A DNA stretch of 64,000 nt. Origin: Squalus acanthias. Its lineage: Eukaryota. Below, in pieces: positions 1 through 64,000 of the stretch. The translations under genes and the position numbers were made by a program. The notes under the pieces are model-generated. The model was not told the DNA's origin. It worked only from the letters and a program-made list of their open reading frames with translations, and ran no database searches. The stretch spans positions 41,542,001 to 41,606,000 of the forward strand of contig CM059432.1 of NCBI GenBank assembly GCA_030390025.1, written 5' to 3'. Every line of letters starts with the position of its first letter. The first letter of the stretch is position 1.

Positions 1-13
1 TAGAACTACCATT

Positions 14-82
14 CTGTATGTTCAGATTACTGTGAAATAAGACAGCTTATCAGTTCAAAACAAGCCTAGTCTGACCAAGTGT
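14..82. repeat. Left arm of an old inverted repeat (partner 2591-2658)
   Basis: Reverse complement of 14-82 (acacttggtcagactaggcttgttttgaactgataagctgtcttatttcacagtaatctgaacatacag) aligns closely with 2591-2658 (acactcggtcagactaggcagatttgaattgagaagctgccttatttcacagtaatgcaaacatacag). Confidence 0.85.
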
Positions 83-313
83 CTGCTCAATCTGTCTTGA
101 GAGTGATTGAAGAAGTACACATGCAAAAAACACAAATATCTGGTACAGGGGGGTTCTATTGATACACCCTCAGGTTACGCTATTGTACAAGTAGATATAG
201 GGCAGTGTGTCAATTTGCACAAAGGGAAAGCATTCAGAAAGGAAATTAGGAACACAACAAGAGGGCATGAAAAATATTGGCAAGTAAAATCAAGGATGTT
301 TTATAAATACATA

Positions 314-396
314 AAGAAAGAAAGACTTGCATTTATATAGCGCCTTTCACGACCACCGGATGTCTCAAAGCGCTTTACGGCCAATGAAGTACTTTT
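314..396 (-). mobile_element. SacSINE1-like (Deu) SINE, 3' fragment inserted in CR1
   Basis: aaagaaagacttgcatttatatagcgcctttcacgacc matches the tail of the longer SINE copies; short taaaga duplication at the junctions. Confidence 0.85.
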
Positions 397-1654
397 AAAG
401 AGCAAGAGAATAACTAAAGAGAGAGTAGGACCTATTAGAGACCAAAAAGGTAACCTGTGTAATGAGGTGGAAGACGTGGGTATGGTTCTTAATGAATACT
501 TCATGTCTGTCTTCACAAAAGAGAGGGACGATGCATTGTAATTAAGGAGGAGGAGTGTGAAATATTAGATGAGATAAACATAGTGAGTGAGGAAATATTA
601 AGGGGTTTAGCATCTTTGACAGTAGATAAATCGCAAGGCCCAGACGAAATGTATCCCAGGCTGTTAAGAGAAGCAAGAGAGGAAGTAGTGGAGGCTCTGA
701 CCATCATTTTCCAATCCTCTCTGGCTACAGGTGTGGTGCCGGAGGACTGGAAGACTGCTAATGTTGTACCGTTGTTTAAAAAGAGAGAAAGGGATAGACC
801 GAGTAATTACACCTCGGTGGTGGGCAAATTATTGGAAAAAATTCTGAGGGACAGTATTAATCATAATTTAGAAAGGCACGGATTAATCAAGGACAGTCAG
901 TGTGGATTTGTTAAGGGAAGTCATGTCTGACTAACTTGATTGAACTTTTTGAGGAGGTAATGAGGAGGGCCAATGAGAGTAGCGCATTAAATGTAGTCTA
1001 CAAAGATTTTAGCAAAGCTTTTGACATGGCAGACTGGTCTGAAAAATAAGCAAGCAAAAGTGGCAAGTTGGATCCAAAATTGGCTCAGTGGCAGGAAACA
1101 AAGGGTATGGGTTGAAGGGTGTTTATGTGATTGGAAGGCTGTTTCCAGTGGGGTTCCACAGGGCTCAGTACTAGGTCCCTTGCTTTTTGTGGTATATATC
1201 AATGATTTAGACTTCAATGTAAGTGGCATGATTAAGAAGTTTGCAGATGATACAAAAATTGGCCGTGTGGTTGATAGTGAGGAAGAAAGCTGTAGACTGC
1301 AGGAAGATATCAAGGTGGGCAGAAAAGTGGCAAATGGAATTCAATCTGGAGTGTGAGGTAATGCATTTGTGGAGGGCTAACAAGGCAAGGGAATAAACAA
1401 TAAATGGTAGGATACTGAGAAGTGTAGAAGAACAGAGGGGCCATGGAGTGCGTGTCCACAGATCCCTGAAGGTAGCAGGACAGGTAGATAAGGTGATTAA
1501 GAAGGCATACAGGATACTTTCCTTTATTAGCTGAGGCATAGAATATAAGAGCAGGGAGGTTATGCTTGAACTGTATAAAACACTAGTTAGGCCACAGCTA
1601 GAGTACGGTGTACAGTTCTGGTCACCACATTACAGGAAAGATGAGATTGCACGA

Positions 1655-2076
1655 GAGAAAGAAAGAAAGAAGAAAGAAAGACTTGCATTTATATAGCGCT
1701 TTTCATGACCACCGGATGTCTCAAAGTGCTTTACAGCCAATGAAGTACTTTTTGAAGTGGAGTCACTGTTGTAATGTAGGAAACGCAGCAGCCAATTTGT
1801 GCACAGCAAGGTCCCACAAACAGCAATGTGATAATGACCAGATAATCTGATTTTGTTATGTTGGTTGAGGGATAACTATTGGCCAGGACACCGGGGATAA
1901 CTCCCCTGCTCTTCTTCGAAATAGTGCCGTGGGATCTTTTACGTCCACCTGAGAGAGCAGACAGGGCCTCGGTTTAACGTCTCATCCAAAAGACGGCACC
2001 TCCGACAGTGCAGCACTCCCTCAGCACTGCACTGGAGTGTCAGCCTAGCTTTATGTGCTCAAGTCCCTGGAGTGGG
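1655..2076 (-). mobile_element. SacSINE1-like (Deu) SINE lacking most of its head
   Basis: Highly similar to 27312-27777; (GAAA)n tail; interrupts CR1 between attgcac and ggtacagagg. Confidence 0.9.
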
Positions 2077-2590
2077 TACAGAGGAGAGTTACGAGGATGT
2101 TGCCAGGATAATTTTAGCTATGAGGAAAGATTGGATAGGCTGGGGTTGTTTTATTTGGAACAGAGGAGGCTAAGGGGAGACTTAATTGAGGTGCATAAAA
2201 TTATGAGAGGCATAGATAGAGTGGATAGAAAGGATCTATTTCCCTTAGCAGAGAGGTCAATAACCAGGGGGCATAGATTTAAAGTACTTGGTAGAAGAAT
2301 TAGAGGGGGTTTGAGGAGAATGTTTTACACGCAGAGGGTGGTGGGGGTCTGGAACTCACTGCCTGAAAGGGTGGTACAGGCAGAAACCCTCATTGCATTT
2401 GAAAAGTATTTGGTAATGCACTTGAAGTGCCATGGCCTACAGGGCTACAGACCAAGAGCTGGAAAGTGAGATTAGGCTAGATAGCTCTTTCAGCCGGCAC
2501 AGACACGATGGGCTGAATGCCCTCCTTCTGAGCCTAAATTTCTATGATTCTATGATTCAGACCACTTAAGGCAATGAGTGATGTCACTAA

Positions 2591-2658
2591 ACACTCGGTC
2601 AGACTAGGCAGATTTGAATTGAGAAGCTGCCTTATTTCACAGTAATGCAAACATACAG
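2591..2658. repeat. Right arm of the old inverted repeat (partner 14-82)
   Basis: See 14-82. Confidence 0.85.
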
Positions 2659-3120
2659 CTGTCAGCTGTGGCTCAGTGGGTAGCACTCTCTAGGTGAGAG
2701 GGGCTAGGAGTGAGCAGGTGCTGCTGGGTGCTTGATTACTGCAGGGAGGTGGAGTGAGTTTGTAAAAAGTTGCTGGATGGCCGGGCCCCTCAGAGGACAA
2801 TATTCCCAAGATGAATTTAATCAGGGAAGCAAATGTTGGGGAAGGGAAGAAAAAAGGCCCAAAGATTTGGGCCGGGACCCCAGGAGGTTTGGAAAAGAAA
2901 ACACGGTGGTGGTTCAGTGTGAGGATAAGGAGATACGAGCTTGGGATATTATCTAGGCGGTACATGAGGACTGCGGCGAGGGAAGCTGCTTTGTCTGCCG
3001 ACCAAAGCCGAATGTTGGGTTCGAGGTGACGGTCAGTGGCTGAGAGGAGGTGGAAAGACTTTTACTGAGTTTGAAGGTTGGAGATAAGTTCTTGGAGGTA
3101 TCTCTGCTATATTCTGAAGA

Positions 3121-3400
3121 AAAATGAGAAGTCGCACAACACCAGGTTATAGTCCAACAGATTTATTTAAAATTACAAGCTTTCGGAGCTGTTGCCCCTT
3201 CGTCAGGTAGAGTTACAATGAGGGAATCTACAATATATCACAGTATACTTTGTATCTCACAGTATCATTGTAACTCTACCTGACGAAGGGGCAACAGCTC
3301 CGAAAGCTTGTAATTTTAAATAAATCTGTTGGACTATAACCTGGTGTTGTGCGACTTCTCATTTTTGTCCAGCCCAGTCCAACACCGGCATCTCCGCATC
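3121..3400 (+). mobile_element. Penelope-like fragment (family A) with perfect 101-bp inverted repeat
   Basis: Arms 3121-3221 / 3265-3365; 12-bp TSD atattctgaaga (3109-3120 / 3401-3412). Confidence 0.85.
3277..3312 (+). ncRNA. Minimal hammerhead-ribozyme-like motif
   Basis: tac-CTGAcGA-a-ggggc/aaca/gctcc-GAAA-gc-TT-gta: core boxes, stem II, palindromic AAGCTT at helix III, short tac/gta stem I. Confidence 0.6.
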
Positions 3401-6400
3401 ATATTCTGAAGAGGTGGTGGTCTGATTCTTAAACCTGTCGGTTTATATTGAGGACGATGTGGAGTCGTGGAACATTAAAATTTGCTCGGCAATAAAGAGG
3501 AGGTACTATCCAGGAATGCAGGTAGCAGATGGAACCCGTTATGTAAAGGTGCAGTTCCCAGAGGGGGTGAAGTCATTGCCGTATAACATGAAATTTGAGA
3601 CAATGGAAGGAGTGCAGTACTTCCGGGTACTGCATGATAACCAGGTGAAGGTTTGTTATTATTGTCTTGGACACAACCATCTTGTAAGAAGCTGTCCAGA
3701 CTTGTACTGTTATAACTGCGGCGAGTCTGGACACATCGCTCGGAGCTGCAAGGCGGAGAGCTGTGGGGTGTGTCACAAAGGCCCCACCCACTGTGAGTGT
3801 GAGGCAGAAGGAAGCCCTTTGAGTGATGAGGAGATGGGAGAAGGAGCAGGAGGTGTGAGTGGAGCAGCTGGAGGAGCAGAGCAGGCGGAGGACACAGCTG
3901 GTGAATTGAAGGAGAAAAGAGCGCAAGAAGAGGCAGAAAATTATGGAGCAGAGAACAGGATGGAGATGATGCAAAACACACCAAGTACAGTGGAAAAGGA
4001 CAAAAACAGCAGCGGGCAGCATAGGTCAAGGGCAGATTCGAGCCATAATATGGCTTGGCTCTCCCTAAAGAATCTGGTGTCCGCGGGGGGAGAGGAGGTG
4101 GAAACGAGGTGCGGGGTAAGTGTAAGCATTCCAAAGAAAGACGGGGAGTCGGACATCTCGGGGAGCAGGAGGGGGCAAGACAAGGAGAGGGTGCAAGCGG
4201 CAGGAGCCTTAAAGGGGCAGCAGGACAGGAGCGGGGAGACAAAGATGCCAGAAGGGAGCAAGATAGGTACAGATGCGCCATTGTCCCAGAGAGAGAAGAA
4301 ATGGGGAGCAAGGGTCAGCAGTGGAGATGAGGCTGAAGGGAGTGGCACTGTTGGAGAAACCGTGATAGCAGGAAGACTCTCTAAGGGAGATTATGTATCT
4401 GACGGGGAGCAGGGACAGGAGGTTACAGAAGAGCTCGAGAGTGAGGAGTCAGAGGGGGACAGAGACATGGAAGTGGGGAGTGGGGTGGCATCATGTGGAA
4501 AAAGAAAGGTTAATGAGGGGTAGAGGAGGGAGAAGGGGCAGCTCCTCAGCCCAAACCTAATGTAAGGAAGAGGCTGAAACTGTAGGGAAGGTTCAAACAG
4601 GAGGTGAAAAAGAGCCGGAGGCTGCAGGAGAAAACAACAGCAGCTGAAAAAGTTGGGAAGGAGCATGATGGGGGGATTATCAGGCACACTTCCCTTATTC
4701 AGAGCCATGATTACTGATCAATTTTTAAAGTACAATAGATTAGTATATGTTATGGGAGACAAATTAAACTTCAGGTTTTGATGTTAATATGTGGTGGAGG
4801 AATGGCTGTGCAGAGCAGTAGAATGGATATGTATGATACAATGGAATGATCACAATTTTTAAAATGTTTTTAATGTTTAATAAATAATATATTTAAAAAA
4901 AGTTGATAGGGCTCTCACCTCTGAGTCAGAAGGTTGGGGGTTCAGGTCCCACTCCAGAGATCTGAGTGCAAAATCCTAGGCAGTACTGAGGGAGTGTTGC
5001 AATGTCGGAGGTGCCACTTTTGGATGAGATGTTATGCTAAGGCCCCATCTGCCCTCTCAGCTGGACATAAAAGATCCCATGGCACTATTCAAAGAAGAGC
5101 AGGGGAGTTCTCCCTGGTGTCCTGGCCAATATTTATCCCTCAAGCAATACCTGAAGTAGATTATTTGGTTATTTTCACATTGCTGTTTGTGGGAGTTTGC
5201 TGTGTGCAAATTAGCTGCCGCACTCCCTACATTACAACAGTGACTGCACTTCAAAAAGTACTTCATTGGCTGTACAGTGCTTTGGGAAGTCCTGGGCAAG
5301 TTCTTTCTTTCTTTCTAAACCCGAGAAGGTATCTATAGCAGATCCGAATTTGTAACACCAACTCATGTCATGATTTTCTTGCTCTTGAACCATCCAGTCA
5401 ACCTATCTTGTGGAGGTATTTATCATGTTATATTGTTAGCTGGGTACATATCTTCTAATTAAGTAAATGACGACCTGGTGCTTGTTTGATCTTCACACTG
5501 TGTGCAAGTCTGGTTATGATACAATTATTATCTATCCTAACAATATATTAAATGATTCCACTGTATTTTTGTTATCCCTTTCTTAAGTTGTTTTCTCTCT
5601 TTAGGTCCGTCTCCAACATATCATTTTTTCCGAGCTCAGAGGCTGGTCAGCCAACTTTCTTCCAAGTCTCTGTTAATAACACTAGGTAACCAGCTGTTAG
5701 GACAATTTGCTCAATTGACATCTTCCTACTTTCCTGTGGTCAAGTGCCTCCCCTAGGTGATTTTCTAGAGATCAAGAACTCACTATATGGGGGAATCATG
5801 GATATGAGTTCTCAACTGATAAATTTGTGCTGTAACCTATTGATAATCCAATGCCCTGAAGAAACAGGCTCTCTTTTGCTCTTTCATAGTAACTTAATTT
5901 TATGTAATTTCTTGAAGCTAAACAAGAGTAACAAAATTGGAAAGTCTGCAGGTTTGGAAATTGATTGCTTCAAAGTCTACAGGTTGCTATGAGACCAAGC
6001 CATTCTCTTCAGTATAGCTTCTGTGTTGTAGGATACTCTTTAACCTGTAGGTGTGTAGGATGAATGAGCAGAATCAGGGTGGATGGCAGATGAGCAGCTG
6101 CAATCTGTGGCAGTAGTAGCAACAGAGGGAATCTTATGATATGTTTTACAAACACAAAATTACTGATTGGCTGGCAGTCCAATGGAACTATTCAGCTCCT
6201 GTATGTAAACCCTTTAATGCTTCTAAAAATATATAGGCCTAGAAATTTATAGTGTTGCGCTGGCCATTAAGGCCCGTTTCAGCAAAAAAAATGGCGGCCA
6301 CCTCACTTCTGCCCGCTGCCGGCAGGTCCTGCGGCAGCCGCCATTTTCGGCTGGGTGGCAGCGCTGCTGATGTCCATGCTCGCTAGATTATGCAGATCGT

Positions 6401-6732
6401 GAAGTCAGTGAGTGTGCAACGCTCACCTGATGCCCGATCCACCATTTTGGAGTGCGCCGTTCAACTTAGCATCCTGTGTTAATTACAACCAGCTGACCAA
6501 GTGTTCACAAGCAGGAAGGAGGCTCCAGCAGCGATATTTAAAGAGATCATCAGGGACAACTTGCAGCTGACATGTTTGTTCAGTTTGACTGGCTCTGTGA
6601 AACTTTCTGCAACTCTTTCAGTAGCTTTTTAAATGTCTTTCATGGTCCTAAGGGGACAGAGAGTGTTGGTGCAAGTGGAGAACACCTTAATTCTTATTTA
6701 AAGGCTTCTGCTCATGCCACTTGCTCACAGTC

Positions 6733-7785
6733 ATGGGGGCTCTACTGGTAGTCCTCCAGCGCTCGAGTATCTTAGGGAGAGGAAGCGGAAGCAGCAAAGA
6801 AGAGGAAAAGATGCACGCAGAGGGAGCAGGAGGAGGGCCAGGATGGCTCTCAACAGGAGGCCTTACCCACCTAGGGTCTTCAGAGAGCACTCCTCTTATC
6901 TCCACTTAGCGAGGAGCAGTGTATTAGGAGGCTCCGCTTCACCAAGGAGGTGGTCACACATCTTTGAAACCTCCTGAAACCAGACCTGCAGCCTGAGAGC
7001 AGGGCGAACACAGCTCACCCAGTAGCCCTCAAGGTCACCATGGCTCTTAATTTCTTCACCGACGGATCCTTCCAGTCTGCAGCAGGAGAGATAGCTAACA
7101 TCTCACAGTTCGCCGTCCATCACCGCATCCGGGAGGTCACAGAGTTTCTCTACACCAGGAGTAGGGACTACGTTGTCTTCTCTCTGAGCAGAGAGAAGCA
7201 CAAGGAGCGTGCATATGGCTTTGCCAGGATAGCGGGCTTTCCCATGGTGCAGGGCATCATCGACTGCACCCACAAAGCTTTGCAGGCGCCGCATAACAAT
7301 CCTGGGATCTTCTATAACTGTAAAGGCTACCACTCACTTAATGTGCAGTTGTTGTGTGACCACATCCAGCGCAGCCTGATGGTCAATGCCCACTATCCTG
7401 GCAGCAGTCATGATGCCTTCATCAGTCTGGTGTGCCAGCAACCTTCCAGCCACCACGTCAAACCCAAGGGTGGCTGCTCGGAGACAAGGGTTATCCGCTC
7501 TGCACCTGGCTGATGACTCCCCTCTGCAACCCCAACACTTGTGCCCAGCACTCATATAATGAGAGCCATGCTGCCACCAGGAACATCATTGAGCAGACCA
7601 TCGAGGTTCTGAAGCAACGGTTCCGCTGCCTTGACTGCTCGGGAGGAGCCCTCCAGTACTCGGCGGAGCGAGTGTCCCATTTCATGGTGGTCTGCTGCAT
7701 GCTTCACAATTTGGCCATCATGAGGGCACAGCCCTTGCCAGCAGGGATTGTGGGATCACCTCAGGAAGAGGATGAGGGAGAGTAG
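6733..7785 (+). pseudogene. Harbinger DDE transposase pseudogene (frameshifted)
   Basis: [65 protein letters not shown] spread over different frames. Confidence 0.92.
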
Positions 7786-8032
7786 GAGGAGGAAGAGGAA
7801 GAGGAGCAGGAGGAAGAGGAAGAGGAGGAGGACGAGGAGGAATGGAGGAGAGCTGGCCCCCGAGAAAGGGAAGTGTGATGGGTGATGTGCCTGCCATAGT
7901 TGAATAGTGTGTGCAAGGTGTGAGGTGTGCGTGTGCGTGCTGCAGCAGTGTTAAGGTTGTGAGGGTGAAGTGAAGCTATGATTATGAGGTATGAATGGCG
8001 ATAGGTAGAGATTGTTGGTAGGTGATTGATGG

Positions 8033-8346
8033 TTTTTTTTAAATTCGTTCCTGGGAAGTGGGTGATGCTGGCAAGGCCAGCATTTATTGCCCATCCCTAA
8101 TTGCCCTTGAGAAGGTGATGGTGAACCGCCTTCTTGAACCGCTGCAGTCCGTGTGGTGAAGGTACTCCCACAGTGCTGTTAGGTAGGGAGTTCCAGGATT
8201 TTGACCCATCGACAATGAAGGATCGGCGATATACTTCTAAGTCAGGATGGTGTGTGATTTGGATGGGAACTTGGAGGTGATGGTGTTCCCATGCACCTGC
8301 TGCCCTTGTCCTTCTAGGTGGTAGAGGTCACGGGTTTGGGAGGTGC
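8033..8346 (-). mobile_element. LINE family B (CR1/L2-group) 3' fragment inserted in Harbinger
   Basis: Matches the 3' ends of copies at 14678, 37231 and 56643 (gcatttattgcccatccctaattgcccttgagaagg). Confidence 0.85.
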
Positions 8347-8405
8347 ATTGAGCAGTGTGTGAGACTTGTGGTGCAGATATGGCATTTGCAGAAGCCTTCA
8401 CTCAC

Positions 8406-8633
8406 CTTGACCTGCCATGTGAGGTCAGTAAACTTCTTGTGGCACTGTATCCATTTTCTGGGGACCACACTGTTGGCTGTCACATTGTCAAAGCCTTCTA
8501 GATGTAGTGCTGATGGTTTCCTGCCAGTCTGTGGGAAGAGGACAGCCCGCCTCCTCTCCACAGCCACCATCAGTGCCTCCAGAGCCGCATCTGAGAACCT
8601 TCGGGCTCTTTCTCTCTGCTGGTGCTTAGCCAT
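8406..8633 (-). pseudogene. Harbinger Myb/SANT-like gene, exon 1 remnant
   Basis: MAKHQQRERARRFSDAALEALM..RRAVLFP..RKWIQCHKKFTDLT..VK followed by gtgagt donor. Confidence 0.85.
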
Positions 8634-9151
8634 GTCTTCCAGGTTCAGCTGTGAATCCAATTGGAGCTCCAACTACAATGACAATGAGGTGCTGCTGCAT
8701 CAAAGCACTTCCCCTTTAAGTAGTGGAAAAAGCCTGAGCACGAATTTTGTGTGCTACCTGAACCCAGCACAGCTAAATAGCGCTGTGCCATAACACCGCC
8801 CGTTTTCGGGCCATATCCAATTTCTAGGCCATAGCCTTTTATCTTTCATTGGCCAGGAGAGATGTGCAGTATTATGATGGTGTGATGCTATGTTTTCTCT
8901 TCTCTGGTAGTTTCTTCAGGAGAAGGATGTGCAGCCTTGTGATGATCTATATATCTGATCCCAATAGCTGCCAGAAGAGAAGGTGGCGGTCGTATTCAAG
9001 CAGTATGCATGTCAGGTTGATGGTGGTTCTTTCCCATGCTTCTTAGCACAGGAGAAGCTACTTTATCACCTTAAAGCACCGCTGGAATGTAGTCACATGT
9101 ACCATGTGCTTCCAAGTCAGATCAACTTCAAACTAACTTGGCAGGTGCAAA

Positions 9152-9319
9152 ATTTGGACTCTGGGGTAATTTTCACCTTCACCGCTTGGGCGGCAAACTG
9201 GCAGAGCGGATCACCTACCCGTCATAGAACCCGGCCGATTTTTATAACGGGTGGGCGATCTGCTCTGCCAATTACCTGCCCAAGTAGTGAAGGCAAAAAT
9301 GAGCCTCCAAAGTCCAAAT
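9152..9319. mobile_element. Small palindromic MITE-like element
   Basis: Left half (ttttcaccttcaccgcttgggcgg..tggcagagcggatcacctacccgtcata) is an imperfect reverse complement of the right half; outer atttggact/agtccaaat also complementary. Confidence 0.7.
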
Positions 9320-10588
9320 AAATCTAAACGTTTATTCTTAATTAGCAGTTCTTTATCGCAGCATTTTATATTTCATAACTTTATCTCTAGTACTAAAGAA
9401 AGGTTCCCAGTGTGTTAGGGTATGATCTAGTTCCTTCAAACTTCAAAACTTTGCTCAATTTGAGAGAAACATTCACTAACAGCAAATGTTTTTTTCACTT
9501 GCAGTTATGAGGATGAGGCTAGATTTGTCTCCTCATCCTACTGTACTCAGGCTGAAATAACACTGAAACAATGTTTAATTGGATATTCTAACCAATAACA
9601 ATTATAGGAATGGATATAACTCTATCCTGCTGTATCTGGTTTTGTTTTTTGGAAAGATTAAATTGCACTACACTTAAATATTTGTTGTGATGAAAGCATT
9701 ATTGTCTCACTCAAAAGTATACTCTAAGAATTAGTTTTCTTTTCTTTATAGTAAACCATATAATGGTATTTAAGTTCTTCTCTCTGGTTCTTTGATGTGG
9801 ACTCTGGCTGCTTTCTTCACATGGTACTGTTGTTCTGAGATATCATTGACTTTCTCAAAAACTTCCAGCTGAAATCGCAGTGTATGATATTGGTTAAAAA
9901 AAGCATTAGCCAGTTTTTATGAAATACCCTTCCCACTTTTTTAACAAAATATTTAGCTCAAATAGATAATCCCTTATTCAATTAGTGGGCAATGGAATTC
10001 CATGTGAATTTGTTAAAATCACACACCATGATTTCAGCACCCTGCCACTTCTAAATTATCTTCCTTCTCTCTTTTGTTCAGTCTCTTTGCCTTCCTACTT
10101 CAAGCTTTCTCATGTTGAAAACACCTTGTACTGTACAATGTTGGTAATGATCACATTAACATGTTTGCTACTGTTGCGTCACAGTGCAATTTCAACCCAA
10201 TAGGGTGCGAAGATTTCCCCTGCTGATTATGTGTAGGACGTTGTAAATATGCTTCTAAAAGATTTCTCTGTTCGATATTTTGAGCAAAATTCTAAACGGG
10301 TTCTAAAGGAACCGACTTACAATTTTGGTAGAAATAGCGCACAAATGAAAATCTCCACAAATGCTTTTACAATACTGCTATCCAGCGGGACCAAAGAAAA
10401 TTCTTATGTTTTGCTTTCTTTTTCCTATTTTTTTCCTTTTCACATTCTGGAAACAAATAAAAACCCCTCCAATATTCTCAATTGTATCATTCTGCATTTG
10501 CTGAATTTTGCTCTGATTTATCACGCTCCTGGTAAAATCGTCCCTTACCGTTAAGTGATAAGACGTTGAACCTGAAGTTACTTATAGT

Positions 10589-10670
10589 ACAAAACTGTTG
10601 GACTATAACCTGGTGTTGTGCGACTTCTCATTTTTGTCCACCCCAGTCCAACACCGGCATCTCCGCATCA
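10589..10670 (+). mobile_element. Penelope-like family A terminal fragment
   Basis: Same 3' end as 3121-3400; 11-bp TSD ttacttatagt (10578-10588 / 10671-10681). Confidence 0.85.
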
Positions 10671-12189
10671 TTACTTATAGTTCAGAGTGTCCCAGGCTTG
10701 TTCATTCTACACAAAGTACCTTTCAGGTGCCACGTTTTCAGCTTCCTAATAGTTAAAAACACTTGAATTATATCTGCCTTTTTTCCCCCCAGAGTATCTT
10801 CTCTTAGCTCAGTGATGTAAATCCCAGATATCTTTAATTGCCCTTCCTGTACCCTTTCCAACGGCCCTATATTTCTTTGTCAGCAGAGCTTAATTCTGAA
10901 ACACACAGGGGATCATATTTCCATTCTAACCACTCATTCCATTTGTTAACAATAATAATTTTTGCTGTGTGAGCTTATTCGGAAAAAATGTTCTTGAACA
11001 TTTTCCTTCCAACCATTTTTTATAACTTTTAGTTATATGATTTGATCAGTGCTGGTGAATAACAATGAGGCTATGAACCTTATCAATGTTTGTATTACAA
11101 AAAGTTAAGAACTAAGTGTTTATAGAAAAATTCCAGACCCCAAACAACTTATATTTAATATACAGAACATTTTTGCAATAACTAGCTTCCTTCCCAGCCC
11201 TCGTTCTTTTTTTAGCATTTCATCTACACACTGAAACCATCTTTCAAAGTGACTGTTTTCCATTTGCACATAGCAGCTATTCATTAATTGCTTTGGAGAA
11301 ATCGTTAGCAGTTTTGCGGTCACCAGATGTCAGGGGGTTTCTGCTGTTGCTGGCTCGAGTGAATGGAAAGCTCGAAATGTCAGAAGTCTTTTTATCAGAA
11401 TGCTACATTTAAGAAACAATGTTTAACTTGACATTAAATTCAAATGAAACTTGTTTGTCTGTTTATGGCTATTCTGCACTAAACATTAGAATATCTTTGA
11501 AAACAGGAAATTTGGGGTGGGAGGAGATTTTGTCTCTTTACCATAAATTTATTCTTTATACAAGTGTTTATGATTTTCTTACACACAGCTAACAGAAGAA
11601 ATCTTTCCCTGTTTCTTATTTATTTCAACTAACCACAGTTGGTATCCTGAATCCATCATCTTGTGATGAAAGAATGTTTATGATCTCTACAAATAATTCA
11701 CGACTGTTATTGGGTAAATGGTGATTCTCTCGGTTTTATGCCACCTTCAGCCGTTTATATAATTTCTCTGGGGATTCTGCGGTTATTGTAGGAGACTGTG
11801 AGAGACTCCTTGGAATTTCAGAGCCATACTTACTTTTTTCTGGATTAATAAAATGGTAAAAATGATTGGAACCAAGAGGAGTACTTTTACATATTAAATA
11901 TAATACGAGTTGACTATCCCCCCCAAAAATTGACGATTAAAACATACCAACTAACAACAGCTGTTCCTTCTGCTCTATTGCAGAACATTTTCAATATATT
12001 TTTCTAATGCATATGTAGTCCAAAATCATTAATGGGACAATGTCCTTCATTTCTCCACAAATGAGTTATCTACCTCCACCTCAACTGCTTTCAACCTTGA
12101 GGTAATTAATACCTAAGAGGGCATTAGCAAAGCACACAAAGACATTGGGGAATCAACATAAGAAAGTATGTCAACCATCAACAACGAAG

Positions 12190-12430
12190 AAGGAGCAGAA
12201 CTTGTATTTATATAGCACCTCAGGACGTCCCAAAGTCAATAAATTACTTTTTAAGAGTTGTCACTATTGCTTTATAGGCAAATGCAACATCCAATTCACA
12301 TACAGAAAGATGCCACAAATAGCAATGAGATAAATGAAAAAATAATCTGTTTTTGTTGCTGTTGGTTGGAGTTAAATGTTGGTCTGGATATCAGAAAAAC
12401 TCACTGCTCTTCTTTGAATAATGCCATGAG
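12190..12430 (-). mobile_element. Old SacSINE1-like SINE fragment
   Basis: cttgtatttatatagcacc..caggacgtcccaaag..ctgctcttctttgaataatgccatg resembles other copies. Confidence 0.7.
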
Positions 12431-13509
12431 AGCTTTTCCGGACCTTCTGCCACAGTCCTGCTGGATTTACGGCAGGAGTGCGCCAGGCAGGCTGCGGAAG
12501 TTCAGCTTCCTAGGAGTGTAACTGCAAAGGAACAAGACGGTTCTTTAATATAATGGGTACGCTATTTTAGTGTCTGGTATTACATTGCTACTTGCAGGAG
12601 AAACATCGCCTGTGGAGATTTTGCAGTTAACAGCTATTCCAATAGAACTATCTACAAACATGATAATGCAGCAGAGCATGTTCCTTCTGACAATTTCTGA
12701 TGGAAATTTCTTACAACAGAAACTTCTTGGTCCCTGTTGTATCATCATCTTGGAGGAAAGCCTAATGATGAACAAACTAGCCTGCTGAATCCCAAGATAT
12801 AGTTTCAAGCAACAATAAGAGTTACACAATTTTCCATTGCCCAAAGGTTCTTCGGCCTATTTCGAAATCTTTTTAATTGCAGCTTTATAATTGCTTCCTC
12901 CAAATATGTGTTCGTAGTGAATGTTATCTAATCGATTTATTAAATGTCCTGCTTCTAAATCATCCTCAGTATAGAGAGAGAGAGAGCCATGGTTGATTCA
13001 CATGAATTAATTTATATAATTTGCCTGAAATGAACAAGACTGCCATTAGAAAGGAAACACTTTGTATTCAGTTTAAATGTGGCTTTCCTGTACATTTTAC
13101 AGCAGCTTCTGAATGGAGCAATAGCAGTAAAGGACGTGGCTTTGGGTCCAATGTAATTTATACCCGGCACGCAATTACTTTCTCAGACCCAGACTAAACT
13201 ATATCTTGTTATCAACAAGAGGGGTGATTTCTCTCTGATTTGTACTTGGGGAAACCCTATTCCCCAGATACAAGGCACAGGAAATGAGATATAGACCCAT
13301 GACATTGGATCTTCGCCCCTTTAACATTGCTTTCGGATGCACAATAGGCATAAGCCAAGGGCAGTAATTCAAATGAGGCAGGAGGGAGTGTTCCCGACCC
13401 TTCCGCCTCATTTTATTCCAGCATCACTTGCTGGGTATCCTTAAGCCTTATGCCATCCCTTCTCTAACTGGAGCATTGGAGAGTGCCAGGCAGTAATCAA
13501 ATAGGATTC

Positions 13510-13685
13510 AAAAGATAAAAACAGAAAATGCTGGAAATATTCAGCAGAACATCTGATGAAAGGTCATCGACCTGAAACGTTAACTTTGTTTCTCACTCCA
13601 CAGATGCTGCCTGACCTGCTGAGTATTTCCAGCATTAATCTGTTTTTATTTCAGATTTCCAACATCCGCAGTATTTTGCTTTTGT
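13510..13685 (+). mobile_element. Penelope-like family B fragment with short inverted arm and hammerhead core
   Basis: CTGATGA (13553-13559)-a-aggtc/atc/gacct-GAAA-cgtta; aaatgctggaaatattcagcag is inverted relative to ctgctgagtatttccagcatt. Confidence 0.75.
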
Positions 13686-14677
13686 AATTTCAAGAGACCC
13701 TTCTTTGCCTTTACTGGGACATGAGGCCCAGTACCAGTGCTGTAGGCCTTCTGGCTGCTGCTTTTGGCCAGCAGGGAGAAGACCCCAACTACAGAGGCCT
13801 GCAGCAGTAGGTGACGTTCTCTCTCACTTCCAGGCGCTGGGCCCCATCACATGGCTTGCGCTGGGGAGCATCTAGGCCATACAAATTAGGCCATATAAAT
13901 TACCTGAACCTGCAAAAACAGGTGAGTTCAGGCCATTACGGGTAGAGAACACTTGCAGTGTGCTCCCCTGCCGAATGCCCAAGTGCAGCATCCACAGAAA
14001 ATTGTATCGTTCTGTTCAATCCAGTTTAGCACAGCAAACAGGACTATTTATTAGTTTTCCATCTTCCAAGGAACAGGTGTTGTCACTTGGCATTCCACTC
14101 TCATTTACATCCTCCCACTGTGTGGTTGACTGGGTTTTGTGGCAAATCCTAAAATTGATGGTAGTGGAGGGGGTGGGGGGGGGGGAATTCGACAAATGAG
14201 TCAGCAGAGACTCGGCACAGCTCAATCCTGAGCCATGTTCTGATCACTTCTGTGCTGATTTCTGGGTGGGTAGAAGGTACTGAATATCCAGGCCTGTATC
14301 TCAAAGATCGAAAGGCTGGCCAGGATTTTCCACTCAGATAGCCTGGGGCATCTTTGGTGGGGCAGGACTTCTGACTGCTGCAAGGTTCACCTGACCCAGG
14401 CTAACTTTTGCAACATCAGTGTCATTCAGATTTTTCAGGTGGGATCACTGGCAGAGATCAGAGAGTCTGTGTTGTGAGATTAAGTGAAAAAAAAATTGAA
14501 AATTTCAAAAATATGCCAATGCAACTGAGCCTCTTTTTGCTCATTTAAAAAGCCCCACTCACCATCGCCACCAGCAATGCTGCACATTGGCGAGAAACAG
14601 ACATCCCATGCACCAGTGTTGCTATAGTGCAAATAGCGAAAATACATTGCATAATGGATTTCCCACATTTGCATAAT

Positions 14678-15140
14678 TTTAAAAATTCATTCACGGGATG
14701 TGGGCATCGCCGGCAAGGCCAGCATTTATTGCCCATCCCTAATTGCCCTTGAGAAGGTGAGTCGCCTTCTTGAACTGCTGCAGTCCGTGTGGTGAAGGTA
14801 CTCCCACAGTGCTGATAGGGAGGGAGTTCCAGGATTTTGACCCATCGACGATGAAAGAACGGCGATATATTTCCAAGTCAGGATGGTGTGCGACTTGGAG
14901 GGGAACTTGGAGGTGGTGGTGTTCCCATGTGCCTGCTGTCCTTCTCCTTCTAGGTGGTAGAGGTCGTGGGTTTGGGAGGTGCTGTTGAAGAAGCCTTGGT
15001 GAGTTGCTGCAGTGCATCTTGTAGATGGTACACCGGTCATGGAGGGAGTGAATGTTTAAGGTGGTGGATGGGGTGCCAATCAAGTGGGCTGCTTTGTCCT
15101 AGATGTTGTCAAGCTTCTTAAGCATTGTTGGATCTGCACT
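14678..15140 (-). mobile_element. LINE family B 3' fragment
   Basis: ORF piece LIGTPSTTLNIHSLH..YKMHCSNSPRLLQQHLP; shared 3' UTR. Confidence 0.88.
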
Positions 15141-17451
15141 CTTGCAATACATCTGCCTCTGTCACTTAAGGCAGGAAACCCAGAAGTGACGGAGACAAGC
15201 GATTCCCAAAGAAGTTTCCATCTCCATTCCCCCAAATTACTCCAGTGATCCAGTGAACTCAAGCGGGAAATCTAAGCTGCCATCTGTTTAGTGCAGATTT
15301 CCCGGCTGACTGACTGGGGGCCATCAGAGCACAATTTCCTGACACGGCCATTCCAGCAACTATGTGCAGAGCTGGAAACTCCCTAATGAGATGGAATTAG
15401 AATTTAAAGCGCATAGACTTGGACAGGGCTATTGATTTAGAGGGAAAACCAATCTGAATTATAACTTTGAATTGGAGAGAACATTTTTGTTTGTTTGTGC
15501 GAGTCATGCAGATGGTAGATCATAAACTGTGCAGTACAAACGCACTCTGTACTTGTTAAATAATTTGCAAAACATTGCAAACAATAGCAAACCATTAAAC
15601 ACTGAATGTATGAACACTACATAATACTTAGCTTCTAAGTTGCTGTGGAAAGTTGCAATACCTTTTTTGCAAATCTGAATGACAACAATGGTCTTTAAGT
15701 CTGGACATTAACTAATGGTTGCATGGTTTCAATCCTCTTGTCTTTGCTTAGATTTATGGTCACAGCTAATAACTGAAAACTAGAGTTCTGATGAAAAGGA
15801 CAAAAAAGAGGCTTTGAACATGGTTTCTGTTTCAAATTCCTAGCAATTATGCAGAATTTCTGTACCATAACACAATGCAAACTTCTTATCTCATGAAATA
15901 TGGCATTAAATGTCTGCTTTAATGGCAGCAGCAGCTTATGTTAAGTAGTTTTCAAAATTTACAAGCAGTAGAAATACAATAAAGTACAGGTATACTATTC
16001 ACATTATGCAGAATTTAGACCACCCATCTATATATGCTGCACATTTTTGTGGGTTTGCATTAACATGAAACACTAATAAACTGGGCTATTAAACGCATTC
16101 CCAGCTTTATGATTTTTATGGTATGTGTATACAACTGAATGGTAAATAGGTTTTGCGTTTAAGAGAGGGGAAAAACTGTAGTGTATAAACAGCATCAGCT
16201 ACGTTGATGTAATACACCCCTTTTGGGATTGTGTGTAGAAACTTTCAGATTGAGCAAAGTCATAAAGTAACTCTCCCTTATAATCTCTGACATTGTAAAT
16301 AATATGTTAATGAAGATTTATTGTCCACTCACACTGCTTTGCAAATAAATGACATAATGTGCTGAAAGGAGAGTATATTTTTTTAATAACATGTCACCTA
16401 TCGAGCAGATAAAACGATACTGGGACAACAATTCTTAGCTACAGAAGTGGCTGCAGCTATAACAAATATTTGTTTTCTTTTTAAAAATGGCGGATAAAAT
16501 GACAGTGTGCATTGGCTTGCTGAAAAATACAGCACGGATTGCAGACTGTCCACTTGAGTTGGTGGATTAGGCAATGCTAAAGCTGTGAGGGCGATTATTT
16601 TCCACGATGAGAATGATCACAAATCATTTATCTGCTTTGTACCATTTTTTGTGTTGGAGTCCATAAATAGTTCTGGCTGTGGATCATAGATTAAGTAAAT
16701 CACTGAACTGTTAGAACCACCATATGTATGGCACAAAGCTGAGGTGATTTATATGCAGTTAGTGTGAAGTAAGTATTGTATTTGTTGGAAGAATAGTTGT
16801 AACATGTGAAATACTTTGAAAGTGTTTACAGTTCTCCTATATCAGGATCAGAACTTTTGTGTACCAGAACACATCTTTTTCTGCATTTCCTGGTTCTTTC
16901 CTCTATGTATTTTCCTGCATCCACACAAGTATGAAAATACCAAGAAAAAGTAATGAAATAATAAAACCATATCCATACTTTTTGGTGCACCCTCACTGAT
17001 GTGTATGTAAGAGATAGGTTGACGTAAGATTACCAAATGATACTTGTAACTTACTGTTTTCTTCCCCTTTATTTCTCTACTCAGTCTCCTGTTTCTCATT
17101 GGTATGGTTTTCTTTGACCTCTCTGTTATTTTTGTGCTTCTTAGCTTTCTTTTATTTGCATTTTATGATTCTACAATCTTTAGTAATTTGCTGATTGAGT
17201 GGTTTCTTGAAATTTCTTCCAAATTCAATGTTTAAAAAAATCCCCTTGCTATATTTTGAGAACTGCAATTCTCAAACAGTTAAAACATAAATGCGATGGG
17301 GGAATGGTCCCGCATCTGGCAGATGGCACTTAACGCCGAAAAATGTAGTGTTTTACACATGGGTGGGGCTATTGCCAAGTATGTGTGCACTGTGCTGGAT
17401 TCTGAATTAAAGTCTGTTGAGAGGAAAAGAGTCCCAGATGTTATAGTCTAT

Positions 17452-19702
17452 GGCCTAGAAATTGGACCACTTACCGTCACCCGTTTGCACCGCTGTCCTG
17501 CCGAAAAATGACGGCCGCCACTCTAGCGCCCTTCTCTGGCGGGGTACTCGACAGCCACCATTTTGGTGAGGGCTGGCCCTGGACAAATAAATGAAGAGAG
17601 GGTGACGTCAGTCAGCATCCAACGCCGACTTAGCGTCACCTCAGCGAACTTTGTCCTTCGCATTGAGTTCAGCGCTGGGTCCTAAGATCGCTCTGAAACC
17701 AGAGCGTTCAGCAGACTGACAGAGACATTGTCAGCATCTCTTAAATGGACACGCACATCTTTCAGGTAAGTTTGCATTTAAGCTTTTGGACTGAATTTTT
17801 AAAATTTTAATGAAGTAGTGGCTTTTTGCAATACACATTTAAAGTTTTTTAAAGGTGCAGGGAGTGCTGGGATTGCTGAATGCTTGCAAGGCCTCGGATG
17901 GTAAAGGAAGGCCTCTGAGAAGACAGACAATGCTGGACATACTCAGCAAGTCAGGCAGCATCCGTGGAGAGAGAAACAGAGTTCATGTCTCAGTTCGAGA
18001 TGCTGCCTGACCTGCTGAATATTTCCAGCATTTTATGCTTTTATTTCAGATTTACAGCATCCATCACAGAGGGAAGAGGAAGACGCAGAAGAGGAGGAAG
18101 CCAAAGAGGAGGAAGCAGAAGAGGAGGAAGCAGAAGGAAGGATACAACCCAGACAGCCCCTTTCTAGCTGGGATATCCGGATGGAATCATCCGCCTGCTG
18201 TCCCAGTGACCACAACCCCAATTCCCCTTTCAACATTTGTCCCACACCTTACCTTCCCTCTGTTACTGACCATCACAGTGTCCTCTTGGCCACAATGCTG
18301 AAATAAAAGCCACCTCAAAGCAAACTTTCCAAACCAGCTTTATACATCGATCCATCTAATATAACATCAAGAAGTCAACTCACCACCTTTATGCATTCCC
18401 TTAGTGACTGTCTTGTGTGTGCCTTTGCCTATCCTATTGATGTCACATAGCCAGTGGCTGCAGCATAGCTGGTGGAAGGCTGCTGACCTTCAGTGGGGGA
18501 CACTAAAAATGGCCTTGCTGGTCGACCTTGAGCAGCTGTTGGCTGGGAGTGTCAAATCAAGTGACGGTGTTTCTTCTTCTTCTTCTTCTTCACTCTCCTC
18601 TCCCTCTTCGTGGTCACCCACTGGCTGGGCAGGCTGCATTTCTTAGGTGTGTGAAATAAGGAAGGCACAAGGGTGGAGTTGTGGTGAGGGGAAGGTGGGA
18701 AAGCAAGAGGTGCCTGCCAGAAGGAGGATAACATATGAGGATACCAGCATGTTGTACCATTCTGCCCCGCCGCTGGCCAAGGGCTCAGCCATGTCCCTGC
18801 CAAGAATGGCCTGCACCGTCTCCTCCAAGTGGGTGAGGTGTATGAATGGGAGATGTGCCTCGTGTTTGGTACAGATTATTGGTAGGTGAGTGATTGGAGG
18901 GCGGGGGGGGAGGAGGGTGGGGGGGTGAGTCGTGCATTGAGCAGTATGTGAGGCTAGTGGTGCAGTTGGTAGGAGATGGCTTTTGAAGATGCATTCTCTG
19001 ACCTTGACCAGTGGTCTGAGGTCATGATGCTTCTTTGGGCACTGGAGCCAAGTGGTGGGGGTGGCAATGCTGGCAGTGACAGCCTCGGTGATGTGGTCCC
19101 ACATCCTTCTTTCTGGAGGGCCTCCTGGCCCCTGTAGGTTGAGGACCTCTCTTGCAGTGTTGGCCCCCTGCACACTTCACAAAGCTGGAGTGCTGCGTGC
19201 GAGACCCTGGGTGCCCCTTCCCTGGCTTGCTGAGCCATTTGTGTTAGTGCTGAAGCACTTTTCCCATTTTTTTTTAGGTGCGGAAGGGAATTTAGCTTTT
19301 AAGAGCTGAAGATTCGTATTGGAGAACTCTTTTTAATGTTAATTTTTTTTATTCAGAAGGCAGTTGAGCTGTAAGGGCTAAAAACTGCCTATTTTTACAT
19401 TAACTTTATTCTTTCTCATTTCATTTCCCCTTTAAGAGACCAAAAATGCTTTCTGAAATGACAGCCTCGCTTTCAGAGCAGGCTGTTCTAGCTGCAATGA
19501 TGCTTCAGCCACGCTACATTGGGGCCTCCTGCTGGGACGAACCACCAGGACGGCGTTGCACGTTGACTTTAGTGCTGGGCAAATGTTAATTAGTCCCCAG
19601 CACCAATTTTTCGGTCCTGCCAGGGCCACCATTTTCAGCGACCGTTAACACCCGCTGGCGGTGGCACCAGCAGCTTTTGTGGCGTTCACGAATTTCTAGG
19701 CC
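17452..19702 (+). mobile_element. Non-autonomous Harbinger derivative (transposase deleted, Myb exon 1 remnant kept)
   Basis: TIR ggcctagaaatt / aatttctaggcc; TAT duplication (17449-17451 / 19703-19705); minus-strand MAQQAREGAPRVS..TWLQCPKKHHDL. Confidence 0.9.
17921..18063. mobile_element. Penelope-like family B hairpin carried inside the Harbinger derivative
   Basis: atgctggacatactcagcaagtcaggcagcatc ... gatgctgcctgacctgctgaatatttccagcat; related to 13510-13685. Confidence 0.75.
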
Positions 19703-19804
19703 TATGAGCCTCTGAAAGTTCACAACCAGTGTCAAGAGGCTATGATGAAGGCAACTAACTATTGAAAAGTATAGCTAGGACAATACAATATAAAACAAAG
19801 AGCA

Positions 19805-20975
19805 TCATAGAAACATAGAAGATAGGAGCAGGAGTAGGCCATTCGGCCCCTCGAGCCTGCTCCGCCATTCGATGAGATCATGGCTGATCATCCAAACTCA
19901 GTACCCTGTACCTGCCTTCTCCCCATTAATTCCTACTCTTTGCTTTCTGTCCACCAACCAGTTCTCTATCCAAGTCAATACCTTGCCCCCAATCCCATGT
20001 GCCTTAACTTTACACGCTAATCTCTTATGCGGGACCTTATCGAAAGCCTTTTGAAAGTCCAAATACACCACATCTACTGGTTCTCCCTTATCTATTTTCC
20101 CAGTTACATCCTCAAAAAATTCCAGTAGATTAGTCAAGCACGATTTACCTTTTGTAAATCCATGTTGACTTTGTCCGATCCTGTCACTATTTTTCAAGTG
20201 CTCAGCTATTACATCCTTTATAATGGACTCTAGCATTTTCCCCACTACCGATGTCAGGCTTACTGGTCTGTAATTCCCTGCTTTCTCTCTACCACCCTTT
20301 TTGAATAGTGGGGTAACATTAGCTACCCTCCAATCCATGGGTACAGTTCCAGATTCCATCGAATGTTGGAAGATGATCAGCAATGCATCTACTATTTCTA
20401 GGGCCACTTCCTTAAGTACCCTAGGATGTAGATTATCAGGCCCTGGGGATTTATCGGCCTTCAATACCGTCAATTTCCCTAACACCATTTCCCTGCAAAT
20501 ACTGATTTCTTTCAGTTCCTCCCTTTCATCAGACCGTATGTTCTCCCACATCTCTGGGAGGTTATTTGTGTCCTCCTTTGTGAAGACAGAACCAAAATAT
20601 GCATTTAATTGGTCTGCCATTTCTTTGTTCCCCATTATAACTTCCCCCGCTTCTGACTGCAAGGGACCTACACTTGATTTCACTAATCTTTTTCTCTTCA
20701 CATATCTATAAAAACTCTTACAGTCAGTTTTTATGTTCCCTGCAAGCTTACTTTCATATTCTATTTTCCCCTTCTTAATTAATCCCTTTGTCCTCCTTTG
20801 TTGAATCCTAAACTGCTCCCAATCCTCAGGGTTACCGCTTTTTCTGGCCAATTTATAGGCCCTCTCCTTGGATCTTATGCTATCCCTAATTTCCCTTGTT
20901 AGCCACGGTTGAGTCACCCTTTTTGTTTTATTCTTATGCCAAACTGGGATGAACAAATTCTGTAGTTCAATTAAA
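19805..20975 (-). mobile_element. CR1 LINE with internal in-frame deletion (352-aa ORF 19898-20956)
   Basis: RT N-terminal half fused directly to the C-terminus (RVGING-EKAGTGY); (CATAGAAA)n tail at ~19805. Confidence 0.93.
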
Positions 20976-20979
20976 AATT

Positions 20980-21950
20980 AAAATCAAGTAAAAAAATACA
21001 TTTTTCAGCCCTTACTGCCTTTCAAAATAAACATTAACATTAAAAAGAAGTCCCAAATAAGAGTCTTCAACACTTAAACCTGAATTCCCTTCTGAACCTC
21101 AAAAAATGGGAAAAGTGCTTCAGCACTAACACAAATGGTCAGCAAGCCAGGGAAGGGGCACCCAGGTTCTCGTACGCAGCACTCCAGCTTTGTGCAGGGG
21201 GTCAACACTGCAAGAGAGGTCCTCTACCCACAGGGACCAGGAGGCCCTCCAGAAAGAAGGATGTGGGACCACATCACTGAGGACATCACTGCCAGCAGTA
21301 TCGCCCCCACCACCTGGCTCGAGTGCCCAAAGAAGCTTCATGACCTCAGCCCACCGGTCAAGGTCAGTGAATGCATCTTCAAAAGCCGTCCTCTACCAAC
21401 TGCATCACTAGCCTCACACACTGCTCAATGCAAGACTACCTCCCCCTGCACCCCCACTCCCCGCAATCACTCACCTACCAACAATCTGTACCAATCACGA
21501 GGCACATCTCCCATTCCTAGCCTCACCTCGCTCCTTTGGAGGAGACCGTGCAGGCCATTCTTGGCAGGGGCATGGCTGAGCCCTTGGCCAGCAGCGGGGC
21601 TGAAAGGATACAAGATGCTGGTATCCTCATATTTTATGTGGTCACTGGGACCGCAGGCGGATGATTCCATCCCGGATATCCCGGCCACAACCTACCTTCT
21701 GCTTCCTCCTCATCTGCTTCCTCCTCTTCCCTCTGTGAGTGGATGCTATAAATCTGAAATGACAGCAAAAATACCTGGAAATGCTCAGCTAGTCAGGCAG
21801 CCTCTTGACCTGAGATGTGAACTCTGTTTCTCTCTCCACGGATGTTGCCTGACCTGTTGAGTAGTTGCAGCATTTTCTGTCTTCTCAGAGGCTTTCCTTT
21901 ACCATCCGAGGCTTTGCAAGCATCCAGTAGCACTCCCTACACACTTAAAA
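20980..21950 (-). mobile_element. Second, inverted copy of the non-autonomous Harbinger family (termini lost)
   Basis: Reverse complement of ~17850-19400, including Myb exon 1 remnant (21135 onward) and the same Penelope-B piece (~21740-21885). Confidence 0.85.
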
Positions 21951-23571
21951 TAGGTGGCGGGTCGGGTGGGATAGTGTTTTTTTTTTACCGCGGGTCGGGA
22001 ACCCGCTGTCAACCCGCTGCCACACGCCTTTCCGAATATCGGGTCTGTCATCGCTTTTTTAACTTATCTTTTCACTTTAAATTCAGGGCCACAGGAACCA
22101 CGCTGATCAGGGCTCACGGCTGTCAATCTGAGGCGGGAGTTCAGTGGCCATTGCTCCAGCTGATTAGTTGACAGCTTCAAATGTACAGTAGAAGCTCCGA
22201 CCTGACAGATCATCACTTTCCTCAGCCACAAGCTGTTTCTCAGTCCATTTCCAGCACAGATTCTGCAGGCTTTCCACTTTCCACTCTCCATCCAGTATCA
22301 CCTCATTGGAAGAACTCTCTCACCATTGACAGAATGCTTCTGTCATCTGTACTTCACCTGCCATCTATTCCATCAACATGGGTGCCCTTTATACTGTCTC
22401 ACCTTGGTCCTCAGAATCCGACCGCAATCAGCCCCAACACCAGCAGCACCGGGCACGCCAGCACCAACAACAACACCAACCTTCTCCGCAATCACCTGAT
22501 GCTGCACAGGAAACAGGGCATCAGCACCCGAGCACATTGCTGCCCGGGAAGCCAGGGATGGCCTCACTATGGCCAGATTTATTTCACTTGACGCTGTACA
22601 CCCTGGCTGCCACATGATGCGCCAGGTTGGCACCACCCCACACCAACACCATAAAGCATCCCTACAATGTCCAAGCCATTCCTTTCACACTCACCACCAT
22701 TGCGGGGGATACCGTTATGTCTCACCATTCACTGCAACTCACTAAGCCATTTCCAAAGGTGCACACAAATCTGTCCAAGAACACAAAGTATTGAAACTAA
22801 AGGCTTCAATAACCAAAACTTTACATGAACGTTGAATAAAACAGCCAAGTGGCTATCCTTATGTGTTGTTAGTTGGTAGGATTGCACTAGGATGAGGGTG
22901 AGTGTGAAGGGTGGCTAGTGAGATGGGGATGTGATAATGTAGATAGAGAGAGAGGGATGGGTGGAGGTGCAAGGTAAGTTGGTGTGAGTAAGGATGTGCA
23001 GGGGTAGGGTAGGGAAGGCAGAGTGATAGGGATGTGATGAGAGGCACAGCAGGATGAATATGAGTGTGGCTTTGTACTAATGTTTCATGATCTACTGAGA
23101 TCATTGAAACGTTTGCGGCACTGCACCCAGGTCCTCCTGACAACATCCCTGCTTGTGACCTTCTCTGCAATGTGCAACCAGGCTGTGTTGGTGTCTTGGG
23201 GAGGTCTCTTTTGCCCATGGGGAGGGAACAGGACCTCCCTACGTGCTGTGCCTCCCTCCATAAGCATATGGGAGAACCTGGGTGCAGTCATTGTCAGTGT
23301 TTGCAGCACTTCAATGCTGCAGAACACGGACATCACAAATGTCAAAATAAAGTTGGCCATGGTCCCTTTAAGGAAACCGGCTGATGACGCGTCATGAATG
23401 ACGTCACCAGACCCGTTTCCTCTAATTGGACTGGGAAATGCGCTGGGCGGGCTTAACAAGCCCCATCAAGGGAAAATCATTTTAGACAGTGGGATGGAGC
23501 CAGCAGCGGGGTCGGGACCCACCACCGACGTCGCTCGCCCCGGACCAGCCGAGGTGAGCAAAATCCCGGCC
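21951..23571 (+). mobile_element. Different Harbinger-family derivative with Myb/SANT exon remnant
   Basis: Minus-strand APRFS..RREVLFPP..AWLHIAEKVTS..RTWVQCRKRFNDL (~23085-23290); candidate terminus aaaatcccggcc at 23560-23571. Confidence 0.75.
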
Positions 23572-23605
23572 TCTGTGGGAATAGATGAGGCCCAAGCACT
23601 GATCG

Positions 23606-24318
23606 TTAGGGTACCCCACTAGTTACCGACTGCCAACCTGAAAATGACCCATTTATCCCTACTCTCTGGTTTCTGTCCGTTAACCAATCCTCTATCCATG
23701 CTAATATATTACCTCCAACCCCATGAGCCCTTATCTTGTGTAACAACCTTTTATGTGGCACCTTATCGAATGCCTTTTGGAAATCCAAATATATTACATG
23801 CATGGGTTCCCCTTTATCTACGCTGCTAGTTACATCCTCAAAATATTCTAACAAATTTGTGAAAAACTATTTTCCTTTCATAAAACCATGTTGACTCTGC
23901 CTAATCATATTATGATTTTCTAAGTGCCCTGTTACCACTTAATAATGGATTCCAGCTTTTTCCCGATTACTGATGTCAGGCTAACTGACCTGTAGTTCCC
24001 TGTTTTCTCTCTTCCCCCTTTCTTGAATAATGCGGTTACATTTGCTACCTTCCAATCCACTGGAACCATTCTAGAATCTAGCGAATTTTGGAAGATCACA
24101 AGCAATGCATCCACTATCTCTGCAGCCACCTCTTTTAGAACCCTAGGATGTTGGTGATCAGGTCTGGGGGATTAGTCGGCTTTTTGTCCCATTAGTTTCT
24201 CAAGTACTTTTTCTCTACTGATCTTAATTACTTTAGGTTTCTCACTCTCCTTAGCACCTTGGTTCCACGTTATTTTTGGTATGCTTTTTGTGTCTTCTAC
24301 TGTGAAGATAGATACAAA
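23606..24318 (-). mobile_element. CR1 RT fragment
   Basis: YLDFQKAFDKVPH, NVTALFKKGGREK. Confidence 0.9.
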
Positions 24319-24420
24319 GGGGGAAAAATTGGGTTGGTTTGCACCTCTCATTAGTGCCCATGGGGGGCTCTAACGTGACACAAATTCCCTGGTCCCCGGG
24401 CGCGGCGCCGCTAATGCCTC
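24319..24420 (+). mobile_element. Truncated Harbinger left terminus
   Basis: gggggaaaaattgggttggtttgcacctctcattagtgcc resembles the 41413 terminus ggggtaaaaattcacttggttgcgcctcccgttagcgcc. Confidence 0.75.
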
Positions 24421-25805
24421 CTGCATCATCAGCAAACTTAGATATATTACATTTGGTCCCCTCATCCAAATCATTGATATTGATTGCGAATAGCTGAGTC
24501 CAAAGCATTGATCCTTGTGGTACCCCACCAGTTACAGCCTGCCAACCCGAAAATGACCCGTTTATTCCTACTCTCTGTTTTCTGTCCATTAACCAATCCT
24601 CAATCCATGCTAGTATATTACCCCCAATCCCGTGAGTCCTAATTTTGATTAATAATATCTTGTGTGGCACCTTATCGAATGCCTTCTGAAAATTCAAATA
24701 CACCACATCCACTGGTTCCCCCCTTATCTATTCTGCTAGCTACAACCTCAAAAAACTCTAACAGATTTGTCAAACATGATTTCCCTTTCATAAATCCGTG
24801 TTGACTCTGCCCAATCCTATTATTATTTTCTGAGTGCCCTGTTACCACGTCCTTAATAATAGATTCTAGCATTTTCCCTACTACTGATGCCTGTAGTTTC
24901 CCGTTTTCTCTCTCCCTCCTTTCTTAAATAGTGGGGTTACATTTGCTACCTTCCAATCTGCGGGAACCGTTTTAGAATCTATGGAATTTTGGAAGATGAC
25001 AACCAATGCATCCACTATCTCTATAGCTACCTTTTTTAAAACCCTAGGATTTAGGCCATCAGATCCAGGGGATTTATCGGCTTTCAGTCCCATTAATTTC
25101 TCCAGTACTATTTTTTTACTAATACTAATTTCTTTCAGTTCCTCATTCTCGCTGGACCCTTGGTTCTCCACTATTTCTGCGAAGTTTTTTTGCATTTTCT
25201 TCCATGAAGACAAACACAAAGGGCTGGATTTTCATTGACCCGTGGAGGCAGGTTTGGAGGCGTGTGGGAGGTTAAAATTGCAAAAACTGGCGGGCAGGCA
25301 CAAGTCCGCCTCCATCCCGCCTCTACGCAATTTTCATTAAATCGTGTCTGCTGGTCCCAACTCCGTCCCGCCTCTAAGAGACGGGATAGGCTGTTAAGAC
25401 CCTTAACAAGCACTAAATTGACTCTATAATGCCATTTTGAAAGGCCTTTGTGATTTTAACCCTTGTTCTCCGTGAAGCACGCCTGTTGTGAAACACGATT
25501 GTGAAACCTGGCCGGAGCACATCTGGATAGCTGACTATCAGTGGCTGGGCTGGGGCTGGCAGGCATCTGGGATGGAGGAGCCGTGGTGCAAAAAAAATTC
25601 TCTCTCTCTCTCTCTCTCTCCAACTCCAACCCGCCCCAGTATCAAAATCCAGCCCAAAGTATTTGTTTAATTTCTCTGCCATTTCCTTATTCTCCATTAT
25701 AATTTCTCCTGTCTCAGCCTGTAAGGGACCCATGTTTATTTTTACTAATCTTTTCCTTTATACATACCTATAGAAGCTTTTACCATCTGTTTATATGTCT
25801 CTTGC
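24421..25805 (-). mobile_element. CR1 RT fragment interrupted by a MITE
   Basis: GPLQAETGEIIMENKEMA, KADKSPG, QHGFMKGKSCLTNL, GVPQGS, KFADDA. Confidence 0.9.
25221..25655. mobile_element. Harbinger-type MITE (435 bp)
   Basis: Perfect 12-bp TIR gggctggatttt / aaaatccagccc; AAA duplication; removal restores the CR1 sequence. Confidence 0.88.
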
Positions 25806-27074
25806 TGCCATGACTGCTCGGGAGGGGTCCTCCAGTACTCGCCAGAGTGGGTGTCCCATTTTGTGGTGGTTTGCTGCCTGCTGCACAATTTGGCCATCAT
25901 GAAGGCGCAGCCCTTTCCAGGAGGGATTGTGGGAACACCTCAGGAGGATGACAAGGCAGAGGAGGATGAGGATGAGGATGAGGAGAAGGAGGATGAGGAG
26001 GAGGAGGACGAGGAGGAGGAGGACGAGGAGGAGGAGGAACAGGATGGAGGGAGGAGGCAGTGAGACAATCAGCCTTCCGGACAGGCTGTCCGTGACCAGC
26101 TCATCAGACTGCAATTCGAATCAATGAAACCCCAGATCTCCGTTGCTTACCACATCCCCATCATACTATCCCTGTCTCACGCAATATCACAGCATCCTCC
26201 TGGATGCAAAGTTGAAATGAGAGAGACTACAAAATATTCCAAAGACCATTAATAAATTTATCTATAAACATATCATACTTACCACAGGAACTCTAATGAC
26301 TAGTGACACTTGTGCCTTCCATAGTTGAATAGCTGTCATTGTGTACAAGGTGTGAGATGTGGGTGTGAGTGTTGCTAGGTAGAGATTGTAGGTGGGTGAG
26401 TGCTGGGGGTGTGGTACATTGAGCAGTGTGTGAAGCTTGTGGTACAGATGTTGGTATGCAGCATTTGTTGAAGCCTTCACTCACCCTGACCACCCTTGTG
26501 AGCTCGTTAAACTTCCTCCTGCACTGGGTATGGGACCTGGGGACCACAGTGCTGCCTGTGACGTGGTGCGCCAACTCCCTCCACATAGTCCGTCAGACTT
26601 GTGGCGAGGGCCTCCTGCCAGTTGGTACAGGACCGCCCACCTTCTCTCCACCATTAAAACCAATGCCTCCAAAGCTTCCTCAGAAAACCTCTGGGCGTTC
26701 TCCCTGGGGCGGCAATCTGCCATCAGCATTTGTAAATAAGTGCTCCTTCTCTTTGTTCTTCTTCTTATGGCTGTTGAGCCAGCTGCACATCCAACAATGC
26801 TGAGAATGAGGTATTGCAGCATCAATGGACCTCCCCTTCAAGTAGTGAAAAATGCCTGTGGCAACCATTACTTGCATTTAGACTATACCCGATATTGGTC
26901 CATCTTTTCAGTGTAACACCAATGAGCTTGGGTTTTTAGATGAGAATCATGACTGCAATCATTTTAATGAGGAGTGAGGATGAATTTTGCGTGCAGTCTA
27001 GACGATTTTCAAATGGTGCTACTTAACCATTTTTAGTCTAAACACTGCCTCTTGGCTATATGAATTTCTAGCCC
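25805..27074 (+). mobile_element. Harbinger right-hand portion (transposase 3' end, acidic tail, Myb exon 1 remnant, right TIR)
   Basis: SHFVVVCCLLHNLAI + E/D-rich tail; minus-strand RENAQRFSEEALEAL..RSHTQCRRKFNELTRVVR; terminus aatttctagccc at 27063-27074. Confidence 0.88.
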
Positions 27075-27311
27075 TATGTATTTAATTAACTTTTTAAACT
27101 TTTTTTTACTTGATCTAGTTTATGTTGTACTGTAGTTAAATTAAATAAAATATTTACCCCTAATACAAACCACTACAAGTATTGGAGACAAAAAACAGCA
27201 CCTCCTTCCCCCTCTGTTCTGAAGTCCCACTCTCTCCAAATTCCCAACTTTAGCACGCTGTTTAGAAGCACTCCGTTTAAGACCACTCTGTGCAGACCAC
27301 TCTTATTTCTA

Positions 27312-27777
27312 AAAAGAGAAAGACTTACATTTATATAGCACTTTTCACGACCTCAGGACATCCCAAAGTGCTTTACAGCCAATGAAGTATTTTTGAAGTG
27401 TAGTCACTGTTGTAATGTAGGAAACACGGCAGCCAATTTGCACACAGCAAGCTCCCACAAACAGCAATGTGATAATGACCAGATAATCTGTTTTTGTTAT
27501 GTTGATTGAGGGATAAATATTGGCCAGGACACCGGGGATAACTCCCCTGCTCTTCTTCGAAATAGTGCCATGGGATCGCTTACGTCCACCTGAGAAAGCA
27601 GACGGGGCCTCGGTTTAAGGTCTCATTCAAAAGACGACACCTCCAACAAAGCAGCACTCCCTCAGTATGGCACTGGAGTGTCAGCGTAGACTTTTGTGCT
27701 CAAGTCTCTGGAGTGGGACTTCAACTCAGAACCTTCTGACTCAGAGGCGAGAGCACCACCAACTGAGCCACAGCTGA
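27312..27777 (-). mobile_element. Full-length SacSINE1-like (Deu) SINE
   Basis: tRNA-like head (gtcagctgtggctcagttggtggtgctctcgcctctgagtcagaagg on minus strand), central core, L2-like tail. Confidence 0.92.
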
Positions 27778-28157
27778 CGTCTCATCATTTAAAGCAAGCT
27801 TCATCCATTTTTGGCCAGGCCACCAGTTTGCTCACCTCGTGATGGTTCAGCTGTCCAACTGGTGGACGGAATAGATAGTGAGAAAACCATCATATAGACA
27901 TCCACTCTTCTAGCTGAAGGAGCGACTGCGTGGGGAAAAACTTAACTGAGGGAGAAAATAAAATAACATGTTCTTAAACATTAGCATTGTTGCATTTAAT
28001 TTAAATCTAAATGCGCTCTTAAAATATGTAAATGAATATGATATATCAAGAGATAGTTAACATAAAAAACATTTTGATGGTCCAAGTGTGAGCAATAATC
28101 CTTGAGAATTAAGAGTACTGTCTCTATTTAATTTGCCTACTATTGGTTTTAGTGTGC

Positions 28158-29065
28158 GATTACATCAGATTACATAAGATATACAGCACAGAAACAGGCC
28201 ATTCGGCCCAACCAGTCCATGCCGGCGTTTATGCTTCACTCGAGCCTCCTCCCGTCTTTCCTCATCTAACTCTATCAGCATAACCCTCTATTCCCTTCTC
28301 CCTCATATGCTTGTCCAGCCTCCCCTTAAATGCATCTATACTATTCACCTCAACCACTCCCTGTGGTAGCGAGTTCCACATTCTCACCACTCTCTGGGTA
28401 AAGAAGTTTCTTCTGAATTCCCTATTTGATTTCATGATGACTATCTTATATTGATGGCCTCTAATTATGCTCTTCCCCACAAGTGGAAACACTCTCTCTG
28501 TATCGACTCTATCAAAACCTTTCATAATTTTAAAGACCTCTATTTGGTCACCCCTCAGCCTTCTCTTTTCAAGAGAAAAGATGCCCAGCCTGTTCATCCT
28601 TTCCTAATAGGTATAACCTCACATTTCTGGTATCATCCTTGTAAATCTTTTTTGCACCCTCCCCAGTGCCTCTATATCCTTTTTATAATATGGCGGCCAG
28701 AATTGTACGCAGTACTCCAAGTGTGGTTTAACCAAGGTTCGATACAAGTTTAGCATAACCGCTCTACTTTTCAATTCTCTCCCTCTAGAAATAAACCCTA
28801 GTACTTGGTTTGTTATTTTATGGCCTTATTTACCTGCATCGCTACTTTTAATAATTTGTACATTTGTACTCTGAGATCCCTTTGCTCTTCTACCCATTTA
28901 CATTCTTATTTTCCAAGTAATATGTGACCTCCTTGTTTTTCTTAACAAAATGTAATACCTCACATTTATCTGTGTTGAAATTCATTTGCCAATTATATGC
29001 CCATTCTGCAATTTTATTAATGTCTTCTTGTAATTTATTGCAGTCCTCCTCAGTATTGACTATCC
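28158..29065 (-). mobile_element. CR1 3' fragment
   Basis: RRLRGDQIEVFKIMKG..FFTQRVVRMWNSLP; (GATTACAT)-type tail. Confidence 0.92.
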
Positions 29066-30126
29066 CCCCCCACCACCCCAACCAGACCCTGACTTAGAAT
29101 AAAGCACCTTGAGCTGATTGAGACGTTTAGCTGTCTCGCTAGTTAATTCTCTGTCCTGGGTGCCAACATGCCGAAAAACCCTTCTGCAATGATTACAACT
29201 GTAGTCATAGTTCAGTGAAGAATATGATGGAAATAATTGTAAGCAGGAAGCAGAAAGTTATTATCTAAGAATAGAGCATAACCATATATCATACCTTGAC
29301 ACTGACCCATAGACTGCCTGTTTGCATTCTTTCACAGTGAGTGAAGTTATGAAGTAGTCATATCGAAAAACAAATAAAAACCGGTTGCACTGTTTAGAAG
29401 TGTAACCAATGACTCATTAGGTCAAAATGAAAAACTCTCATGTTTAACAGAAACTTTTCTATTAAACAATTAATTGCAACAAATTGAAATATATGATCCC
29501 TTTCCAAGCTTAAAGACTAACATTGAGCAAGAGTTATGCACTGATGCTGTGAGCAAATTAATACTTGAGGCAAAGGAAATAAGTGAGCATTCATCCATTC
29601 AGCCTGTCAAACCAGAAACATAACAGACAGAAAATCAACAACCAGGGTAGATCTGGCTCTGGCTGGTAACTATTTTAACTTGTGCACAAACCTAGACACT
29701 GCACTCACAGCAGGGAGGGGGCGTAAATGAGAAATATTTCCCCTGGCCACTATACATTATCAACATTGTAAAGTTAACAATGGCGAAGGGCGAGTGGGGG
29801 TTTATACTAGACATCAGCAACAATTCTTCAAGCACTCTCCTCTTGGGAGAGTACCACTGATACATTTTGAGTGGACTCTACCTCGACTAGCAACTCTTCT
29901 GTTTACAGTAATCTCATATAACCCACCTCTGATTCAAATCCTTTCATTTCTAACACACAGCTTCCTGTGCATCTTCTCTAAATTGTGCATTTCTATTGAA
30001 AATGTAGACTATTTTTGTCACAAATGGGCAATTAATTCCAATAAGTCTACAAAAAGCAATTACTGCCCCATCAGTCTACTCTCAATCATCAGCAAAGTGA
30101 TGGATGGTGTCATCGACAGTGCTACA

Positions 30127-33060
30127 GAAAAATCAGGACTGGGAATTAAACATTGCAGGGTATAACATATTTAAAAAAGATAGAAATGGATAAAGGGGAG
30201 GTGGAGTAGCTGTACTTGGTGGGATAATATAATGGCAGTAGAAAAAAGTGACGAAGCTATCAGCAAGACAGAAATAGAATCCATGTGGATACAGATAAAA
30301 GATAATAAAGGATCAATCATACTAATAGGGGTAGTCTACAGGCCACCTAATAGTGGAAGGGAGGTGGAGGAAGAAATATGCAAGCAAATTAGGGAAATGA
30401 GTAAACACCATAGAATAATAATCATGGGGGATTTCAACTACCCTGATATTAATTGGACAGAAGAGGTAGGTATAGGGAATGGAGATCCTACAATGTGTAC
30501 AGGACTCCTTTCGAACCCAATATGTAAAAAGCCCAACAAGGGAGGATTTGTTATTGGAACTAGTAATGGGGGATGAACCAGAGCAGATAAGAGAAGTAAA
30601 AGTAGGAGAACATCTAGGCAATAGTGACCATAATATAATACGCCTTAAAATAATAATTGAGAAGGACATAATTATGATGAAGGCCAGGTTAATAGATTGG
30701 AGTAAAGCTGATTTTGAGGGGCTGAGAAAAGAACTTGGGAAAATAAAATGGACAACAATATTGGCAAACAATGATGTAGAACAGCAATGGGAAACATTTA
30801 AAACTGTGTTCAACAGAGTCCAGGAAAAATATATTCCGCTAAAAAACAAGAACAAGCTAAACACTAATGAGACACCATGGATGATTAAACCCATAAGGGA
30901 AAAATTGAGGGTAAGGAAAGAGGCATACATTAAGTACATGGACAGCAGGGGAGAGCATGATAAGGGAGAATAGGAAGAGATTAGGAGAGAAGTCAAAAAA
31001 AACAATTAGGGAGGCAAAGAGGAACTATGAAATTAAATTATCAAGGAACATAAAAAAAATAGTAAAATATTTTACAGGCACATCAATAAAAAAAAAGGAA
31101 GGTTGGGATGGGAATAGGGCCACTAAAGGATGGACAGGATAATATCACAGACAGTGATAGAGAGATGGCAGAAATATTAAATAATTACTTTGCTTCAGTA
31201 TTTACCAGGGAGATAGACCAGGTGGACATGATGCTGGATCATGAGATTAGTAATGAGATAAGTGCATTTAAAATAAAAAGAGGAGATATGTTAAATAAAC
31301 TAATCAAACTCAAAGAGGAAAAAAAGCGTGGTCTGGATGGATTACATCCGCGCATTTTAAAAGAATCTAGGGAAGAGATAGCAGAGGCATTACGAGACAT
31401 ATTTAATAATTCATTAGAAAAAGATGTAGTGCCAGAGGACTGGCGGATGGCTATCATAATACCTATATTTCAGAATTGTGAGAAGTCGCACAACACCAGG
31501 TTATAGTCCAAAAGTTTTATTTGAAATCACAAGCTTTCGGAGCGCTGCTCCTTTGTCAGGTTGGACTATAACCTGGTGTTGTGCGACTTCTCATATTTGT
31601 CCACCCCAGTCCAACACCGGCATCTCCACATCACATATATTTCAGAAGGGAGATAAAACATGTCCAGGGACCAGTCAGCTTAACATCAGTGGTAGGAAAA
31701 ATAATGGAATCCCTACTAAAGGAGAAAATAGAAGAACATCTAGAAGCCAAAAATATAATAATGAATAGGCAGCATGGATTTCAAAAGGGAAAGTCTTGCT
31801 TGGCCAACCTCATTGAATTTTTTGAAGAGGTAACAGGGAGAATAGACAAGGGTAATGCAGTAGATGTAATTTATCTAGATTTTCAAAAGGCCTTTGATAA
31901 GGTACACATAAGAGACTAATGAATAAGGTCATAGAATGCGGAGTCAGGGGACAAGTAGCAGAATGGATAGCTAGCTGGCTTCAAGACAGGAAGCAGAGAG
32001 TAGGAGTAAAGGGTAGCTATTCACAATGGCAGAATGTGGGTAGTGGTGTTCCACAAGGATCAGTGCTGGGACCACTGATGACCACAATTTATATTAATGA
32101 TTTAGATGTTGGAATCAAAAACACAATTTCTAAATTTGCGGATGACACCAAATTGGGGGGACAGTTAATACTGAGGAGGACTGCAACAAATTACAGGAAG
32201 ATATTAATAAACTTGCAGAATGGGCATATAATTGGCAAATGAAATTCAACACAGATAAATGTGAGGTATTACATTTTGGTAGGAAGAATAGGGAGGTCAC
32301 TTATCACTTGGAGGGTGCGAGTTTGGGTGGCGTAGAGGAACAAAGGGATCTCAGAGTACAAATACACAAATCACTAAAAGTAGCGACACAGGTTAACAAG
32401 GCCATAAAAAATGCAAACCAAGCACTCGGGTTAATTTCTAGAGGGATAGAATTGAAAAGTAGTGAAGTTATGCTAAACTTGTATCGAGCCTTGGATAGAC
32501 CACACTTGGGGTACTGCGTACAATTCTGGTCACCATATTATAAAAAAGATATAGAGGCACTGGAGAGGCTGCAGAGAAGATTTACAAGGATGATACCAGA
32601 AATGCCAGAGGATATACATATCAGGAAAGGATGAACAGGCTGGGTCTCTTTTTGCTTGAAAAAAGAAGGCTGAGGGGGTGACCTAATAGAGGTCTTTAAA
32701 ATTATGGAAGGTTTTGATAGAGTAGATACAAAGAGAGTGTTTCCACTTGTGAGCATAACTAGAGGCCATCAATATAAGATAGTCAACAAGAAATCAAATA
32801 GGGAATTCAGAAGAAACTTCTTTACCCAGAGAGTGGTGAGAATGTGGAACTCGCTACCACAGGGAGTAGTTGAAGCAAATAGTATAGATGCATTTAAGGG
32901 GAGGCTAGACAAGCATATGAGGGAGAAGGGAATAGAGGGTTATGCTGATAGAGTTAGATGAGGAAAGATGGGAGGAGGCTCGAGTGGAGCATAAATGCCA
33001 GCATGGACTGGTTGGGCCAAATGGCCTGTTTCTGTGCCTTATATCCTATGTAATCCTGTA
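30127..33060 (+). mobile_element. CR1 LINE, near-complete ORF2 (APE endonuclease + RT), frameshifted
   Basis: VVYRPPNS, IIMGDFNYP, LGNSDHN (APE); QHGFQKGKSCL, YLDFQKAFDKV, GVPQGSVLGP, KFADDTK (RT); tail atcctatgtaatcc. Confidence 0.95.
31476..31635 (+). mobile_element. Penelope-like family A fragment with inverted arm
   Basis: 12-bp TSD tatatttcagaa (31464-31475 / 31636-31647); same 3' end as other family A copies. Confidence 0.87.
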
Positions 33061-33574
33061 TTAACTTGCCACTATTTTTTTCCATCATCAATTCCTTTGT
33101 CCAGTTTTATAATGAAAGTTGCATATGTAAAGTTGTCATTTTAATTACACCCTCCCACCAGAGGAGGCACTGGTTTGCAGTTCTAGGTAGTACATGGGCC
33201 ACTCTCACTTTTCTTCCTTGGGCACCAGGTTCACCCTCCAAAATTATTAGCTTCAAAAGTGACCCTTTGCACTGCATTATGGTTAAGGAATTCACTAACA
33301 AGATGTGTTTCCATCTCCCCTAACAGCAATTACGTGCATGCAAAAGCTTTAAACCACTCCCTCCACTTTAACAGGGACATACCGGCATATCTGTTGCATC
33401 AGCTATTTGATGCCACCTGGGAAACATCTCTCAAATACTAATTTTCATCTGAAGCACTTAATCTTGTTACAGCAGAAACATGTAACAATGTCCGTGAAAG
33501 GCAGGGCACTGGACGGGGAATCCGCAACATCAGCGAACTCACCCCCCTATGAGGAGTAGGCCATGGAGCTGATG

Positions 33575-33958
33575 GAAAGGCACTCTCCCTCCATGATCAG
33601 CATACTGTGGCTGCAGTGTATACTATCTACAGGATGCACTGCAGCAACATGCCAAGGCTTCTGCGGCAGCACCTCCCAAACCCGCAACTTCCACCACCTA
33701 GAAGGACAAGGGCAGTGAACCATCACCTCCAAGTTCACTATCCTAGTCACACACCATCATGACTTGGACAAATATCGCCATATGTTCTGGGTCAAAATCC
33801 TGAAACTCCCTACCTAACAACATTGTGGGAACACCTTCACCACATGGACTGCAGCAGTTCAAATGAATGCTCACTACCACCTTCTCAAAGGCAATTAAGG
33901 ATGGGCAAAAAATGCTGGCCTTGCCAGCTACGCCCACATACCGAAAATGAATTTAAAA
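33575..33958 (+). mobile_element. LINE family B 3' fragment
   Basis: Reverse complement of the family B 3' region (ggcaattaaggatgggcaaaaaatgctggccttgccagc). Confidence 0.82.
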
Positions 33959-35569
33959 TAAACTCTGCTCAAGCAGTGGGAGATGGCAAGATAAGTGGGA
34001 TAGTGTAGGTTGCAGGTTAGTGGGTGCAGACTTAGACAACACCGTGGCATGTCTATGAATCAGCATGCAACCAGAAGCTTCCATACCCTTCTCTTTCAAC
34101 TTAATCTTGGGGTTATGCTCACTCAATCTTAGCTTATGCCCTCTTCTACAGATCCATCAGAGCAATGCAGAGCAGAAGGTGAGGAAAAGGACCAAGATCA
34201 TGATGAGGAGGAGGAACAGCAAGGAATAAATCTGTTCCTCATCAACTATGGTAACGAGGAGGATGAAGATAATAAGGACCAGGCCACACAGGAGTACCTG
34301 AAGCAAGATCCTGCCCCATTTCTCTGCTCCAATCCCCTAGGTGTCACTTGCGTTCTCATTCCCATGCACCAGGTCAGATACTGTCACCTGGAGGAATTAG
34401 ATAGTGGAAGTGTGGACATGGTGATTCATATAGCATGAGGGAGCTGGAGGAGTGATGGTTGGGTGAAGTTGTGTCAGTATCCCAGCAGAGGCAGAAGCGA
34501 AGACTGCTCATGGCTTTGTGTGACCCAAATCACACAGGTACTCGCTTTAAACTAAGGATATTTGTGCAACACCTCACATACCCGGAGGCTGTGTCAGTCT
34601 CCGAGGATGTGCTGCATCTAACAGGTGTAACTCTAGAGTCTGCGCCCTCATTTGCAGAAACATCATGAAAGCTTTTTTTTTCATTCGGATTAAAACATGT
34701 GCAAGTAGTCAGAGGGACCATCCTCAAGGATCTGCACACAACAGATTTTGCAAGGCCCAGGAATCGGCTCATTCTGTGCACCAAAGATAAACATGAATCA
34801 CACTTTATTATGTTAAGGTATAATTACCACTTAATAATGATATGGTTATTTTGGCAGTAACCCCACTTTTGGTGTAGTTATAGCGATTGAATTTTCCACA
34901 ATTAATATTCACAGGACTAATGAATGACCACAGAATAGTATATCAAATAAACCCCATTGTTAAACCACTTATTGAGGGCAGCCTAAATAATTAGCCCTCG
35001 CTTACTATCTGCACAGGGGTGGATCGCACTCCATGTTCTTTAGATTCAGTCTTTAGCCTTCAATTTAAATTTTCTTGAAAAGGTTTATTATTATCAGTCC
35101 TCCACAGTCTCCTATTGCTCTTCCAATTGGAAAACATTGCTAATTCAATTTTTATTTGCTTCCTATGATTTGCGTATACTTCTCTCAATCTCTCTTAATT
35201 TCCTTTATTAAGCTCACACTACCTTTCTTTAAGTTTGGCAAATCTTTTTATGACTTTCATAAAATCATTTCATAACTCGGAAGTGGAATTCTGCCCAATC
35301 TGCATTTTAATTAGTTTTCCATGATTACATTTTCCACTCAGCTTCACATTGGTGATGTTTAATTTGTTTCAGCTGTTGTATTCACATTGACAAACCCATC
35401 TGAAAATGGCTTCAGCTGTTGCATTTTCACAAACTAATTTTTACTATCCAGTCAGCATGCTGCCTTTGAAACATATCACAACCTCATGCATTGTAATACT
35501 AGGAATTGTTCCGTCTTAACTAGGTCACTCCTGTCACTTGCACCACATGTTGGGAAAGCACCAAACATC

Positions 35570-36170
35570 GGCTTAGAAATTCGATTGTGCCTGTTCACAT
35601 GGTTGCAGAGACCACGTTAAATTGGTGCTGCCAGCTCATGATCATGAGTCAGGCATTCAGCCAGCACTACCCGCACTACTTATTGGCTTATTAGGTGGAG
35701 TGGGAAATCGGGTTTGAATTACGCCACGTAAAGGCAGCCAGCACCTCTTACAGTGGGTTGCATTCTGGCTGCAGACAGCAGAGAAACATTTTTAAAGGGA
35801 TAAAATGGCTGGAAGAGATATAGACAGGGTGTCCAGGTTCTTGGATTCAGCCTAAGAGGCCCTGGGCTAGGCTATCCACAGGAGGGGGAAGATGCTATTC
35901 CCCCAGGGGGGACAGCACCTCTGCTGCCAGTGGGAAGAGGTCGCTGACAAGGTTACTACCAGGAGCTTAGCCCCCAGAACATGGCTGCAATGCAGAAAAA
36001 AGTTCAATGACCTCAACAGAGTTGTCAATGTAAGGTCTTAGCGCTCACATTAACTATGCTCTCCTCACACCTGCACACACACTACTCGCAATACTCCCCT
36101 CCCCTGCTTCCCTTCACTCTCCTACAATCACTGCACCACATTTCACTTCACCTCCTACTCTCACCACTAT
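35570..36170 (-). mobile_element. Decayed Harbinger Myb-side end with Myb exon 1 pseudogene (on + strand, ~35805-36029)
   Basis: Terminus ggcttagaaatt; translation MAGRDIDRVSRF..RRGKMLFPQ..WEEVADKV..PRTWLQCRKKFNDLNRVV with stops, then gtaagg donor. Confidence 0.8.
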
Positions 36171-36386
36171 TGCAAACAGTGTAGGACTTTGTCAGGCTCC
36201 AAATCCTCCTCAGGAACAGTGCTTCTGTTCCTCTAATGACTTCTGGGTTCAGCTGCTTGCCAATTCATTTGTATCTTACCAGTTGTGGGAATGACAGGAA
36301 AATAAAGTTTCCAACAGGAAAACCTGACTATTGCTGTAAGAGTATTTTGGGGCAGAGCAAGAGTTGCTGAAAAATGGAAACACTTA

Positions 36387-37127
36387 GAGGGAGAAATTCA
36401 TTATAGCCCTGTTTGGGGCGGTAGCTTTTAAAAGTTGAAAAAATTAGCGCCAGGCTAATGTCTTTCAACTTTTAAAAAATTTGGTTTTGCGCTCCAGGAA
36501 GGAAGTGGAGCACTAAATCAAGCGCTCCACTTCCTTCCTGGAGCGCAGCAGGCAGCAGGCGGGGCGGTAGGTGTGCGGCGCTGCACAATGGGCCCTGCAG
36601 CGCTGCCGTGTTGGAAGACTCCTTCCCTGCCTTAAAGGGAAGGCCATCGCTGCAGGCTCTGCAATGGCAAACCTTACCTGGTCCCCGACGGCAGCCGCGA
36701 TCCGGCCCGATCAGCCTGATGCACTGCAGTAGAGTGCCGGGCTGATCGATCTCTGGAGAAGAAAACTGAAAAAAAACCAGAAACATCATTTCAGATTTTT
36801 TATTACTTACCTCGGCCACCTCGCCTTTAAGTATCGCCCCCGAAGCGCCCGGCCTCCGGATGAACGCCTCCTGCAGCTGCCAGTGTTTTCGGCCGGTGAT
36901 GCTGCAGGGGGCGGAACCGAAGTTCGGGTCCGGGGCGCTACCAGGGCGATGCGCACGGCGACGATGTCACGATCTCCGGGCGCAACGCCATACCGCTGCT
37001 GCAAACCTACCGCCGAATATCACGGGAGTCGATCTTCTCGCCGCGCCAGGTGGGTAAGTGATTAGCGCCCCGTTATCGCCCTCCGGAGGCGATAACGGGA
37101 GGCGCAAAGGTACCCAATTTCTCCCCC
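36387..37127. mobile_element. Harbinger MITE (741 bp) related to the intact element
   Basis: TIR gagggagaaatt / aatttctccccc; tta/tca duplication; right end reverse-complements to tgcgcctcccgttatcgcc..agggcgataacggggcgctaa, like 41433-41477. Confidence 0.88.
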
Positions 37128-37840
37128 TCACTGTCTTGCGTAGGCATGTTTCAATAAAGCAGGGTAGAGGATGCATGCCCTACCAAATATAAAACAGTTT
37201 GACTATCCATAGGAGATCCAGGAGCATGCTTTTTTAAAATTTGTTCCTGGGATGTGGGTGTCGCTCGCTGGGGCAGCATTTATTGCTCATCCCTAATTGA
37301 CTTTGAGAAGGTGATGGTGAGCCGCCTTCTTAAACCACTGCAGTCTGTGAGGTGCTGTTAGGGAGGGAGTTCCAGGATTTTGACCCCGCGATGATGAAGG
37401 AATGGCAATATATTTCCAAGCCAGGATGGTGTGTGACTTGGAGGGGAACTTGGAGGTGGTGATGTTCCCATACACCTACTGCCCTTGTCCTTCTAGGTGG
37501 TAGAGATCGCAGGTTTGGGAGATGCTGGCGAAGAAGCCTTGGCGAGTTGCTGCAATGCATCTTGTAGATGGTACACACTGCAGCCACGGTACGCTGGTGG
37601 TGGAGGGAGTGAATGTTTAAGGTGGTGGATGGGGTGCCAATTAAGCGGGCTGCTTTGCCCTGGATGGTGTCGAGCTTCTTGAGTGTTGTTGGAGTTGCAC
37701 TCATCCAGGCAAGTGGAGAGTATTCCATCACACTCCTGACTTGTGCCTTGAAGATGGTGGAAAGGCTTTGGGAAGTCAGGAGGTGAGACACTTGCCGCAG
37801 AATACTAGTTACAGCAAAAGTTATAGCAAATCGTGTGTTA

Positions 37841-39710
37841 CATAGATACATAGATACATAGAAGATAGGAGCAGGAGTAGGCCATCCGGCCCTTCGAGCC
37901 TGCTCCGCCATTTAAGGAGATCATGGCTGATCCTCCAATTCAGTATCCCGTCCCCGCCTTCTCTCCGTAACCCTTAACCCCTTTTGCCTGTAGAAATACA
38001 TCTAATTCCCTCTTAAATATATTTAATGAGCTGGCGTACACTGCCCTCTGTGGCAATGAGTTCCACAGGTTCACCACCCTCTGAGTGAAGAAATTCCCCC
38101 TCATTTCTGTCCTAAATGGTTTAGCCCTTATCCTTAAATTATGTCCTCTAGTTCTGTTCTCACCCGCCAAGGGAAACATTCCTTCTGCATCTAGTCTGTC
38201 TAGACCTGTCAGAATTTTATACACTTCTATGAGGTCCCCTCTCAATCTTCTAAACTCCAGTGTGTACATCCCTAAACTACATAGTCTCTCCTCATAGGTC
38301 AATCCCGCCATTCCTGGTATCAGCCTGGTGAATCGCCGCTGCACCCCCTCCATGGCAAGAACATCTTTCCTCAGATGAGGCGACCAAAACTGTACACAGT
38401 ACTCGAGGTGTGGTCTCACCAGTGCCCTGTACAGCTGCAGCAAGGTATCCCTGTTCCTGTATTCCAACCCTTTTGCTATGAAGGCCAGCATACCGTTTGC
38501 CTTCTTGATCGCCTGTTGCACCTGCATGCTCGCCTTCAGTGACTGGTGTACAAGAACACCCAGGTCTCTCTGTACTTCCCCCTCTCCCAATTTATTGCCA
38601 TTTAAATAATAATTTGCCCTCCCGTTCCTGCACCCAAGGTGGATAACTTCGCACTTGTCCACATTATAGTGCATCTGCCATTTATCCGCCCAATCACCCA
38701 GTCTGTCCAAATCGCTCTGGAGCTTCCTGGTCTCCTCCTCTGAGCCCACCCCCCCTCCTAGTTTAGTGTCGTCTGCAAATTTGGAAATGCTGCATCCGAC
38801 TCCCTGATCCAGGTCATTAATGTAAATTGTGAACAGCTGGGGACCCAGGACAGATCCCTGTGGTACCCCACTTGTTACTGCCTGCCATTCAGAAAATGAG
38901 CCGTTTATTCCAACTCTCTGTTTTCTATCTGACAGCCAGTTCTCTATCCACGTCAATACTTTCCCCTTTATCCCATGAGCTTCAATTTTCCCTGCTAATC
39001 TTTTATGTGGGACCTTATCGAAGGCCTTTTGGAAGTCCAGGTACACCACATCTACTGGCTCTCCCCCATCTATTTTACCAGTTACTCCCTCAAAAAATTC
39101 CAATAGATTAGTCAAGCACGATTTACCCTTTGTAAATCCATGTTGACTCTGTCCTATCCTGTCCCCATTTGCTAAGTGCTCCGCTATTTCATCCTTAATG
39201 ATGGACTCCAGCATTTTGCCCACAACTGATGTAAGGCTTACAGGTCTGTAATTACCTGCTTTTTCCCTACCCCCCTTTTTGAATAGTGGGGTAACGTTAG
39301 CTACCCTCCAATCCATGGGCACTGTTCCCGAGTCTAATGAATTCTGAAAAATCATACTTAGTGCATCCGCTATCTCTAGGGCCACCTCCTTCAGTACCCT
39401 AGGATGCATGTTATCAGGCCCTGGGGATTTGTCCGCCTTCAATCCCTTTAGCTTCCTTAACACCATATCCTTAGAGATATTGACTTGCGTCAGTTCCTCC
39501 TTTGCAAATGTCCCTATTTTTCCCGATATCCCAGGGAGGTTTTTTGTGTCTTCCTTCGTAAAGACTGACCCAAAGTATGCATTTAGTTGGTCTGCCATTT
39601 CCTTATTTCCCGTTATATATTCCCCCGTATCTGACTGCAATGGGCCAACTTTGGTTTTCACCAGTCTTTTCCTCTTGATATACTTATAAAAGCTTTTGGA
39701 GTTAGTGTTC
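37841..39710 (-). mobile_element. Young 5'-truncated CR1 LINE
   Basis: (CATAGATA)n tail at 37841; uninterrupted ORF2 C-terminal part; short aatac duplication of host (37801-37805 / 39715-39719). Confidence 0.95.
37940..39661 (-). CDS. CR1 ORF2 reverse transcriptase, C-terminal 573 codons (endonuclease lost by 5' truncation)
   Basis: Open frame with NYRPVSLTS, QHGF, YLDFQKAFDKVPH, GVPQGSVLGP, KFADDTK, RDLGV. Confidence 0.85.
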   Translation of the reverse strand: MKTKVGPLQSDTGEYITGNKEMADQLNAYFGSVFTKEDTKNLPGISGKIGTFAKEELTQVNISKDMVLRKLKGLKADKSPGPDNMHPRVLKEVALEIADALSMIFQNSLDSGTVPMDWRVANVTPLFKKGGREKAGNYRPVSLTSVVGKMLESIIKDEIAEHLANGDRIGQSQHGFTKGKSCLTNLLEFFEGVTGKIDGGEPVDVVYLDFQKAFDKVPHKRLAGKIEAHGIKGKVLTWIENWLSDRKQRVGINGSFSEWQAVTSGVPQGSVLGPQLFTIYINDLDQGVGCSISKFADDTKLGGGVGSEEETRKLQSDLDRLGDWADKWQMHYNVDKCEVIHLGCRNGRANYYLNGNKLGEGEVQRDLGVLVHQSLKASMQVQQAIKKANGMLAFIAKGLEYRNRDTLLQLYRALVRPHLEYCVQFWSPHLRKDVLAMEGVQRRFTRLIPGMAGLTYEERLCSLGMYTLEFRRLRGDLIEVYKILTGLDRLDAEGMFPLAGENRTRGHNLRIRAKPFRTEMRGNFFTQRVVNLWNSLPQRAVYASSLNIFKRELDVFLQAKGVKGYGEKAGTGY

Positions 39711-41721
39711 TTACAATACCTAGCCTCTGACCTGCTCTTGTAGCCTCAGTATTTATGTAGCTGGGCCAGTTAAGTTTCTGGTCAATGGTGACCCCCAGGA
39801 TGTTTATGGTGGGGGATTCGGTGATGGTAATCCCATTGAATGTCAAGGGGTGGTGGTTAGACTCTCTCTGTTTGGAGATAATCATTGCCTGGCACTTGTG
39901 TGGTGTGAATGTTACTTGCCGCTTATCAGCCCAAGCTTGAATGCTGTCCAGGTCTTGTTGCATGCGGGCACGGACTGCTGCATTATCTGAGGAGTAGCGA
40001 ATGGAACTGAACACTGTGCAATCATCAGCAAACATCCCCACTTCTGACCCTATGATAGAGGGAAGATCATTGATGAAGCAGCTGAAGATGGTTGGGCCTA
40101 GGACACTGCCCTGAAGAACTCCTGCAGCGATGTTCTGGGGCTGAGATGATTGGCCTCCAACAACAACAACCAGCTTCCTTTGTATTAGTTATGACTGCAG
40201 CCAGTGGAGAGTTTCCCCCCTGATTCCCATTGATTTCAATTTTACTAGGGCTCCTTGATGCCACACTCAGTCAAATGCTGCCTTGATGTCAAGGGCAGTG
40301 ACTCTCACCTCACCTCTGGAATTCAGCTCTTAGGTCCATGTTTGGACCAAGGCTGTGATGAGGTCTGGAGCCGAGTGGTCTTGGCGGAACCCAAACTGAG
40401 CATCGGTGAGCAGGTTATTGGTGAGTAAGTGCCGCTTGATAGCACTGTCAATGACACCTTCCATCACTTTGCTGATGATTCAGAGTAGACTAATGGGGTG
40501 GTAATTGGCTGTATTACATTTGTCCTGCTTTTTGTGGACAATACATACCTGGGCAATTTTCCACATTGTCAGGTAGATGCCAGTGTTGTAGCTTATGGGA
40601 ATATCTTGGCTAGTGGCGCGGCTAGTTCTGGAGCTTAGAATATACACAGCTAGTTAAACGTATTTAAAAATGAAAGTGAAAGAGATATATCAGATTACAT
40701 AGAATGTACAGCACAGAAACAGGCCATTCGGCCCAACAGGTCCATGCTGGTGTTTATGCTCCACACGAATCTCCTCCCACCCCCCTTCATCTAACTCTAT
40801 TAACATAACCTTCTATTCCTTTCTCCCTCATATGTTTATCTAGCTTCCCCTTAAATATATCTATACCTTTGCCTCAACTACTCCTTTTTCTAGTGAGTTA
40901 CACATTCTAACCGCTCTCTGGGTAAAGAAATGTCTCCTGAATGCCCTATCGGATTTATTAGTGACTATCTTATGGCCAATAGTTTTGGTCTCCCCATAAA
41001 CATTTACTCTACCTCTACTCTATCAAACCCTTTCATAATCTTAAAGATCTCTATCAGGTCACCACTCAGCCTTCTCTTTTCCAGAGAAAAGAGCCCCAGC
41101 CTGTTCAATCTTTCCTGATAGGTATATCCTCTTAGTTGATATCATCCTTGTAAATCTTTTTTGCACCTTCTTCAATGCCTCTATATCCTTTTATAATATG
41201 GAAAGCAGAACTGTGCACAGTACTCTAAGTGTGGTCTAACCAAGGTTCTATACAAGTTTAACATGACTTCTCTGCTTTTAAATTCTATCCCTCTAGAACT
41301 CTAGTGCTTTGATTGCTTCTTTTATGGCCTTATTAACCTGTGTCGCTACTTTTCGTGATTTGTGTATCTGTACCCCAGATCCCTTTGCTTCTCTGCTCCA
41401 TTTAGACTCTTAGGGGTAAAAATTCACTTGGTTGCGCCTCCCGTTAGCGCCTTAAGAGGGCGCTAATGGGGCGTTAAGCCGCTAACGCCCGGGCGCAGCG
41501 ATGTTTGCGCCGCTCGAGAACTTAACTTGAGATTGTGCGGCGGCGCTAAAACTTACCGCTGCGACCACCTGCGTGCACAGATTATGACGTCATTCCATGG
41601 TGCAACGCCCTTGGGGCGCCCCGGAGCGGAAATTGAGTGGCGCCCCCTGCCTTACCGCCTGGCGCTTCCAACGACCGGAAGACTGGAACGCTATCAATCG
41701 GTGTGGGGCTGGGGGTGGCGC

Positions 41722-41732
41722 TATTTAAAGGG
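41722..41732 (+). promoter_or_regulatory. TATA-like box upstream of the Harbinger transposase
   Basis: tatttaaaggg ~200 bp before the ATG; equivalent tatttaaag at 6535 in another Harbinger. Confidence 0.4.
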
Positions 41733-41923
41733 GGCCTCTTCCTGTCTTTTTCTGTGGTCGACATTTATGCACCACTCATTCTGAGAGAGAGAGAGAGATT
41801 CGGAGAGAGAGAGAGAGAGACTTCTACATTGACTCAACGCTTTGTGAGGTAGTTTTGCCTATTCATCCTAACTTTGTTGCTACTTTAGTTGCTGTACCTC
41901 ATTACTTTTCTGGCAAAGAGAAG

Positions 41924-43084
41924 ATGGGGGCTGCAATGATTGGGGGCGTCGTCCTGCTCCAGCTGAATCGGAGGATACAGAGACGCAGACAGAGAGTGGC
42001 AATGATGGCCAGACGGAGGAGGGCCATCAGGCGCATGTACAGGAGAGCTTACCCTCCCAGGGTATATCGTGAACAGCTCTCCTACATCCATATGTCCGAG
42101 GAGCTGTGTTTGCGAAGGCTGCGATTCAGCAAGGAGGTGGTCACTGAGCTCTGCCACCTGCTGCAGCCAGATCTGCAGCCTCAGCTGAGGTCCAGGACGT
42201 CTCTGTCGGTGGCAGTGAAGGTCACAGTGGCTTTGAACTTCTACGCCACTGGCTCATTCCAAGCTGCTGTTGGGGACCTCGCCAATATCTCCCAGTTTGC
42301 GGTGCATCGCTGCATCCGGCAGGTCACCAATGCCCTCTTCAGAAGGAGACGAGACTTCATCTCTTTCCCCATGACGCCAGACAAGCAGCGTGACCGTGCT
42401 CTGGGCTTTGCGAGGGTAGCGGGCTTCCCCATGGTGCAGGGCGCCATTGACTGCACGCATGTGGCTTTGCGTGCTCCGCGAGAGAATGCAGAGGAATTCA
42501 GGAACAGAAAGGGGTTCCATTCCTTGAATGTGCAGTTGGTCTGTGACCACAGACAGGTGATACTCGCTGTCAATGCCCACTATCCGGGCAGCTGCCACGA
42601 TGCTTTCATCCTGCGCCAGACTACTGTGGCAGAAGTTTTCGAGGCACCGCATCAGCCAGTTGGTTGGCTTCTCGGGGACAAGGGGTACGCATTGAGCACC
42701 TGGCTGATGACACCGCTCCGTACGCCAAACACCCCTGCTGAGCTGCGGTACAATGAAAGCCATCAAGCAACCAGGAACATTATTGAGCGCACAATCGGCG
42801 TGCTGAAACAACGGTTCCGCTGTCTGGACCATTCCGGAGGAGCCCTGCAGTACTCGCCTGAGCAAGTTTCGAACTTCGTAGTCGTGTGCTGCATGTTGCA
42901 CAACATGGCAATCCTCAGGACCCAGCCAATGCCACCAGGCCTTGTAGCACCACCAGAGGAGGAGGAGGAAGAGGAGGAAGAGGACGAGGACGATGATCAT
43001 CAGCAGCACCAAGGCGGGAGGGCGGCCCACAATGGTCAAACTGTAAGGGCCGTCCGTCAACGACTAATAGCAAGCCGCTTCTAG
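41924..43084 (+). CDS. Harbinger DDE transposase (HARBI1-like family), 386 aa
   Basis: ATG at 41924 in the 41855-43084 frame; catalytic GAIDCTH (D), LLGDKGY (D), RNIIERTIG (E); YPGSCHD; acidic C-terminal tail; no stops. Confidence 0.93.
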   Translation: MGAAMIGGVVLLQLNRRIQRRRQRVAMMARRRRAIRRMYRRAYPPRVYREQLSYIHMSEELCLRRLRFSKEVVTELCHLLQPDLQPQLRSRTSLSVAVKVTVALNFYATGSFQAAVGDLANISQFAVHRCIRQVTNALFRRRRDFISFPMTPDKQRDRALGFARVAGFPMVQGAIDCTHVALRAPRENAEEFRNRKGFHSLNVQLVCDHRQVILAVNAHYPGSCHDAFILRQTTVAEVFEAPHQPVGWLLGDKGYALSTWLMTPLRTPNTPAELRYNESHQATRNIIERTIGVLKQRFRCLDHSGGALQYSPEQVSNFVVVCCMLHNMAILRTQPMPPGLVAPPEEEEEEEEEDEDDDHQQHQGGRAAHNGQTVRAVRQRLIASRF

Positions 43085-43378
43085 GGCCCCTGCCATTGCT
43101 ACAAACATTAATCAACCCAGCACGCAACCCCTAAGCCGGCCAAGGCACCAATAATTCCAACCACCAGCCATGTATATTTTGAATACAGAAACTTATTTAT
43201 TTTACAAACTCTGTGTGTGTCAATTCCTCATGACAAACTCATAGAAATAAACACAAAAAAACAGTCAATAACATAACTGGTTCTCACAACCTGGAGATAA
43301 TGTCCAAAACACTAAACAAAAGTTGGACCATGAACCTCGGCCTTTAATAAAAAAATGACCAGCATTTTGGCACACCTC

Positions 43379-45279
43379 CTACTTTTTGCCCTTCGAGGGT
43401 GATCTCCTTCCCTTGCGCACTTCCCCCCTTCTAACCCTACTGCTCCTCCATAATGGGACCTCAGTGGCTGCAGCAAGGCTGGTGGAAGGCTGCTGCTCGT
43501 CAGACCCTGACACTGCAGATGCCCCTGAAGGACGGCCTCGACCACTTCTGGGCCTGGAGGGCCCGGCTGCAGACTGCACCAACTCTGCATGGGCGGCAGC
43601 AGTCTGTCCTACAGGCGGTGGCAAGTGCAGTGGAGAAGTGACAGTGTTGGCAGCAGGAATGCTGTCATCGTGCGAGAGGACAGCAACTCCCTGCTCGCCC
43701 GACACACTGGCACTCCCACGGGGCAGCACTTCAGCAACCGGAGCAATCTGCCAGAGAACAGATTGCTGGCCTGCTGCGGCGCGGTGACAGCCCCGGGGAC
43801 ATGTGCACGAACCATCGAGGTTGGCAGCAGTCTGTGCTCGCGTGGCCTCCATCTGAGTCTGTATGAGAGCAGTCAGAGGTGGGATCACGGCAGCCAGTGA
43901 CTGAATTGCAGCACTAAGCGTTAGTGTGGCATCCGCCTGTGCTACAGCGAAGTGCTCCACACTCCTTGCCAGTGACTCAATGCATTCGGGCACCCTTCCC
44001 ACTGCACCCATGAGCTCAGTGTGCATGCACACCGCCTGGGTGTTCATTTCTGCAATCAGCCGCTCCTCCTCTGCGTCCATTGCAGTAGGAGTGTCTGGCA
44101 TACTCTCCCTCTGGGGAGAAGGCCCCCGTTCTTCCCTACCCCCCCCATGGCGTTGCTGCAACCCGCTGGGTCCTGGAGCTTCACCATCATCAGCCCCTTC
44201 CCTCTTGCTCCCCTCCGGGGAAGGCGTGTTCCCAGTGTGGGCATGGGCTTCCTCGGGAGAGGGTGGCACTGATGCTCTGGCTTCCTCTTCCTCCTCAGCT
44301 GCAGCATCACTCCCAGTGGCAGCTTCAGGGCCCGTCTCCTCAGCTGGTGAATCACCATCTGAAAGCAGGGAGGTACAAGAGTGGCTTTAGCGTGAGGACA
44401 GGGTGGCAGTAAGGGAGGAATAAGTGCAGCGAGTTAGCAAGTTGTATTGAAAGTGTCAAAGGCTGGTGTTGTGAGGGACAAGTGGAAGGACAGAGGACAA
44501 AAAGGTGATGACCTTACCATTGCTGTCCACAACGGGGTCGGCGTCTCCAGTGGCGACGGGACCGATCACCCGGCTTGCCACAATCCTGTGGACGCGCTCC
44601 TCCAGATCGCTGAGGGGTTGCAGCTGAGGCCGCCCTCCACCTGTCCGTTGCTGCTGTCTCCGATTATGCGCCTGAGTAAATATACAGCCATGGTCTTGCC
44701 TGATGTGCCTCCCATAGGTGAATAGCCCTTACTGTATACAGCCATGGTCTTGCCTGATGTGCCTCCCATAGGTGAATAGCCCTTACTGTATACAGCCATG
44801 GTCTTGCCTGATGTGCCTCCCATAGGTGAATAGCCCTTACTGTATACAGCCATGGTCTTGCCTGATGTGCCTCCCATAGGTGAATAGCCCTTACTGTATG
44901 CAAAGTGTGGAATGTGTGTGTGTGTTTGATGAAAGGGCCATAGGTGTTGGATGAGTGTTGTGCATTGTGGTTTTAAGACCCTCTGGCCATAGAGTGAGGT
45001 TGAGATGGAGGGATGGAGAGGTATTGAGAAAAAGCCACTCACCCTGACGACCCGAGTGAGGTCGTTGAACTTTTTGCGGCATTGAGTACGGGTCCTGGGC
45101 ACCATGCTCCTGGAGGAGACGCTCTGAGCCACCTCCCTCCACACTCTTCTGAACTCGCGTGGCAAAGGCCTCCTGCCACTCTCAGGGAACAGCATACATT
45201 GTCTGCGCTCCACTGCGCCAACCAGAGCATCCAAGGCCCGCTCGGTGAAGCGATGAGCGCGTTCTCTCACCCTCTCCAT
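43379..45279 (-). CDS. Harbinger Myb/SANT-like DNA-binding protein; exons 45279-45043, 44671-44518, 44358-43379 (456 aa predicted)
   Basis: Exon 1 MERVRERAHRFTERALDAL..WREVAQSV..RTRTQCRKKFNDLTRVVR|gtgagt; exon 2 tcag|AHNRRQQQRTGGG..|gtaagg; exon 3 ctttcag| in frame with the 43379-44269 ORF; phases 0 and 1 match. Confidence 0.82.
44681..44899. repeat. Perfect tandem array, 4 x 54 bp
   Basis: Unit tatacagccatggtcttgcctgatgtgcctcccataggtgaatagcccttactg starting at 44681, 44735, 44789, 44843. Confidence 0.97.
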
Positions 45280-46242
45280 GCTTGGCAGCAAAATGGATTC
45301 ACAGGTCTCTCCAGGCTGAGATTCAAGGCTGCAATGAGCAGGGTGTGGCTGGGGAGCAAGTGGCCCCCCCGCTTTAAGAAGTGTCCGGCGCCAGTGTGTC
45401 TGTGTTCCCTCGCTAACTGGCAGCAGCTGCGCTGCGCTCGCGCGCTGAGTTAGCGCCTCACTCCTTGACCTTTGCGCCTTAAGACAGGTGTGCAGTGCCT
45501 GCTTTAGCGCTCCACTCACCTCCCGGGGCGGTAAAAGTGAAGTTTCCTGTCAGTGCCGATAATTAGCGCCAGGCGCTAATATTTGCGTCCGGACGATATT
45601 TGCGCCCCAAATGGGGCGCAACCTAATTTCTACCCCTTACTTTGCAAGCAGTATGTCCTTATTCTTCCTACCAAAATGCACCACATCTCACTTATCTATA
45701 TTGAAATTAATTTGCCAATTACACGTTCTGAAAGTTTATTAATGTCTTCTTATATTTTGGCGCACTCTTTCTCAGTATTAACTATATCCCCCAATTTGGT
45801 GTCATCCACAAATTTTGGTATAGCACTTTCGATTCCCGAGTCCAAATCATTTATGTAAATGGTGAACAACAGTGGTCCCAGCACTGATCCTTGTGGAACA
45901 CCACTTCCCACCTTTTGCTAGTCTGAGTAACTACCCTTAACCCCTACTCTCTGTTTTCGGTTTTATAGCCAGTTGGATATCCATTCTGCTACTTGTCTAC
46001 TGACTCCACGTGCTCTGACCTTAATCATGAGTCTACTGTGTGGCACGTTATCGAAGACCTTTTGAAAATCCAAATATATTACATCTACTGCATTACCCTT
46101 TCTACTCTTTATGTTATTTCTTCAAAGAATTCAATAAGGTTGGTCAAGTATGACCTTCCCTTTTGAAATACGTGTTAACTTCCCTTTATTATATTTTCAG
46201 TTTCTAAATGTTTTTATTAAATTTTTGAGTAAAGATTCCATT

Positions 46243-46975
46243 GGCTCAAATTTTGCGGTGGGTAATGATGATGAACTGTCAGCGTTCGCCATCATAACCC
46301 CTCTGAAAATGACTGTAACTTCAGGATTTAGCGCATGTGCATCTAAACGCGGAAATCCTGAAGTTGTGGTCAGTCATTTACTGCTCCGGCACAGGCTGCG
46401 CTGTGAAACTCCAGCACCCCCATATCCAACAATCCGTGAAATCAGCGAAATCAGATGAACTAACGAAAACCTGAGCTTTTCTGCGCTAATATCACTGTTA
46501 AATACCCCTTGTTGGTATATGTGTAACAGGGGTTTTAACAGCATGTTGACTGTTAAACAACTGTTCTGGCCCTGAAAAACAATTTTTATATTCGTGGAAT
46601 GTCAAATTTCTCCAGTAAGATGAAAATTACAATTTAAATAAAAGTTTATTCATGATGTATCAGCTTCTACCATATCTCCATGTTAAAGTCCCAATCTTTA
46701 TTTTGCTCTCTGTAGCAAATTTTTTTAAAAATAAGGATGAAAGCTGCTATTTATTTCCCGGTTTGCTGTCTGAGAATTCTGAAATGTGATTGGCTGCTTA
46801 GATAGCTTGATGACATCACTGCTGCATCGCACTAGAAATCCCCTATTCACAGCACAACAATCAATTACATGTCAGGAAACCTCAAGCTTTCGCCACAGAG
46901 ATCGCGAGATTTCTGTGGACAGTTTTCTTCACCGGCGAGCGCCTTTGCTTTGCCACTGACCGCAAATTATGGGCC
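46243..46975. mobile_element. Harbinger-type MITE (733 bp)
   Basis: Imperfect TIR ggctcaaattttgcggt / accgcaaattatgggcc; att/aat duplication; removal restores CR1. Confidence 0.8.
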
Positions 46976-47182
46976 AATATCTTTCCTGCTACCTTCGTTA
47001 AGCTAATTGGACTATAGTTCCCTGGACTTCTTCTATGTCCCTTTTTAAATATAGGAATCACATTAGCTGTCCACCAGTCCTTTGGTACTATTCCTTTTCT
47101 GATGAATTTCGATATATATGTGCCTCTTCTATCTCTCCCCTAACTTCTTTTAATATGCGTGGTTGCAATCCATCTGGACCAG

Positions 47183-48231
47183 GGGAGGGCAAGAAAGCAA
47201 GAGCCGCATGCTTACACCATACACACCTTATAAATCAGAAGATATTGTGAGATGAGGGGGAAGTGGGATGTGAGAAGGAGGATAAAGTATGAGGATACCG
47301 GCATCTTGTATTCTTTCAGCCCCGCCGCTGGCCAAAGACTCTGCCATGTCTCTGCCAAGAATGATCAGCATTATCTCCTCCAAGGGGATGAGGTGAAGCT
47401 AGGAATGCGAGGTGTACCTCATGTTTGATACAGATTGTTGGTAGGCGAGTGATTGGGGGACAGGGGTCGTGCAATGACCAGTGTGTGAGGTTAGTGGTGC
47501 AGTTGGTAGGAGATTACTTTTGAAGATGCATTCACTGACCTTGACCACTGGTCTGAGGTCATGAAACTTCTTTAGGCACTGGTGCCAGGTCCTGGGGGGG
47601 GGGGGCGACACTGCTGGCAATAATGGCCTCGGTGATCTGGTCCCACATCATTCTTTCTGGAGGGCATCCTGGCCCCCTGTGGGTAGAGGACCACTCTTGC
47701 AGTATTGACCCCCTGCACACAGCTGGAGTGCTGAATGCGAGACCCTGGGTGCCCCTTCCCTGGCTTGTTCAGCCATCTTTGTTAGTGCTGAAGCACTTTC
47801 ACCATTTTTTTTACGTGCAGAAGGCAGTTCAGCTTTAAGAGCTGAAAACTGCTATTTTGGAATTATTTTTAATGTTTTTTTTTCAGAAGGCAGTTGAGCT
47901 CTAAGGGCTAAAGACTGCCTATTTTTAAATGATTTTTTTTTTCATTTTAGAAGGCAGTTCCCCTTTCAGGGCTCGACGCTGCTTTCTAAAATGACAGGCT
48001 AGCTTTAAGACAACGCTGCTCTTGCCCCATGCTACGGCCACGCTACATTGGGCCTCCTGCTGAGACTACTGCCTAAAACGGTGCATTACACAGTAGGTTT
48101 TACACTGGGATTATTTAAATCAGCAGGCAGCACCAAAATACCGGTGGTGCCTGCGCTCTTTTTGCGGGCGGCCGTTAACCTCGGCCCACGGTGGCACCGC
48201 CCGTTTTCGGGCTTCATCGAATTTCTAGGCC
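47183..48231 (+). mobile_element. Third copy of the non-autonomous Harbinger family (right part with TIR)
   Basis: Collinear with ~18700-19702; ends aatttctaggcc|tat. Confidence 0.88.
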
Positions 48232-48994
48232 TATATCTTCAAACAGCCCATTTATCTTTCTCTCCCAAGATTCCTGAGGGAAGGGAAAGACAAATGACTT
48301 GCAATTTCCCTTTTCTCAGAAACGCTGAAATTGCTTACTCTCTGTGTCTACTCCCTAACTCTATAGTGTTACTATCATTTCTGGAGTGTTTTGTTTATAT
48401 TTACTGGCCGTGAGGCGTTTCTAATTTAGTTTACTTGCATTATCATAATTATAATGAGATTAGTAAGATGGTATACAGAAGAGTTACAGTATTAAGGACC
48501 ATTCACTCATTCATTAATTCAACTTTTGCAGCCTCATATTGCTCCTCGTCTTACCAGAACCATCACAGGTCCAATGCATAGCCAACCTGTGGATTTTTTT
48601 TTACATTTAAGCACTCAACATTTGTTCTGTCTCTACATTCACCAACTCCATAAATGAGAAAACCAAAGTATTTTAATTTGTTATAGAACATTCTCTCGCC
48701 CTTTCCCTCTCTCCCACTCGCATTCTCCCCTGCCCCAGAATTATTGTACCAAGAATGTGACAGTTTGAAATTGTGACAACTGGATCTCAATGACATTATA
48801 ACCAATAGTGGTCAACCAGAGCAATTCCAGGAAATTATATACTTGAAATCCTGTCTATCCCACTAACGCAATGAGAACTTTATACTGGATAGCAAAACAA
48901 CGCTGCTACTAGCATTTTAAGAATTAAGAAGCTCACTGACCACTTTTAAAATCTGGTACACTACATAATGATCAATGGATCTTTCACAGAACAC

Positions 48995-49357
48995 TTGGGT
49001 GCAGTACTGAGGGTGTGCCGTGCTGCCGGAGGTGACATCATTCAGATGAAACATTAAACCGAGGCCCCGTCTGCTCTCTCAGGTAGACGTACAAGATCCC
49101 ATGGCACTATTCGAAGAAGAGCAGGGGAGATCTTCCGGTGTCCTGGCCAACAATTATCCCATAACCAATATCATTAAAACAGATTATTTGATCATTTATC
49201 TCATTGCTGTCTGTGAGACCTTGCTGTGTGCAAATTGGCTGCCACATTTTCCTAAATTGCAACAGTGACTATGCTTCAAATGTACTTAATTGGCTGTGAA
49301 ACACTTTGGGACATCCTGAAGGTGTGAAAGGCTCTAAATAAATACAAGTTCTTTTTT
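48995..49357 (+). mobile_element. SacSINE1-like SINE lacking head
   Basis: gtgcagtactgagggtgtg..aaaccgaggccccgtctgctctctcagg..tgaaaggctctaaataaatacaagttc. Confidence 0.88.
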
Positions 49358-49756
49358 TTAAATTTTGTCTTTAAATCTGCTGCGTTCACGTTATATGTCT
49401 TCAACAGCAAGAAGGGCATTCTGGCTGTGGATATCTGTTGTCTGTTTAGATAGTCAAAAACTGACAGGTCTACTTTAGAGCTGGAATAAATCTCTGGTGA
49501 GCTTTCTTTATTACAAGGTGGAGGCCTCTGCCACTCCAAGATGCTCCATCTAGAGACTTGGCCATAAAAAATGCCCATCGATGATAGCCAGGAGAGTTTG
49601 AGTACCAGTCAGAGCACTTTTTGAGTTCAGGCCGTCAGTGTGAATTCCAGTGGTCTATTGCTAGAGTAACCAGGTTTGCCTTTGATATTTGTATTTAATG
49701 AATCATTTCAATGCTGGGAATCTTTTACATTTTGTAATCAACATCTTTTATTATAG

Positions 49757-49858
49757 AAATAAAAAGAGAAAATGCTGGAAATACTCAGCAGGTCAGGCAG
49801 CATCTGTAGAGAGAGAGAAACAGAGTTAACGTTTCAAGTCGATGATCTATTATCAGAA
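49757..49858 (-). mobile_element. Penelope-like family B fragment
   Basis: Reverse complement of the 13553-13650 motif with a degenerate hammerhead core. Confidence 0.75.
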
Positions 49859-49869
49859 TTTAAAAAAAA

Positions 49870-50750
49870 CATAATCTAGGATGTAGGGAAAAATTAAATT
49901 GCAATATATTTTGGGGAATAAGAGGTTAGGGTATTTTTGTGTTATGCAAAGTATTAAATCACAAGTTGGGACCCTTTAAAAATGAGAGGTGAGATATTGG
50001 ATAAGAAAAGAATAAGACTGAAATGTGATTTAAATATTTTTTATAATAGTTTTAGAATGACCTTTTTCCTGCCTAGAGTGATAATGCATCTGAGTTTGTG
50101 GAGAAAAGGAACAAGTCATTGAAAACCAATGTGCGAGAACCTTCATGGGCTAAGAGAACCTGATGGGATTCGCCCAAGAATAACTCAGGAAATAAGGGTA
50201 GGGGAAACAGTGGCTCAAATTTTTCACAACTCATTAAATACAAGGATGGCACTTAAATGATTGGAAATTAGCTAATGTGGTTCCAGTTTTTAAAAAAGGT
50301 AAAAACAGGCTGCTTAAAAATTTTGGGTCTGGAAGGTTGACAACTATAGTAGGAAAGCCATAGGTCTGGTGGAAAGGAAGCAATTCAAGTGCACTTAACA
50401 ACAGTAAAGGCAATAGCTAGCATGTGTTTATAAAAGACTGGTCATATCTAACAAATTCACAGCAATTCTTTGAGGGTGCATTACAATTGAAAAATGATTA
50501 AATTGCGATGCTATTTCTGTAGACATTCAGAAGGCAGTTGTTACAGTATCTCACAAAAGACTCCTACTTAAAGGGAAAACCATTGTGATAAAAGAGAAAG
50601 TGGTAAATTGTCAATAAATGGATTTAATAAGAAGAAACAAAGTTTAGTCATCAATGGTGATATTGCAAATGGATATTTTTAAAACATCAGAGCAGCCAAG
50701 ATTCAGTGCTGGTACCTCTGCTGTGCAAAGTATTGATTATTTTGATCCAT
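49870..50750 (+). mobile_element. Ancient, highly decayed CR1 fragment
   Basis: gattggaaattagctaatgtggttccagtttttaaaaaaggt (DWKLANVVPVFKKG), gacattcagaaggca, gattcagtgctggtacctctg. Confidence 0.7.
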
Positions 50751-50784
50751 GCTACCTGCAAAGGCTCAGCAAGTTTATCCAGTG

Positions 50785-51160
50785 AGTAGTTGAGCTATTG
50801 AGGGCAGGCAGGACTCAGGCAGGTCTCAGGCACCAGGCTCAATCTCAGCTTCGGTGATGATAGGAGCACTACAATAGGCCTCAGCACCCTTAGGTTAGAG
50901 ATGTGAAAATTATTTGGGGGGGGGGGGGGTTCCTGCTCCCGATCACTATCCAGTGACCTCTGCTGAAATTGGACATGTGTGAAATAGGAAGAAGACAGGA
51001 TTGGGCTTGGCTTTGGTGCGTGTCCTCCCTCCACCCACCCTAGTCAAAGAGCCTGCCAACACCTAACATGAATATTGCCATTTGGTGGAGGTACCAGACG
51101 ACGGTAAGCACCAGTCGAACCACACCCCAGCAAGGAGTCAACACCTTCAGGGAAGGATGG
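50785..51160 (+). repeat. Old interspersed repeat, probably a SINE (family unresolved)
   Basis: GC-richer block inside AT-rich decayed CR1 context, ending accccagcaaggagtcaacaccttcagg; recognised from memory only. Confidence 0.35.
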
Positions 51161-52712
51161 CAAAAAATGGTGAGAAAATGAAAAGAAAGAATATTTTAAA
51201 AGAATGCCTAAGCTTATAGATGATACCAGGTTGTGTTGGATAGAGGATCCACAAACAAAAGGGGCAAAATTTAAAAGTAAATGTAAATTATATGAATATC
51301 TGACTTGGAATGCAGTGGATGGTTTTTAGATTGCTGCCTAAGGCACACAAATGAATGTAAGGATCCTTTCCAGTCACAAATAGGACAATTCAGTCTATTG
51401 CTACTAGAAAACAAAAGGTAAAAATAATTCTGCGGTGCCATTGCACCACTGAAAGTGTGGCGGGCAGAATTTCCACTCATGACTGTCCCAAATCCCAGGA
51501 ATGGGGTAATTTGAATAATAGGGGCAGGTGACTGTACCTCTAGCAGAGCAACAGGGGTGCCCTCCCAGCTGGCCTATCAGAATCTTGGAGCAGCACCCTG
51601 CTATTCCAAGAAGGGGAGACAGAGGCTTTGATTGGGCCAAAAGATTGAGTTCTGTAATTTTTTTTTGTTGACAGGTCAGAAGGCCCAATCGGGAAGGTAA
51701 TTGATGCCTTCGATCCTCAGTGGCACAAAGTATACTAGATCTAGAGTGAACCTACACCTGCTCTCAGCAAATGTAGGTCCCATTGGGCCTATCAGGGGTG
51801 CGTAGAATTTCTCTTCTCACCACTCCTAGTTATCAGGCCAAAGTTGCTTTCTGCATGGTGATATAAAACAAATATCTCTGCGAGTGGGTCTCAACTTAAA
51901 ATTATCGAATAAACCCCATTTATTTGGCTCTACAACAGTCAATCTAGAATAAAAATCACATAAGCTGACTCCATGAAAAGCACCAGCACTTTTACAAAGT
52001 CTTAGACTTGTATATAGAGGAAAACGTCAGATTGCTCCAAACCATATTTGATATTTAATTGCTCAAAGATGCAGACCTCCCTGTTTAAGTTACATTATGT
52101 ATGTACTTAACATTAGTACTGAATTGTCCCAGGAAGAAGACACCTTGGGGAAAAATGAGAGGCAAATTATATTTGAAAGAAATTATCCAACCATAGAAAT
52201 TAATGAATCTATACTGCCATCTTCTGGCTCAACAAGGTTTTTCGCTCACATGCACCAATATAAGGACTGTTCACCTGGCAGGAATGGTAACTGACTTCAG
52301 ACCTAGTAGACCAGGCATGTAAAAGACATGGTCTGATGACGTACTCGGTGCCATAACCCCATTTTAACTAAAAGTCTCGGGAGGTCCGCATGGCCACAGA
52401 CCTGACAGCAAGACCTGGCGGGAGACAGCGGAGTGGCCAGTTGAGGCCAAGGTCAGTATAAAAAATGCTACTGTTCTGAGGAATACTTGTGGGCTAGGAG
52501 GAGGAGTACTGCTCCCTCTCCGGGCCTTGCAAGAGTCCTTGAGCTCCCCAGCCTTGCCTCTCCTTCCCTGCACCGGCACCCCCCAGGGAATCCCCTCCCC
52601 AGCACTAACTTTATGCCGGAGACTGTTCCTTTAGTTTTCCTTTGGCAGAACCCCCAAAGAAAGTCTAAAAATGGCAATATTTCCAGGGTTTCAGCAGATC
52701 TTCCACTGATGT

Positions 52713-53645
52713 TACAACAACTTGCATTTATATAGCGTCTTTAACATAGTAAAACATCTCAAGGCGCTTCACCGGAGCGCCAAGTTCCATTCACCCATCA
52801 CCCCTGTGCTTGCTGACCTACATTGGCTCCTGGTTAAGCAATGCCTTGATTTCAAAATTCTCATCCTTGTTTTCAAATCCCTCCGTGGCCTCGCCCCTTC
52901 CTATCTCTGTAATCTCTTTTAGCCCCACAACCCCCCTGAGATATCTGCGCTCCTCTAATTCTGCCCTCTTGAGCATCCCTGATTATAATCGCTCAACCAT
53001 TGGTGGCCGTGCCTTCTGTTGCCTCGGCACTAAGCCCTGGAATTCCCTGCCTAAACCTCTCCGCCTCTCTACCTCTCTTTCCTCCTTTAAGACGCTCCTT
53101 ATAACCTACCTCTTCAACCAAGCTTTTGGTCACCTGCCCTCATTTCTCCTTATGTGGCTCGGTGTCAAATTTTTTGTCTTTTAATACTCCTGTGAAGCTC
53201 CTTGGGACGTTTTATTACGTTAAAGGCGCTATATAAATACAAGTTGTTGTTGCTGTTGAGCGTTATCAAACAAAATTTGACACCAAGCAACATAAGGTGA
53301 TATTAGGGCAGGTGGCCAAAAGCTTGGTCAAAGAGGTAAGTTTTAAGGAGCATCTTAAAGGAGGAAAGAGAGGTAGAGAGGTGGAACGGTTTAGGGAGGG
53401 AATTCCAGAGCTTAGTGCCTAGGCAGCTGAAGACACGGCCGCCAATGGTGGAGCGATTAAAATCGGGGATGCACAAGAGGCCAGAATTGGAGGAGCGCAG
53501 ATATCTCGGAGGGTTGTAGGGCTGCAGGAGGTTACAGAGATAGGGAGGGGCGAGTCCATGGAGGGATTTGAAAACAAGGATGAGAATTTTAAAATCGAGA
53601 GGTTGCTCAACCGGGAGCCAATGTAGGTCAGCGAGCACAGGGGGA
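52713..53645 (-). mobile_element. L2 LINE 3' fragment (52713-52779 and 53258-53645)
   Basis: PVLADLHWLPV..DFKILILVFKSLHGLAPPYL..LWNSLP..FKMLLKTYLF is the typical L2 C-terminus. Confidence 0.9.
52780..53257 (+). mobile_element. L2 LINE 3' fragment nested, inverted, inside the same family
   Basis: SPITPVLADLHWL; (GTT)n tail; gagcg duplication (52775-52779 / 53258-53262). Confidence 0.9.
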
Positions 53646-54547
53646 GATTGGAAGATTCCCATTGAAATGCAAAGTCCTACAGTGTTTCAAATTTCAATCC
53701 CTCTGTGCACTTCTGACACACGTTGCTTTCATCCTATGGGTCATTTCTCTGGGGGTTCCGTTATTTCCCGCTGAGAGCCCCCACAGAATTTCCAGGCTAT
53801 AGTCAATTTCTATGTTTTAAGATTAGGGATGGGGGAATACACCAGCCAACAGAGACTGGGTCAGAGGTGGGTACCAGGATCTTGCAGGGAAAGGATGTCC
53901 AGAAGTTATTTTAACACACCCAGGTGAGAGTGAAGCTGAGGGAGAGGATTGGGCTTGGAGCTCAGGATTGGCTATAGGAGGGTTGGGTGGTTGGTAGGGA
54001 GTAGGCAACCTGTGGCTGGCGTTTAGAAATGGAGTTGGGTATGTGCAGGCTGGGAATATTGGGGGTGGGGGGAGGTGGGAGGGGGGGGGGATGAAGGGCC
54101 CAGAGTGTGGAAATATATAGGAGTGGCTTTTAGGGCTTGGGAAGAATTGGGAGCGGGAAATAAGATGTGGCTGCACTCGGAGAGGGCGGACTGAGAAAAG
54201 TGACCCTGCTGGTAGAGGCTGAGGCCACTCAGAGGAAGTCCAGTGAGCTCTTTTTGAGAACATAGTGGCACTCAGGCAGGCAGCAAGCACTCAGGGTTTG
54301 GGTAGTGACTGTTCAGAGTGTAGGTAGTGGGTACTTGGGCGGTCAGCTTTGGGCATCACATCTTTGTCTTTACAAAGTTCTTGCAGCTAATTGACTCAAA
54401 TCTCATATAAAACAGCAACAAATCACAACAGAACAGATAAGGAACATATCAACCAACAAGTAAAAAACAGGAATGAAAACTACCAATCATTAAGTGCAAA
54501 AAAAGTATAAATCAAAAATGGGCTGTCAGCAACAGGTATCAATAAAT

Positions 54548-55070
54548 GGAAAGTAACGCATTTGTATAGCACCTTTCACATCCTCAGGACATCCAAAAGC
54601 ACATCACAGCCTACTAATTACTTTTGAAATGCAGGCACTGTTGTTTTATAGCAAAATGCAGCAACCAATTTGTACACGACTAGGTTTCACAAACAGCACT
54701 GAGATGAATGGCCTGATAATCTATTTTTTGTGATGTTGGTTGAGGGAAGACTGCATACCAGGGAAACTCCCTTATTCTTCTTCTAACAATGCCATGGGTT
54801 CTTTTATGATCAAGGACACAAGCCTTAGCTTAGCATCTTATCCAAAAGAATGCACCTGGACCAATACAGTACTTCCTCAGTACTACACTGAAGTTTTATT
54901 CCAGACTATGTGCCCAAATCCAAAGTGGGATTTGCACCCACCATCTTCTGACTTAGAGGTGAGAGTGCTACATTACAACAGTAACTACATTTCAAAAGTA
55001 CTTTATTGTAAAGCTCTTTGGAACGTCCTGAGGTTGTGAAAGGCGTTATATAAATGTAAGTCCTTTCTTT
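54548..55070. mobile_element. Old SacSINE1-like SINE (-; 54548-54970) with an opposite-strand SINE 3' piece (54969-55070) in its head
   Basis: SINE tails at both outer ends; head remnant ttctgacttagaggtgagagtgcta. Confidence 0.75.
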
Positions 55071-55654
55071 TACCAAATAAGTCTGGATGAAAAGGAGAAA
55101 AAAAAAGCTAAATCAATCAAAATGCTCAAATAGATTTTTTATAAAACCTTTCAGCTGTCTTCTTGCTTTATTCAGTAATCTGAGTACTCACTATTGGAAA
55201 TAAGCTTTGTAACATAATAAAAACATAAAAAATTACCAGAAAATAAATGAATTTACAAACATAATGGCAATTAGTGTTTCAAATAGCTGCAGCATCTTTC
55301 ATTTTTCAATTTATACTGAGAACTCAAAAATAGTTGATCATATAAACAGATAATAACTTGAGGACGAATTTTATTATAATTCTGGAAGGGCTGATCATTG
55401 TTCGAGTTTGGAGGGAGCTTGTGAATAAATTCTTGAATTTAAAATATTTCACCAATAGGTTTCGCTAAAGCATTAAGTAGTATTCCAGAGTTATTTGCTA
55501 AGAAAAATCATTCAAATATAGAAAAGATTAAACTAATTTTTATATATTCCTTGCCTTCGCATAAAAAAGCCACAGTATGAATAGATGTAAAGTATAAAGC
55601 GTGCTTCCCGATATTACAGTTGTTTATGTAATATGGTATTTATTTATCTACCTG

Positions 55655-56195
55655 TGCACAGTTTTGGTCTCTTTATCTGAGGAAGGATATACTTGTCTTG
55701 GAGGTGGTGCAACATAGGTTCACTAGATTGATTCCTGGGATGAGAGGGTTGTCCTATGAGGAGAGATTGAGTAGATTGGGCCTATACTCGCTGGAGTTTA
55801 GAAGAATGAGCGGTGATCTCATTGAAACTTGTAAGATTCTGAAGGGGATTGACAGGGTAGATGCTGAGAGGTTGTTTCCCCTGGCTGGAGAGTCTAGAAC
55901 TAGGGGGGATAGTCTCAGGATAAAGGGTCAGCAATTTAAGACTGAGATGAGGAGGAATTTCTTCACTCAGAGGGCTGTGAATCTTTGGAATTCTCTGCCC
56001 CAGAGGGCTGTGAATGCTGAGTCTTTGAGTATATTCAAGGCTGAGATAAATAGATTTTAGGACTCTAGGGGAATCAAGGGATATGGAGATCAGGCGGGAA
56101 AGTGGAGCTGAGGTCAAAGTTCAGCCATGATCCTATTGAATGGCAGAGCAGGCTCGAGGGGCTGTATGGCTCCCAATTCTTATGTTCTTATATTC
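55655..56195 (+). mobile_element. CR1 3' fragment
   Basis: RFTRLIPGMRGLSYEERL..FFTQRAVNLWNSLP; tcttatgt-type tail. Confidence 0.92.
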
Positions 56196-56514
56196 TTACG
56201 TATGATGGAAGCAAGGATCTGTCCTGTTTCAAATAGTAACATTTCTGTTATATACTTTAATTTAAATTATAGCTGGGTCAGGTCTCTGGGAATTAAAAAA
56301 AAATGCAAACCACACATTGGCATCTCTCTTGTTGTCAACCTTTTTCTTTCTATTTTGCTTTCTCCATAGCCAAGGTCTCTGAGGTATTGAAAGGTGGTAT
56401 ATAAATGCAACAACCTTCCGACTCACAGGTGAGAGTGCTACTAACTGAGCCAAAATTACACTTAGGAGCTGTTTTTATTCAAATAGCCAGAGCTTATTAA
56501 AAGCTAAGTATAAA

Positions 56515-56640
56515 GTTCAGTATTAGGACCACAGCTGTTTGTGATATACATTAATGACTTGGACTTGGGGGTACAGGGCACAATTTCAAAATTTGCAGAT
56601 GTCATGAAACTTGGAAGTGTAGTAAACATTGAGGAAGATA
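56515..56640 (+). mobile_element. Short CR1 RT fragment
   Basis: SVLGPQLFVIYINDLD..ISKFAD. Confidence 0.8.
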
Positions 56641-56642
56641 GG

Positions 56643-59330
56643 TTTTTTAATTCATTCACGGGATGTGGGCATCGCTAGCAAGGCCAGCATTTATTGCCCA
56701 TCCCTAATTGCCCTCTAGAAGGTGGTGGTGAGCCGCCTTCTTGAGCCACTGCAGTCCACATGGTGAAGGTACTCCCACAGTGCTGTTAGGGAGTTCCAGG
56801 CTTTTGACCCAGAGATATTGAAGGAAGGTATGTGACTTAGAGGGGAACTTGGAGGTGGTGGTGTTACCATGTGCCTGTTACCCTTGTCCTTCTAGCTGGT
56901 AGAGGTTTGGGAAGTGCGGTCAAAGAAGCCTTGGCAAGTTGCTGCAGTGCATCTTGTAGATGGTACATACTGCAGTGGGCACAGACTGCTTCATCATCTG
57001 AGGAGTTGTGAATGGAACTGAACACTGTGCAACCATTAGCGAACATCCCCACTTCTGACCTTATGATGGAGGGAAGATCATTGATGAAGCAACTGAAGAT
57101 GGTTAGACCTACAACACTGTCCTGAGGAACTCCTGCAGCAATGTCCTGGGGCTGAGATGATTGGCCTCTAACAATTACAACTGTCTTCCTTTGTGCTAGG
57201 TACGACTCCAGCCAGTGGAGAGTTTTCCCCCTGATTCCAATTGACTTCAGTTTTACTAGGGCTCCTTGATGGCACACTCGGTCCAAATGACGCCTTGATG
57301 TCAAGGGCAGTCACTCTCACCCCACCTCTTGAATTCAGCTCTTTTGTCCATGTTTGGACCAAGGCTGTAATGAGGTCGGGAGCCGAGTGGTCTTGGCGGA
57401 ACCCAAACTGAGCATCGGTGAGCAGGTTATTGGTGAGTAAGTGACGTTTAATAGCACTGTCGACGACAACTTCCATCACTTTGCTGATGATTGAGAGTAG
57501 GCTGATTGGGTGGTAATTGGCCGGATTGGATTTGTCCTGCTTTTTGTAGACAGGACATACCTGGGCAATTTTCCACATTGTGGGGTAGATGCCAGTGTTG
57601 TAGCTGGACTGGACCAGCTTGGCTGGAGGCGCGGCCAGTTCTGGAGCACGAGTCTTCAGCACGACAGCCGGGATGTTGTCGGGGCCCACAGCCTTTGCTG
57701 TATCCCGTGCACTCAGCTGTTTCTTGATATCAGGTGGAGTGAATCGAATTGGCTGAAGACTGGCTTCTGTGATGGTGGGGACCTCAGGAGGAGGCTGATA
57801 TGGATCATCCACTCGGCCCTTCTGCCTGAAGATGGTTGCAAACGCTTCAGCCTTGTCTTTTGTACTCGCATGCTGGACTCCGCCATCATTGAGGATGGGG
57901 ATATTCATGGAGCCTCCTCCTCCGTTAGTTGTTTAATTGTCCACCACCATTCACGACTGGATGTGGCAGGACTGCAGAGCTTTGATCTGATCCGTTGGTT
58001 GTGGGATCGCTTAGCTCTGTCTATAGCATGCTGCGTCCGCTGTTTAGCATGCTTGTAGTCCTGTGTTGTAGCTTCACCAGGTTAGCACCTCACTTTTAGG
58101 TATGCCTGGTGCTGCTCCTGGCATGCTCTTCTACACTCCTCAATGAACCAGGATTGGTCCCCTGGCGTAATGGTGGAGTGAGGGATGTGCCGGGCTATGA
58201 GGTTACAGATTGTGGTGGAATACAATTCTGCTGCTGCTGATGACCCACAGCGCCTCATGGATGCCCAGTTTTGAGCTGCTAGATCTGTTCTGAATCTATC
58301 CCAGTTAGCACGGTGGTAGTGCCACACAACATGATGTAGGGCAATGTTCCTGCTAAACTGTGCGGTTGCGCTTTCATCTAGCAAGGTCCCGCGCAGCTCG
58401 CCCACTGGCTTTTACATTATACACAGGACTAGACAGACTAGATGCAGGAAGGATGTTCCCGATGGCTGGGGAGTCCAGAACCAGGGGTCACAGTCTAAGG
58501 ATAAGGGGTAAGCCATTTAGGACTGAGATGAGGAAGAATTTCTTCACCCAGAGAGTGGTGAACCTGTGGAATTCTCTACCACAGAAGGCAGTAGAGGCCA
58601 ATTCATTAAATATATTCAAGAATGAGTTAGATATATTTCTTAAAGCTAAAGGGATCAAGGGATATGGGGAGAAGGCAGGGACAGGGTACTGAATTTGGAT
58701 GATCAGCCATGATCTCATTGAATGGCGGAGCAGGCTCGAGGGGCTGAATGGCCAGCTCCTGCTCCTATCTTCTATGTTTCTATGTTTCTATGCGCAAAAA
58801 ATTTGAATGGGCTATGTATTGGGGGAGGCAGACCACGCAGATGGCAGTGCAAGCTTACGGGAGACATTGTTGGAGGGCGTCCTCATTGTGAACACGGGAC
58901 TTTTGTCTCCACAGAACTGTGCAGTGGTCACTCCTACTAATAATGTCATGGACAGATGCATCTGCGATAGGTGGATTGGTGAGGATGAGGTCAAGTAGGT
59001 TTTTCACTCGTGTTGGTTCTCTCACCACTTGCCGCAAGGCCCAGTCTGGCAGCTTTCTCCTTCAAGGCTCGGTCAGTAGCGGTGCTACCGAGCCACACTT
59101 GGTGATGGACATTGACGTCCCCCACCCAGAGTACATTCTGTGCCCTTGCTGCCCTCAGTGCTACTTCCAAGTGGTGTTCAACATGGAGGAGTTCTGATTC
59201 ATCAGCTGAGGGAGGGCGGTAGGTGGTAATCAGCAGGATGTTTCCTTGCCGATGTTTGATCTGATGCCATGAGACTTCATGGGGTCCGGAGTCAATGTTG
59301 AGGACTCCCAGCGCCACTTCCTCCCGACTG
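56643..59330 (-). mobile_element. LINE family B, long copy with APE and RT remnants and internal deletions
   Basis: YRPPSAD, WVGDVNVHH, LDLILTN, SDHCTV (APE); KAVGPDNIP, NYHPISLLS, QFGFRQ, GVPQDSV (RT). Confidence 0.92.
58342..58869. mobile_element. hAT-type MITE with a CR1 3' fragment (~58423-58792, +) inside it
   Basis: Ends caatgttcc / ggagacattg; 8-bp duplication atgtaggg / ttggaggg (6/8). Confidence 0.72.
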
Positions 59331-59437
59331 TAGATCCCGATTGAAGAGTTTGGTTTGAGTGTGGCTGCAGTTGCAGCTGCAGGCCAGCAGGTGACTCTGC
59401 ACCAATTTGGATCCCCAAACTACTCTCTTGATTAAAT

Positions 59438-60177
59438 GGCCCAAAAATTTGTGTTGATACGCGAGAGTACGCACTGTGTACTCTCGCGTATTCTGTCTCC
59501 AATTGCCGGTTTTCTGCATGCACTGCGCATGCGCTGAAAACCGGCACTTGGTGAATGGAAAAGGGGGCGGTTCCTAGGTGAACCGTGTGCGCGCTACAGG
59601 CTGCGCGCATGCAGTGCACTTAGTGGTTTCAACGCGCAGGTAAGTATGGAAGATTTTACACATAAAAAAAGGAGTAAGACCCACTTTTAACAAGGTAAGT
59701 AGTGAATTAAGTATTATTTTGAATTTTTTTTTAACAGGTACATCTTTTTTAGAGACTTTAAAGACAGGTAAGTTTATTTTTATAACTTTTTAAAAGATTT
59801 TAAATTTTTTCAAAAATTTAATTTTTTATTTAAAATGGTTAATTTATTTAACTATACTTATTTTATTAATGTGATGGTTTTTTTTTTATTTAATTGAGGT
59901 TTAGCTGTTTTTTTGGGGGGCTATAGTATTCATAGCTTTCACAGCACTTATGTGAAAGCTATGAATGGAAGATGGTGTGCTGCCATTGGCTCTAACTGAG
60001 TCACGTGATCCCACAGCTCGCACGAATTAACTGCGCCTGTGGGATACGCAAGCCCAGCACAGCAGCTGTCCAGAACATCAAGTTCGTGCGAGCTGGAACT
60101 GAAAAAGCCAACGCGCAGTGAGAGATCGCGGGGAAGCCTTACCCTCGCACGAAGGCTTCCTCACGAATTTTTGGGCC
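59438..60177. mobile_element. Harbinger-type MITE (740 bp)
   Basis: 16-bp TIR ggcccaaaaatttgtg / cacgaatttttgggcc (1 mismatch); aat/att flanks. Confidence 0.85.
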
Positions 60178-60569
60178 ATTATCTTGCAGATGAACAGCAT
60201 TATTGAAGCTCCATGCCAGTATTAACGTTGTTCATTTTACAACAGAAACCCCCAATCAGAAAGTCAATCCCCTCAGACAACAGAGATTTCTTTGCCACCG
60301 CACCCCCCCCCCCAATTCATCTCTCACCCACCTGCCATCTACCTCACGATGACATTCATCCTGAACCTATTGACGAGCACCCCTTTCTAATTGCAAGATA
60401 TTAACTAGCTCAGGGAATGGACTCGTGTGGTACCTCTGCTCCATGGAGATACAATCCTTGACTCACGGTTTAAATATCACCTACCACCCTCTCCCCTGCC
60501 TCACTAGGCTCTTAGCTTCATGGCACATCCACCTCTCCACTGTGATAGATCACCTATCCACTGATAGTT

Positions 60570-60735
60570 TTTCTTTTCTCCTCCCTTAGCCACCTCACTC
60601 CTCCTTCCCTTCAACTTTTCCCCTCTCCCTCACTCTCCTTTCCTACCTCTCCATCACCCTCCTCCCACCCCACCCTTCCTCCCATTTCTCCTTTTCACCT
60701 CTCCTTCACCCTCCTTTTCTTCTCTTTTTTTTTTA
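60570..60735. repeat. Polypyrimidine low-complexity tract
   Basis: Almost exclusively C/T. Confidence 0.85.
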
Positions 60736-61928
60736 TTCGGTCCTGGGATGTGGGCGTCGCTGGCAAGGGTGGGGCGGTGTAAAGTGAGAATGGCCTTGCC
60801 AGAAAAGTGTAATTGCTGCTTTAAGATCCAGCTTCAGAAGGATTTTCCATATTTACAACCAACCGGAAAGAAACATCTGTATTATGTTCAATATGCCAGT
60901 CAGTATTTTCCATTTAGAGTGGAGACGGGACATCTATAAAACACAAGGTACCACTAAACATAAAGCTGCTCTTACAGCACGTGCTAGTTCAAGTTCTGTT
61001 ACCGATTTTTTTCTCAACGTTGAGCCAACACAGAGTGAGTATGACCTTGCTTTGCAAGAAGGAATATATGCATATCATACCGTTAGACATAATCCCAGTT
61101 TCAGGTCAATGGACTGTACTTCCAATTTAAATAAAAAATTCATCAACCCAAAATTTCCGTGTGCGCGGACAAAGTGTGAAGCAATAGTTGCAAATGTTTT
61201 TGCTCCATGGGCAAATGGTGAACTAATTGAAGACCTAAAAGATGTTCAATATGTGTCACTGTCTGTTGATGCATCGAATAACGGACATGTAAAATTGCTT
61301 CCAGTCTTGGTTCGCTATTTCAAGGCTTATGAAGTGTGTGCAAACTAAACTGGTGGATTTTGTCGAACTTAAAGGAGAGATGTCAGAACATATTGCAGCT
61401 GAGATAATAAATGTGATGATTAAGTATGGAATCGAAAATAAGGTTGTGGCATTGTCAGCAGATAATACAAACACAAATTTTGACGTCCTACACAGACATG
61501 GAAGAGAAAATGCACACACCAAAGTAAATGTGAGCTTAAAAAGGGAATTGATAGGCCTTAGATGCCCTGCTCACATCGTGCCCGAACTGCAAGGGATGCA
61601 ATCCTAGTAGACGTTGAGAACTTTCTAATTAAGATTTTTGGATATTTTCATATATTTACTGATCGCATGGAAAGACTGAAAAGTTTTTGTGAATACGTGG
61701 GACAAGAATATCAGAATATACTGGGATACAGTAATGTCAGATGGCTGTCAATGTTACCTGCTTTAGAGAGGATCCTTCAACTGTGAGTCATTGAAGTCAT
61801 TTTACTTGTCAGAGGAAAAGTGCCCAGTAGGTCTTCACAAAATATTTGAAGATCCATGTACCGAACTCTGGCTTGCTTTTAGCCATGCAAACATGACACC
61901 TTTTCATGACACAATCTAATTGCTTTAG

Positions 61929-62085
61929 AGAGAAGTCGCACAACACCAGGTTATAGTCCAACAGTTTTATTTGTAATCACAAGCTTTCGATTTCAAATGA
62001 TTTCAAATAAAACTGTTGGACTATAACCTGGTGTTGTGCGACTTCTCACTTTTGTCCACCCCAGTCCAACACCGGCATCTCCGCA
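61929..62085 (+). mobile_element. Penelope-like family A fragment with inverted arm
   Basis: 12-bp TSD taattgctttag (61917-61928 / 62086-62097). Confidence 0.87.
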
Positions 62086-62658
62086 TAATTGCTTTAGGGA
62101 GATGATCACTGTGCAGTAGAGTCAACCGATATCTTAAACAATCTCGAAAAGAAGCTGGTTACATGTTAAGAAGACGACTTTGTGCCTGTTTTAATGAGAA
62201 AACTATTTAGAGACCTAGAAGAAGCGGGGGTTGTGACATGTCACTGCTATCTTAATGCGTAAGATCTTTCTTCGATACAGCCATAAAATGCATACGTGCA
62301 CGGGGAAAGCATACAGATGATGAGAGAGTTGAAGTGTCTGCTTTTAAAGAAGGTTCCTTTAAGATCCGAGATTGAAATAGCAGTCGAGTTACTGCAGAAG
62401 AAATGCCCGAATGTGACAATTAACGAGAATACACTGTTTGATGAAGTAACTGTTAAATGCGTTTGTGACAGGGAAACAGTGTAAATGGAATGACACAACT
62501 GCAGCAATCACGGTATGTGGCAGATGGGAATCCTCAGTACCACACGCAAATATAAAACAACTGGCAGAACTGATCCTGTGCCTGCCTGGCAGTAATGCTT
62601 CAGTCGACAGGGGTTTTTCTGTCATGAACGGACTTTGGACAGCAGAAAAATCCAGATA

Positions 62659-63015
62659 CAGGAAACTCTCGTTTAAACGGCACCTAAATATCCGGAATTC
62701 TCTAATAACCGGCAGAATTCATACTCTGAAAACTACAGTATACAGTCGTTTATAAGTTTTGTCTTACTGTTAAGTAATTAAAGAGTTATGGATTACCCTC
62801 AACTGGCAGTACTGTACTTAATCAAGCATCTTCCACCATCCATTTAACACAACATTCTGTAGGGGAGTACCCAATTATACTGCACATTTCTTGATTTTTT
62901 TATTTTTGTTTGTCAAAAATAGCCTCGGTAGATATACCTCTCCGTTATCCGGAATTTTTAATCAACCGGCACCATCCCGGTCCAGGTGGTGCCGGATATG
63001 AAAAAGAGTTTCCTG
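62659..63015. mobile_element. Tc1/mariner (Tigger/pogo-like) MITE, 357 bp
   Basis: TIR caggaaactct / agagtttcctg; TA duplication; removal restores the hAT frame EKSRYKVETVKAIL. Confidence 0.88.
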
Positions 63016-63555
63016 TACAAGGTTGAAACTGTGAAAGCCATTCTCACTGTCAAAACAAACTTCACTTTGCCCTGTCTCGAGTTCTGCAACAAACTGAGCA
63101 AGAACATTAAAATTCTAAAACAGATACACTCATCAGAGAAGTACAGCTTTTAATCCAGCGAGCTTCCAGCGGTGCTACCAGTATCAGGAATACGGTGAGC
63201 ACAATTTCTTGTGTGTTTAGGGGTGGAAATTTTTTATCTATAGACAGTTTCCGTCTCCTAGATATTTTTGGGGAACTGTGAAAATTAAGTGAGACTTTTT
63301 TTGTATTACTATACATAAAAACTGTATGAAATTATTTTGTTTGTAGTTTTATAATGCACCACTAGGTGGCGAATGTCATTTGTTAATTCTCATTCAAAAA
63401 ATTGTAACATTTGTTATATCCACATTATCGTTAACTGCGTGATGGTTGATGGAGGTTAATCTCGGCGCGTATTCCACCAGCAGAAGCAACAAAATTGTTA
63501 TGCTGGTTTTCTTGAAACGCGTCCTGGCTACTTTGCGGTGCTTCCACCCTGTGTG

Positions 63556-63732
63556 CATCGTTCCCTCTAAGCTGCGCAGTCTGCCGGTCCAGCATAGCCC
63601 GGGACCAACTTTTCCAATGTGAAGTTTCGCGCATGGGCTGTGCAGCCCGTTAAAGGGGCCGCAGACCCCCAAAAAATTGGGGGAGGGGGGGGGGGGGAGA
63701 GAGAGAGAGAGAGAGAGAGAGAGGGAACATTG
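63556..63732. mobile_element. hAT-type MITE with G-run and (GA)n
   Basis: Ends catcgttccctct / agagggaacattg; 8-bp duplication cctgtgtg / cctatgtg. Confidence 0.82.
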
Positions 63733-63775
63733 CCTATGTGTCCCCAGATTTGGTTTAGAAAATACAGTCACCCTA

Positions 63776-64000
63776 TTATAAAGGTCCTGTAAAAGTTTCA
63801 GAGGAGGGCCACCAGATTCATACCTTGTTTAAAAGACTTTAGTTACCACAATAGGGTTAGATTCCTGGGACTTCTTACTGTATTAAAAGTGTAAACTTCA
63901 AGGAGATTTGATTCAAGTCTTTAACATAATGAAAGAATTAGATTTGGTCCATAAGGATAGGCTATTTGATTAAGATAGGTTAGGGAGGACAAGGGGACAG
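63776..64000 (+). mobile_element. Old CR1 3' coding fragment
   Basis: gttcagaggagggccaccaga, ggagatttgattcaagtctttaacataatgaaag, aggacaaggggaca. Confidence 0.7.

Follow-up and report, generated by a model that had tools for sequence, protein, structure and literature searches.

The element and its insertion site

The window analysed here, a 64,000-nt stretch of Squalus acanthias DNA, contains a full-length Harbinger element at positions 41413-45636, which carries two genes and is bounded by a TTA target-site duplication and short terminal inverted repeats (TIRs). The left TIR (41413-41438, plus strand) consists of the 12-nt terminus GGGGTAAAAATT and then, at an offset, GGTTGCGCC, which is common to the right end; the right TIR (45614-45636, minus strand) begins GGGGTAGAAATT on that strand. 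An earlier reading made from the letters alone (the sequence-only reading) had claimed both TIRs; they are present at both ends but are short and imperfect, with 11 of the 12 terminal bases matched in an end-to-end alignment, a 4-nt offset beyond, and termini that begin GGGG. The left TTA (41410-41412) is preceded by GACTC, the right TTA lies at 45637-45639, and the flank of this single site reads C/TTA/C.

The element interrupts the 3' part of ORF2 of a minus-strand CR1 LINE, which occupies 40686-41412 and resumes at 45640-46240, such that the insertion lies within ORF2 rather than in the tail. The CR1 frame reads through after removal of the element and one TTA, and a CR1 paralogue in the same window (28870-28945) has a single TTA at the same spacing; the perfect TTA duplication of the sequence-only reading is therefore borne out. 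The boundaries are also seen in other copies: three contigs of run X17 diverge exactly at 41413 into unlike flanks, and one contig of run X8 departs at 45637 into an unlike flank. Some joints pass over the element (41376-45656 in runs X1 and X2; 41370-45832 in X1), but we do not take them for an empty allele of this locus, since the letters between are unknown and the joints fit other CR1 copies; none of the listed pieces spans the locus. The left-end 26-mer had zero matches in metagenome contigs, as expected of a shark repeat.

Copies of the motif TTAGCGCY, three at 41444-41549 and four at 45450-45579, lie just inside the two ends and are candidate Myb-binding sites. This pattern, which was picked after reading the sequence, occurs 10 times in the window where 1.59 occurrences would be expected, and seven of the 10 lie inside the element. 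A 13-nt octamer-repeat pattern gave one window match with one mismatch, a weak signal given that 5 of 100 shuffles were equally good.

The transposase gene and the damaged Myb-like gene

The plus-strand transposase gene (41924-43084) is intronless, and its stop-free ORF encodes a 386-aa Harbinger DDE transposase with an acidic low-complexity tail. A profile search matched the protein to PF13359 (DDE_Tnp_4; E=2.5e-39, 134.9 bits, cut-off 24.8), and this match, together with the triad D176/D226/E288, confirms the stop-free D/D/E transposase that had been claimed. The predicted structure (pTM 0.77) places the triad in a strand-strand-helix setting, and the protein departs from conserved columns at only two positions, S93 and A236. 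Of 107 listed homologues that span all three positions, only 45 keep D, D and E. The exact window transposase is absent from the protein collection searched, and older relatives at 64-72% identity lie within the same window. The closest sequences are elasmobranch proteins named "putative nuclease HARBI1" or "myb-related transcription factor" (from Pristiophorus, Heptranchias, Heterodontus, Narcine, Mobula, Mustelus and others); the best named transposase relative is 71% identical, the Myb proteins have the same helix-3 pattern, and the nearest named proteins of both kinds are all from elasmobranchs. No structure match at E up to 0.001 came from a sequence search of the PDB or, for the transposase, from a fold search, whose top rows (TnsB, retroviral integrases and piggyBac) are no more than weak leads.

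A shared 3' spacer (43085-43378), with candidate AATAAA/ATTAAA signals at 43246 and 43346 on the plus strand and at 43196 and 43343 on the minus strand, separates the transposase gene from a convergent Myb/SANT gene (PF13873; E=2.8e-07, 30.8 bits, cut-off 21.7). Exon 1 of this gene (45043-45279, minus strand, as are all its parts) has its ATG at 45279, encodes the Myb/SANT trihelix core, and ends in phase 0 at the donor GTGAGT. Exon 2, as it stands in the window copy, spans 44518-44671 and begins A-H-N, whereas other copies begin A-K-L-A-H-N. The predicted GT..AG intron 2 (44359-44517) has 14 of 17 pyrimidines before its acceptor, and exon 3 (43379-44358) encodes a low-complexity and coiled part up to the stop at 43379, with three extra nucleotides, in frame, at ~44139 relative to the majority contigs of X17 and X8. 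Predicted splicing of 45279-45043 to 44671-44518 and 44358-43379 gives a 456-aa open frame. This is the single open frame that the sequence-only reading had described, but the acceptor it uses is not that of the family, which has been deleted in this copy.

The deletion is seen only against other copies. At 44672, family contigs in public data have 30 nt that are absent from the window copy (breakpoint 44672-44673): 21 nt of intron end, comprising a T-rich, pyrimidine-rich tract and the CAG acceptor of intron 1, and 9 coding nt, the first three codons of exon 2 (A-K-L). The difference appears in the loose ends of 10 X2 contigs (agreement 0.95) and of two X8 contigs; its length and frame were read by hand from the two consensus strings (X2 and X8). 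The open Myb frame depends on an upstream AG that the deletion placed beside exon 2. Among 23 AGs tried at the 3' side of intron 1, this junction AG alone gave a full-length product, the other 22 giving 79-217 aa. The junction AG sits 4 nt past the likely native branch A, and branch-like yTnAy motifs are found only at -6, which is too close, and at -48, with three intervening AGs. An AG less than 12-15 nt from the branch point can be bypassed, according to one report on splicing (PMC1431707). The new acceptor has 10 of 17 pyrimidines, and may see some degree of use.

Even if spliced at 44671, the Myb protein of the window copy would be three residues short in the middle of helix 3 and would lack a conserved lysine. 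The spliced product has a three-residue gap at the exon 1-2 junction relative to 10 of 10 hand-picked close homologues. Lysine is found at that offset in 34 of the 43 homologues with the helix-3 anchor (78 hits in all), and the lost lysine is conserved in at least 90% of a 44-sequence Myb alignment; a GGG motif lies at offset 24 in 15 of the 16 homologues that have it, and at offset 21 in the window protein. The AlphaFold model of P0126, a homologue, puts these residues inside a continuous helix (61-88; pLDDT 96-97 over 61-80). DNA binding by the shortened protein may survive. The deletion lies ~10 residues beyond the last conserved trihelix aromatic. For the Myb homologue, the fold search likewise gave no match at E up to 0.001, and its top rows, the DNA-binding domains of Sap1 and Zeste, are again no more than weak leads.

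Intron 1 also contains a tandem array, overlooked in the sequence-only reading, of 4.1 units of 54 bp (44681-44899). A single 54-bp unit is seen in the majority contigs and in two relics elsewhere in the window; because the array units are 100% identical, some change at the locus must be recent. Within the array, the A>G difference at 44738 accounts for 74% of X2 depth and for 100% of X17 and X8 depth.

Divergence, abundance and occurrence of the family

The window copy differs from the X8 majority contigs at 30 of 2332 nt (1.29%, CI 0.87-1.83) and from those of X17 at 20 of 1487 nt (1.34%). We call a substitution near-private when at least 93% of the depth in both X1 and X2 goes to the other letter; there are at least 12 of these among the 37 differences listed, the coding ones including six non-synonymous and three synonymous changes. 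The comparison with the runs covered 40 of 210 rows of differences and 24 of 2,512 rows of loose ends, and contigs drop rare variants. Divergence of ~1.3% with at least 12 near-private changes corresponds, at the measured shark mutation rate, to at least 2-4 million generations. Some of the differences could be assembly error, and if the window comes from a species other than organism A of the compared runs, the "private" changes could instead be the marks of a young subfamily in that species. No stop arises from any of the 25 coding differences listed, and in neutral simulations at 1.3% divergence the transposase stays free of stops 63% of the time. The sequence-only reading had also noted CpG richness relative to the CR1 host. 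The observed/expected CpG ratio of the element (0.57) does exceed that of the CR1 on the left (0.24) and on the right (0.51), as well as that of the remaining window (0.35-0.40), but a decayed, non-coding relic at ~36330-37130 is richer still (0.94), and we therefore reject CpG content as evidence of youth.

The family is very high-copy, with 47,438 and 73,660 contigs from two DNA runs mapping on the stretch; the summed contig depth (~500,000) should not be read as a copy number. Most contigs are 90-99% alike to the stretch, and 7,375 of the 47,438 and 12,605 of the 73,660, which are short and include flanks, are at least 99% alike. There is no frameshift in either coding sequence among the seven indel rows listed inside the element, and the family majority sequence looks open in both genes. 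Run X17, guessed to be RNA, contains most of the element, with contigs covering introns and ends alike. None of the 15 joints listed of 147 is a splice joint, and X17, represented by contigs only, is uninformative on splicing. An X17 contig (44873-45331) crosses intron 1 unspliced, such that the run may contain read-through or DNA. No listed run that contains the family is recorded as RNA, which has no bearing on expression. Runs under organism labels A-F contain 0.37-0.73 of the sampled words, and the same majority letters are also found in run X8, which carries another organism label (C).

Classification and state of the copy

The pairing of a transposase with a Myb-like protein is a textbook feature of Harbinger elements. 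By its sequence features, the element is a two-gene PIF/Harbinger-type (PHIS) DNA transposon in an elasmobranch genome: it has a TWA duplication, short TIRs of the kind that start with G or A, a DDE_Tnp_4 triad, a separate Myb/SANT gene, and dispersed copies. The sequence-only reading was thus correct in seeing a two-gene Harbinger in a shark-like genome, given PF13359, PF13873, the TIRs and the TTA. The PIF/Harbinger and NuwaII families described by Han et al. 2015 (PMC4482050) are similar in their TWA/TNA duplications, TIRs of <60 bp starting GG, length of ~4.1-4.7 kb, and DDE and Myb/SANT ORFs. The NuwaII target, C/TNA/G, agrees with the one site seen here at the 5' C but not at the 3' base, and NuwaI is rejected because it needs a CWG duplication where the element has TTA. 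A domesticated HARBI1/NAIF1/MSANTD gene is ruled out by the TIRs, the duplication and the very high copy number; unlike a gene of the HARBI1 type, the window transposase sits between TIRs and a target-site duplication.

"Potentially active" vertebrate Harbingers have already been described, as in the report on Harbinger-Snek of sea kraits (PMC8437027), and Han et al. 2015 (PMC4482050) gave that name to 88 PIF/Harbinger and 22 NuwaII families on the basis of two intact ORFs alone. For Harbinger-Snek, that report describes 269 intact copies in the L. colubrina assembly and, for L. laticaudata, RNA reads that cover both ORFs. Like the family described here, it is abundant in a marine vertebrate, and in sea kraits full-length copies occur with copies that have one working ORF; in contrast to the intact copies, RNA and transfer described there, the present family is known from one damaged copy and from contigs. 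The zebrafish pair Harbinger3_DR and Harbinger3N_DR was reconstructed, and a consensus built from dead copies is reported to transpose in human cells with both proteins (PMC2836001, PMC9392472). As described in those reports, rather than by sequence comparison, Harbinger3_DR likewise has separate DDE transposase and Myb-like genes, a 3-bp duplication and short TIRs, whereas the window element is one natural copy whose Myb gene is damaged and whose duplication is TTA.

From the sequence comparisons, we consider it probable that the window holds a full-length copy of an abundant elasmobranch PHIS family that was inserted by cut-and-paste, has decayed since, carries damage in its Myb gene, and most likely cannot transpose on its own. 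The sequence-only reading had proposed a recent, intact, possibly mobile copy, and had named inactivating differences from the consensus as evidence against it. Such differences are present in the lost native acceptor and the lost A-K-L codons, which leave the two genes not both intact relative to the family, and the ~1.3% divergence with near-private changes does not fit a recent copy. The copy could nonetheless be autonomous if the junction AG were used and the shortened Myb worked. Both frames are open if splicing occurs at 44671, the DDE triad is intact, the ends and subterminal motifs are present, and the deletion preserves frame; however, a frame-keeping deletion is a one-in-three chance, the native acceptor and the conserved lysine are gone, the branch-point geometry is poor, and the near-private alleles suggest that the copy founded few daughters in the runs compared. 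We therefore judge it very unlikely that the element still transposes by itself. It is unlikely, too, though the case is better, that the family has intact masters elsewhere and transposes now in this species. The contigs that are at least 99% alike, the indel rows free of frameshifts, and the run guessed to be RNA are consistent with current activity; the preponderance of contigs only 90-99% alike points instead to many diverged copies, no splice joint was listed and the X17 contig is unspliced over intron 1, and the same majority letters recur under another organism label in X8.

A recent horizontal transfer into the lineage would account for a near-identical majority sequence under six organism labels, and transfer of a Harbinger into a marine vertebrate has been reported for Harbinger-Snek (PMC8437027). 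Nevertheless, X8 also has the CR1 flank at similar low depth, as would follow from sparse sampling of shark DNA that lets only high-copy repeats assemble, and word shares of 0.42-0.53 agree with 0.53, the value predicted if the majority path alone were present. The elasmobranch affinity of the nearest named proteins and the older relatives in the same window also argue against transfer, which is unsupported by the multi-organism occurrence and which we regard as very improbable.

Under the favoured reading, that of a decayed and damaged copy, the element would have entered a TTA inside the CR1 by cut-and-paste and then decayed independently. From the literature on the family, the Myb-like protein would bind the ends, probably at the TTAGCGCY repeats, and take the transposase into the nucleus, where the DDE transposase would cut the element out and reinsert it, duplicating 3 bp of target. 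Judged by sequence, both the ends and the transposase gene of the window copy look usable. Loss of the native intron-1 acceptor would lead to mis-splicing of the window Myb or, at best, to the protein three residues short in helix 3; given an intact Myb copy expressed elsewhere, the window copy might be mobile in trans or act as a transposase donor.

The copy itself appears ordinary and ageing, and it illustrates a trap: an AG exposed by a deletion lets the helper gene "splice" on paper, and the lost acceptor becomes visible only by comparing copies. For the family, the data point to at least one elasmobranch in which Harbingers abound; a 2022 survey (PMC9179366) reported no Harbinger in elephant shark, the one cartilaginous fish it tested, and wanted others checked. 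The idea that the family could serve as a template for a transposition assay stands, given its very high copy number and a majority sequence that seems intact; because that sequence is only ~1.3% from the window copy and looks open in both genes, a consensus pair could easily be tried in cells. If the family does transpose now, a cartilaginous fish would provide a vertebrate Harbinger that is active by nature and needs no reconstruction; damaged copies would move in trans, and the system would combine precise excision with an extended target preference.

Anatomy and genomic setting of the Harbinger element

The element spans 4224 bp (41413-45636) and is flanked by TTA on either side. At the corresponding place, a CR1 paralogue within the window shows only one TTA, and the ORF2 frame of the host CR1 is open across the reconstructed empty site; the TTA duplication described in the sequence-only reading is therefore real. 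The insertion target (41406-41412 / 45637-45643) reads ACTC-TTA-CTTT. Both terminal inverted repeats are present as described, but they are short and imperfect, with 11 of 12 terminal bases agreeing before a common GGTTGCGCC with a 4-nt offset. Seven TTAGCGCY repeats, which are candidate binding motifs, cluster within ~190 bp of the two element ends; the whole window has 10, against 1.59 expected for a pattern that was picked after the sequence had been read. The transposase ORF (41924-43084, + strand, 386 aa; PF13359 match) is indeed stop-free and keeps the D176, D226, E288 triad, as do 45 of the 107 listed homologues that cover all three positions. Only two of its positions deviate from conserved columns, and its predicted fold has an RNase-H-like core (pTM 0.77). 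The closest named proteins to the products of both genes are all from sharks or rays. The tested PIF/Harbinger features were all found, and we assign the element to PIF/Harbinger in the wide sense, in which narrow PIF/Harbinger and NuwaII are not told apart.

The region is Harbinger-rich. At least six decayed transposase/Myb relics with stops and frameshifts lie in the 64 kb (6829-8700, 25800-26710, 35823-36030, 18450-19700, 23091-23279 and 47280-48230); their aligned parts are 64-72% alike to the focal element. Directly downstream of a Myb relic is a non-coding Harbinger-like element (~36330-37127), which ends in GGGGGAGAAATT at 37127, has two TTAGCGCC motifs and is 77% similar to the left end of the focal element. 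Harbinger-like termini without a mapped partner occur at 24319 (GGGGGAAAAATT) and 63220 (GGGGTGGAAATT). The window also contains a 5'-truncated CR1-type reverse-transcriptase frame (37940-39745, - strand; 601 aa, stop-free, PF00078) and an 843-bp stretch (52801-53643) whose reverse complement matches it at 83% identity; this may be a foldback or SINE/LINE pieces lying head to head.

A 30-nt deletion in the Myb gene

The Myb/SANT gene (- strand; exons 45279-45043, 44671-44518 and 44358-43379; PF13873 match) does open into one frame of 456 aa when joined, as had been proposed, but the acceptor that permits this was brought into place by a 30-nt deletion, and the element is not an intact two-gene copy. 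Where exons 1 and 2 meet, the sequence of the joined protein is KKFNDLTRVVR-AHNRR, with a 3-residue gap relative to 10 of 10 hand-picked close homologues. A lysine occupies the missing offset in 34 of the 43 homologues that have the helix-3 anchor (43 of 78 matches), and a downstream GGG is at offset 24 in 15 of 16 homologues versus 21 in the window copy. The missing lysine is kept by at least 90% of the sequences in an alignment of 44, and falls within one continuous, confidently modelled helix of the Myb homologue P0126. Ten contigs from X2, a deep DNA run, align from 44672 and have loose letters ahead of it, and two contigs from the public run X8 have the same letters after it; combined by hand, these give the 30 nt missing at 44672 as a 21-nt intron end (T-rich tract, CAG) and the codons A-K-L. 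The aromatic core of the trihelix is untouched.

The acceptor in the earlier model is an intronic AG, 4 nt past the likely branch A, that the deletion placed beside the exon. It alone among 23 AGs tested yields a full-length product, the other 22 giving 79-217 aa. Branch-like motifs lie at -6 and -48 from this AG, with three AGs between -48 and it, and pyrimidines make up 10 of 17 positions, which makes the new acceptor weak though not absurd. An AG no more than 12-15 nt from the branch point can be bypassed, the next AG usually being chosen (PMC1431707), which, given the branch/AG geometry, makes mis-splicing of intron 1 likely in this copy.

Intron 1 also contains, just upstream of the deletion, 4.1 identical copies of a 54-bp unit (44681-44899). 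The unit is single in contigs with the family's majority sequence and in two relics (7883-7935 and 26311-26367), and stems from single-copy intron sequence conserved in both relics; on the Myb strand, every unit includes a donor-like GTAAGG as well as several AGs.

Family abundance, divergence and age

Of 21 listed public runs, 20 contain part of the stretch; they come from 10 studies and carry at least six different organism labels. Four of these runs, all as contigs, were compared in detail. Two deep DNA runs contain 47,438 and 73,660 matching contigs, most of them 90-99% alike and 16-17% at least 99% alike, indicating a very abundant, diverse family. The family is dispersed: three contigs of X17, a run we guess to be RNA, exit the element at exactly 41413 into unlike flanks. 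No piece bridging this locus was among those listed for the four contig runs, and the 15 listed joints, of 147, include no splice joint. In one X8 contig with a loose end at 45637, a right end is followed after 11 nt by the left end of a related element in head-to-tail order; the spacer resembles an 8-nt repeat bounded by TAT on each side.

Divergence of the window from majority contigs is ~1.3%: 30 of 2332 nt differ in X8 (all eight listed pieces) and 20 of 1487 nt in X17 (five of eight pieces, leaving out three that are low-depth and more diverged). We used 37 of 38 element rows, among 40 of 210 rows listed, excluding 44732 in the array. At 12 of these 37 differences the other letter has at least 93% of depth in both deep runs; six are non-synonymous, three synonymous and three non-coding, and three represent CpG decay in the window. 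No stop arises from any of the 25 coding differences listed, and none of seven indel rows within the element shifts the frame, so the family majority sequence looks intact. At the epaulette shark rate of 7e-10 per site per generation (upper bound 14.1e-10; PMC10587355), 12 changes in 4224 bp correspond to roughly 2-4 million generations and 1.3% divergence to roughly 9-19 million, subject to a rate from another species, faster CpG change, subfamily markers, possible assembly errors and a possible difference between organism A of the runs and the window's species. These estimates argue against a contemporary insertion, and against the earlier description of the copy as recent. The signs of youth are weak. 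The element is CpG-rich relative to its CR1 flanks (observed/expected 0.57 versus 0.24 and 0.51), as reported, but the nearby non-coding relic reaches 0.94; of 3000 neutral-substitution simulations, 63% leave the transposase without a stop at 1.3% divergence, and 89% do so at 0.3%.

Mobility of the copy and its family

Both proteins are required in Ping/Pong and in the reconstructed Harbinger3_DR, where a Myb-like partner attaches to the element's ends and recruits the transposase, and excision is mostly precise (PMC2836001, PMC9392472). Here too, the Myb-like protein would bind the element ends and then bring in the transposase, with excision usually precise. We infer that the focal copy has lost autonomy, and we consider it quite likely to be an ageing, probably non-autonomous full-length copy, mobile only in trans. 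The two-gene Harbinger of the sequence-only reading stands; its intactness does not. The label 'potential active' is common, since Han et al. applied it to 88 PIF/Harbinger families from two intact ORFs alone (PMC4482050).

That the copy is itself autonomous seems improbable: its transposase is nearly free of deviations, the new acceptor retains some pyrimidines and the aromatic core is spared, but the Myb gene has lost A-K-L together with the T-rich tract and CAG. Recent horizontal transfer of the family, which the spread of organism labels might suggest, is less probable still, since X8, with its other organism label, also has the CR1 flank at low depth, as fits thin shark DNA. Somewhat better placed, though unlikely, is a naturally active shark family sustained by other copies; the apparently intact majority sequence and the closest contigs favour this, whereas most contigs in the deep runs are more diverged.

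Among vertebrates, Harbingers that are intact and transcribed have been described in sea kraits (PMC8437027), and a spontaneous insertion has been reported in a nematode (bioRxiv 10.64898/2026.05.26.728016). For published shark or ray families our literature searches gave only PMC9179366, which describes Harbinger as absent from the elephant shark and calls for checks of further species; Repbase, Dfam and genome-paper supplements may well catalogue such families. The ageing, probably non-autonomous copy described here adds a member to an already known kind, PIF/Harbinger, and the contigs at least 99% alike to the stretch leave space for young copies.
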